A stretch of DNA of 64,000 nucleotides from Geosiphon pyriformis uo1. Lineage: Eukaryota; Fungi; Glomeromycota. Both the position numbers and the translations under genes were made by a program. Each line of letters opens with the position of its first letter. The first letter of the stretch is position 1. Shown here piece after piece: positions 1-64,000 of this stretch. Location: assembly GCA_016748015.1 (NCBI GenBank), contig JAAOMT010000630.1, forward strand, positions 186,001-250,000, in the 5' to 3' direction. Under the pieces are notes generated by a model. It had not been told where the DNA came from. It saw only the letters and a list, made by a program, of their open reading frames with translations, and made no database searches.

Positions 1-2
1 CC

Positions 3-479
3 CCAAAAGAGTTCGTTTTTAGCCAAACGGTAATTGACTCGTCAGCCCCACAGTCACCATACACACCTCCACCACAAACGTCAATATCATTCAGATCCAA
101 TGGGTTAACCTTAATTCCAACACCCTCTATTCTCTTGCTCATTTTTGATTTGGATTTGTCGCACAATAAGCTTATTTCAATGTCCTTTCTCGCCAATCTC
201 ATTAATCTTCGTGAAGTCAACCTCAGTTATAATTTAATCTCCGAAATTGAGGGCTTGCGAGAATTAAGATTTTTGAGAAAGCTGAATCTTTGCGCGAACT
301 TAATCTCCAGCTGGAAATCAATAAAAGAAGAATTGATCAACCGAGGTCAAACCCGGGAGGAAAATTGTAAAATCCACCTTCATGGAAATCCTATCAATGA
401 TAGGGATCCTAGTGGTTCATTGAATGGAGATATTAAAAAAATGGTACCGTGGGTTGAAATCATTACCCAGATAGTTTGA
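3..479 (+). CDS. C-terminal part of a leucine-rich-repeat protein (SDS22-like LRRs), 5'-truncated by the window
   Basis: The 135..479 frame is open back to base 3 (PKEFVFSQ...SISFRSNGLTLIP). It has LxLxxNxL repeats DLDLSHNKL, EVNLSYNLI, KLNLCANLI and the cap IHLHGNPI. GC and CpG content are normal and there are no stops. Confidence 0.8.
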   Translation, partial: PKEFVFSQTVIDSSAPQSPYTPPPQTSISFRSNGLTLIPTPSILLLIFDLDLSHNKLISMSFLANLINLREVNLSYNLISEIEGLRELRFLRKLNLCANLISSWKSIKEELINRGQTREENCKIHLHGNPINDRDPSGSLNGDIKKMVPWVEIITQIV

Positions 480-699
480 TACCCTACATTCGATATTTGT
501 CAAACGCCACCAGTATTTTCAAGCAACAAATTCTTTAAGAACGTCATTATGTTTTGAGAATAATCCAAATAGGTCATTTTTTATTAAAAATGATGGTCAA
601 ATTGTTGTAAGGTCTTTTGGGTTCCAAAATCTTCGTTCTAATATATAATTTTTCTAGATTGCAGTGTTATTAGAAAGTTTTATTGTTTTTGTAAAATCA

Positions 700-2408
700 A
701 CACACTTATTAAATCTTGATCGAGATATATTACAATGAAACAAGTGTTTTCAAAAAATTTAATTATATTAAATTAAGATGTTAAATTTTTTTGTTGTAAA
801 TATTAATTATTGTTTGATTTGTAATAACCAAAAAATAAATTTTTGACTTTAAAATATATAGCAATCTTATTTTATTTTTTTAATATTTTATGTTACTTGT
901 TTTATTAACAAAAAATTTTATTTAATTAACTTTAAAAATAAATAACTATTATAATAAAGTTTTATTTGTAAAATTTCAAATTTTGATTTATTTATTTTTT
1001 AATAAAGTATAATTTTATTATTATTTAACAATTTTTAAAATATATATGTTTAATAATAAATGTAATTTATGTATTTTTTACATAGCCAGTTACTTAAATT
1101 TATATTAAGTAAAATTAAAAACCAAAAACAGCTTTTTAATATTAAACTTATTAATAATATAATTTAAAATAAAATAATTTTTTAATATTGTTTATTTAAA
1201 TTTTGGTTTTTTTCTTATTAAAATTAGTTTTTAAAATTTATATTTATATTTTAATTTAATTATATTAATATTATTAATATTATAAAGCTGATTTTATAAT
1301 ATATATAAAATTTAATATATTTTTTTATTTAAAAATATAAATATAAATTTATATATTAATTAATATTAATATAAATAATTTAATTAAAGATTATTTTCTT
1401 AAAAGTTTTTAGCTAATAAATAATAATTTTATTTAAATAATAAATTATAAGTATTTTTTTAAGTAAATTTTTATAATTTAATATTATATTATTATAAATT
1501 AAAGTAGTAAACTAATAAATAACAAAAAAAACTATTAAAAATAATTAAAATAATTAAAAAAAAATTAAATTAAAAAAGTAAATTAAATTTGTAAAAATCT
1601 AATATATATAATTAATTTTAAAATTATAATTACTTGAATTTTTTTGAAAAATAAAAAAATAAAAAAATAGTTTATGATTATTAATAAAATAATAATAATA
1701 TTATTATTTTATGTCTTATTTAAGAATTTTTTTTATTTTTTATTTAACAAATATAACTTAATTATTATCTAATACAATACAACTATATAAAGTTTTAAAT
1801 TAAATATAATTTACATATTTTTTACATATAATCAGCTATTTAATTAATTAAAATAATATTACACGACTAAATTAACAAAAACATTATTATTTATATTAGT
1901 ATAAAATAATAATTAATTCTAAAACCAAAATAAATAGCTTAATCTTTTACTATTTTTAATAATTATCTAATATTCTTTAAAAAACTAATCAATAGTTTTT
2001 TAATAATAACCAATATTAATTACTAATAAATAAATTATTATTTTTTATTTTCAATTAAAGTTTAAGCAACCAAATTCTATTTTTGTGGTTTATTATTAAA
2101 TTGCAAACAAAATCAACTAAATTAAAAGTAATTAATTTTATATCATCATAAATAGTTTAAATTTTTATTAATTATTTTTTAAAAACAAACTTTTTGTATA
2201 AAATTAAATATAAATTAATATTAGTAATACTTAAAAACAAAAATTAAAATACAATAAATAATAACAGATTTATATTATTAAAGACTTTTAAATTACAAAA
2301 TATTCAATTAGCAAATTTTTACAAATAGCAAAATCTAAATTACAAATAAAATTATGATTTAAAAATTTTATTTTTTATAATATATACATAAAATACTCAA
2401 ATAATACT
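700..2408. other. Extremely AT-rich tract, probably a fully decayed TE relic
   Basis: Almost no C/G and no ORFs. It abuts an old LTR fragment at 2409. Confidence 0.5.
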
Positions 2409-2565
2409 TATTATAAAGCTTTTTTTTTAATTATTATATATATTAACTACTAATATTATATAGTTAGCTATTTTATTTTTAAAAAATAATTGATAACCTA
2501 ATTAATAATTTGGTTATTAATTTGCTTATTAACCTAATTATTAATTTAATCAATAATCGGATTAT
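2409..2565 (+). mobile_element. Old decayed fragment of an LTR related to family A
   Basis: ttattatatatattaactactaatattatatagttagcta aligns with the reverse complement of the LTR-A end (ttatcatatgtattagccactgatgtcatataattagcca). Decayed 12-bp repeats follow. Confidence 0.6.
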
Positions 2566-2599
2566 TATTACCAAAAATTTTCTACTCTTTTCTTAATAT

Positions 2600-3315
2600 T
2601 GTTATGGATTGGAGTAATAAGCTAATAGATAGCAAGGGAGAACAGGATTGTAGGGTGATAGAAATAATCAAAGGGGATTCAACTTCAATGAGTGAATTGA
2701 ATAAGTATGGATTCAATGTGCGAGATCAGTCTCATAAAATATCTCAGTTGCTATTCTTTTCAAAAGGTAACAAGAAAATCTGAAGGTAGAGTGATAGTCC
2801 GTACTGTCAACAATTAATTACCACTGGTATAATTTTATGCCTCATGTCAGCACTCTTAGAATTTAATATCAGTGCTTTTTAGTCACATTTATTCAAATAA
2901 TCTTCAAATACTACAATTATATATGTTAGGAAAAGACCAACAAGTAATCTTTTATCCTAAGATGTTCGGATACTTGAAAGTAGAGAAAGAAAAATTAGCG
3001 ATAAGAAAGTAATTGAGATAAAAGTTGTTATTTTTATTTATTTGATTCTTGTCTGAGAGATGATTTTCTATAGTTAAGAGACTCATCGCTTATATAGCTA
3101 TTGAAAGTGGTCAATGACCAAGTCAATGACTAGGTCAATGATCAGGTCAATAATTAAGTTATTGATCAAGTCAATGATTAGGTCAATGATCAGGTCAATG
3201 ATCAAGTCATTGATCAGGTCAATGATCACTATCTAAAAATAGAGTGGCTAATTATATGACATCAGTGGCTAATACATATGATAACTAATAAAAATTATGA
3301 GTTTTAACTATAACA
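2600..3315 (-). mobile_element. Solo LTR, family A
   Basis: TGTTA...TAACA termini with a perfect 4-bp TSD ATAT (2596-2599, 3316-3319). Colinear with the LTR at 36496-37237. Confidence 0.92.
3109..3228. repeat. About 10 x 12-bp tandem repeat (GGTCAATGATCA) within LTR-A
   Basis: Directly visible. The same array occurs at ~37030-37150. Confidence 0.9.
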
Positions 3316-5389
3316 ATATTATTAATGTTATTTTGCTATTAATTTTGTTGTTAATAGAAGTTAATAAATCTTTAATAAGTTGATTTTTTTTCAAAGTATT
3401 TTTTATACTTTAAACTATATATGTTATTAGACTTATAATAGAATAACCAACTTTATGTCAATTACTTGTGTAGTTACTATTATTAAAAAATTTTCTACCT
3501 TTTTTTGAATATTTTTAATGCTATTTTTGCTGTTAATTCTGCTGTTAATAGAAGTTAATAAATCTCTAATAAGCTAATTTTTCTTTTAAAATATTTTTTA
3601 TACTTTGGGCTATGTATACTGTTGGGCTTATAATGAAATAACCAATTTTATATTAATTATTTATATAGTTATTTTGTGGTAAAAGTTAACTTTTTTACAA
3701 AAAAATTTTATCTATAAGTTTTTTAAAAATATGTGTAGTTACTTTGCTGTAAAAATCAATTTTTTTACAAGAAATTTTAACTGTAAACTACCCAATAATA
3801 TAAAAAAAAGAAAAAAAACTAAACTAAACTAAAAATAAAAAATAAGAAAATATGTCAAAAAAGTTATTTTAGATTCAAACCTTAAAATTATTAATAATTA
3901 TTAAAATTAGTAGTTAATTAATTTTAAACTGTTAATATAAAATAATTAAGAATTTTTTCAAAATAAGTTTTATTAAAATTAATTTGTATAAAAAATATTA
4001 AAAGAAATATTAATTCTAATTAAAATAAATTCTAACTGAAATACATTTTTTCAAAAAAATAAGTTTTTTTTTTATATAATTTATTATAATATTATTCTAT
4101 AATTTAGTATTCTTTTTTTTTTAATTTTTTGATAAACTAAAAATATATTTTATCAAACTATAAGTTATTTTTGTAAACTATAAATTATTTTGGTAAACTG
4201 TTAAATATTTTATCAAATTTCTAAATATTTTGGCAAATTCTAAATGTTATATAATTCAATATATTATATGATCTAATTATTGTAATTTGGTTTTATTTGT
4301 GTTTTATATAAATTGAGTTATTAATTAAATAATAATTAAAATAATTTAATAAAATAATAAGTAATAAATTGAAATAATAATATATGTTAATTAATAATAA
4401 AAATTATAAGAATAATTTTATGTTAAATAATATTTCAAATTTTGGTTGGTAATATAATCATTTTTTTAAGACTAAATTCTATTAAAGTTTAAATATTATT
4501 TGTAATTTCTAGATAATAATCCAAAATTATCAAAAAAATTTGGTTTGAAAATTGTTAAAATTTTAGTTTTATAAGCTTTTTAATATATTAAATTTTCAAA
4601 TATTGTAAAATTGGATTTTATAAAATGTTTTTACAAGTATAAAATAAATTATAAAGTTTAAAAACTGTTCTAAGTTTATAATAGGTATTTATTAGTTTGG
4701 CTATTGTCTTAAATTTGTTGTAAAGTTGTTTTTGAATAGTTTTAATTATAAGATTTATTGTTTTGAGCTTCAGTCTTTTTTTATAAAGTGTTTTTTTAAT
4801 ATAAAAATATTTATAGATTGAAAAGTATTTATTGTTTTGTTTATTAAAATACTGTTAAATTTTTTGTTAAATTGTAGTATTTGGTAAAATACTAATAGAA
4901 GTAAATATTAAATTTTCTCTTAAAGCTTGCTTTAAAAGTTTTGATAAGTAAATTCCAGAATAATTTCTTGTATTTTTTCTATAAGAGTAGTAATTTTATG
5001 AATTTGTGAGTAAAATTGTAACTAATTTTGTCTAAATATAATTAATGTGTTTTTTAGTAATAATAATAGATAATTCAGATAGTATTTTTAAGATTAAAAT
5101 TAATTTTTGAGATAATTGTTGAATATTTTGAGAAATAGTTATGATAATTAATTAAAAGTAAAAAATTAAAATTATTTTTGATATGTGAGTTTTTATATTA
5201 TTTTTGTTTTGTTTTTTTGTGCTGTTTGTTTTGTTTTTGTGAAATTGTTTCTAAATTATAAAAAATAAATATAGAGAAAATTAAAATTTAAATATTAAAT
5301 ATTCAGATTTAAAAGTTGTTTAATAACAATTATTTGGTTTTAAATATTAAGAAATATCTTTAAAATTAACTAAAAAGAATTATGTACTA

Positions 5390-7640
5390 ATTTATAGAAT
5401 TAAGAGTTTAAAATTAGTTCTAAATTGATAGTATTTCAGTTTGTTATTATGTACAACTTTCTTTAAAATCTTATTATTAAGTCTTAACTTGTATAATTTA
5501 TTTCTTAAATTTTTGTATATATAAAATAGTCTGTTTTATTTATAATTAAATTTTCTATTTTATTGTTTTTTAGTCTTAGTTCTATATAAAAGAATTTTAT
5601 TTCTAACTTTAAATTTTTTGCTAGCTGGTAATAGTTTGTTGTTATGTCAATTTTTTTTTTAAGCTTAAAAATATTTTATATAAATAGCTATAATTTGTTG
5701 TTTTTTTTTGGTATATTAAAAAATATATAAGTTTTTTATTGTAGTATTTTCTAAAAGTTGTTTTCTGTAATTGGCTGAACTGAATAAGATTTTATCATAA
5801 AATTAATTAGTAATATTGATGTTTTTTTATATATCAGATTAAATAGTATGTGTTTTGTGATATTTTGTTTTAGTGTTCTATATATTAGTAATATAAATAA
5901 AATAAAGAAATTCTATTTTTGTTCAAAATTTGTTAAGATTTTGGCTAATAATTTACAAATCTATTTGTTTATGAATAATAAAACAAAAATAAAGGTCTTT
6001 TGATATTAAATTGTTCACGAATTTTTTTGTATTAGGTTGTTTATAAAATATGTTTCTTGATTAGATAAAAGTTTAATTAAATATTTGTGTTTACAAATAA
6101 TGGTGTTACCAGAGGTTTTTGGTCTCTTTTCCTAAATGTTGTTGATGCCTGTTTGCTGTGAATTCACGTTTTCTGAATGTGGTTGAACTTCCAGTAACTG
6201 AATTTATCTTCAAATTATCTCCTATAATTTGAACTGCTGGGCTTATAAGTGGAATGGCCAATTCCATGCCAGTTACTTGTGTAGTTACATTGTAGTAAAT
6301 GTCAACTTTTTTCTAGGAAATACTTGTCTGGAAGCTCACTAAAATGTGTAGTTACTTTATTGTGAAAGTTAACTTTTCTACAAGAATTCTCGTCTGTAGA
6401 CTACTCAAATGATTTATAATAAGAAAAGAAAGAGAATAAAAGAATTGTAAAAGAAAAGTAAAACTGATAATTTATGGAAGTTATTTCAGATCCAGGCCTA
6501 GAAGTGCTTTAACAGTTTACTGAAATTGGTAGCTAGTCAATTTCAAACTGTTGGTAAAAATTGGTTAATTTCAAGGGAAATAATTAAGAATTTGGCTTTT
6601 CAAATTTATTTAATATTTATTTTGTTTTGTGTATAAAGGATGATTCTAATTGTTAAATCTGAAGTAAGATACATTTTCTCAAAGAGAGAAGCTCTTCTTT
6701 TATACAACTTGTTATAACACTATTCTATGAACTTGAACTTTGCTATTTTCTTTAATTTTACTGAACTAGAGATACATTTTGGTGAACTACAAGTTATTTC
6801 TGCAAACTATTAGATATTTCAGTGAACTATCAATTATTTTGGCGAATTTCTACAAATTTCGGCAAACTTTTTGAATGTTACATAGTTCGGTGTATTGCAT
6901 GATTGATCATCACAATTAGGTTATATTTGTGTTATGTACAAATTGGGTTATTAATTAAGTGATAATTCGGACATTTTTGCTAATATTATAAGTAATAATT
7001 TGAAATAATAATATATGTTAATTAATGATAGGAATTATAAAGATAATTTCATGCTAAATAATATCTCTAATTTCGTCTGGTAACAATAGTTTTATAAATA
7101 AAATTTGCCACTAATTTTGTATTTGTTTATTGAATTGCTCTTGCTTTAAACTATTTTGTTAAATAATTTACTGTAATTGCAATATATTAATTTCTTTGAA
7201 TTATAATAAATAGTGGTTTGACTAAATTAATACCAATTTAATCAAAAATTTATTCTATTTTAATTGAATTTAGGAATTTTGTAAAGTGTGTTTTTTTTTT
7301 CTTTGACAACTATTACAAAATTTAATATATTAGTGGATATCTCTTTTTATTTGAAGCCAAAAATAGTGTTTGAATATTTTTTGGATTATATTATCTCTTC
7401 TAAAATATGTTAATAAAAAATTTAAATACATATTATATAAGATTGTTTTTTTTTTGTTTTTTAAATTATTCTAAATAAATTGTTTAAGTTTTTGTAATTT
7501 TAATAATAAATAATATTATTGTGTAAAAAATATTGTTTTATTTGTTGTTGTAATTAATGTTTTTTATTTAAAAATCAATTTTTTAGTAGTATAAATGTTT
7601 CTAAATATTATTTTAGATTGTTATAATTTTTAGAATTTAT
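5390..7640 (-). pseudogene. Integrase relic of the family B element, interrupted by the solo LTR at 6104-7085
   Basis: Starts (M>I)NSKNYNNLK*YLET and ends with a decayed GPY/F region, KFNYK*NRLFYIYKNLRNKLYKLRLNNKILKKVVHNNKLK. Confidence 0.6.
6104..7085 (-). mobile_element. Solo LTR, family B
   Basis: Perfect 10-bp terminal inverted repeat TGTTACCAGA...TCTGGTAACA. TSD is ATGG/ATAG (one G>A). Confidence 0.9.
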
Positions 7641-7719
7641 TGTTTGTTGTTGGTTATTGTTAATTTGATTGAATAATATTTGGAAATTTATAATTTTGTC
7701 TTATTTTTGAAAGATAATC

Positions 7720-8580
7720 AATATTAATATACAGCTTTTTTAGTTTATAATATATAATATATTAGTAATTTACAAGAAATTCTGTCTATTGAATTTGTTT
7801 TGTATTTAATTTCAAGTTTTTGTTCTGTAACTATTTAAGTTTAATATTATTAGTAATAACATTAAATTTTTTAGACTTAAAATACAAATTAAAATAATAT
7901 AGGACCCAAATTACTGCTGCTATTTCTAGTTTAATAACAGAATAATATTTTTTTACTAGTTTTAATGTTTTGCTAACATAAACAATTACTTGTTTATTGT
8001 TATTGTTATCTAATTATAATAAAATAGTACTAAAAACAGTATAAAAAGTATTTGTAATTAGTTAAAATTTGTTGCTAAAATCTAAATATACAAGAATTAG
8101 AACTATTGTAAGTTTTACTTTAAGAGTTTCAAAAATCTGTTGTTGTTTAGCTGTTTATTTGTATTTAACATTTTTGTTAGTTAAGTAGTTCAAATTTTGT
8201 AATTTTTGAAAATTCTTGATAGTAAGATACTAATTTAGTAATATTTTATAAAACTTTAAAGTTTTTGACAATGCTAATTTTTTTTGAATTAAATTTAATT
8301 TCTTTTCTATTAATAATATAACCAAAAAAAGCCAAGCTGATTTTTTATTGAAAAATTTTTTGTAGATAAATTAAATAAGCTTTAAATAATAAAAAATAAA
8401 TATTAATATTATCAAAATAAACAACTACTGATTTTTAAATAAATTGATGGCTTTTTAGAGCAACTTAATAGAATTGTTGTTGTCTTGGTTTAATATTATT
8501 TATATAGATTTGGTGTTAAATCAAATTAGTTTTTTTTAAATAATAGTTATTTTAGTAAATATATTAGCATATTTAATAAT
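7720..8580 (-). pseudogene. RT (internally deleted) and RNase H relic of the family B element
   Basis: Decayed motifs: KTNLI*HQIY, VVYFDNINI (YxDD), ILVYLDFSNKF*LITNT, FNVITNN. Confidence 0.6.
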
Positions 8581-8833
8581 TAGTTTTTTTTTTGTTTTTT
8601 TTATTACGTGTTTTATGAGTAAAGTCTAACTGCTGTCTAGTATACAAAGCCAAACTAAGAGATCCAGACTAAATACAGCTCACGCACTTATTATATGTGG
8701 CTAGCCATTCAGGCCAGACAAGACAACACTACACATCTATAATGACTTGAGGACTGAAATCCAAACCAAAAAAAAAAAGTTTAGGCCTATGACAGCCAAA
8801 GCTAACAGAAAAAGAACCCAAAACACCAAGCAT

Positions 8834-11800
8834 CTAAACCACACCATCAGACAACACAAATATCTTGCAATGTGACAAACCTGATATCACCCTATCATTT
8901 TCAACTAACCCAGTCTTTTCTATGCTTATCTTATAACCAGATCTCACCAGCCAAACCCTACTATGATGTAGCTCAACAACACTCCTTACAAAATTGACAA
9001 CAACACTAACAGCCATTTTCCTAACTTCAAAAACCTCAACAGCCTCTGAGCACTAATTACTTATGACAAATCTCTTACACAAAACTGAATACAAACTGAC
9101 ATTTGAGAAACAACAACCAAGAAACTGTAGAACAGCAGAAGAAGACAAGACATGAGAACTCATCAAAAAAACCCAAGACGCAGCAGCCTTAGCAAGAATC
9201 TCATCTTGGACACCAGCATCCATGGCACAAGAAAACACATAATTGAGCAACTCCACCTCTTTACACAATAAGCACAGCACACCAGAGTAACTTTTATCAT
9301 ACAATCTCTTTTGAATAGCCATAAGGAGTTGATGGTGCACAGCTTTTATCAAATACGACTGTAGCACAGAAAACTTCCAGCTAGTAGATCCAGCAAGCAT
9401 GTGTGAGTCAGGGTGTTACACTCTTGAGGTAGCACTCCAGTCCACACATTTGATCAAACTACTTCAAATCACATCACAGCCAGGCCCAGCCTTCCAATAT
9501 GCCCAGCACACAGACTTAAACAGATCCCTAACAAAATAGCAGGCATTGCCAGACATAATCATACTTTCAGTAATTAAAAGCCATTCCCGCACCCTAATGG
9601 GCAAGGAAAACTGAGAACATGCAGCAGCATCAGCTTTAATGTTGTCACAAACACCAGAATGACCTTTAACTTTGACCCAGCTTATGCTCAAATCTTTTTT
9701 CCTAATTAAATCAAAAATGTAACATCTCTTCACCCAGCATGGAACTTGGAAATCAGGTACTAGATGAAACAACTTAGAGACACATACATCAATGGCAGCT
9801 TGGCTATTAAAGTGTACTGTTACTGTACTAGAAGATGAAACACATTTCAATGCCAAAGCAACAGCCTGTAACTCGGCCAAGGTAGAAGACATCAAACCAT
9901 GGATCCTAACACCAATACTATGGTTGATAGCAGAAAAATATACAGCAACACCACCAGCAACACTAGAAAAGCCAAAATTTTTTAGCAAACCATCTGTAAA
10001 AATCTCAAAAGAACCAGACCATAACTTGTGTAAACTACTATACAAATCAGAAAACTCCTCAGAAGCCAGAATGTTCAAACCAGAAAGTTAATTGGCTCTA
10101 GCCAGACTAGATAACAAAGCATCACCATTATGCAAAAACCTAGATGTGAAATCAAATCAATGAGGGACAGGCCCTCTTGGATCAAGCCTTTTTCACTGGC
10201 AAAAAGTCTTCCAATCCATTACATGACCCTTTTTGTCAAGCAACCTGTCTCCAAAGGCAACACCAAATTACTTTAAAAAACAAACAAAACCAAAGTAAAA
10301 AGTACTCCCCAGCACCAATAACATAAAAAAATTACCAGAATCATGAAAAGTGCAAGGCAGGTTATTTGCCAAGGACAGCTCATTATTCAAAAAAATCTTA
10401 ACCATACCAGCCAAAAAATTGTTTACAGGACTAACATACAACTTAACAGGGAACTACAAAGGATCCAAAAAAGCCCAACCCAGAATCTGCAAATCCAGGA
10501 ATCTATGATCAAACAAACACCCCAAAATGTCCAAAGCATTAGAAAACGTGACCATAGCAGCCAATTTGTTCTCAGCCTGTATTTGCTTGAAAAATTTCAG
10601 GCCATACAATGAGGGATAATGCAAAGCTGCATCAGGAAAGTCATGAAAAAGACCAGCTTTAAGTTTAAGACCCTTTCTGACCAAGACATCTCACTTGTGG
10701 CACACATTCAAAGAAACAAAGCTGAATTGAATACAGTAGTTGACAATAGACTGTAAGACAGCTGACACTAAATATGAGAACTGCTTATCTGTAATAGCCT
10801 TTCTGAGCACTACATTGGCAAAAAAATGAACATCTGAATGAGCCTTGGCCAAACTAGGCTTAGACAAGCCCTTTGTTGACAAAAAAATCCCCAAATATCT
10901 GTGTGTTTCATCTCTTTCGGCAATAAAAATTGGCTGCCTATTAATATCCAGAGAAGCAATCTTAACACCCTGATTAATAGGAATGGTCACAGTTTTCTCA
11001 CTATTAATGGAAATATCATTAATCAAAAAGAATTCACTAGCAATGTTCAAGGCATACTGTATTAATGCTTGGCAATCTTTAATCCAAATAGTGTTATCAA
11101 CAAATGTCCCAGCCACAAAAAAGGAAGACATCTTACTACTACTCTCAACTCTGTCCAATTTAGCCACAAACTTAGTATTAATTCAGTACCCACACAAATG
11201 CTCATGCCTTTTAACTTTACACAATAGCAGATTATAAAAAATCCTCCAAAGAAAAGGTGAAAAAACTTCACCCTGATCCAAACCATCATGTACTCTATAA
11301 CCATTTGAAAGACCAAAATTGGTCATCACCCTGTTAATTCTATTCTTGTGAATATTGCCAAAAAACTTGATAAACCTGTCACACATCTTGATATGCTTTA
11401 GGCTAGCCTTTAAGTGGTGTCAACCAACAGAATCATATGTCTTACACATATCCTACAAAACCAACCAAAGTTCCTTATTTTTCTCAAGAGTGTTTTTAAC
11501 TACTGACCCAACAGCAAACACCAGAACTTGAGTAGAGGTACTCTTTAACACTAAAAAATTGTTGCTGTGAAAAACACCAAACTTGCTACAAGCAAAAAAA
11601 ATTCTATTAAAAAGAATCTTGGAAAGAATTTTTCTGGCTGTCTCAATTAAAGTAATAGGGTAGGTATTTGTAAGAATTTCATCTCAATCATAAGGTTTAG
11701 AGATCATCGAAACCTATGTTCTCTTCCACAAGACAGGCATTGCACCAACAAAGAGACATTTATTTAATAACACCAAAAGACACTTCATTACACTCTCGCT

Positions 11801-13407
11801 ACCATGCTTCCAAAGTTCATTCAAAATGCCAAACAAGCCAGTGGCTTTGCCATCAGACAGACCACCAACAACTACAAGCAACTCACTTATGTTGATCACA
11901 TTTATTACACCAGAAAAAGTATTATCTCTAACATAGTCCAATAGTGCATATTGGTAAGCCCAGAGGTCAGACAGTGCAGAAAGCACCACACATTTTCTTA
12001 TCCAACCTTCTATAATCTTTTCAACATTTAATCTTACCCCATTTGGATCCAACACCAGCTCATCATCAACCACCAAGTGATCCAACATTACTTTCTGAAA
12101 GAGTTTATCCAAAACACTTCTGATCATACTGCCCTTGTCCGAATAAAACTTCTCTATGTATTTCTCAATAGCTGCTTTGATAGAAGCCTTCTGCACCAAT
12201 TTCAATTCATATATTTTGGACTTCCTGTATCTTTTCCTAACAATTGACAAATATTTAAGAACATCCATCATTTTTTGATTAACATAAACTATGTTTTTTA
12301 ACACACGAGCCTTATTAGCATCTAAAGTTGACCATTTTTCAACAAGGCAATTGAACCTGAAAGTGTCATTAGATTCCAACCTTTTGACAATCTTAACAAC
12401 CAACAATTCCAATCCCAGAAATTTAGAAGACTGCTTATTTTTTGAACACTAAAAATTACTAAACCAAAGCCTAAAAAAAATCTTATCTGCAGAACTTACC
12501 AATGCCCCTTTTAGTAGTGACCACATAGTATCTAAATTATGATCTGTAGCTGTGGTGAAAAACTTAACTTTTATTATTAGAATCCTGGCAGAGGAGTAAT
12601 CTCTAAAGCAAAACCACCCAGTACTATCTGCATTCTTGATTTTGAACTTTCAACAATCCTTGTTAGCTTGTTTGTGCAAACCATTCAACTAAACATCTAG
12701 GAGCCCACCCAAACTAACTAATACTGTCACAGTATTGTGGTTTGTATCAAAGAAATCAGAAACAGAACTGATCCAACATTTCACAACAGTGAAAAATAGA
12801 CTCTCACTAACAAAAATGTAATCAATGGTCCTCTTAACACTTCTTGAATTGCACCACGTAAGAGCTTTAATTAAATAATGACCATTAAATGAATTAACCA
12901 GACCCAGACTTGAACAGAACTTGAAACTTACACTTTTCTAGACCCACACTTATTAAAATCTCCACCCAAGACCATGAAAGTACTGGTGTTAACAGCTTTA
13001 GCAATGATAGAGTTAACCTCAGATGCTTGCCCAAAATAGATGCCAGCAGAAACACCAGTGTACAAACCAAAAACAGACACCAAGAGCTTGCTCTTGAACA
13101 GAAGCCGCACCGAAATAACCTGACCAGGAACTACTTTAACCTTAGAAACATGACAAGTCAAAGAATTGTCCATGACAATAGCAACACCAGCATCAAGATA
13201 CCCAACATCCAAACCAAAAGTAAAAATCCAAACTCCATCATATTTATTCTTGATCCAAAGCCCAGAGGAAGACCTCAACTTTGTCTCAGTAACAAAAGAA
13301 ACTGTATTCCCAGAACTTATATGCCAGCAAACAATATCCACTTACTTTGCAGGAACATTGATATCTTGAACATTGCACATAGCAAATTTCCAAACCAAAC
13401 CACTCAT
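8834..13407 (-). pseudogene. LINE ORF2 (APE endonuclease, RT, RNase H, C-terminal Zn finger)
   Basis: VTETKL, GGDFN, GLDQGEVFSP, TFVDNTIW, IFTDGL, STLAELQAVALAL, WVKVKGHSG, CLLCKE. Many premature stops. Confidence 0.9.
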
Positions 13408-15367
13408 TGGAATAAAAAAAATAATAAGAAGCCAGAACCAGAACACAAATGATCCAATCTGATTAACACTGAACTAATTGAAGCTTCCAAAGACGTCATC
13501 TTTGACTCTAATTCACCCATCTTGGTGGTTAGAATCTTGGAGCTACTTGAACTAAAACCAGAAGTATTATCAACAACAGCAAAAAAAGAGGGAGCAGAAA
13601 GCTCTGGCACACCATCTAAAACCATATCCAAGTTAACTTCTGGAGCCAAAGGTGTAGAAACAGTCAAAGAAAACTTATAAGAAACAGGTGGCAAAAGCAC
13701 TAGTTCCACAAAGCTCAACTTTCTCACAATATCAGAAATCTGATTGGTTAAAAGCTCTAAAGACCATTCCAAAGACGCCAAGCAATCAAACAAACTAGAG
13801 ACACCATAGGAATTGGCACTGTTAGAAGAGGACCAAGCACCAATAGAAGATTTAGTACCAGAAGATAGACCAGTACCTAAAAGAGACAAAGAACCCAAAA
13901 GAAAAGAGGAACCACCCGCAACTTGAGCCCAAGTTTTGCCACCAAAAAAAACCAGACAAATGATAAGTGTCTGCTTTTTTTATAAATATTGGCCAGGCAA
14001 ATCCAATCTTAATCAGTCATCACCTACTTCCCATGAACTTCAGAATTTCTACCAACTGAACACATATCAGAAACATGACCAAATTGTTTACATTTGGCAC
14101 AACATGCCAATGAAAGACTAGCCCAGCACAAACTCACACTCTTAAAAACTGGAACAGAACCAATAGCAGCCAACTTGGATGTTTCATCCTCAAAACAAAT
14201 AACAGTGCACCTATCTTGTACATAAGACACAGAATTATGGCCAATAAAACAGGTTTTCCCACCATAAGCCTCCACCAAAATAGAAAGATCATGGGCTGTG
14301 GTGCCAACTGGAAGAATATAAAGCAAAGCCTAATGCTGATCTCTAAACACCCACATTTGTTTGTCCTCATTTGCCAAAGCCACATGCACAGAATTTTTTC
14401 CCATGAACACTGACCATTTAGAAACAACCAAACTGGCCACCTTAGATGACTCAAACTCTATAAAGGCCTTCTGTCAAAGTCCAATCAACTGCATCTTAAT
14501 CAAAATAATCTTGCCAAATTTGGAGAAAACCGATTCCACTGCTGATCTGGGAAGATCCACTGGGATCTCCTTGACAATTACCTCTTGATTTGACCAGCTG
14601 TTTACCTTTCTAAGATCATCATTAACAAGAATTTTATTACCAATCACCAGCACTTTAGCCTTATTCAAATTAGATTCTAATATAAAAGATGATTTGATAA
14701 TCTCAGGAAATTTTGAGGAAGTGAAAGCACCCCCAAAACCATTCACTTGATAAAAAATTTTTTTTATTGAAATTAATTTATCACCAACTAACTTGCCAAA
14801 CACTGCAGAAAGCTCAATATCAAGCACGAAAGATTTTGTCGAATTAAAACACCACATTTTCAGGACACATGATTTAAGTGGTGGCACCTAATTGGACTTG
14901 ATATTTACACGAAGAGGAAGCTTCAGCACAACATTATCATCACTTATACTTTTGAAAGAAGGTTGTCTCAGTGAGTTACCCAGCACATATGTCCAAGTGC
15001 AAGTCTTTCTCAGCGTAGCATTGTTCATGTTATTGTCCTCACCTGATTCCATGTAACTGGTCTCCTCAGCCACTGTGTTTGCCATGTTTTCTACATCCAA
15101 GAAATCACTTACACTGCCAACAACACTGCCAATCTCACTTTCTTAGAACATCTCAGACTTGATGCCGACATTACTAATATTTTCCATGCTTAACGGACCA
15201 GCAGATGAGTCAATCACATCACCAGCTACAGGCTTCTTTGGCTTCTTGTAGAATGCACTATGTGAGTAGACCATATTCACATGCTTATTTTTTGCACTTT
15301 GGTGGGTCCTTAAACCAGCCAAAATCAAACCCGAACCACCAGCAGAAGAGCTCATTGGTTCTATCAT
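13404..15367 (-). pseudogene. LINE ORF1 (RRM-like domains plus CCHC knuckle)
   Basis: EVIVKEIPVDL...FSKFGKI and CAKCKQFGHVSDMC. Confidence 0.85.
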
Positions 15368-15643
15368 GACAAATGGAAGTATGATAGAAGAAATAGCTAA
15401 TAGAGACTAAGGGAAAGAAAGAAAGAAAAGCGACTTTTTCAAAGTTATCAATGCTCTTATCATGGTCAGGAGATTAACAAGAGAAAGATTTTTATTATTA
15501 TTAGTTTTTTTTTTTTTTTTTATTTAATTAATGAGTGAGATCTAAATGCAACCTAGTGCTATGCATCATACAAATGATTCAAACTAGGTGCAAATCATGT
15601 GCTTTCTACACGTGACCAGCCACTCGGGCCAGTCAGGACTACA

Positions 15644-18600
15644 CTATACACCTATATGCACAGAAACTGAATCTCCAATACCTAAAAAAAATGGACAAAA
15701 CTTACGAAACCCGAAACCAACTCCAAAAGCCTCAGCCACTCTCAGCAACCTAACCACACCAGCCGAAAACACCATAGGCAAACCAGAAACTAAAACAGGA
15801 GCGGAGCCATCACGTGGAATCAAACTGTGCTTTTCCATAAATGCTTGGTGTCTGGCCCAAACCAATCAAACATCATCCCGAAATGCTAGACAAAATTCAT
15901 GCACAAAGCTCACAATCCTCTTAGCACCCTCCTTAGAATCTTTAAAGACCGAGACAGACTCACGAAGCCATTCATTGAAAACAAAGCCCTTACACAGAGC
16001 AACACCAACTTCAACCTCAGAAACACAAGAAGCCAAGGCCTGTAAGACACATGAAGAAGAGCGAGAAAGACCAGAAAGAGCCTCCCAAGCTGAAACATGT
16101 GCGCCCAACAAACGAGCATGGCCAACGGCATCCTAAGGACATGAAAAGACATGATCCGAGGTTTCAACGCCACCACAAAACAGACAGACCACACTGGAGT
16201 ATCTCCTATCATACAAATGCTTGCATACAGCAATAGGAAGCCGATGATGGAGAGCCTTCATAAAGTAAGTACAACAGCCTGCCATGCACATGCTGATAAA
16301 ACTGGATGCCAAGTGAGAATTGGGGTGCCACACCATAGAAGACTTAGACCAATTGATATCAGCACGCAAACTATCATCCACAACACGAGAACCCACTCCA
16401 ATCTCCCAACGAGCTCGATAAACTGACCGGAAAACATCACAAACAAAGTGTCTAGAATTACCAGAAACTGCCGTACTACCAGCATATAGAAAACGTTCAC
16501 TGACTAAATAAGGTAGGTGCCAAGCAGAGAGAACAGCACTTTTGGCAAGCGCATCAGCATGCTCGTTGCCTGAGACACCTAAATAACCTTTCACCTTAAC
16601 CCAATTCACATCCAAATTCTTTTGACGGATGACAATGGCAATGTAATGACGCTCAATCCAACAGCGGTTTCTAAAATCCAGACAAACCAGTGAAGACTCC
16701 AACCTACATGCATCCAAAGCAGCCTGGCTATCTGAAAACAAGTCAATTGAACGAGAAAAAAGAACACACTCAAGGGCCAAAGCTATGGCTTGTAGTTCTG
16801 TTAGAGTAGAAGAAACCAAACCAGACACCCCAACACCCAAACCCAAGTTAATGTCCTCAAAAAAAACGGCAGCACCTGCTCTTATGTCAACAGTGTCCAG
16901 ACCAAAAAGAGATCCATCCGTATACACAGAAAGGCGGGCAGCATCAATGGTCGGCAAAGTGTTACAAATCACACCAAAATCATGAGAAAGATGAATATCA
17001 GACACAGCATGACCATCCACCAAAGAAGAACTTGAGGAGAGAGGCGCAACACTACCAAGAAAGCGAACAGAAAGATTAAACCAGAAAGGAACTGGGCCAC
17101 AAGGGTCCAGCCTCTTCCAACGCTTGAAGGTCCCCCAACTGAAAACATCACTATTACGGTCACGAAGCTGTTCCACGAAAGCAATTCCATAATGCCTGAG
17201 TGAAGAGATGTACTTGAAAAAACAGAATTTACCAAGAACTAAAGACATAGGAGTACTGCACCGATGACGAAAAGCACAAGCTAGAGGGCCTTCCAAAGAC
17301 AAATCACATCCAGAAAAAATGCGAACCACACCCGCCAAAAAATTATCCAAGGGACTGATACCAACATGAGCCGGGAACAGTAAGGGATGACGAGGATGCC
17401 AGCTGAGAATCTGGAGGTTATGAGACCTATAATAAAACAAGCAACCCAAGACACCAGTAGAATTTGCAAAAGCAACAACAGAGACTGATTTACTCTCAGC
17501 CTGGATCTGTTCAAAAGTTTTTAAATTGTACAAAGAGGGGTGATAAAGTGCATCACTAGGAAAATCACATGGCAATCCAGACTTGGACTTTAAGACCTTG
17601 CATACCAAAGCATCCCATTTACAACAAACACCAACAGAAACAAAACTGAACTGAGTCCTGTAGCTGATGATAGGGAAAAAAACTGCAGACACCAAATATG
17701 CACACTGTTTGTCCGAAATCGCCTTTCTCAAAACAAGATTCACAAAAAACCATACATCAGCCTGAGCTTTAGCCAAGCTAGGCTTCGAAAGACCCTCAGA
17801 AGACAAAAAAATACCCAAATAGCGATAAGATTCCCCTCTCTTGGCAATAGAAATAGGTGCACCACTGATAGTTAAATAAGGATCCAGTACCCAGCAATTG
17901 ATGGGGATGGCCACTGTTTTGTCATTGTTTACAGAAATATCATTAAACCTAAAAAACTCACTAGCAACATCAAGAATGCATTGTGTAGCAGCCTGGCTGC
18001 TACCAACCCAAATAGTATCATCAACAAAAGCACCGGCAGCAAGAAATAAAGACAGCCCAGCTTGAGAATCCACCCGGCCAGTTCTTGATATGAAATGAGA
18101 ATTCAATCTGTAGCCATACACACTATCCTGTCTCTTGACCTTGCACAAAAGTGAATCATAAAAAATTCACCAGAGAAGAGGCGAGAAGACTTCTCCCTAA
18201 TCCAGCCTATCGTGGACACAATACCCATCAGTTAAGCCAAAGTCAGTCATCACTTTGTTGACATGACCATTGTGAATGCTGCCAAAAAATCTAATAAACC
18301 TGTCACACATTTTGATCCTGACTAGACTCCTCCTAAGATGTTCTCAACCAACTGAGTCATAAGCCTTGTGTATGTCCTGTAAAACCAGCCAAAGTTTATG
18401 GTTCTTTTCCAAGGCATCCTCAACCACAGAACCGATAGCAAAAATGAGAGATTGCATCGTTGTACCCTTCAAAACTGAAAAATTGTCCCCATGAAGAACA
18501 TCAAAAGTGCTGCAAGCCAAAGAGATCTTATCTGAAAGGATCTTGGAGAGAATCTTGCAGGCCGTTTCAATTAAAGCTATAAGATGGGTGTTCGTGAGAA

Positions 18601-20331
18601 CTCCCTCCCATTCATATGGTTTAGGAATCATCGAAACCCAAGCTTCTCTCCAAGGCTCAGGGACCAACTCGCCAACCAAACAGAAATTCAAGAGCACCAA
18701 AAGCATATCCAAAACAGATTTGTCACAATGTTTCTATAATTTGTTGGAGATACCAGAAAGACCAGCCGCTTTCCCATCAGGAAGATTCTTAACAACAGCT
18801 GACAACTCATCAAAACTAATTGAACACATGACATCAGAGAAAGCACCATCAAACATGTAATCCAGAGGCCAATATTGATGAGCCCAATCCTCAGACAAGT
18901 TAGACACCACCTCATGTTTTCTGGTCCATCCCTCTATAATTTCATCCACCTTAGATTTAACCAAAACAGGCTCTAAAATCAACTCATCTTCTATAACCAA
19001 ATGATCCAGGACCACCTTGCGAAAAGAATGCTCCAGAACACTCCCAATGGTGTGACCTTTGTTCAGCTCAAAACTTTCCATCCTCTTACCAATAGTCTGC
19101 TTTATCGAGGATTCTTCAGCGCGCTTGGATTCCACTAATTTGAAGGAGCAGTATGATTTTCTTGTCTTGGCCAGTGCAGAATGAATAAGATCAAAATTAG
19201 AACCTAAAAGAAACAGAGACTTAACTACCAATGCACCAGGGGAGTCGAGTCTGTGCCACACCTCCAACAAAGAAGCAAAACCATCACTAGAAGCCAAACG
19301 CGAAGCCTTGACCAACTTAAAAACCAGCAGCTCCAGCTTGTGAAACCTAGAAGAAGTCTTAGTAAACACGCCATCAAAACCTTTGAACCATTTCTTCTTA
19401 AATGTACCACCCGCTGAAAGAACCAAAATCTTGCAAACAATGTCCCACATAGCGTCCACATCTGAAAATCTTACTGCCACACCAAAAGCATTCAAGAACA
19501 TAGAGACATTAGCAGCTGAGGCATCCCTGAACTCCAACCACTTAGCTTCACTGGCACTATTGACATCAAACTTCCAATGGTCTTTATTCACTTGCTTGCA
19601 AAGAGAATTCAAACACGTATCCAAGAGCCCGCCCAAACCCAAATCCACTGAAACAGCTTGATGGTCCGTGTCAAAATGCTCACTGACATTCAAAACTTCA
19701 TGACGTACTATCACATTGACAAGACTCGAGGAGACAAACACGTAATCAATTGTTTTCTTAACACCTCTAGAATTTTCCCAAGTGGGCATTTTTGCAGCCG
19801 GGCTACTAACTAAAGAATTAACCAGACCCAAATCAAAGCATCTTTTGAAACTTGCACTTTTATGAGAGCCGTCTTCATTAAAATCACCACCGAGAATAAT
19901 AAAAGAAGATTCGTTGACAGTCTTCACAATGAGAGAATTGATTTCACCAGCCTGAGAGAACCAAACCACTGAAGAAGCACCAGCATAAAGCCCCAAAATT
20001 GACACAGAAAGTTTACTCTTGAAAAGTAATTTAATAGAAAGAAGCCAACCAGGCACCTCAGAAACCCTGCACACATAATGAGCCAAAAAAACATCCATGA
20101 TAACAGCAACATCCGCACCCAAGTGACCAGAGTCCAAACCAGAAGTGAACACTCGGACACCATCGAACTTGTCTGCAATCCACGGACAAACCCTACTTCT
20201 TAATTTCGTTTCAGTAACAATAAAGACCAAATTGTTTATATCTTTATGCTATCTAATAATGTCCTCTTGCTTAGTGGGATTGTTCATGCCCTGACATTGC
20301 ACATAGCAATTCTCCAGACTAAACTGCTCAT
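15644..20331 (-). pseudogene. LINE ORF2 (APE-RT-RNase H-Zn finger)
   Basis: GGDFNED, IDYVFVS, DTDHQAV, QDIHKAYDSV, AFVDDTIW, VYTDGSL, FSDSQAAL, GNEHADALAK, CLFCGGVETSDHVFSC. Confidence 0.93.
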
Positions 20332-22112
20332 TGGGTGAGGGGTAAAGACACCGAAAGTGCACCTATACTATCCACTTTGGCCGAAAGGCCCAGAACCGTC
20401 TCCATTAGACATTTCATGCTGTCTTCCAGCTTAGACACCAAAGACATATCAAAAGACACCACTCCCACGACATTCCCACCACTAGTGGACACACCTAAAC
20501 CCTCATTCATTACTACATCCGTCCCTTGATCCTGTGATGAAGGGGTTACCAACGGCTGACATCCAGAGCTTGGCTGGAGAACCATTGGCCCAAGTGCATC
20601 CAACCTCTTAGCCAGCTTACCAACTTGCTCTGCGAGGCTGGCGAGACTGTGCTCAAGAGCAGTGAACCTATCGTTGACTTCCATCGCAACCTGTTGGGAT
20701 GGCTTCATCTCTGAAGAGGAGCCATTATTCACCACAATGTTCTGACTAGAAAGGGGGAGCGAAAAACACCCGTGAGCAACCTTTGCCCAAGAAAGACCAC
20801 CAAAAGAGACTGGACAGGCAACTGAAGCCGAGCATTTGGCATAGATGGCCGCTAGCCTGCTTTTATCTGTATCCAAGAAAACCCTACGCAGCAAACTACC
20901 AGAAGATAATTTCTCACCAACTGCACAACCCAATGACATGTGACCCAATTTCTTACACTTGGCGCATTTAGCAGAAATGAGGCAAGACCAGCGGAGATTG
21001 GTGTTCCTGAGTACTGGCGTAGTTCCCACAGCAGCATCCAATGATTCAGCAGAGTCAAAACAAACAACAACACACCTGGCCCAAGCATATATAACAGAAT
21101 GACAATCAATGATACACGTTTTCCCACTCACAGATCTAACAAAATCCCAGATATCATGAGCAGTGGTCCCTATCGGCAATGTGTAGAGCAGCACCCTATG
21201 TTGGTCCCTTACATCCCACACTTCCTTGTCTGAATCAGCCCTAGCCACATGTACAGCATCTTTCCCAATTAAGATGGACCATTCAGCTGTGGCCAAATCA
21301 GCTTGATCCGATCATTCGAATTCCACCATTGCCTTCTGTCACAGCCTGATCAACTGCATCTTGATCGCTTTAATAACTCCAAACTCGGATAGCGCAGCAC
21401 GCACAGCCTCAGCCAATGTTCCAACTGGAATTTCTCTCACGACCACAGCCCGATCTGATCGCCCAGATGATTTCTTAAGATCGGTGTTTACCATGATATT
21501 CGCACCAGTAGTCTTTTCAGTGGCCTTTATTAGACCCAATTCGGAAGTGAATGTTGCTCTGATGATCCCTGAGAATTTTGAGGGGGTAGACACCCCCCCA
21601 AAACCATTAATTCCAGAAAATAAACTTCTGATCTTCTTGAACTTTTCCTGGGTCAAATTTCCTTCTACTGCTTTCAGATCCAAATCCAAAGCAAATGACT
21701 TTCTAACCAAAACATTGACCAGGTTCTTAAGAGGAGGGGAAAGCACCAGAGGGGCATCCAGAAGAACATCATCATTATCATTGTCATCCAGGAAGTCAAT
21801 TTTTCCCAAAGGTTTTCCCAATGCTTTCTTAGTTGTTAACCGCAAACCTTTCGGCGTTTAATCCAAATCTCCACCAACAAGTGCACCACCTTCACCATAA
21901 TCAAAACTTGTCTTCTCAACAAGACATTCCTCTTCCATATCAACACTGTCAGATTCTGTGGTATCACCAGTCTCCGAACCCCATGAATGACCACTTTGCA
22001 CCTTAGCAGAACCCTTATCAGCACCAGTATTGTCCTTAAGAACACCACCCCTTCTTTTTTTCCTCAACAGAACAGTCTTGAAACCACCCTCAGAGCCAGA
22101 ACTTTTAACCAT
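20328..22112 (-). pseudogene. LINE ORF1
   Basis: VVVREIPVGT...LSEFGVI (RRM-like), CAKCKKLGHMSLGC, and a coiled-coil-like tail. Confidence 0.88.
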
Positions 22113-22769
22113 CTGTTTTATGACAGCAATACTAGAGCCAACAATGGCCTCATAATCAAGCAGAAATGGTTTGGATTTATCGTACTGAATAGTAAAAAAC
22201 TTCTCCCAAAAAACTTTTTGACTTTTTTTTTTAGGATTTGTGGAGGAACGAGAGAAGAAGTTTTTTTTATTTTATTAATTTTTTTTTAGTTTTTTAAGTT
22301 ATTTTTGTTGTTGTAATTTTAATTGTTTTATGTTAATTTAAAATAATTTTTCAATAACAACATAATAATTTTTAGTGGTAAGAATTAAGTTGAATTTCAG
22401 AAATGAATGTTCAATTATTTTTATAAAATTTGAAATTATTTGGAATAACTCTTGTTAAAAAATATTATTGTAAATAATTTCAATTTAAATAATTATTTAA
22501 TATAATAAGATAATTATTTAAATTATAAAAAGTAATATTGAATTTTTTGATTCTTTTTAGCAAATAAATATTTGGAATAGAAATTTTATGTTTTTTGCAA
22601 ATTTGTTTATTTAATTTAAAAATTTGTTGGGTAATAATAAATGTTGGGCAAATATATGTTTTATGAATTTTTCCAAAAAATAAAATAGTAATTGTTTTTG
22701 ATAACTTAAGAATTTGATGAGATTTATTTTGTATATTAAAAACTACATTTACTGAAATTATAAATTGTC

Positions 22770-23190
22770 TAATTAAATCAAAATTTTGAATTTTTTTTTT
22801 ACTTTTACTGAGTTTTTTTCAATTTTTAACTAATTGCAGATCCAAAATATTAATTAAAATAAGTAAATAGCTTAGGCAATTTTTTTAGCATGTTTAATTG
22901 TAAAAAAAATTTTGGTTTTATTTTAGATTATTATTGTAATATTTTTTATATCAATAATTTTTTTTCTAATATTGATTCTTTTACTTGCAAGTAATAATTA
23001 AAAAACAATTTGTATTATTGCTTCTAATAGCAATTTTAAGATTAATTTTGATTAAAAAATTTGGTTGTAATGTTAAAGTGTCTTTTTTTGAATATTGTAG
23101 ATTATATCTAACATCAATTTTATGAGTTTTTTTGGCTTAATTTCTTGTTTATTGTTGTCAAAGTATTTAAAAAATAAAGCAGATTGATTT
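22770..23190 (-). pseudogene. Decayed dUTPase domain of the family B element (minus-strand copy)
   Basis: Reverse complement of ~30735-31165. The relic translation aligns by eye to the intact dUTPase at 45417-46098. Confidence 0.7.
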
Positions 23191-26100
23191 TTAATAAAAC
23201 AGATTGGAATTGTTAAAACTTTTTTTTTCAATTTTTCCAAATTCAATTTTTTTTTAATTATCTTTTATAAATAATAGTATACTGAAAGCATAGTATTTAA
23301 ACATTATATATTATTACAAAACATAATGTATTCTTTATAAAGCTGAATATTTATTTGTTTAATCATTAAATTTGGATTTTTTTGAAGAGTAAGCATGACT
23401 AAAAGTTAGATAGTAAAGTTTTACTTTATTTTTATAATTAAATCTGGCTAATTTTATTATGTATTTAATGTATTTTACTTCTTTTATTTGATGAATATTT
23501 TTTTTGTTTTTCTATTAATTAGAATTATAGTTAGTTTATAAATTATTTTGGCATTATATAGTTAATAATAAAGTTTTTTAAAAGCACTATTATAGACTGT
23601 AGTGAATGATGTTTTTTTTTACTTTCTTAGAAATAAAAAGTACATATTGACAGATTTAATTATAGACTTTTTTTTTATTGCAATATTAATTTAGTTGTAT
23701 TCTTTTGGTAGTAATTTTTTATATGTAAAACAGAATATGTTGTTTTATTTTTTACTTTATTTTGAACTGTTTAATTGTTTTTGGTAACAGATTTTATAAT
23801 AGTAACAAATAAGAGTTTTATATTTTTTTTTGGTAATATGTAAACTTTTATAAATAAAAGCTTTTTGTTATAATTTTTGCATTTGAGTAGAATATAAAGT
23901 GGTTGTTTTTTTGGTTTTGGTTTTGAGTATAAAATATATTAACTATTAACTAATTTATTTATGAAAATAGACTATTAACTAATTTTTTTAGATTATAATA
24001 ATATTGATTATAATATAGATGTTTTGAATAATTGCTTAGTTTTTTCAGCCTAATTAGACCAAAAGTTAAGTGTCATATAAGTTTTAATTATTGGTTTTTT
24101 TTTCTCTTTAAATTTAAAAACTAGAACTTTTTTAAATTATTTATTAAAAGTATTATAAGTAACAAGTACTTTAGTGAATTAATTTTAATAAAAAATTTCT
24201 AATTCTTGGGTTTTTTAATCTAAATTTGCATTGACTTTAAGAAACCAATCATTTTTAATGAGAGCTTAATATTAAGATACATTTATAACAAAAACTTTAA
24301 TTAGAATAGTAATTCTATTAACTGTAAACAAAAAGTTGTCAATTTTTTCTATTAGTGTTTTTATTATACTATAAATAATAACAATAATTGTTTAAGCAGA
24401 TCTGTTAATGTTTTGCTTAAATTATTGTATTAACTAATAAACAATAATGTTTTTAGCTAATTTATTATCTAAAATTAATCAAAATTTTTTTTTCAATTTT
24501 GGCTTTAATATATATTGTTATAATAACTTTTTATTCTAAAACTACTGTATTAGTAAGTAAAAAAAGTAATTTATTGGCTTTAAATTCGAATAAAAATATG
24601 TTTAAAATATTGGCATTTTTAGCAATTTTTGTTGATAAAATTGTAGTGTTGTTATAAAAAAAAATTTGTTATTGTATTATAACTTTATTTTCTAAGAGTA
24701 CAATATAGTAAAAATTTTGGTCTTTTAATATTGTAAAATAACTTGATTAAGTATGAAAATGTTTGGGTGATTGTTAATTATTATTACAAAATATTAATTA
24801 ATTATTGAAATCAAATCTGTTATTATTTAACTAAAAATAGTTTTATAATATAAATTGGTTGAGTTAAACCAATTGTTTTACTAATAATTAATAATTTTAG
24901 ACTGGAAATTATTAATAGTATTGTTGTGGTTGTTGTAGAACAGACTAATAATATATAGACTAAAATCTTAATAGATAATAGTAGATTATAAAATTGTTAT
25001 TGTTAGAAAAAATAATGTTAATTATTTTGTTATTGTTAGTTTTTTTGCATTTTTTAGCAATTTTGTTTTCAATATTAAAAATTTTACAATAATAGCAGTT
25101 TAATTGTTGAAATTAATTGTTAAATAATAAGAAATTTTCTTAATTTTGTCATTAAAATAGTTAATACTTTTATTGTTGGTTAACAAAATATGTTTCAACT
25201 TTTTTTGTAAGTTGATTAATTTTTTTTTTAGCTGCTAAGCTGGTTTTTTCAATTGCCAAATTGACAAATTTAGTATAATAGGCTTTTTTTATTGCTATTT
25301 TATAGTTTTTAGTATATTAAATAGCAGTAATTAAATTTTTTAAAACATGTAGTTAAACTTTTTAATAAGTTTGTTTTTGAGTTCAGTAATAAATTAATCT
25401 AAAACTTAAGTATTAAAATAATAAGTATTGGTTTTCAACTGGTAGATTTTTTTAATAAGTTTATTAAACTTTTTAATATAAATTATAACAGATTCAAATA
25501 GTTTTTGTTTAATGTTTTAAAAACAATTTTGAAAAGTAATTAAAGTATTATTATTAATAAATTGTCTGAAAAAAGCAGTTTTAAAAGCTTGCCAATTTGC
25601 AAAAAAAATGGCCAAATTTTTAAACTATTTGTCTGCAATTCTTTTAAAAAAATAAAAAATTGCTTATAGTATTTTTTTTGCAGTCTATTCATTAGTGTTT
25701 TTTGCTTTGGTAATTTGGTTAAGCCATTTTTAAAAACTGGTTTTAGTGTTTTTTTGGAAAAATCAGGAATTTTTACAATATAAGTGATTGCTATTTTTTG
25801 TTTTTTTTATAATTGGTAATTTCTGTTTTCTTATTTTTTTTTTTCAATAAGTTTAAAAATGTTTTCTTTATTGCTAGTGTTTTTAAGTATTTGCTTTAGT
25901 TTTTTGCTAAAAAATCAAAAAAATTAGTATTAATATAGATTAGTTTTAACTATTGAATTGGATTTTTGGTAAAGTTTTCTGGTTTTGAAAATCAATTAAG
26001 TGGTGAATTTAGTATTTGTACTTAAGCAAACAAAGCTAAAAAAAATGTAATTAAAAGTGGTAATTTAGAACCAGTTTTTTATTCAAGTGTTTACAAATAT

Positions 26101-26512
26101 TAAAAAATTGTTTCTAGTATATTAAAAGTTGTAAAAATTGGTTGAATGGTATTTTTGTTTTTGTTGGTTGTTTTGGATTTAGACTTAAGTTCAAAAACAA
26201 ATTGTGAGTCAGCAGAATATTTTTCTTTACAAAATTTAATAATATTGCAGTTAAGTTTTTTAAAATAAGTAGTGCAAATATCTACACTAATATTTTTTGA
26301 ATCTTTATTTAAATAGTAAATTAAATTTTTAAGAAGATTTTGCTTGACTTCTATAATGCTGTAATTTCCAAAAAAATAATTATTGATTTAGTTTTTGATG
26401 TATTAAAAGAGAGTGTTTTTAAAAGTTTTAATTCCATCTCAAATTCCAAATTGTTATTTGCAATAAATATAAATTAACTAATAGTACTCTAGAGTTGTTA
26501 TATCTAATGCAG

Positions 26513-27564
26513 TATTATTAGCCAAAATTTAAGATATTATTTAGCATAAAATTATTTTTTTAATTTTTATTATTAATTAACATATATTATTATTTTAATT
26601 TATTATATATTATCTTATTAAATTATCTGAATTATAATTTAATTAATAATTTAATTTGTTTAAAACATAAATAAAACCAAATTGCAATGATTAAATTATA
26701 CAATACACCAAATTATATAACATTCAGAATTTGCCAAAATATTTAGTAATTTGATAAAATATTTAACAGTTTACCAAAATAATTTATAGTTTGCAGAAAT
26801 AACTTTAATTTAATAAAATATATCTTTAATTTGCCAAAATATTAGAAAAAAAAAGAGTGCTAGATTATAGAATAGTATTATAATAAGTTATATAAAAAAA
26901 CTTTTTTTTTCGAGAAAATATATTTTAGCTAAAATTTATTTTAATTGATATTTTTTTTAGTATATTTTATACAAATTAATTCCAATAAAACTTACTTTGA
27001 AAAACATAAAAATTTGTAACTATTTCTATTAAAAAATTAACCATTCTATATTAGTATTTTGAAATTGATTAGTTATCAATTACAATAACTGTTAGTAACT
27101 TTTAGATCTGAATTCAAAACAACTTTCTTAACACATTTTTTTATTTATTTTTTTAGTTTTTTAGTTTTTTTTTATATTATTGAGTAGTTTACAGTTAAAA
27201 TTTTTTGTAAAAAAGTTGACTTTTATGGCAAAGTAATTACACACATTTTTAAAGAGCTTATAGATAAGATTTCTTGTAAAAAATTTAACTTTTACTATAA
27301 AGTAATTACACATATTTTTAAAGAGCTAACAAACAAAATTTTTCTGTAAAAAAATCGACTTTTATCACAAAATAACTATATAAGTAATTGGCATAAAATT
27401 GGTTATTCTATTATAAATTCAATAGTATATATAATTCAAAGTATAAAGAAATATTTTAAAAAAAATCAACTTATCAAAAATTTATTAACTTTTATTAACA
27501 GCAAAATTAACAGCAAGATAACATTAACAACATTTAGAAAAAGATAAAAAAACCTCCAATAACA
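26513..27564 (+). repeat. 5' LTR, family B
   Basis: Reverse-complement homologue of the 2566-4454 and 6104-7085 LTRs. Ends ...ccaataaca. Confidence 0.85.
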
Positions 27565-27566
27565 TT

Positions 27567-27575
27567 TGGTGCTCT
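27567..27575 (+). promoter_or_regulatory. Primer binding site (TGGTGCTCT)
   Basis: TGG lies 2 nt after the LTR end and is complementary to a tRNA ending -GAGCACCA. Confidence 0.65.
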
Positions 27576-30500
27576 TTTAGAAATAATACAGTAACAACTA
27601 AATTAAAGTAGTAATTATATTAAACATAACAATTTTAGAATACTATCAGTTAATTTACATCTATTATAAACAATAATTTGAAATTTAAAATGGAATTACA
27701 GCCTTTAAAAAACACTTTTTTAATATATTGAAAATTTAATCAATAATTATTTCTTTAAAGATTACAATATTACAAAATTTAAGCAAAACTTTTTTAAAAA
27801 CCTAATTTACTATTCAAATAGAAATTCAAAAAACATTAATGCTGATAATTATGCTATTTATTTTGAAGAACTTGATTATAATATTATTATGTTTTGTAAA
27901 AAAAAATATTTTATCAACTCACAATTTGTTTTTAAACTTGAGTCTGAATTCAAAACAAATAATAAAAACAAAAAAAAGCACTTAATTAGTTCATACAACT
28001 TTTAATATACTAAAAACAATTTTTTAATACTTGTAAATATCTAAACAAGAAACCAATTCTAAATTACTACTTTTAATTATATCTTTTTAAGCTTTGTTTA
28101 CTTAAGCACAAATATTAAATTTACCACTTAATTAATTTTTAAAACCAGAAAACTTTATCAAAAATTTAATTCAACAGCCAAAACTAATTTATATTAGCAT
28201 TAATTTTCTTGATTTTTTAGCAAAAACCAAAACAAACATTTAAAAACACTAGCCAATAAAGAAAATACTTCTGAACTTATTGAAAAAGAGAAAGAAAAAA
28301 ATAAGAAAACAGAAACTACTAATTATAAAGAAGACAAAAAAATGGAAATCATTTACATTGTAAAGATTTTTGACTTTTATAAAGAAGATATTGAAACTAG
28401 CCTTTAAAAATAATTTGACCAAGTTATCAAAGCAGGAAACATTAATAAATAAACTACAGAAAAAATTTCATGACCAATTTTTTATTTTTTTAAAAGAATT
28501 ACAAGTAAATGGATTGAAAATTTGGTCATTTTTTTTAAAGATTAGCAAATTTTCAAAACTGTTTTTCTTAAATAGTTTATTAACAATAATACTTTAATTA
28601 CTTTTCAGAACTGTTTTTGAAACATTAAATAAGAATTATCTAAATTTGTTATAACTTATATTAAGAAGTTTAAAAAACTTTTTAGAAAAATTTACCAACT
28701 GAAAACTAATGTTTATTATTTTAATGTTAAGTTTTAAATCAATTTATTATTAAACTTAAAAACAAATTTATCAAAAAAGTTTAATTACATGTTTTAAAAA
28801 ATTTAGTTATTGTTATTTAGTATATTAAAACTATGAAATAGCAATAAAAAAAGCCAATTATACCAAATTTGTTAACTTGACAATTGGAAAAACCAGTTTA
28901 ATAGCTAAAAAAAAAATTAATTAACTTACCAAAAAAGTTAAAACACACTTTATTAATCAACAACAAAAATATTTATCATTTTAACAACAAAACCAAGTAA
29001 ATTTCTTATTATTTAACAACTTATTTTAACAACCAAACTGTTATTATTGTAAAATTCTTAAACATTAAAAACATAATTACCGAAAAATGCCAAAAAATTA
29101 ACAATAACAGAATAATCAATATTATTTTTCATAATAACAGCAATTTTACAATTTTTAATTATTTACTTACTACTTATTAAAATTTTAGTCCACTTATTAT
29201 CAATTTGCTCTATATCAACTACAACAATACTATTAACTATCTTTAGTTTAAAGTTATTAATTACCAATAAAATGATTGATTTAATTTAACCAATTTATAT
29301 CACAAAATTATTTTCAGTTAAACAACAACAGATTTGGTTTTAATAATTAATTAGTACTTTATAATAACAATCAACAACCATTCAAACACTTTTATATTTA
29401 ACTTAATTATCTTAAAATATTAAAAAACCAGAATTTTTATCATACTGTATTCTTAAAAAATAAAATTACAACACAATAACAAAACTCTTCCCATAATAAT
29501 ATTACAATTCCACCAACAAAAATTGCTAAAAATGCCAATATTTTAGACATATTTTATTCAAATTTAAAGCCAATAAATCACTTTTTTTGCACAGCAATAC
29601 AGTAATTTTAAAACAAAAAGCTATTATAGTAATATACACTAAAGTTAAAATAGAAAAAAAATGATTTAATTAATCTTAAATAGTAAATTAGCTAAAAACA
29701 TTATTACTTATTAGCTGATATAACAACTCAAAAAAATTATAAACTGATCTATTTAAACTGTAATTGTTATTGCTAATGATATAAAAAAACATTAGTAAAA
29801 AAAATTAATAATTTCTTCTTTATAATTGATAAAATTACTATTTTAATCAGTTTAATTAGATTAAAAATACTAAACAGTTATTCAAAACATTTACATTACA
29901 ACTTATATTATTATGGTTTAAAAAAATTAGCCAACAATTTACTTTTACAAATAAACTAGTTAACAGTTAGTATGTTTTATACTTAAAATTAAAACCAAAG
30001 AAACAACCATCCTATATTTTATTTAAATACAAAAATTATAATAAAAAGCTTTTATTTATAAGAGCTTACATATTATCAAAGAAAAAATACAAAACTTGTA
30101 CTTGTTATTACTGCAAAATTTGCTACTGAAAATAATTTAGCAGTCCAAAATAAAGTGAAAAATAAGACAACATATTCTGTTTTATATATAAAAAATTACT
30201 GTTTAAAAAATACAACTGAATTAATATTACAATAAAAAAAAGAGTATGCAATTAAATCTGTTAATATATTCTTTTTATCCCTAAAAAATAAAACATAAAA
30301 CATTATTTACAGTAATATATAATAGTGTATTCAATAAACTCTATTACTATTTACATAATATTAAAATAATTTATAAACTAATAATAGTTTTAATTAATAG
30401 AGGATCTTAAAAAAAAGTTTACCAAATAAAAAAGACAGAATATATTAAATACATTATAGAATTAGCCGAATTTAATTATGAAAATAAAGTAAAACTTTAC

Positions 30501-30734
30501 TATCTGACTTTTAATTATGCTTATTTCTTAAAGAAAATTTAAATTTAACAACTAAAACAAATAAATATTTAGCTTTATAAAAAATATATTATGCTTTATA
30601 ATAATATATAGTGTTCTAAATGTTATGCTTTCAACATACTATTACTCATTACAAATAATCAAAAAAAAATTAAATTTGAAGAAATTAAAAAAAAACCTTA
30701 ACAATTTCAATTTACTTTACCAAAAATTAACTCA

Positions 30735-31165
30735 CTTTATTTCTTAAATACTTTAACAACAATAAACAAAGAATCAAATTAAAAAAAGTCTATAAAATTA
30801 ATACTGAATATGATCTACAATATCCAGAAAAAATACTTTAATATTATATTCCAAGTTTTTAATTAAAATCAATTTCAAAATTGCTTTTAAAATTCTACCA
30901 GAAGCAATAATACAAATTGCTTCCTAATCATTATTTGTAAGCAAAAAAATTAATGTTAGAGAAAAAATCATTACTGCAAAATATATTAAAAATATTATAA
31001 TAATATTTCAAAATAAAACCAAAAATTTTTTTATAATTAAACATGCTAAAAAATTGTTCAAGCTATTTATTTATTTTTAATTAATATTTTGGGTCTGAAA
31101 TTAGTCAAAAATTAAGAAAAACTTAGCAAAAGTAAAAAAAAACTCAAGATTTTAAATCAATTAAA
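30735..31165 (+). pseudogene. Decayed dUTPase domain of the family B element (plus-strand copy)
   Basis: Relic translation KYFNNN...EYDLQYP...IKINFKIAFKILPEAIIQIAS*SL...IVQAIYL matches the intact RYFDNG...GFDLRY...TKIDLKIAVEIPPGIMVQMESRSSL...IAQAIFL. Confidence 0.75.
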
Positions 31166-31200
31166 TAATTTACAATTTTAGTAAATATAACTTTTAACAT

Positions 31201-31851
31201 TATTACAAGTAATTATTTGGGATGTTGAAACAAATAACAAACTTGTAACTTGATGCTTAATAGCTGGTAATATTGGTAATTTTTAAAGGTTTTGAAGTTT
31301 GAAGATTTTGGTTAAGTCTTTTGTATAATGAACAGAAATTTAATTAATGGTTTCTTCTGTGAATTTTTTTCTTCAGCATACACTTGAAATTCCCTCAACA
31401 CAACTAATGTTTTTGAAATTGATTAGCTACCAATTTCAGTAATCTGTTAGTGACTCCAGGCCTGGATAGAAAACATTTCTCTTGATAAAATTCTATTTCT
31501 TTTACATTTTTTTTTTTTTTTTTTTATTTTTTTATCATAATTATTAGGGTAGTCTACAGACAAGATTCCTGTAGAAGAGTTGACTTTTACAGCAAAGTAA
31601 CTACACATTTTTTAGTAAGCTTCCAGACAAGCAATTCCTGGGAAAGAGTTAACATTTACTACAATGTAACTACATAAAGTAACTAGCAAGGAATTGGCCA
31701 TTCCACTTATAAGCCCAGCAGTTCAAATTATAGAAAATAATTTGAAGATAAATTCAGTTACTGGAGGTTCAACTACTTTCTGAAAACATAAATTCACGGC
31801 AAATCAGCATTAACAACATTCAAGAAAAGAGACCAAAAACCTCCAGTAATA
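31201..31851. repeat. Composite LTR fragment: family C terminus (31201 to ~31380) joined to the 3' half of a family B LTR
   Basis: The first part matches 39671 onward. The remainder matches the reverse complement of 6104 to ~6590. Confidence 0.7.
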
Positions 31852-31855
31852 TCAG

Positions 31856-32150
31856 CAATGTTCTTTTTCAAGGTAGGTCAATAATAGTGAGCTAAAGTTT
31901 TCTGAATTGTTTTTATTTTTCCAAAGTGTTTAGCTAATGGGTCAGTATACATATTATATATTACAATTTCTCTTTCTTCAAATTTGATAACTCTTTGGGG
32001 GTGGTCAGGATCTTTTCTGTTTCTTTTGTATAATTGGTTCTGGCAAATCAAATACAAATGTTCTTTTTGCTGTCAAGTGTATTCTGGTGGGTATTGTCCT
32101 TTACCCAAAAATTTCATTAAGGCAGAATAGTTGTCCAAGTCCATTATCAT
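31856..32150 (-). pseudogene. Integrase N-terminal (zinc-binding) part
   Basis: MIMDLDNYSALMKFL...MYTDPLAKHFG...YY*PTL (decayed H-x-GHFG...YYWP). Confidence 0.75.
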
Positions 32151-32208
32151 GTTTGTTTGTAAAAGAGTTATTAATAATTAAGTTGGTTTGGTTTGAGAGG
32201 TTGTACTA

Positions 32209-33585
32209 TCACTGGATGGTAAGTTTAGAGAGAGTGTCAGCATTTTGATGATTTGCTTCTTTATAGTATTGAATATCATAGTCGAATTTATCCAAGTGGA
32301 GTATTTAGCAAGTTATTCATTTGTGTTCCAGCTTTTTTTTATTGTGCAGCCAAATCAAGGCTTGATAATCTGTTATCACTAAGAATTTTGCACCAAGAAA
32401 ATATTGATCCCAGTAGTTAATAGCCCAAACTACTGCTAGATATTCTTGTTCAGTAACTGAATAGTTCTTTTCTGCTGGTGTAAAAGATCTACTGGCATAT
32501 GCTATAGCATGTTCTTTGCCATTTTCATCTTTCTGTAAAAGAACAGCACCAAGTCCATAGTCAGATGTATCAGTGTAGAAAATAAAAGGTTGATCCAAAT
32601 CTGGTTGCTTGAGAATTGGTTCAGTAACAAGTTTTTTCTTTAGAATTTTAAAAGCTTTTTGTTGATAAGTGTTCCAGTGATAATTGACATTTTTCTTGAA
32701 TAGCTGATTAAGAGGAAAGACAATTTTGGAGAAATTCTTGATAAATTTGCGATAGTAAGAGGCCAAACCAAGGAAAAAGTGTAGTTCAAGAATATTCATT
32801 GGTTGTTTAATGTTCTGGACTTTTTTAACTTTAGCTGGGTCAGGGAAGATTCTATCTTTTATAACAAGATGACCAAGTAACTGGGTGGATTGGCATCCAA
32901 AGAAAGATTTGATTGGGTTGATCTTAAGGCCAGCATTTCTAAGCAGATCAAAAACTTTCTGTAAATATTCAAGATGTTCATTCCAGGTTTTTGAGTAAAC
33001 CATTATGTCATCCAAGTAAACCAGAACAAAGTTTTCTTTTACTGATTCAAATACTTTATTCATTAGGCATTGAAAGATAAGAGGAGCATTAGTAAGACCA
33101 AAAGGCATAACTGTGAATTTATAGGTGCCATACTTGGTGATGAAAGCAGTTTTCTTTTTGCTTTCTGAATTCATCTCTACTTGCCAGAATCCAGCAGTTA
33201 AGTCAATGGTTGAGAAGAAAACAGCACTATTGAATTTATCTAGCATTGCATCAATTTTGAGAAGTGGGTACATGTTTCTTATAGTAATGGCATTTAATTG
33301 GCAGTAGTCAACACAGAAGCATAGGATTCTATCTTTCTTAGATACCACTACTATTGGGAAAGTCTATTCACTCTTGGTTTTTTGTATGAATCCAAGATCT
33401 TTCATCCGGTTTATCTCTTTTTTGATGAACTCATTATTGTGTCTATTGGATTGATAAAACTTCAAATAAATGGAATGAGTTTCTTTTGTGGTGATAGTGT
33501 GTTGTATCACATGGGTTTGTCCAAGGGTATTACTTTCTTTTGAGATAACTGGGCTATTCCTAGCCAACAGATTTTCAATGTCCAC
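32209..33585 (-). pseudogene. Ty3/gypsy reverse transcriptase and RNase H
   Basis: FCVDYCQLN, IDLTAGFWQ, MPFGLTNAP, YLDD, YTDTSDYGLGAVL, IAYASR, ITDYQAL, NADTLSK. Confidence 0.95.
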
Positions 33586-34083
33586 TTTTTTTTCTTTAGG
33601 TGAAAGTTTTCTTTGTTCTACAACTAATGATTGGATTTCAGGTGGTTTATTCTCAAAGGACTTTTGTATTTCTTTAAGTTCTTCTCAAAGTATTAAGTTA
33701 ATTGGTTTCCAATTTTTGTAATAGATCAGGCAAGATTTACATTCATCACTTGGTGAATACAAAGGTTTATTACACCAGCACTATGCACAAAGACCATGCC
33801 ACCAATAACTGTATTTGGCTTTCTTGTTAAGTTTTCTGTTAAAGGTTCTTCTGAGAATATCATAGTAGGGCCAGCAGATCATCTTGTCATTCACCATGAT
33901 TTCTTTTTTGTCAGCTTTAACATTGTCCAGTGGCTTGTCATTACTGATAAAAATAGTGTAGGTGAGTTTAGCAGTTTCTTCTTGTTTTTCTTGATCTTCA
34001 TTATTATTGCTCTCATCATAATCTGATTCATCTGATTGTTCTTCTTTTTGGTTCTGTTGGATTACTGAAGAAGTTGTTCAATG

Positions 34084-34806
34084 TTAACATTTAACCACAA
34101 TGGGTTTCTCACTACATCTTATGGTTAGCTTGCAAAGTTCATAGTCAAGTAGTGCTTTGGTTTTCTTAAGCCATTTATTACCAACAATGATGGTGTACTC
34201 TTTTGCTTTAGATACTTCCATATCAGTTTCAATGCTAATACTATTAATGCAGACAAAAATAGCTTTGGCTATGTCCAGACTTTTTTTCTTGTTACCATGT
34301 ATATTGGTTATTGGTCTTGTGAAAGGCTTATCAATCTTTCTGCCAATTGCTTCAAAAAAATGTTTGGCAATTACACTAACAAATGATCTACTGTCTAGGA
34401 TCAGATCAATAAAGTAACTAGCCACTTGGGCTTTACAAATCAGAAGGGTAATATTGCTGTTATCAGCAAGTCCAGCTTGGTGAGAGTGTTTGTTGGTCTT
34501 TGGTGTCTTTTTTTTTGAAATCAATAATTTATGAAGATTTTTTCTAAACTGTGGATGGGTTATTAGTTGGCCAAATGTAATGTGTGCTAGGGTTTTTATG
34601 AGATTTTTAACAACAGAATAGGATCCAGATTTTTGTACTATTTTTGGGGGTTCCAACTTTGGAAAATTCTTGAAAACTTTGGTTTTTGGTGGCTCATTGT
34701 TATTAAAAGATGATTTGAATGTTTTGTTTGGGTCCAAAACAAAATCAATCTTGGCTTTCTTCTTCTTTCTGGTTGATTCAGAAATGTTAATTGCTAGTTC
34801 ATCCAT
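34084..34806 (-). pseudogene. Gag-pol linker and retropepsin protease
   Basis: LILDSRS (decayed DSG) and IIVGNKWL. Confidence 0.8.
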
Positions 34807-34889
34807 ATTATGGTCATTATCAGTTAGATTAAAAGCATAAAAGAGGTTTTCTTCTAGTTGGCTTGTACTCTCACCTTTTGGAGGTGCAC

Positions 34890-36443
34890 CTACCAGTTTA
34901 AAGGCTGATAAACAGTAGCTTTAACTAAGGGATCTTCTCTAAAGAAATTGATGTTGGCATGATTGGGTCTTTGATTGAGAACATTATTATTGTTGGATTT
35001 GTTATTCTGGGTGTTATTATTTCTGGAAGCTAGAAAAGGCAATGGAGAATTGTTATAGTCTCTGGAAAAGTGTCCAGTTAGTCCACAGTGATAGCACACA
35101 GGTGGGCCATAATTTTGTTGTCTTTGATATAGTGGTTGCTGGGTCTAATTGAAGCGGAGTTCAAATCTGAGTCTTTGGGGTTGCTGGTTGTCTCTGACTA
35201 CTTGGGTTAATAGTTCTAATAGCCAGGCAAGATTAGCTGTGAGTCTATCTATTAACTGTTTATTTGGGTCTTGAGTTTGGGCAGCAAAAGAAGTAGCAGC
35301 CATTTGAAGAGCAGAAGCCATAACAGGAGTAAGAGCAAAAACTAGAAGTGTGAATTCTAGGTGCATCCTTTGATTGTCTTCTATTCTCTGAGCAAGTTCA
35401 ATGGCCATATCCATTGTGGGATTATCTTTTAAGGCCAGGAGGAGCCAAAGAGCATATAATAGATCAGTTCTCAGTTCTTTTGTGAAAGAATGTATTTTCT
35501 GCTCTTCTGTCCAATTTTTTTTAGAGTCTATCTGTTTAATAAGTTTTCTTATTGCTTTGGCATATTCTGTCACAACTTCACCAGGGCCTTGAGTTCTTTT
35601 TTCTAATTCCATATGCCATTTTGAAATTAAGATGGGAGTTCTAAATTTCATTTCAAATTGGGTAGTAAAAGAGGTGTTGTTTTCTCTAATATTTGTTGGT
35701 GCCCATTTAATGATTCTTTGTTAAGCATTAGCATTGGTTTCTTGTAAGAACCAAGTAGCAGGAGAGCCTTGGAGATAGCCACCAACAATTTGGAACTTGT
35801 ATTTATTATTATATTGGTTTGTTGTAACAGCTCTCTCAAAATCATTCAGCCATTCGATTGGATCTTGGGCATTACCTCTGAATAATAGTAATGGGGTGTT
35901 GTTTCTTCGTCTTAAAGCAGTCTGTATACCTTAGAGGGTGATCAGAATGTTTTGTTGCAGAGGGTCTTAAGCCATTGGTTCAGGTGTAACTGTTTGTGTA
36001 GAGTGTTCTGATTCACTTGAAAAGAGATCAAAAACAGGAATGGTTTGATAGCTTTCTTCTTCTGTTTTAAGAGAAGTTTCTGTTGATTGATAGGCAGCAA
36101 TCCAAATGTGGATTTGATGATTCAGATATTCGAAATTAGGGGGCTGTTGTTCAAAGGTTGTAGAATATAAGAGCTGATTGATACTGTTGTTTCTTTCTTT
36201 AAAGTCATCTTCAAAATAAGCTTGGTCAAAGTAATAAGTTGTATAAACTGTGTAGGTTTTAGCTGAATGCTTGTTCAAAAACCAGTTCCAAAAGTCTTGG
36301 AATTGTCTGCTGGATTGTTTTTCAATAGGAAAGCAAATCAAGCAAGAGGGCAAAGGATTGAGTTTAATAAAGTCTAAATCGTTTTTGTTGTGTGCTTCAA
36401 AGTGTTCTTCTAATTGTTGTGGCAGATATGAATAATCACCCAT
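34890..36443 (-). pseudogene. Retrotransposon Gag with CCHC knuckle
   Basis: QGPGEVVTEYAKAIRKL (MHR-like) and CYHCGLTGHFSRDY. Confidence 0.85.
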
Positions 36444-36477
36444 ACAATAGGAAACAAAGTAGAATTTGACAATCTTA

Positions 36478-36489
36478 CAGGAAGCACCA
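36478..36489 (-). promoter_or_regulatory. Primer binding site TGGTGCTTCCTG
   Basis: Lies 6 nt downstream of the 5' LTR on the minus strand and is complementary to a tRNA ending -GGAAGCACCA. Confidence 0.65.
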
Positions 36490-36495
36490 CTTTTA

Positions 36496-37237
36496 TGTTA
36501 CAGATTGGAGTAACAAGCTAACGGATAGCAAGGGAGAACAAGATTGTAGGGTGATGGAAATAATCAAAAAGGAATTCAACTTCAAAGAGTGAATTGAATA
36601 AGTAGGAATTCAATATGCAAGATTAGTCTCATAAAATATCTCAGTCACTATACTTTTCAAAAAGATAATTGGAGAATCTGAAGGTAGAGGGATAGTCTGT
36701 ACTGTCAACAATTGATCATGCCTGGTATAATTCTATGTCTCACATTGGCACTCTTAGAATTCAATATCAGGTATCAAATATACTCTTCAGTCATATTTTA
36801 TTCAATAGTCTTCAAATGCTGCAATTACACATTTTAGGAAAAAGATAAGTAAATGCCAACAAGTAATCTTTTATGTTTAAGATGTTTAGATACTTGAAGA
36901 TAAGAAAAGAGAAATTAGTGATAAGAAAATAATTAAGATGAAAGTTGTTATTTTATTTATTTATTTTTTTTGATTCTTATATGCTTTTCTACAGCTATGA
37001 AATTCATTGCTTATATAGTTGTCAAAAGTAGTCAATGATTAGGTCAATGACTAGGTCAATAATCAGATCAATGGTTAGGTCAATAATCAGGTCATTGATC
37101 AGGTTAATAATTAGGTCAACAGTCAGGTCATTGATCAGGTCAATGATCACTATCTAAAAATAGTGTGGCTAATTTATATGACATCAGTGACTAATACATA
37201 TGATAATTAATAAAAAGTATAAGTTTCAACTGTAACA
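36496..37237 (-). repeat. 5' LTR, family A
   Basis: TGTTACAG...CTGTAACA termini. Matches 2600-3315. Confidence 0.92.
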
Positions 37238-38418
37238 CTATCTTAATCTACTTTTTACTATCAATACTTTATGTTAATAGCTGTTGATACTTAACTATGC
37301 TAAAACAATAGTTCTTGATTATGGTTATTGATAGAATATTAATATTTATTGCCTTGGCTTATTTTTTATTTTTTTTTATTTTATTTTGAGATTTTTTGTT
37401 GTTTTCTAATTGATTAAAGAATTGAGTGCTAAGTTATTAATGTCAAGAATAGCTTAGTAAAAAACCCAAATAGAAGAGTACAGAGTGAAAATTGGATAGT
37501 TTACCAAAAGAACACAACTATTAAAATAAACTGGCCATCAAGTTAAAAAAAAAAAATTGGGAAACTTATTACAAAAGAATTGCACATTTTGAACTTTTGT
37601 TTATTATACAAAGAACTCAACCAAAACTTTCAAATACAAAACCTTTAGATAATCATCAACCATATTAGTTATTGAGCACCAAGTTATAGGTTTGTTATTT
37701 GATTTGAGACTCCAAATAATCATCTGTAACAACACAAAGTAACTGGCACAAAATTGACCATTCTACTTATAAGCTTAGCAGTTCAAATTATAAGAGATAA
37801 TTTGAAGATAAATTCAGTTATTGGAGATTTAACTGCTTTCAAAAAATACAAAATTAGCAACAGATAAACATTAATAATATTTAAAAAAAGAGACCAAAAA
37901 CCTCTGATAATAACAGCTAAAATCTTTGGTTAAGAAACACAGTTAGAAGCAGTTAAAATCTACATCACATATCAATAAATTATTAATTACTATTTGAATC
38001 CATGTTATTATTATTTGATTAATACTTCATGTTAATAGAATCTAATATTTAATCATACTGAAACAATAGCTCTTGATTATGGCTATTAATGGAATACTAA
38101 TTTCTTCTTTTTTTTATTTTTTTATTTTTTTATTTTTATAGTCTGGTAAAAGATTCAGAAATAAGGATATAAAATTTATAACTTAATAGATAACTTACCA
38201 AAAAGATATAACTGTCAAAATAAACCAACCACTGTGTTAAAAAAAAATTTGATAAAATCAATATTCCAGAAAGCTACTGAAAACAACCATTAAATTTTTG
38301 TTTATTATACAAAAAACTTCAACTCAAAACCTTCAGATATTATCAACTATATTACTTATTAAACACCAAGTTATGAGTTTGTTATTTATATCAACACTCT
38401 AAATAATCATTTATAACA
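37238..38418. repeat. Stack of nested LTR remnants: family C end (37238-37731), family B end (37732-37912), family C end (37913-38418)
   Basis: Each piece ends in TAACA/TAATA and matches the solo LTR at 39671-40491 (reverse) or 6104-7085 (reverse). Confidence 0.7.
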
Positions 38419-39670
38419 ACATTTAAGATTGTCTTTTTATTTTATGTTTGGCTTAACACTAATAAAAATAGAGTTTTTGAAAAGCAAATTTGATTTAAAG
38501 TAATGTTAAATCAAAAAATATTTTCAGTTGTTTGTTTAAAGTTAAAAAAAATTATTGCAAATCTAAAATGTTTAAGTTTAAAAGAATTGAAGCAATCACT
38601 ATAAGATATACAATTAAAAAAAAATAGAAAATTTTTGTTCAAATAAAGGCTACATAATTAAAAATATATTAGAAAAGCTCTTTTACAAGATAATACTAAA
38701 TTATTTGACAGTTGATAAAGAGCTGGTTTTGGATCTAATAATATTAAATTTAAAGTTGATACAATTATAGAAAATTGAATCAAGAAGCAAGCAGATTCAA
38801 AATTTTTGTCTAAACATTGAGTTGGTTAATATGTTTTTTAAACTATGTAAATAATAATGTATTTTCAAATGTTATGAATGTCATTGGTCTTGAAAAATTG
38901 AATTAAGTAGTCAAAATTTTGCCAAATAAAAAGATTACTGGTCTTAATAGCATTTTTAATAAGTTGTAAAAACATTGTAGTAATAATATTTTTAAGTGTT
39001 TTTTGAATTTTCTAAACTTATGTTTAATTTTGAATACAGTTTTAACTCTGTAAAGAAGAATATAAGTTTTAATAATATCTAAGTTTTATAAATAGAATAG
39101 GATTCTAATAAACATTCAATTTATTATCCTAATCAAATTAACTAGAAAAATTCTTTCTAAGATTTTATTAAATCAGATTTTGGTTACTTGTAGCAAATTT
39201 AATATTTTTTGTAGAAATAACTTTTTTGTCTTAAAAGATATTTTAATACAGTCTCCAATTTTTGCTGTTGGTTCAATAATTAAGAATGTTTTAAAAAAAA
39301 ACAAAGAGATTTGATTAGTTTTGTAAAACATATACAAAGCATATGATTTTATTAGTTGACACTATTTGAAAACTAGTTTGTAGTATATTAAAATATGTGA
39401 GAGATTTATTAATTTTTTTGACAGTATTTACAAGAATAAAATAAACAAAGTTATAACAGACTTTGGTCTTATAAATAGATATTTTGTACATAATAAACTA
39501 GATTAAAGTGAGATGGTTTTCTTTTTTCTTTAAAAAATTTTCTATAATTCTCTTTTATATAAAATTAAAAAACACAAACATTTGTGTAAATATTGGATTA
39601 ATACCAAATTTGTGGCCAAAATAGACAAAATAAAAACAAAAAAAAGAAAAACTTTCTTTCTTTTAGCCAG

Positions 39671-40491
39671 TATTACAAATAATTATTTGGAATGTTAGAA
39701 TAAATAACAAACTCATAATTTGGTGCTTAATAGCTGCTGATAATATCGATTTCTGAAGGTTTTTATAATTTAAAGAGTTTGGTTGAGTTCTTTGTATAAT
39801 AAACAAAGATTTAATTAATAGTTTTTTCTCAATTTCTGTTTTTAGCATAATAGTCAATTTAGTCTAACAGTTATGTTTTTCTGACAAGCTATTTTTTTTT
39901 CTGAATTTATTATTTTTGTTTTATGGGTTTTTTATTAGACTATTTTTGACATTAATATCTCAGTACTTAATTCCTTAATCAATTTAGTTAACAATAAAAA
40001 ACAAAACAAGATAAAAAAAATAAAAAATTATTATTCTAATAATACTCATAATTAAGAGCTATTGTTTTAATATGCTTAAGTAATAAATATTATCAACATA
40101 AGTTATTGATTAAGTTGAAAAATAATAATGTTAATTCAATAATATAAATAACATGAATTGAATAATAAACAATAATTTTATTTAATATTTAGATAATTCT
40201 ATTTTAAGATATAGAAAACTAACTTTAAAAAAAAAGATATTTAATTACTTGTTAGTTGAAACTTGTTTAAATCTAATTAACTATTTTTTTGTTTTTGATA
40301 CTACTACTATATATACAATTTTTTTATTACATAAGATTTTTTAAAATCTTTTAATTTCTTAAGAGAAATTCTACAATTCTGTAATTTTTTGAGAAAAATT
40401 CTGGAATTCTGGAATTCTTCTTTTTATTATACTGATTTTCTATTGGCTATTTTTTTTACTTATTATGATTCCTATTTTTTTATAAATAACA
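39671..40491. mobile_element. Solo LTR, family C
   Basis: tattaca...ataaca termini. TSD CCAG/CTGG, both derivable from CCGG. Removal restores the LINE RT reading FLA-GIFIDN. Confidence 0.85.
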
Positions 40492-41796
40492 CTGGTATTT
40501 TTATTGATAATATTATCTGGATTGAAAATGACCAGATATCTATACAGTATATTTTGAATATTGTCAGTAAGTTTTTTTTATTTAATAATATCTTAATTAA
40601 TAATGATAAAACAGTGGCTATTTCTATTAATCAAAAAGTTAAGAATGCTTTTTTGAAAATTAATAGACTGCCAATTTTAATTGCCAAGAGTAATATACTA
40701 CACAAATATTTGAGGATTTTTTTGTTAACAGATAATCTGTCCAAGTTTAGTTTGGTCAAAACTTATTTTAATAACAATTTTTTTTGAATATAATGTTAAA
40801 AAAAACTATTACAAATAAACAATACTTCTATTTGGTTTTGGCTGTTTTACAGCCTATAATTGAATATTAATCACAGTTCAATTTTGTTTTTTTTGAAACA
40901 TGTTGCTGCTAAAATGTTATGATCAAGAAAAGTCTTAAGTTAAAAACTGACTTGTTTTGAAACTTTTCTAGTAAAAAACTATATTATTTTTTTTATATAA
41001 TCTAAAAACATTCAAACAAATTCAGACTAAAGAAAAGATTATCTTAATAATTGTTTTTGTGAATACTATTGGCATTTTTAGTTAGTTTTTCAATTCCAGA
41101 TTTTTAGATTTACAGATTTTAAATTAGACTTTTTTGAATTTTTTGCAGCATCTAATTAAGTTACAAGTCAGCTCTTTCAACAATTTTTTGGCTGAAATAA
41201 TGTGTATTTTTTTGGAAAATAATTTGTTTTGTATATTTCTCAGTCCTAGTAAATTTTTTATGTTAATTGTTTTGAAAACTTCAATGTACTTTAATAAGAT
41301 TGATTCTCTGAAAAAATTCAGTATGGCTTTTTGTGATAGGCTTTTAGATAAGTAAAGCAGAATTATGGATTAAAAAACTTTCTATTACTAAAAAAAACTA
41401 GATCCTAAGAGATTTATGTCTTTTTGGTTTGCTTTGACATTAAGATTTTTACATAATTTTAATTTTGTGTTGAAATCTTTTAATGTGATTTCTGAATTGG
41501 CAAATATTAGTGTTTTGTTAATAGATAAGTTTTCAACTTTGAAAAAACATCTACATAAGATTTGGTCAAATTTAGTTAATATGTATATCAATAGATCTTT
41601 AAAAAATTTAAGTTCTGTTGTTATTATAGATAGGACTGTTGTTTATTTTTTTGAAGTAGATTTGGAAGTTGAAGTCAAAGTTTATAAGTTGTTGTCTTTA
41701 ATATTGACCAAATTACAAGTCATTACTCTTTTTCTAAAATACATGTTTTTTTTTGTGCTGTAGTTATGTACTTAAATAGTTAGGCTGTTATAGATA

Positions 41797-43128
41797 CAAG
41801 GAGATATAAAAAGTATTGGACACTTTTATAATATGTTATATAAAAGAACTAACTTATGAATTGTTAATTTTTTTTTATTATATTAAAATACATGTTAGTA
41901 TTTTGTTTGACCCCCATTTGCTTCAAGAATAGCTTGAACTTGATGTGACATAGACTTGATCAAATTATAATAGTAATTTACAGATATTGTATCTCATTCT
42001 TCCTTAACTCACTGTTCCAATTGTACAATATTTGAGGATTGTGAATTACATTGACGAATTTTAACTTCAATATATGACCAAAAATTTTCTATTGGAGTAA
42101 TATCAGGACTTTGTGCTGGCCAAGGAAGTAATTCAACATTTGAAGAGGTAAGAAAAGAATGCACGACTTTTGATGTGTGAATTGGTGTATTGTCTTCCTA
42201 AAAAAAAAACTTTTTTTTAGTTTTTTTTGCATGAAGTTTTACCATAGGAATTGCATAATTAGCCAAGGTTTTATGGTGTATAACTCCAGTAATATGACCA
42301 ACCAAAGGAACTAAAGGACCCAAACCAACCCATGAAAAACATTCCCAAAACATGCGACCAAAGCTTTTTCTAACTGTGACTGCAATACAATTCTTATAAA
42401 ACTCTTCGGAAGGTTTACGTCATATACATCCAAATCCTGTAGTCCTAAATTGTGTATATGTAGATTCATTTGACCAAACAACTCATTTAAAATCTTTTAC
42501 TGTCCAATTTTCATAAGTACAAGCCCATTGTAAACGTTTTTCTTTATTTGATTTGGAAATTAATGGCTTGAGATGAGGAATATACGAGCAAAGTCCTTCT
42601 TGAGCTAATCTAATTCGAATAGTTTGTATAGAAATAGATTTGTTGGTATCTTTAATAAAATTCAATCATATTTGAGAAAGAGTTTGACAGCAGGTTTCTT
42701 TATTCATTATTATTGAATATTTGAGTTGTTCACATGTGCATTTGTCAAGAATTTGTGGTCAGCCCGTTTGTTTTTTAGGAAGTTTTTTTAGCTCATATGA
42801 CTTTCATATACATATTACAGAAGAACGTAAACATCCAATAGTCATTGAAATCTTACTATTTGTATGTCCTAACTTTTTGGTATTCAGAAAGTTCTTTTCT
42901 AAGACACATTTAATGTGGTAAATTTTTTTACGACAAAAATGTTTGATATTTTATAAATACATGTATGATCTACTGTTGTGTTTTACAAGGACGCGATTTA
43001 TGTTGATTTGTAGATTATAACTATAAGTAATTATAAAAAAAATTATGGCTTAAATTGATAATAGTATTATTATATATAGCCTTTTTTATATATTATATTA
43101 AGTGTCCAATACTTTTTATACCTCCCTG
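41797..43128 (-). mobile_element. Tc1-like (DD34E) DNA transposon
   Basis: 29-bp TIRs CAGGGAGGTATAAAAAGTATTGGACACTT (left copy has two G>A), with TA on both sides (41795-41796, 43129-43130). Confidence 0.95.
41895..42962 (-). pseudogene. Tc1 transposase with premature stops
   Basis: KPLIS..KEKRLQWA, VWSNES, EDNTPIH-WPAQSPDITPIENFW (34 residues between D and E), and the C-terminal GGQTKY*. The start position is approximate. Confidence 0.9.
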
Positions 43129-45036
43129 TACATATATATTAGAATTGAAGTTTTTGAGTTTTAATTTTCATGATTGCTGTTGAATAGAGAGAAAACATAT
43201 TGCAAACTTAGTTAAAAATAAAAAAATTTTAGTGATTTGATCAAAAATTAAAAGACATTTAGAGATTTTAAACAATATTTGTGCTAATACTTTAGTAAGT
43301 AAGACTGCATATTTGTTTTTACTATTATCTAGCAATATATGTAAATGCTTTATTAAGATTAATGGTTTAATAGTTTTTAGTAATATTTATTATTTTGTTT
43401 ATGATATTTATAGATTAATAAATTGTATTTGCTAAAAAGCTAAGCCTAATTTTAGAATAATTAAGAGTTTTTTGGTTTATAAAATTAATTGAATTTATAC
43501 TGCTATAATTTAGTATCTAGATGTACATAGCTTTTAAATTTCATTAATAAAACTTTAGCTGGTTTGTGCACATATTTTATGAAAACAGTTTACAGAAAAT
43601 TGTTTGTTGTAGTCAAAAAAAAAACTTTATAATAGAGATTATCTAGGCATTTTATGTTTATAGTATAAGAAAATTGAGTTTTCTGATTATGTATTTATAT
43701 ATTTACAAAAAACTGACTCTTACAGAAAAATAATTTTTAACCAAGTTTTGGTTTAGAGATTTTTGATAAAGCTTCATGTTTTGTTGTCTTCTATGATAAT
43801 AGAATTATTTTTAATATATTTGTTAAATGTTGAATTATACATACTTTTTTACAAGAACTTTGTTCTTAAAGATTAGTATAGTAAAACAATACAGATATTC
43901 AATAACCATAAAAAAATTATTTATGTATTAGTTAATTTTGTACATGAATTGGATAAATGTTATTGTTTTGTTTTGTAGAAGTTTAGATTTAAGTTTAGAT
44001 ACAAAGTTAACACAAAAAAACACAAGTTAATTGGTAATAATGAAATAGTATTTAATGTTTTTTGTATTTTGAAGACTGGATTATTAGATAAGATAATCAA
44101 ATTGATTAGTATTAACAAATCTTTTAGTGTTAGTTTTGGTTTTTATAAATCTTGTTTGTTTTTTTAGGTCTAAATAAAAAAGTTTTTGTTTATATAAATA
44201 TGTAATATTGTTTTGATTAGTTCAAGTAATTGGTTACATATAAAAAAAGCATAAATTATATTTAGTTAAAACTTTTAATTTTGGTTTTATATACTAAATA
44301 ATAATTAAGTTGTACTTATTAATATAATAATAATAATAATAATAAATTATCATTTTTTTTATTAATAATTTATTAACTATTTTATTTAATATAATTAAGA
44401 TTTTTAATGTAAATTTTAAGTTATTAAAATAATTTTTTCTTTTTTTTTAAATTTAAATAAAGATATTATTATTAAAATAAACATATAATATAATTATAAC
44501 TAATTATATTTGAAAAATATATAAGTTATATTTAATTTAAAATATTTAATTATTATATTATATTAAATTGTAATTGAACTTTATTTATTAAATAAAAATA
44601 ATAATAAAAATATAATTTTTAAAAAAACATTAAAACAATCTAATTTTATAATAAATTAAATTATAAAAAACTTTAATTATTTTAATAAGTTATAAATTAA
44701 AACAGTAAAACATATTGGAAAAAACTCTTTCTTTCGTTAATCCCCCGGTCACAACAAGAGCTTTGAGTCATCACTGAAATAGCCTTCCTTTTCCCTTTCC
44801 CCTTCACCTTTCTCCAGTTATTTCTTCAGACATTCCCCCTTTTGTTGCTATGAAACTGGTGGACTTTGCTGCTGGTGGTTTTGGGTCCATTTCAGCTGGG
44901 TTGGGAACTCAGTCTGGTGTCAAAAATAAGCGCTTGGTTGGTCTTCATTCTCACGGTGCATCCTATAAGAAGCTGAAGAAATCTGTGATGATTGACAGGT
45001 TGGTGGAGTCGTCTACTGGTGTCTCAAACATTATGG

Positions 45037-46464
45037 TGTTATGGTTTAAGAATTTAGCAAAAAGAATCATAAAAATAATACAAACTATTCAATCATAATA
45101 TAGCACAGTAATAATCTTAAAAAGGTAATGATTAACATAATAGCAAACACCATCTCGCAATAGTGGCAAGCACCAATTCACAATAGCAGCCAACACCAAC
45201 TGGTGATAGCAGCAAGCACCAGGTTGAAATATCAAAAAGAAAGTATTTTCTCGTAGAACTACAAACATATATATATACAGTAGTTTTAATATTGGGAAAG
45301 AATTAATCAAGTAATAAAAATCATAACTTATCAAGCAATAGATCCAATTTTATTCAACAAACTCCACTTTAAATCATACTTTCAAATTAAATATCCNNNN
45401 NNNNNNNNNNNNNNNNCTCTATTGTTTCAGCAAAATTCGCTTCAATTCCTTTTCCTGTCGATCCGAAACCAAAAGTTCCTCTCGTTGTTTGTGACAATTC
45501 CTCACGATTTTCTACTGGCACGAATTTCCCAATTTTTACCAATGATAGGAAAATTGCTTGTGCAATCTTTTCCTTAGATTCAATGGTATAAGGCTTTTCT
45601 GAATTGTTCTGTAGCAAAACCATCAAATTTCCAGTGTATTCGGAGTCAATTACTCCTCCTTGAACACTTATTCCTTTTTTCGCAAGGCTTGATCGCGATT
45701 CCATTTGAACCATTATTCCTGGCGGAATTTCAACCGCTATTTTTAGGTCGATTTTGGTGATGCTCCTGGGTGGTAACGTTGTGGATTGGTCTTCCAGATA
45801 ACGTAGATCGAATCCGGCGTCGGTTGGATGGGCTCTTTCGGGTATTATTCCTAAGTGCCCATTGTCGAAGTATCGGATGTCGGTCACCTGTTCTAGGTCG
45901 GTATAGGCTACAAATTTTTCTGACTCGGGACTGTCAGGTGAGTCTTGTTGATGTATTGATTGATTTTGAGACTGCTGATTCTCAATTTCCATTTTTCTTT
46001 CCAAGTCCCTTTTGTCTTGACACTCTTCACAGCACTGACTTTGGCACAGGATGAGACAGTTTTCGCAGAGGTAAGTGTTGATTTGGGCGAGGTATTGTNN
46101 NNNNNNNNNNNNNNNNNNGTTGTTACTAATTGATAAAAGCTTTATTGTGAGAATTAGAAAAGCACTAAAGACCATTAACATTCTGTGTTTCTAGATTAGA
46201 GAAACACATCAGGCAATTGCAAGGATAGCCTCAAAGAAGACCCCAAACAGTGGGTAGATTTCAGTTCAGCCTCTGAGAAGGAGTACATAAACACACACAA
46301 CAATCAAGAATTAAAGAATAACTTACATCGCAACAGTAAAAAGAAAGCCTTCAGTGTAACAGTGATATTATCACACAAATAGAATTGAGGAACTCACAAA
46401 AAACTGATTGCAATTAAAGCGGGATATCAGCAATTAAATATAACAAGAAAACCATCCCGTAACA
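45037..46464 (-). mobile_element. Young LTR retrotransposon insertion, collapsed by two assembly gaps (N at 45397-45416 and 46099-46118), containing a dUTPase fragment
   Basis: TGTTA...TAACA ends with a perfect TSD ATGG (45033-45036, 46465-46468). Confidence 0.85.
45417..46098 (-). CDS. dut: dUTPase domain with an upstream Cys-rich motif, internal part of a retrotransposon polyprotein
   Basis: All five trimeric dUTPase motifs: AGFDL, SRSSLA, GVIDSEYTG, IAQAIF, RGTFGFGSTG. The frame is open at both gap ends. Confidence 0.92.
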
Positions 46465-48233
46465 ATGGATGAAAGTGGTGACGAACCTAACATTGAGCAA
46501 TCATGGGCTAGCAAAGTCAACAGCAAAATGGACAGCGTGAGTGGCATCTTGGACTTGGATAACGTGGAAAATGTCATCGCTGAGGAAACTTGCTATGTGG
46601 AGTTAGATGTTTCGGGTTTGGACGATGACATGAATGATACCATGCCAAGGAAGATGTGTACCCGCACCTATGTTCTGAACAGTAAGCCGCCACCTCTTTC
46701 TTTCAATGTTCCAAGTGATGGTGAGGATACTTTGCCTCTCCCAAGTCCCAAATTTTATGGATCCAATTGCCTTTCTCCAATTGGGTCACATGCATCAGAG
46801 AAACGGAATTTTAATTCATCAAAATCATTTGCATTAGATATTGAGCTATCTGTAGTTCCTGGCAAAACTAATAATGATAAAATGATCAGTTTGAAAAAAA
46901 ATTTTTATTGCATTAATGAGTTTGGGAGAGCCTCAACTCCCTCAAAATTCCCTAGGATCATCAGATCCTCATTTACTTCTGAAATTAGTTTAAATAAGGC
47001 TAGGAAATTGGCAATCAGTGAGAAAATTTTAGTCAATGATAATCTGAGAAAATCAAGTGTTCATTCAAATCAGGAAGTGATCGTCAAGGAAATCCCAGTG
47101 GATCTTTCCAAATCGGCAATTGAGGCAGTGTTCTCCAAGTTTGGCAAGATTATTTCAATCAAAGTACAGCTTATTGGTCTTTGGCAAAAGGCCCTAGTAG
47201 AATATAAATCATCTGAAATGGCTGATTTGGTCGCAGCTAGATGGTCTGTGCTTATGAGAAAGAATTTTGTTTACGTGGCAAAGACAAATATTGATAAACA
47301 AATGTGGGTGTTAAGAGATCAGCATCGGGCATTGCTTTACACTCTTCCAGTTGGCACCAATGTTTATGACCTCTCCAGTTTGTTGGAATTATATGGTGGG
47401 AAGACTTGTTATATCGGCCGTAATCCTAGTTCGTATGTTCGTGATAGATGCACTGTAATTTGTTTTGGTGATGAGGCATCCAAGTTGGCTGCTATTGGTA
47501 CCGTTTCAGTTTTCAAAAATGTGAGTTTGCATTGGACTGGTCTTTCTTTGGCCAGTTGTACTTGTTGTAAACAATTCGGTCATGTTACGGTCAACTGTTT
47601 CTTGGATGAGTATTCTGGTGTTTGAGGAAGGAGGGTGGTTTCTGAGCAAGATCGGATTCATCTAGCTGGGATATATAAGAAGAAATCAGCTCTTGTCGCT
47701 CATCCAGTCTCATTTGGTGGTAAAACATGGGCCCAAGTTGCTGGTGGCTCTCCTTCTCATATGATTTCCTCTGGTTTGGTTGGTACTGGCTTGTATTCTG
47801 GTTTGGTTCTTTCTTCAATGGCAACTGTTTCTCCTACTGTTTCTCATTTGAATGACTGGCTGGTGATTTTGGAGCGCTCTTTAAAGCTTTTGACTGACCA
47901 TGTTTCTGGCATTTTGGCTTGACTGGAATCCATTGATTTGGTTCCTGTGATGACCCCTTCTCTGAGCCTTCTTCCTGTTGTTTCTGAAACTTTGTTTTCT
48001 GATGTGGTTTCTGATATGATTTTGGATACTGCTTTGGTCTCGTCTGGTACTCCTCCATCCGTCTTTCATGATGCTGTTGTTGAGCTCAGCTCTAGTAGTT
48101 CTAAAGTTTTCACTGCCAAAATGGGTGGTTTAGAAACAAAATTGTTTGCTTTGAAGGCCTCGGTTGGTTCGGTTTTGGATAAGTTAAACATTCTGTGCTC
48201 TGGTTCGGGTTTGTCAGTTCTCCTGTCTTCTCA

Positions 48234-51200
48234 ATAACTTACTTAATTTAGAAAATTGCCACGTGTAATATAAGAGGTATGAACAATCCTGCAAAACAGG
48301 AAGATATCATTCATTGGCACAAGGATATGAACAATTTGATTTCTATCATTACTGAGACCAAACTGAAGGGCAAGATTTGTCCATGGATTGCAACTAGGTT
48401 TAATGGTGTTCGAGTTTTTACCTCAGATCAAGATTCTGGCAATCTGGGTTTGGGTGTAGCTATTGTTGTGAACGATTTTCTGGCTTGCCATGTGTGTAAG
48501 GTTTCTGAGGTGCCTGGTTGGCTATTCTCAATTAAGATGCTTTTTAAGAACAAACTTTCGGTATCAATTTTGGGGCTTTATGCTGGTGCTTCTCTGGCGA
48601 CACATTTCTCTCAAGCCAGTAAGGTCAATTCTCTAATAGCTGGGACTGTGAACAAGTCTTCTTTTGTTGTTTTGGGTGGTGATTTCAATGAAGATGGCTC
48701 TCGCAGGTGTGCTAGTTTTAAGAAGTGTTTGGATTTGGGTTTGGTCAATTCTCTGATGGGGAATTCATTGGCTAAGTGTCCTACCTGGAAAAATTCAAGG
48801 AGTGTTGTCAAGACTATTGATTACGTGTTTGTTTCATCAAATTTGGTCAATGCAATAGTGAACCGAGACATTTTGGATGTTAGTAAGTATTTTGATACTG
48901 ATCATCAAGCGGTTTGTGTGTCCATGGGTTTGGGTGGGCTTTTGGATGTGCATTTGAATTCTTTTCATAGGCAGGTGAATAGGGATCAATGAAAGTTTAA
49001 CATTAGGAGTGCTGATGAGAGTAGATGGGACAATTTTAAGAGTGCCACTTTGGCCAATGCTGTAATATTCTCAGATAAGTTTGCCACTGTTATAAGATTC
49101 TCCGATTTGGATGTGATGTGAGACATCATTCGCGAGGTTATGGTGCTTTCAGCAGATGGCATTTTCAAAAAAAAATGGTTCAAGGACTTTGATAGATCTT
49201 TCTCCAAGGAATCCTCAAAGTTTCACAAATTGGAGCTTTTGGTTTCTAAGATTTTCAAGGCGTCACGTGAGGGAGATATTGTTGGTTTTTTTTTTCATGG
49301 ATTGTTAGGCTTCGCTGGACAGTGTTAAGGCTTTAGTCATTCAGGATCTGATGGATTCTGGTATGGACTCTGGTCGTGTTCTTTCTGCTCTTTCGAGTGC
49401 TCGGAAATCATATCATGCATCTAAGCTCATTGAGTCTTAGATTGCCAAGGAGGCCAACATTAGATTAGTCATAGATAAGAGGATGGAGAGCTTTGAGGTC
49501 GATAAAGATCATACAATAAGGAGTGTGCTGGAGCGCCCATTTCATAAGGTGGTGCTTGACCACTTGGTCGCTGATAGTGAGCTGGTTTTGGAGCCTGATC
49601 AAGTTAAGAGCAAGGTGGACATAATCATGGAGGAGTAGACTAGGAAGCGTCAGGTGGTTGACAATATGTCAAGCGAATGGTGTCGCCAATATCAGCCTTT
49701 GGAGTATGTTTTTAATGAGGCTTTCTCGGGGGTAATGTGTCCAATTGGTTTTAACAAGTTGTTTGGAATGGTTTTCATCCTTCCTGATGGCAAAGCTGCT
49801 AGTCTGTTGGGTATCCCAAATGAGCTTTGGAAACATTGTGATAGGTCTGTCTTGGAGATATTGTTGGTGTTTTTGAACTCTTGTTTGGCTGGTGAATCAG
49901 TGCCCGGCCCATGGAAAGAGGCCTGGGTTTCAATAATTCCCAAGCCTTATGAGTGAGAGGGTGTTCTGACAAACACACGTCCTATTGCTTTGATCGAAAC
50001 AGCTCGTAAGATTCTTTCCAAGGTTCTTTCTGATAGGATTTCTGCTGCATGCAGCACTTTTAATGTTCTTCGTGGGGATAATTTCTCAGTTTTGAAGAGT
50101 ATGACTATTCAGTCTCCCATTTTTGTGATTGGTTTGGTAATTGAGGATGCTCTGGAAAAGGACCGTGAACTCTGGCTGGTGTTACAGGATATGAGGAAGG
50201 CTTACAATTCAGTTGGCTGGGAGCATCTTGAGAAAAGTCTGGTCAGGATTAAGATGTGCAGCAAGTTTATTCGGTTCTTTGGTAGCATACATAAGGGTCG
50301 CACCAATCGGGTGATGACGGATTTTGGTTTGACTGGTGGTTATCATGTGTATGATGGCTTAGATCAGGGTGAAGTTTTTTCCCCCTTTTTGTGGCGCATC
50401 TTCTATGATCCTTTGTTGTGTGAAGTCAAACGTCAGAAGAGTGTGTGTGGATATAGGCTTAATTTGTACTTTATCTCTAAAAATGGACGTGTTGAGACTC
50501 AGGCTGGACATTCTTCTTTTTTTGCTGCTGGTGCTTTTGTCGATGATACAATTTGGGTTGGTAACAGTCAAGCTGCTGCTCAGCACATTCTCAATGTTGC
50601 CAGTGAATTTTTTCGGATCAATGATATCTTTATCAACAATACCAAAACAGTGGCCATTTCCATCAATAGCAGAGTCAGCAGTCCCTCCCTTTTTATTAGC
50701 GGCTCTCCTATTTCTGTTGCCAGAAAAGGGGAATCTCATTAGTATCTGGGTATTTTTCTTTCAACTGAGAGTCTTTCGAAGCCGAGTTTGGCTAAGGCAC
50801 ATTTGGATGTTCACTTTTTCGTCAATTTGGTTCTGAGGAAGGCTATTTCAGATAAACAATTCTTATACTTGGTATTGGCAGTTTTCCAGCCCATAATCAG
50901 TTATTGGACACAATTTAGTTTTATACTGGTTGGTGTTTGTGCCAAGTGGAATGCTCTGGTTCACAAGAGCTTGAAGCTTAAATCTGGTCTTCCGCTTGAT
51001 TTTCCCAGTGATACGCTGCACTACCCTTCATTTTATGGTTTGAAATCTTTCTCGCAGATACAATCTGAATGTAAGGTGGCCTCTCTCGTCAGTTTTGTAA
51101 ACTCTGGTGGGATCTTGGGTCGCTTATTTTCTCACAGGTCTCATGACTTGCAAGTTCAGTGTTGGCATCCTATTCATCTATTAAATTCTCCTGTTTGTGT

Positions 51201-52919
51201 TAATATTAGTGCTTCCAACAACTTTTTAGCAGGCTTGGTCTGTATTCTTCTTGACTGCAATTTGTCTTTAGGTGGATCTTTTGTTAGTTCTTTTCGGTCT
51301 AGTGGCAGTACACCTATGTCTACTGTTTTAGATGAATCTAAGTTTTCCAAGTTTCTTTCTTCTCTCCGATGGTTTGGCATTGCCTTTGTAGATCAACTTC
51401 GTGATTGTCATGGTGCCATCTTTAACTGGTATACCTTCAAGTGTTGGAAGAGGCTGGACCCCCATGGCTCTGTTCCGGAATGGTTCAGGCTTGCTACTGT
51501 ATTTCTCAATAATGCTTCTCTCCCTTCTAATAATCAGTTTGTCTCAGATGGTGCTGTTCATCGAGATATTTTTGGTTCTGCTGATTATGCTTCTGTTTGT
51601 GGTTGTCTTTCTCAGGTCATTTCTGGTAGCTTGTCTGTTTACACAGACAGATCTTTGGGAAGTTTGGGTACTGCTGAATGTAGAGCTGGTGCTGCTGTTT
51701 TTTTCAAGGACATTGGTTTGGGTTTGGGAGTTGGTGTATTGGGCTTGATGTCATCCACCCTTGCGGAATTGCAGGTTATTGCATTGGCCATAGAGTGTGT
51801 CCTTTTGTCCTGTTCCATTTGCATGTTTTCTGATAGTCAGTCAGCTTTGAGTGCTTGTGAGTCAGAATTGAATCTTGTGTGTCCTGACTTTCGCAATCAG
51901 TGTTGGGTTGAGCGTCAGCATATAGCTAATGTTATTCATAGTAAAAATTTGAGAGTTCGTTGGCACAAAGTCAAAGGTCACTTTGGTGTTTCTGGTAATG
52001 AACGTACTGATGAGATTGCTGGCGTTGCCTCTTTTTCCAGTTGGCGTTTGCATCCTTGCTTGGATGACATTTTCTGGTGGCTAATGGTGGTGTGGTTTCG
52101 GGCAATTCGAGACACTTTGTTCATGATATTTGCCGATCGATTTGTTGTGCACGCTGGGAAGTTGGTTCTGGTGCTAAGTTTTTAAGGAATAATTTGCTTT
52201 TTAATGTTGACTGGTTCTACTCTTCTTTGGTCTGGCATCCTGACTTGCACATGGCCACCAGCTCCACCAGCAGGCCCTTGGCTAATGCTCATACCTATTT
52301 CATGAAGGCTCTGCATTACTGGTTGCCTGTTGCTGTGAGGAAGCATCTTTATAATAAATGTTACCCTAGTGTGTTGTGTTTATATTGTGGTGATGTGGAG
52401 TCTTCAGACCATGTGTTCTTTTGTAAGGTCGATGATTCTGCTTGTAGTCGGATTTTGGATTCTTATGTGGCTTCTTGGAAGACTCTTACTGGTTTGTCAT
52501 TCTCTTTGTCAGTTGTAATACAGCTTTTGTCATCTTGTGCCTCTGATTTCCCTGTGTTCATGGTTCTATGCAAGGGTTTTGTGTTTAATGATTGGTTTTG
52601 CGAGGTTGTTTCTGTGTTCTGTGATCCCAAAATTGCAGGATTGGAGGTGGTTAAGTTTGTGCGCTCTCTTAATTTTGTCTTTAGGGATGGTGTTTGGATG
52701 GTTTGTGCTAAGTATCATGTTTACATGGAGAAGGCCAAATTGATTCTGTTGGATGGTTCAACACCTGTTTCAGTCTCTGGTTTGGTTTTGGGTTTTTTGC
52801 TGGTGTTGTCAAGCTGTTTGGCATTGCTGAAGCTGTGGATGTTCGTTTCGGTTTTTGTAAACCATGTTTATTTTTTTTCTGGTATAGGCAGATTAGTTTC
52901 AGTTCGTATATCTGTATAG
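48234..52919 (+). pseudogene. LINE ORF2 (APE-RT-RNase H-Zn finger)
   Basis: ITETKL, GGDFNED, DTDHQAV, QDMRKAYNSV, AFVDDTIW, WHKVKGHFGVSGNERTD, CLYCGDVESSDHVFFC. Confidence 0.93.
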
Positions 52920-53055
52920 TGTTATTCTGATCGGCCCGAGTGGCTGGTCATGTGTAGACAATGCATGATTCATGCCTAGTATAGATCATTTTCTTGATAT
53001 GTAGCTCTAGGTAGTGTTTGGACCTCACTCGTAAAATGAAATAAAAAAAAAAAAA

Positions 53056-55110
53056 TTAAAACTTTTATTTATTATAAAATTTACTAGATATTAATATTTA
53101 ATATTGAAATATTAAGTATAATTTATAATAATTTAATTAATAAAACAGAATTTATTTATTTGTTTAATTTAAAAATAATATTAAATTCAAAGTTAATAAA
53201 TTTTGAATTTGCCAAATATCAAAAAACAGTTAAAATATTTAATTACTTAAAAAATACTTTATTTTAAAGACAATTTGAAAATATATTAATAATATTATAA
53301 ATATATTAAAATTAATTTATATTAATATCTTAATAATTTTATTTTAAATAAAAAATATTTTTAAGAAAACAATATTACAAATATATAAATATTATAAAAC
53401 TATAAATAATTATATATTATTTTAGTTATTTTATAAATCTATTTAATAAAAGTATTAAAGTATAAAAATAAAAATTAATTGGTTTTAATTTTAGTTTTTT
53501 AAGCAAATTAATACTAATTATAAAATAAATAATTAATATTTTATTTTTATTTTTTTGCATTTACTTAATTTTAATTATTTTGGTTATTTATTATATAATT
53601 TTAACAAGTTAAACAAAATATATATTTAGTTTTTAAAATTTGTTAAAATATTAGCAAAAAAAATATTAAATTTATAAAAAATTAAAAAAAGTTTTAATTT
53701 TTTTATATACAAAGCCAATTTTATCTAATATAATATAATTATTAAATAATTTATAAATTAAACATAATTTATGTTTTTTTTTATATAATTAAACTTAAGT
53801 TAAATTATATTAAATATACAAAATTATTACTATTAAAAACAAACCAATTAATCATATAATAGTTTTATAATATTAAATTTGGTATTAAAAATTTAAAACT
53901 TTTAAAATATTATTATTTTAACAAATTGTTTTTTATATATAAAGAAATTTAAATTTTTGTTAAATATATTTTCATATTATATTTTATTTTAAGACTTATT
54001 ATTTTTTTGGTTAAATTATTAATAATTCTTTTAAAAATGCCAAAATTTTTTTAATATTAAAAATTTTGTTTTTAAACTTAATATTTATAAAAACATAATT
54101 ACCAAAATATTTTATAATTAAAATAACCAAATTAATAATAAATTAAACCAAAAATTTTAATTTAATTAATTTAAAATTTAAAAAGCTAATCTAAAGCCAA
54201 ATACAAATTAATACTTATAATAACAACAAAAAAAGCCAAAAAAACAGTAGTTTTAACATAAAATTTTATAATAACAAAATAAAACTTAAAAATTTTAAAG
54301 TTATTTATAAGTTTAAATAAAAACTTTTAAAATAAAAATAAAATATCTTATAATTAAAAACTAAATAATTAAAATCTTAATACTTAAAACAATATTAATA
54401 ACCAAAAATTTTTTATTAAATATGGTTTTTTTAATGTAATAATTTTATAAACAGTAATATTTAAATTAGTTTAAAAACTAAATATAACAATTATATATTT
54501 TAATTATTAAAAAAATTAAAAAACCAAAAAAAAACAGATGTAATTATAACTTAAAAAACCAAATTAATAATTTTAAAAATAATATAATTAAAAAAAATTG
54601 ATTAATTTAATTTTATGATTTTTTTAATTAACAAAAAAAAATTTTAATATTGTTTTTTATTATTAAAATTAATTAATAAACAAACAGTTATAAATATATT
54701 AAAAAACTTAAAATATACAATAAAATATTATTAAATATCAGTAAATTTCAACATAACTTAAAAAATTTTACCAAAAATATTAAAAATATTTTTAATATTA
54801 ATAATTAAAATATATTTAGATATTTTACAAAACAATAATAACAAAAAAAAATGTAAACTTAAAAATTATTAAAGACTTAACAACTTTAAAAATAGAAAAA
54901 TATAATTTGTTTTGTATTTAAAATTAATAATAATTAATTAAAAACCAATATATTAAATAATATAGTTTAAAATTAATTCAGATTAAAATTGGTTAATATG
55001 TTTTTATTTTTTCTAGTTATAATAAAATATAATTTAATTATTAATTATAATATAAAATTTTGAAATTTTATAAATAATTATAATTTATATATTTATTATA
55101 TATAAATCAA
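53056..55110. other. Extremely AT-rich tract (terminally decayed repeat)
   Basis: Near absence of C/G. Continuous in character with 44345-44700 on the other side of LINE copy 3. Confidence 0.5.
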
Positions 55111-55119
55111 AAATAATAA

Positions 55120-58100
55120 AAAAACTTTTTTCTCTTCTATGTTTAAATTTCTCAAAGAGCAATTTTTTTGAAAAAAAAGTTTTTGTTTTTGTTTTCCTAC
55201 TTATATTACTTTTAATATTTCTTAAGTTAATAATCTTTTTATAATAAATCTGAAAACTGTTTTAAGTAGTATTATATTAAAGAAAAAGGCTTCTAAGAAT
55301 GTTTTTTATGGTCTTGTTAATAGTACTTTTTTTCAATAATAAAATGTCTTTGTTAATAATATTAAGCACTTTGGGAATGAAAATTTTTTTTTTAATCAAA
55401 CCTGATCTTATTAATAACATGTATTCGAATATGAATAGTAAATTCAGTAATAGTAAAATTAATAATGCTATAATAAATTTAAGTAGTGGTTTTTTTTTTG
55501 GTTTAGCTATAATAACTTCCAAAGCTAAGAGAATTAATATGGATTTGGATGATGGCTTTCTTATAAATATAATTGACTTTGGAATAAATAAAGATAAAAG
55601 TTTTCTTTTCCCTCTTTTTAATATTTCTTTTGACAAAAAGTAAGTTAACCCTAAAATAATAAAGACTCAGATCAAAATGACTGTTAAGAAATCTTTTATA
55701 TTAAATATTGATTTATTAGCTGTAGAGGAAAAATTAACAACAGCAAAAATTCAGCTTATTAAAAAAATTTTTTTGGTAATTAATGATTTTGGGAGAGTTA
55801 TTATCTCCTCAAAATTTGAAAAAATTATTAGATCTATATTTACATTAGAGAAAAACATAAAAAAAGCTATATTATTGATTAAAAAAAAGGAATTAAAGTA
55901 AATGGTAATCTTAAAAAACAAAAATTAAGTCAAATTAGGCTGTGGTAATCAAAAAAATTTTCATGAATATGCCAAAAAAATAATTGTTATTGTAGTAGCT
56001 AAGTTTGATAAAATAGTATTAATTTGATTATAATTAATTAGGCTATAGTAAAAAACTGTAGTGAAATTTGTTAAATTAAGTCAAATTAAGCAATTGGTAT
56101 TATAATGATCTTTTTTAATTAAAAAAAAATTCAGTATGTATAATTATAACCATAAGAGATTGCAGTATTTGGATGTTTAAGAATTGTTTTAGAACACTTT
56201 TATTTACTCTTTCTATAGAAACCACCACTTATAATCTTGGATCTTTTTTAAAAAAAGCTGATGAGAAAATTTGTGTTATTAATTGATTATTTAAGACTGA
56301 TAATAAGATCTACTATGCAATAATTAGTTTTAAATCTGATAAAAAATTGGAATTTGCTTTCTATATTGAGCCAATTTTTGGTAATATAAATCTATTTTAG
56401 GCTAAAATAAACTTGGTTTAGTGCAAAAAGTGTAAAAAGTTTAAACATTTTGCTTTGAAGTGTAATGTATTAAATACATTTACTTTTAAGTCTTTGAGAA
56501 TATTTAAAAGAATTGTTTTAAATACAAATTATCTTTAGGTGACCAAATTGTATGCAAAAAAAAGTGTTTCTATTTTTTGCCCTATTGTTTTTGGTAGCAA
56601 ATCTTGGATATAAATGGTTTTACTTACTGTTATCTTTAATAATACTTATTTTGATTCTGGTTCTGAATTCTTTTTTTTTGGTATATTACATGTTAAAAAA
56701 AGTTTTGTAGTTGTTCAAGATAATTTATTCATTAATATTTGCTTAACTTTTTTGGAATATTTCTTAGAGCTTTTGGCTAATTAAGTGTTATGTATTGTGT
56801 AAAAATTAAGCAGTATGCTTTTAATGTTTCTGGTGTTCACTTTTTAATATTTTTCTTTTAATGCATCTGTTTTTCTAAATTTAGAATCAGATTTTAATAT
56901 GGCTTTAGACAACTTATTTGAGCTATCTATTTTTCCTTTTTTAATTGCAAATAATATGGTTTCAAATTTAGATTTAAGCAGTTTAAAGATTTTAACTACC
57001 AAGATAGATAAATTGAAATTTAAAATAGTGGTCTTTGAAGTTTTTGTCAGTTCGGATTTAGTAAGATTAAATTAGTTGTGTGCTGGCTTGAGTTTTTAAT
57101 ATTTTTTTTATCTCAATAATTAATTTAGCTTGAAAGTTTGCTATATGTAATGTTTGAAGTTTTAATGTCTCTGCAAAACAAAAAAACATTGTTTATTAGC
57201 ATGTGAGCTTAAGTAATATGATTTTAATTATCACAAAAACAAAATTAAGATTTAGTATTAAGCCCTAAATATTAAACAAGTTTAATGAGATATAGATTTT
57301 TATATCTGGTTTAAATAAAAATTTTCTTGGTGCTGAGGTGGCTATTATTGTGAACAATTCTTTGGCTCAACATGTTTTTAAAGTAAAAGAAATTTCTGGT
57401 TAGATTATTTTAGTGAGACTTCTGTTTAAAGAAAAATTGTCAGTTATAATCTTAGGTTTATATGCTGGTGTTTTTGCTGAAGTAAGATTTAGTTAAACAT
57501 TAAAAGTCAATTTTTTTATTATTAAGACAGTTAACTCTAGTACTTTTGTGGTATTGGGTAAGAACTTCAATGAAAATGATTTAAAAAAAAGTGTGAGTTT
57601 CAAATTTTGTGTGAATTTGGGTTTAATCAACTCATTTTGTAAATATTTATTGGTCAAAACATCTACTTAGAGCAATTTTAAAGGCATTAAAAAGATTATT
57701 GATTTCATTTTTGTGAATTAAAATCTAACATCTGCACTTATTAGTCATAGAATTAACTTTGTGTCTAATTTTTTTGATATTGATTACAATGCAGTTTCAA
57801 TTATAATTGGTTTAAATAGTCTCTTAGATGTTTATCTTAATAATATACATAAACAGACTAATAAAGACAGATGGAAGTTTAAGATTAAGAATACTGATAT
57901 TAGTAAGTGGACACAATTTAGAGAATATTTGTTGAACAGATTCTTAGAAAGAATAATGGGCTTTAATAATACAAAAAGTTGTGGTAATTTAGATGTAATA
58001 TAAGAGATTTTGAGAAAAATAGTAATTAGTTTTGCTATTAAAGTATTTTTCAGACTTTGGTTCTGTGAGTTTGAATATTCAAAAAATAAGCTGTCATTAA

Positions 58101-60195
58101 AGTTTTTTAAGTTAGAACTGTTAGTAACCAAAATTGTGAAAAGTTTAAATTCAAATCATAATTTAAGAACTAATTATCTTATTGGTATCTAAACTGCTAT
58201 TAATAAAAAAAAAGTTATTAAGGTGCATATTATAATCAATAATAGTAATAGTCTGAAAAAAATTTTGCATTATCTGTTAAGAGTTAAGAAAAAATATTAT
58301 AAATCCAAGTATTATCAATATTACTAAAGATAATTTCATTAGAAAAGCTATAAACAGACATATAAAAAATTTTTATTCTAATAAAAAAATAATAATTAAA
58401 AGTTGGACAAAAAAGAGTGTAGTGTTTAGTACTTTATCTAATTGTTGGTCCAATTAATATGCTTTTTTGAGTGATGTAAATGGTAATGTCTTTTTAAAAG
58501 TAATGTGTAATATTAAAATTGATGAGTTTTTGCAAATTATCAAGGATTTATCTAATAGAAAAGCTGCTGGTTTATTTGGTATCTCTAATAAGCTCTAAAA
58601 ACATGATAATAAGCAGGTTTTGAATAGTTTGTTGGATATTTTTAATGTGTGTTTAGTGTTAAATGCAGTTCTTACACAATAGAAAAAAGCCTAAATTTCT
58701 ATAATACCAAAGTTTTATAATTGGAAAAAAATTTTTATAAATACTAGACTAATAGCTTTGATTAAAACAGTTCAAAAAATCTTATTTAAGATTCTTTTAG
58801 ATAAGATTTTTTTGGCTTATAACAATTTTAATGTCTTTTATAGTAATAATTTTTCGGTTTTAAAAGACACATTCACCCAAACTTTAATCTTTGCTGTTGG
58901 TTTTATTGTTAAAGATGTATTGAAAAAGAACAAAAAACTGTAATTAGTCTTTTAAGATATATACAAAATATATAACTCTGTTAAATATTATTATTAAAAA
59001 CAGTTTAGTCAGCATTAAAATATGTTTCTGTTTTATTAAGTTTTTTGAGAATATACACAATAATTAGATCAACTAGATGATAACAAATTTTAGGTTCACA
59101 AATAGATATACTGTTTATAATAGGCTAGATTAAAATAAGGTTTTTTTGTCTTTATTATAGAAGATCTTTTATAATCTTTTGCTCTACAAAAATTAAAAAA
59201 CATGAAAGTCTGTTTGATTACAGATTGAATTCAAAATTTTTTATGTAGACTGATAAGCAAAGTTATGAAAGTGACATAACATTTTTTCTGACAGTAAAAG
59301 TCTTCATAAATAACACAATTTAGATTGAAAATAGCATGTTTGCTACTTTATGTATTCTGAACATAGCTAGTGAATTTTTTCAAATTAATAATATTTTAAT
59401 TAATACAAATAAAACAGTAGCTATACTTATCAATTAAAGAGTAGAAGTTTTTTATTTATTAATTAGTAAATCAAACATTTTTATAGTTAAAAAAAAATAA
59501 ACTTCATAGATACTTGAGCATTTTTTTATCTATTAATGGTCTTTCAAAACTTAATCTTATTAAGGCTTATTTAGATATTAAGTTTTTTACAAATCTAGTT
59601 TTGAAAAAAACAGTATTTAACAAGCAGTTTTCTTACTTGATATTTGTTGTTTTACAACCAATAGTTGGTTACAGATTGCAGTTTTGTTATGTCTTTGCTA
59701 ATGTGTATGAAAAATGAAACAAAATGTTAAAGAAAAAACTAAAACTTAAGACCAATTTACTTAAGAATTTTTCCAATAAAGTTATTTCTCATTTTAAATT
59801 GTATGGTTTTAAGTTTTTTAAACAGATATAAGCTAAAAATTCTTTAACAAATTTGGTGATTTTTGTCAATTTAAATGACATTCTTGGCAGATTGTTCAAA
59901 CACAAAGCTATGAATCTACAGACTATTATTTAAATGTTCTAACAACTTCTTTGTTTTTTGATCAATTTGTCAATTAATTCCATAAATTGCTTTTTAGCTA
60001 ATACAATTAATACTTTAGCAATGTGTGGGTTTTCTTTAGACAACAATCTGCCAAATGTTTTCCAAATTGGTAATAGTATTGCTATTGCAAATGTTTTTGG
60101 CTTGGAACAGTATCTAAGTATGGTTGGTTTATTGAAAAAATTTAGTATTATTTTTGCAAACCAGCTTCTGGACTATTATGACATGTGCTTTATAT
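55120..60195 (+). mobile_element. Heavily decayed LINE copy 5, cut off before RNase H
   Basis: Relics KKSFILNIDLLAVE (ORF1), FFDIDYNAVS, NNFSVLKDT, IFANQLLD (ORF2). Confidence 0.85.
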
Positions 60196-60570
60196 TGTTA
60201 TAAATAAACTTGGCAAAGTAAAATAGTAATATTTGGTGCTTTAACTTTTGGGTTAAAAAAAGCTTTAAAGAGTTTTTTATAGATCTGTTTGTTGTGTCTG
60301 GTTTATCAATCTCTGAAGATTTTTTACTGAAGATGAATTTACTCATGAAGTTTTTTGGTTATAAGACACAGAAGTATAGGTTTATGGTATTGCAACTTGT
60401 CAATATGAGCTTTTTTTTTTGAGCTAGTCAAGTGCAATTACTAGGGTCTGATAGTGTCTTTTCACTCTTCTGGTAAGCTGACAAGATAATGTTAATATTC
60501 AAACCTAGGAGGAGCTTTTCTTTTTTACCAGACTATTATGAAGTCTATTCTCAAACAATTGATTTTTATG
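60196..60570. mobile_element. Probable LTR fragment interrupting LINE copy 5
   Basis: LINE homology stops abruptly at a TGTTA preceded by ATAT. The other end is not seen. Confidence 0.45.
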
Positions 60571-61075
60571 TACAGTGAACTCTCTCTATAGTCCCTCTGG
60601 TTATAGTTACTATCTTCTTATAATTACATTTTTTTAAAAACCAAAACCATTTATATATAATATTATCTCTTTATAGTCACTTTTACTATATATATCTTCT
60701 TATAGTTCTTATTTCTACAAATATAATAGCAGAATATAAATAATTTCTACTCTCTATAGTTATACTATAATCATATAATATTAGATATGAACATTAGATG
60801 TCATTTTATATTTAATTGAACATGTAAGGTACCTCAGATTATAAAAAATATCCAAATATTATTTTAAAATGTTGACCCTATTTTGCATTTAAGTATTGCA
60901 ATAATAAAACTTATATTAATCTATCATTGTTTGCTTTATTCATTAATTTATTATTTTATTGGTATAATTTTAAAAGTTACAACAAGCAAATTAGTGTAAA
61001 ATAGCATGCTTTGCTTTGCCTTGGTGGCAAATATTGAATAATTGTCTAAGCCACTAAGTAAATTTATTTAGTATT

Positions 61076-61457
61076 GCTGTAATAATTGTCATAACTATCC
61101 AAAAATAAGTAAAGTAAATTATCATTGTTATATTGATTGTCGAGGCTATCCAAAAGTAAGTGAATCTGATTATTATTGTTACATTGATTGTCATAACCAT
61201 TTAGATATAAGCAAATTTGATTAATATATTCATGTAGATTGTCATAGCTGTTTAAAAATAAGTGAATTACTATTGTTGCATTAATTACTGAGACCATCCA
61301 AAAGTAAGTAAATTTGATTATTATTGTTACATTGATTGTTGAGGCCATTAGAAGATAAGTGATTAAATTATCATTGTCACATCAATTGTTAAGACTATTG
61401 GGAGATAAGCAAACTGAATTATCATTGCTATGTTAATTGTTGTGGCTGTTTGGAGAT
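61076..61457. repeat. About 7 x 51-bp tandem repeat
   Basis: Unit e.g. gattgtcgaggctatccaaaagtaagtgaatctgattattattgttacatt. One plus frame reads DCRGYPKVSESDYYCYI. Confidence 0.8.
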
Positions 61458-61511
61458 ATTTTTTAAAAATATAAAAATCTCAAATTAAATTTTTACCATC
61501 TATTTTGTTTA

Positions 61512-62237
61512 AATGCTAGAAACTCTGCAGTAATGGATAAATTAGGAAATTGCTACTTTCACAGCAAATGTGTTAATTAGGACATAGGTCAAGCTGTCAA
61601 ATTATATCAAAAAACAAGTGATGCAAAGAATTCTGCTACAATAAACAATTTAGATTATTGCTATTAGCATGATGAAAATATTAATTAGAACAAAAGTCAA
61701 AGGGTCAAATTATATCAAAAGACTGTTGATGCAGAGAATTTTGAAGCAATAACTTGATTAAGTTATTGCTATCAATATGGTAAAGGTGTCAATTAGAACA
61801 CAGATCAAGCTATCAAATTGTATCAAAAGACAAGTGATGCAAGAAATTCTGAAGCAATGACTCAATTAGGACATTGCTATTTTAATGGCAAATGTATTAA
61901 TCAGAACACAGATCAAGCAGTCAAATTGTATCAAAAAACGGCTAATGCAGGAGATTCTGGGGCAATAAATTAGATAGGTTATTGCTACTTTAATGGCAAA
62001 TGCGTTGATCAGGACATGAGTGAAGTGGTCAAATTTTTTTGAATTGTAGTTAATGCAGAGAATTCTGGTGCAATAAATTGGTTAGGTTATTGCTATAAGT
62101 ATGGCAAAGGCATTAATAGGGCAAGAGTGAAAGGATCAAATTATATCAAAAAGTGGTTGATGCAGGAAGTTTTACTGCAATGTACAATTTAAGTTGTTGC
62201 TATAAGTGTGGTGGTGTCAATCAAAATAAGAGTGAAT
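61512..62237 (+). pseudogene. Sel1-like repeat array (about 7 x 36 aa / 108 bp)
   Basis: For example NSEAMTQLGHCYFNGKCINQNTDQAVKLYQKTANAG. Stops mostly arise from CAG>TAG and TGG>TAG/TGA. Confidence 0.9.
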
Positions 62238-62239
62238 TC

Positions 62240-62820
62240 CATATATTGTCATTTACTTAAACCCTAAGACTCAATTTGTTAGTCAAAATCTCATTTGATC
62301 TGACCAAACAAGCTTTCAAGTTAACCACACAAAAGGTTTTTATTCAATGTTGTCTCACTAATAGACAAAAAAAGAAGAGAGCACAAACTTAACAATATCT
62401 TAACTTTACTATTATCATTGATCTCACTTGAAACTACTTTGATAATTACCCAATTACTTGCAGTAATTATTCTAAATATCTTAATTTCTTATAAGGTTAT
62501 GTCATAGGAATGTTTTTTATTGCATTGCATGGATGCTTTGAAGTTGAATCATACATTGGCCCATATTTTGATTGATATCTTCCACTTTGCCTCTGTAATT
62601 ACAATTATTATATTATGTATTTTAATTGCCCAATTAATTGGCTCCTTTCCATAGCTTCCAGATATCTTATATTGCAAACAAATCTTGACTTAGTCATTGA
62701 ATACCAATAAAACACCATAGATAACTGATGAAATGAATTTGCAACATGTTGTCTCATTGGCATTGAGAATAGATTGTAATGCTTTATGTTTTATCATTAT
62801 GTTTTTAATTAATAAACTCG
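62240..62820 (-). pseudogene. PD-(D/E)XK restriction-endonuclease-fold domain of the type expanded in Glomeromycotina effector-like/CRN-associated proteins
   Basis: Relic NANETTCCKFISSVIYGV...YKISGSYGKG(P)INWAIK...IVITEAK..DINQNMGQCMIQLQ, matching G-x-G-x-x-D...EAK...Q..AQ...Q. Contains frameshifts. Confidence 0.65.
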
Positions 62821-62905
62821 TAAAGCATGTTAGTAAGTGTTTTTAGAGTGGAAAAATAAATTGTTAACCACTTCTATTAGCTGTGATGTTTACATAATTA
62901 ATATA

Positions 62906-63019
62906 AGCATTGTTGTGTTTGGGGGGTTTAACAACATAATATTGTGCTATCTTCTATGCAATTATGCAAATATGCAAAGGATCAAATTGACAGCCTTTAT
63001 TATTGATCATCAGTTGGAG
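62906..63019 (+). pseudogene. Fragment (single exon) of a TilS/MesJ-like PP-loop ATPase gene
   Basis: SIVVFGGFNNIILCYLL...KLTAFIIDHQL reads as decayed IAVSGGxDSMALxxLL...AFxVDHxL. It ends at a GAG|GTAAGA splice-donor-like site. Confidence 0.6.
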
Positions 63020-63283
63020 GTAAGAGGCAAAAAGTGTCACAGATACATTATTGAAATTAGGTTTCTTTTTACCAAGAATCTGTCATTTGTACTTAGAATC
63101 TTACAGTTGGATTAAAACTTTTATTTTTATAATTTGGCTGCTTTTTATAATCTGAAGCACTTCATATGACATAAGACACCTCACATGTCTGATTAGATAT
63201 AAGGCAAAATGACATTTGAGACATAACAGATACATCAATGCATTATAAAAGCAAAATGCAATAAAAAGTGTGTTCTTATTAAT

Positions 63284-63629
63284 ATGCCAAAAAATGCAAA
63301 CCAAAAGTGAGTAGTAATCTTCTTGGAGACTAAAAAGACTCTCTGCCAGTACAAACTAGAGCATTCTGACTATTTAGCAAATAGACTTATCAAAATATTC
63401 AATCTAAAAGTTGACCACTCTATTATAACAAAGATACTCATAAAATCAGACCAATGAATTGAAAAAAATGTATCTGGCAACTCTAGTTAATTGACAAAAA
63501 ACAGAAAAGAGATGTTTCCAAAGATAAATGATGCACTAGGAGAATGGATGCTTAGAACACTAACTACCAACTACATTCTTACTGGAAAAATTTTACAAAT
63601 AAAAGCTCTCAAGTTTGCTGAAAAGTTTT
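63284..63629 (+). pseudogene. N-terminal CENP-B-type HTH domains of a pogo/Tigger transposase
   Basis: One frame from ATG 63284: KKTLCQYKLEH...FNLKVDHSIITKIL...FPKINDALGEWM...ILTGKILQIKALKFA, with three in-frame stops. Confidence 0.8.
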
Positions 63630-63701
63630 CAGTATTATTCATAAAAAAAAAACAGATAGAGAAAATAGCAGACCAATAAAAGAATAATATTTAGTACGTG
63701 A

Positions 63702-63848
63702 GCACATTGCTTAGCAATGTGGAGCAATATCAGAAATTATGGCACATTGCTTAGCAATGTGGAGCAATGTCAAAAAGCACAGCACATTGCTTAGCAATGT
63801 GGAGCAATATTAGAAAATTAGGGCACATTGTTCAGCAATGTAAGCAAT
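63702..63848. repeat. 4 x ~40-bp repeat containing the palindrome CACATTGCT-T-AGCAATGTG
   Basis: Units start at 63702, 63742, 63782 and 63823. Confidence 0.9.
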
Positions 63849-64000
63849 CTTGTAGAACATTAATTATGTATATATAGCAGTAGCATTAAAAATAGAAAGA
63901 GCAGAATTTTTTAGTTAGAAATCTTCCATCCAAAAAATATCAAATAAATAAATCATTCACCATCCACATCCACTCTTTACTATTAACACTTTATGTTAAT

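Follow-up and report, generated by a model that had tools for sequence, protein, structure and literature searches.

The window, a stretch of 64,000 nucleotides from the genome of the glomeromycete fungus Geosiphon pyriformis uo1, carries a dead pogo element with its own transposase gene, which picked up a Sel1 fragment and carried it to at least nine places. As one joint reading we consider it likely that the region studied makes up the left three fifths of a pogo-superfamily DNA transposon, decayed and 4.41 kb long, and that the insert within it is a fragment of a Sel1-repeat gene together with an oppositely oriented fragment of another gene. At least two, and probably three, unrelated pieces have been acquired in the same internal region of this transposon family, and each has been amplified.

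Ends, size and content of the element

The element itself can be read directly. Its left end starts at 60573 as TA followed by CAGTGAACTCTCT, with the TA and the CAGTG terminus at 60571-60577, and its right end, GAGAGTTCACTG followed by TA, lies at window-equivalent 65823, 1.8 kb past the window. The right terminal inverted repeat (TIR), GATTATAAAGAGAGTTCACTG, occupies window-equivalent 65803-65823, again with TA after it, and in the reconstructed ends the two 21-bp TIRs are identical at 19 of 21 positions. A subterminal motif, CTCTCTATAGT, is found at 60582, 60667 and 60750 and again at 65764. TA flanks every terminus in every copy examined, including the window copy, and no further TIR-like match was found between the two ends. 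The element measures 4,410 bp after subtraction of an 841-bp nested repeat (63629-64469), inside which tandem units of 40 bp, each with a palindrome, occupy 63702-63848; unitigs of one DNA sequencing run, possibly the same run from which the assembly was built, also show the form without this interruption, 63628 being joined to 64470. The features are as follows.

60571-60572: TA target-site duplication, left copy, read directly
60573-60593, plus strand: left TIR, CAGTGAACTCTCTCTATAGTC
60573-60816, plus strand: left end common to both lineages described below, about 90% identical to the main lineage and carrying the CTCTCTATAGT motifs
60817-61441, plus strand: ancestral backbone with 51-bp tandem repeats (61085-61339), missing from the main lineage and 73-77% identical to a sister family
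61442-62805: lineage-specific insert of about 1.36 kb, the true cargo (search coordinates)
61500-62235, plus strand: Sel1-repeat array of about seven 108-bp units
62240-62805, minus strand: decayed open-frame remnant of no recognised family, with a stop deficit and a D...ExK-like motif
62806-62895, plus strand: backbone block immediately 5' of the PP-loop piece, 77-84% identical to the sister family
62894-63019, plus strand: PP-loop (TilS-like) first-exon-like piece, 42 codons
63284-63628, plus strand: 5' part of the pogo transposase gene from its ATG (63284), coding for an N-terminal HTH plus the first half of HTH_Tnp_Tc5
63629-64000, continuing to 64469: nested high-copy repeat of 841 bp, missing here in all other copies
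window-equivalent 65824-65825, outside the window: TA target-site duplication, right copy, after the right TIR

A first-pass annotation, made from the letters of the sequence alone, had already read the TA-CAGTG terminus with its subterminal repeats, and the right TIR plus TA that it predicted is present. The end that it gave at 63629 has to be abandoned, as this is where the nested repeat starts and not an element boundary.

The transposase gene

The transposase gene resumes at window-equivalent 64470 and stops near 65679. Window positions 63491-63628 match positions 1-36 of the HTH_Tnp_Tc5 profile (PF03221) with an E-value of 2.5e-4 and 21.4 bits, slightly below the cut-off of 22.2 bits because the nested insert at 63629 truncates the piece; the same profile reaches 2.3e-16 on a natural piece of a sister copy. 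The DDE_1 profile (PF03184) gives 8.9e-22 on a natural piece of another copy of the window's lineage and 6.9e-5 on the downstream piece of the window copy. A CENP-B-HTH transposase start was therefore correctly recognised in the first pass and, with the TIRs, the TA duplications and both domains all found, so was the pogo/Tigger type of the element.

Once the C-to-T decay is reversed, the reconstructed gene of roughly 520 codons forms a single open frame, and reconstructions of both lineages (W and main, see below) give an open frame of 538 codons, whose C-terminal tail bears the PIP-box-like string QLQIDSFF. Some copies keep the complete D,D,D triad, as does the reconstruction of the main lineage. 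The first catalytic D is N in the W reconstruction and in eight of the nine W copies, from which a founder that was already dead might be suspected; this was rejected, since the D is retained in one W copy and the codon lies at a CpG hot spot. Most likely the W founder still encoded a working transposase.

Copies, lineages and decay

The family has about 100 copies in G. pyriformis, among which the window copy belongs to a nine-copy lineage, here called W, while the main lineage has at least 40 copies; a sister family is about 75% identical to the window's family. The nine W copies lie on eight contigs, all nine have the full cargo and a TA at each end, and their 300-bp flanks are unrelated to one another. 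The tie between cargo and terminus that the first-pass annotation supposed is thus seen in eight further copies, and none of the three contrary outcomes that it had named (no right TIR, a TIR closing the element before 61500, cargo never linked to this terminus) occurred.

W and the main lineage have only element positions 1-244 and the last 2,089 bp in common. A tree of this common 2.1 kb is star-like and does not resolve W as a clade. There are no fixed diagnostic sites between the lineages and two near-fixed ones, and the majority differences fall almost all at polymorphic transition sites, of which many are at CpG. All copies decay by RIP-like C-to-T hypermutation. Per C/G site, C>T/G>A decay amounts to 0.23-0.28 in the cargo and 0.21-0.24 in the common part, and the similar decay across parts described in the first pass stands. 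The public Geosiphon annotation lists fragments of these elements as hypothetical proteins.

The lineage-specific insert

DNA searches with the cargo, in which all first-look candidates were scored (14 of 14 and 34 of 34), found 61442-62805 nowhere but in the nine W copies and the derivatives of this lineage. A gap of only about 60-110 bp separates the two flanking backbone blocks in five or more copies of the sister family. The plus-strand part of the insert is a Sel1 array, as the first-pass annotation had said: 108-bp units are visible at 61513-62142, the window ORF at 61818-61973 matches the Sel1 profile (PF08238) with an E-value of 5.5e-10 and 39.9 bits, above the gathering cut-off of 30.7, and a piece of a sister copy reaches 2e-18 and 66.6 bits against the same cut-off. 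The array lacks a start codon, and its reconstruction is still broken by two stops and one frameshift.

The parent of this array was sought at two levels. With 60817-62230 as DNA query and all 34 candidates scored, the genome returned only transposon copies and sister-family backbone; at the protein level, the closest host Sel1 genes are only about 40% identical. The parent gene that had been expected was thus not found at either level, and because of this the label 'host-derived' depends for the W cargo on its Sel1 domain content and on the stop deficit of the opposite frame.

That minus-strand frame has two stops where 11.5 are expected (P about 0.007), and its stops are common to all nine copies. 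A string resembling the D...(D/E)xK motif is visible in it, which had led to its being called a PD-(D/E)XK nuclease domain. We find this assignment unsupported: natural pieces of the frame have no relatives in Pfam, PDB sequences, the ESM Atlas or a set of 5.8 billion proteins. The frame has no other copy elsewhere in the genome, and no CRN-like homology was found in any of these sources or in the genome.

That the element carries foreign, coding-derived DNA is upheld. The more specific claim of three unrelated host fragments fails in the form given, the lineage-specific insert consisting only of the Sel1 array and the minus-strand frame, with the third fragment, the PP-loop piece, being family-wide. 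The 51-bp repeat, which had been listed with the cargo, does exist and belongs to the ancestral backbone, the sister family having such repeats too.

The PP-loop piece

In reconstruction the PP-loop piece begins with an ATG, and GTAAGA follows it at 63020. Across both families, about 100 copies contain the piece. The ORF in the window matches PF01171 with an E-value of 0.0048, and some 35 decayed copies all match positions 2-52 of that profile, the N-terminal SGGxDS region, with scores of 16-27 bits, a single copy exceeding the cut-off. Its sole relative outside transposons is the first exon of the one PP-loop gene in the genome (C526:113215-114088), which is 53% identical over 38 amino acids. 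The piece is a fragment and not an enzyme. The TilS-like exon of the first-pass annotation is thus real; as a capture by this particular copy it fails, the sister family having it as well, and its distribution marks it as what appears to be an old component of the family and not the window copy's own cargo. The results for the sister family, for this gene and for the C337 and C702 loci below are genome-search coordinates and identities.

A different insert in the main lineage

In the main lineage, the backbone is replaced by about 1.9 kb of antisense DNA from a DUF6589-family element. Short homologues of the ORF in this cargo gave no function in Pfam and the Atlas; an exhaustive profile search matched it to residues ~640-945 of DUF6589 proteins of 1,000 amino acids. 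Parent-type copies of the DUF6589 element were found at C337 and C702; these are longer and decayed, and align collinearly with the cargo at 89-90% DNA identity. Linkage of this ORF to pogo in Gigaspora margarita was considered and rejected, as the surrounding 6 kb contain no transposase. Because the source is multi-copy, and probably mobile itself, the event is better described as a chimera of two transposable elements than as capture of a host gene. The proposed genome search for the same ends with the same or different cargo has therefore yielded both, the W copies with the same and the main lineage with another, and this different fragment is unexpected support for the general idea of capture.

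Deletion derivatives

Two internal-deletion derivatives, D1 (2,052 bp) and D2 (about 1,757 bp), have Sel1 repeats as their only cargo, and both have transposed. Their junctions show microhomology of 2 bp and about 9 bp, and that of D1 is present in the unitigs of the DNA sequencing run. In the 2,052-bp derivative the Sel1 frame is joined in frame to the transposase tail ending in QLQIDSFF. These two are the strictly Pack-type forms of the family.

Alternative origins and consequences of the insert

The 1.36-kb insert might be the remnant of another mobile element, or an accessory gene owned by the element, instead of captured cellular DNA. No cellular parent of it was found, the main-lineage cargo does derive from a multi-copy element, and the Sel1 units borne by transposons are 50-60% alike among themselves as against about 40% to any host Sel1 gene, all of which this explanation would accommodate. 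It sits less well with the insert occurring only inside W copies and their derivatives, with the lack of any TIR-like match inside the element, and with Sel1 arrays being a large cellular family in this genome, with open frames of up to 2,065 amino acids; a maintained accessory gene is further argued against because the array is startless and retains stops and a frameshift in reconstruction. We regard this origin as unlikely. An assembly artefact or segmental duplication as the source of this arrangement, a thought invited by a contig that holds two W copies, inverted relative to each other and separated by 10 kb, is barely conceivable, being refuted by the TA at the ends and the unrelated flanks of nine copies on eight contigs; unitigs, perhaps of the assembly's own run, also span the region and its junctions.

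The first-pass annotation went on to suggest that a pogo element which captures and shuffles gene pieces could be one route to the expansion of the Sel1 and CRN-like families. Two different cargos in the same slot, an old PP-loop piece and the in-frame fusion of Sel1 and transposase tail in D1 are what such a route might produce. There are, however, only about 20 transposon-borne arrays against 1,708 Sel1 candidates in the genome, host Sel1 genes come no closer than about 40% to the transposon array, every transposon-borne array examined contains stops, and no CRN-like or nuclease homology was found. The proposal is unsupported because all the transposon-borne arrays are pseudogenes; nothing links the element to the host's Sel1 expansion, and we hold the proposal to be very improbable.

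Possible mechanism

Abortive gap repair is established for P, Ac/Ds and mariner elements as a source of internal-deletion derivatives and filler DNA. In the present family, the internal region that varies runs from the left subterminal repeats to the old PP-loop first-exon-like piece upstream of the transposase. On the preferred reading, that of captured fragments, excision would leave a double-strand gap whose repair may switch template to ectopic DNA, giving the W and main-lineage acquisitions, and the same abortive route may have given both deletion derivatives. Each chimera would then have been copied by the family's transposase, and RIP-like C-to-T hypermutation would afterwards have inactivated all copies. 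As in the gap-repair products of P, Ac/Ds and mariner, there are two derivatives with short junction microhomology, and internal parts are replaced while the ends are kept; unlike there, we infer the mechanism of capture here from end products only.

A bolder version, which we think rather doubtful, is that in this family the stretch from the left subterminal repeats to a captured host PP-loop promoter and first exon serves as a dedicated 'cargo bay', the exon possibly being spliced in frame onto the transposase. Such a splice could use the GT at 63020 and the AG at 63228-63229, in phase 0, with 18 open codons before the ATG; RNA runs were searched for the stretch and none contains it. If this were true, the elements would be autonomous and yet repeatedly swap gene fragments, a fungal cut-and-paste counterpart of autonomous gene-shuffling elements, and could yield in-frame fusions of Sel1 and transposase tail like the 2,052-bp derivative.

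Relation to known systems and significance

Gene-fragment capture by cut-and-paste transposons has been documented mainly in plants, as Pack-MULE, Pack-CACTA and Pack-Mariner, and in the literature that we searched it is reported neither for pogo elements nor for Glomeromycotina. With pogo/Tigger/Fot1-type elements (Tc1/mariner) the family shares the TA duplication, short TIRs, CENP-B-type HTH_Tnp_Tc5 and DDE_1 domains and a C-terminal PIP-box-like motif, but it measures 4.3-4.4 kb and not about 2-3 kb, because the left end and the gene are separated by some 2.2 kb of non-transposase DNA, a region that differs between lineages. The Pack-TYPE transposons of rice are non-autonomous by definition (PMC8903248, PMC6379663). 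Like them, this is a TIR element with a target duplication, within whose conserved ends coding-derived DNA from more than one source locus has been amplified along at low copy number, and it was mobilised with its cargo, several copies having the same ends and unrelated flanks. The differences are that the host is a glomeromycete fungus and not a plant, that no parent of the Sel1 cargo was found in the genome, and that the W lineage has a whole transposase gene; for this last reason W, including the window copy, is not Pack-type in the strict sense, and the label given in the first pass fits only the 2.05-kb and 1.76-kb derivatives. Autonomous transposons with incorporated host genes have been surveyed (PMC3597677) and likewise encode a transposase and hold foreign coding sequence within their ends, whereas here the fragments are truncated and decayed and in part antisense, with no sign of service to the element.

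The data set a limit, in giving no support to such elements having built the mycorrhizal Sel1 expansion. Within that limit, this is a real but modest example of gene-fragment capture, in which one pogo family of an early-diverging symbiotic fungus has captured and amplified pieces of other sequences, the donor family being known for one of them.

Extent of the element

The first-pass annotation had proposed a Pack-type pogo/Tigger transposon at 60573-63629 and predicted a right terminal inverted repeat (TIR) followed by TA. The left end, read directly within 60541-60640, is ...ATG TA/CAGTGAACTCTCTCTATAGTCC..., and the predicted right end, ...GATTATAAAGAGAGTTCACTG/TA, is present and ends at window-equivalent 65823 (numbering continued past 64000; 10 kb read around the locus), 1.8 kb beyond the window, with no further TIR-like match between the two. 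A genome-wide DNA search with 60573-64000 returned eight other copies of the entire left part, shorter copies of its positions 1-1403 or 1-1479, and many of 62896-63628 only. Every match ended at 63628 because the window copy carries a nested repeat that is absent from the other copies; 63629, taken initially as the limit of the finding, is the start of this repeat, and pogo homology resumes after 64469. Without the repeat the element measures 4,410 bp. The features discussed below are as follows.

Features of the element family
61513-62142, plus strand: Sel1 array of 108-bp units (repeat analysis and Pfam)
62240-62805, minus strand: open-frame region with a stop deficit in the reconstruction
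63629-64469 (window part 63629-64000): nested 841-bp repeat, not in other copies at that point
C784:34917-36848 (L037:7917-9848), antisense: DUF6589 cargo of the main lineage (profile search)
C337:11869-15510 and C702:156131-159757: donor-type DUF6589 loci, decayed, multi-copy
60573-62051 joined to 65249-65823 (window-equivalent): deletion derivative D1, 2,051-2,052 bp, three copies examined, junction microhomology 2 bp
60573-61975 joined to about 65470-65823: deletion derivative D2, 1,745-1,758 bp, three copies examined, microhomology about 9 bp, imperfect

The nested repeat contains 3.7 tandem units of 40 bp, each with the palindrome CATTGCTTAGCAATG, and no obvious target duplication surrounds it (AAGTTT/TCAGTA...GTAACA/CTGGAA). 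It is a very high-copy element, since its unitig depth is 30,000-140,000 as against roughly 50-170 for single-copy sequence. Another copy adjoins a truncated relative of the window element on C701, one splits a main-lineage element (L023), and unitigs of a DNA run contain the uninterrupted 63628/64470 form. The window at large alternates between AT deserts of 8-22% GC (1-8000, 22000-32000 and 53000-55500) and blocks of 39-45% GC (8-22 kb, 32-36 kb and 46-53 kb) in which strand skew is strong.

Transposase and lineages

Assignment to pogo is borne out by natural open pieces: the best E-value for HTH_Tnp_Tc5 is 2.3e-16, and a copy of the window element's lineage, W, matches DDE_1 at E 8.9e-22; the window copy's own pieces match HTH_Tnp_Tc5 positions 1-36, interrupted by the nested repeat, and DDE_1. 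Founder sequences were reconstructed by a script that set sites segregating for C/T or G/A between copies back to C or G, and for both W and the main lineage, C, this gives a single open frame of 538 codons with its ATG at window 63284 and a tail terminating in the PIP-box-like QLQIDSFF. Three catalytic D residues are present in the reconstructed main-lineage frame. The first of these positions is N in eight of nine W copies; as this position lies at a CpG and the remaining W copy still reads D, the W founder transposase was probably intact.

About 85-90 copies with the transposase piece were found at 68% or more amino-acid identity, and the 300-bp flanks of the copies examined are all unrelated, with TA at the ends. 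The main lineage comprises at least 40 full copies of 4,265 bp (for example C784:34673-38937). The window copy has companions with the same ends and cargo, eight in number, and 62231-62895 is limited to these nine (C716, C692 (two), C595, C702, C423, C439, C701 and C599). Homology between W and C is confined to the initial 244 bp and the final 2,089 bp (starting at 62896); between these lie 2,079 bp in W and an unrelated 1,932 bp in C. Two sites that are T in 19/19 C copies are C in most W copies, which fits a W lineage not descended from the C founder.

More divergent relatives, the sister family (C784:501253..., C646, C459, C654, C421, C656, C512 and C624), match W at 60838-61441 (73-77%) and 62806-62891 (77-84%); the PP-loop piece comes next, with the transposase roughly 1 kb beyond it. 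Because only about 60-110 bp separate the two blocks in these copies, the W backbone is ancestral, including the 51-bp repeats, and the insert truly specific to W is about 61442-62805 (1.36 kb). This backbone was replaced in the C lineage.

Decay

C>T and G>A changes make up 97% of the differences between the copies and the reconstruction.

Sites changed per copy in window 60573-63628 and about 50 related copies (L001-L054)
CpG: about 50%
CpC: 23-25%
CpA: 16-20%
CpT: 13-14%
Other substitution types, all: mostly 0.1-0.3%

The hypermutation is RIP-like, but its context preference differs and every dinucleotide context is hit; in AMF, RIP signatures are reported as not detected (PMC8647823). The similar decay noted earlier across all parts holds, cargo and shared parts being equally affected. 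The cargo was inside the element before decay began.

Acquired DNA

The plus-strand Sel1 array is clear, with Pfam Sel1 above cut-off in window ORF 61818-61973 and sister pieces. It is a gene fragment: the reconstruction has about seven units, 50-60% identical among themselves, lacks a start codon and contains two stops and one frameshift. Searches for a parent were negative: the DNA matches were only transposon copies and the sister-family backbone (34/34 candidates scored), and at the protein level the best cellular arrays, in open frames of up to 2,065 aa, share about 40% identity with it.

The minus-strand region is probably coding-derived, as its reconstructed frame has 2 stops against 11.5 expected (P about 0.007, best of six frames); the stops are common to 9/9 W copies, and no further copy was found elsewhere in the genome. 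Its proposed identity as a PD-(D/E)XK nuclease is unsupported, a D...ExK-like string being insufficient alone and no relative being found in the protein database, Atlas or PDB.

Of the supposed TilS-like exon cargo, a PP-loop first-exon-like piece does exist, as an old family-wide component. The window ORF matches PF01171 weakly, and a whole-genome search for this family found one real gene (C526:113215-114088, first exon covering profile positions 4-63) and about 35 transposon copies, all matching positions 2-52. When the natural 45-aa piece was used as query (103/103 candidates scored), about a hundred were transposon copies of both families and one was the C526 exon, 53% identical over 38 aa. 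Its presence in both families places the capture before their split, so it is not cargo of W. The reconstructed piece starts at an ATG (62894) and stops before GTAAGA (63020); putative splicing from this GT to the AG at 63228-63229 would fuse it, in phase, with 18 open codons upstream of the transposase ATG, the open frame in both reconstructions starting directly after the TAA adjoining this AG. The capture may have supplied an exon and promoter serving the transposase.

The C-specific segment holds an open 326-codon minus-strand frame in the reconstruction, which an exhaustive profile search aligned with residues about 640-945 of proteins of roughly 1,000 aa; several of these match DUF6589. 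The cargo comprises the last third of such a gene with about 1 kb of its 3' flank, antisense. Longer decayed copies in Geosiphon cover residues 36-945, and those at C337:12889-15510 and C702:157139-159757 overlap stretches that share 89-90% identity with the segment from its position 252 or 267 to 2174; these loci are donor-type copies of a multi-copy element, which is probably mobile. Protein-library relatives measure 900-1,200 aa, some with RAG1-importin-binding-like or zinc-finger matches. The gene may represent an unclassified transposase family. A Gigaspora margarita locus of this family (L055:5865-6459, WTPW01001305.1) matches about 470 bp of the Geosiphon cargo at 70-78% DNA identity and has no pogo transposase within 6 kb. 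Such identity is high between fungal orders and may be due either to strong constraint or to the donor element having spread horizontally.

Deletion derivatives and wider meaning

D1 and D2, each with breakpoints identical among its copies, are strictly Pack-type members of the family. D1 (L010:1500-3551, L011:1501-3552 and L012:928-2978) carries an in-frame fusion of the Sel1 frame with about the final 149 codons of the transposase, ending in QLQIDSFF; the tail is still stop-free in two of three copies, and the junction was seen in unitigs of a DNA run. The acquisition of foreign DNA and the internal deletions alike are inferred to have arisen by template switching during repair of the gap left on excision.

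The internal region of this pogo family is variable; the family made two or three independent acquisitions, each chimera being amplified, and also gave rise to deletion derivatives. The suggestion that such an element offers a route to Sel1 expansion is not supported. The kind is already known, since rice has Pack-Mariner elements (PMC8903248); the Geosiphon element differs from these in being a fungal pogo with its transposase retained.
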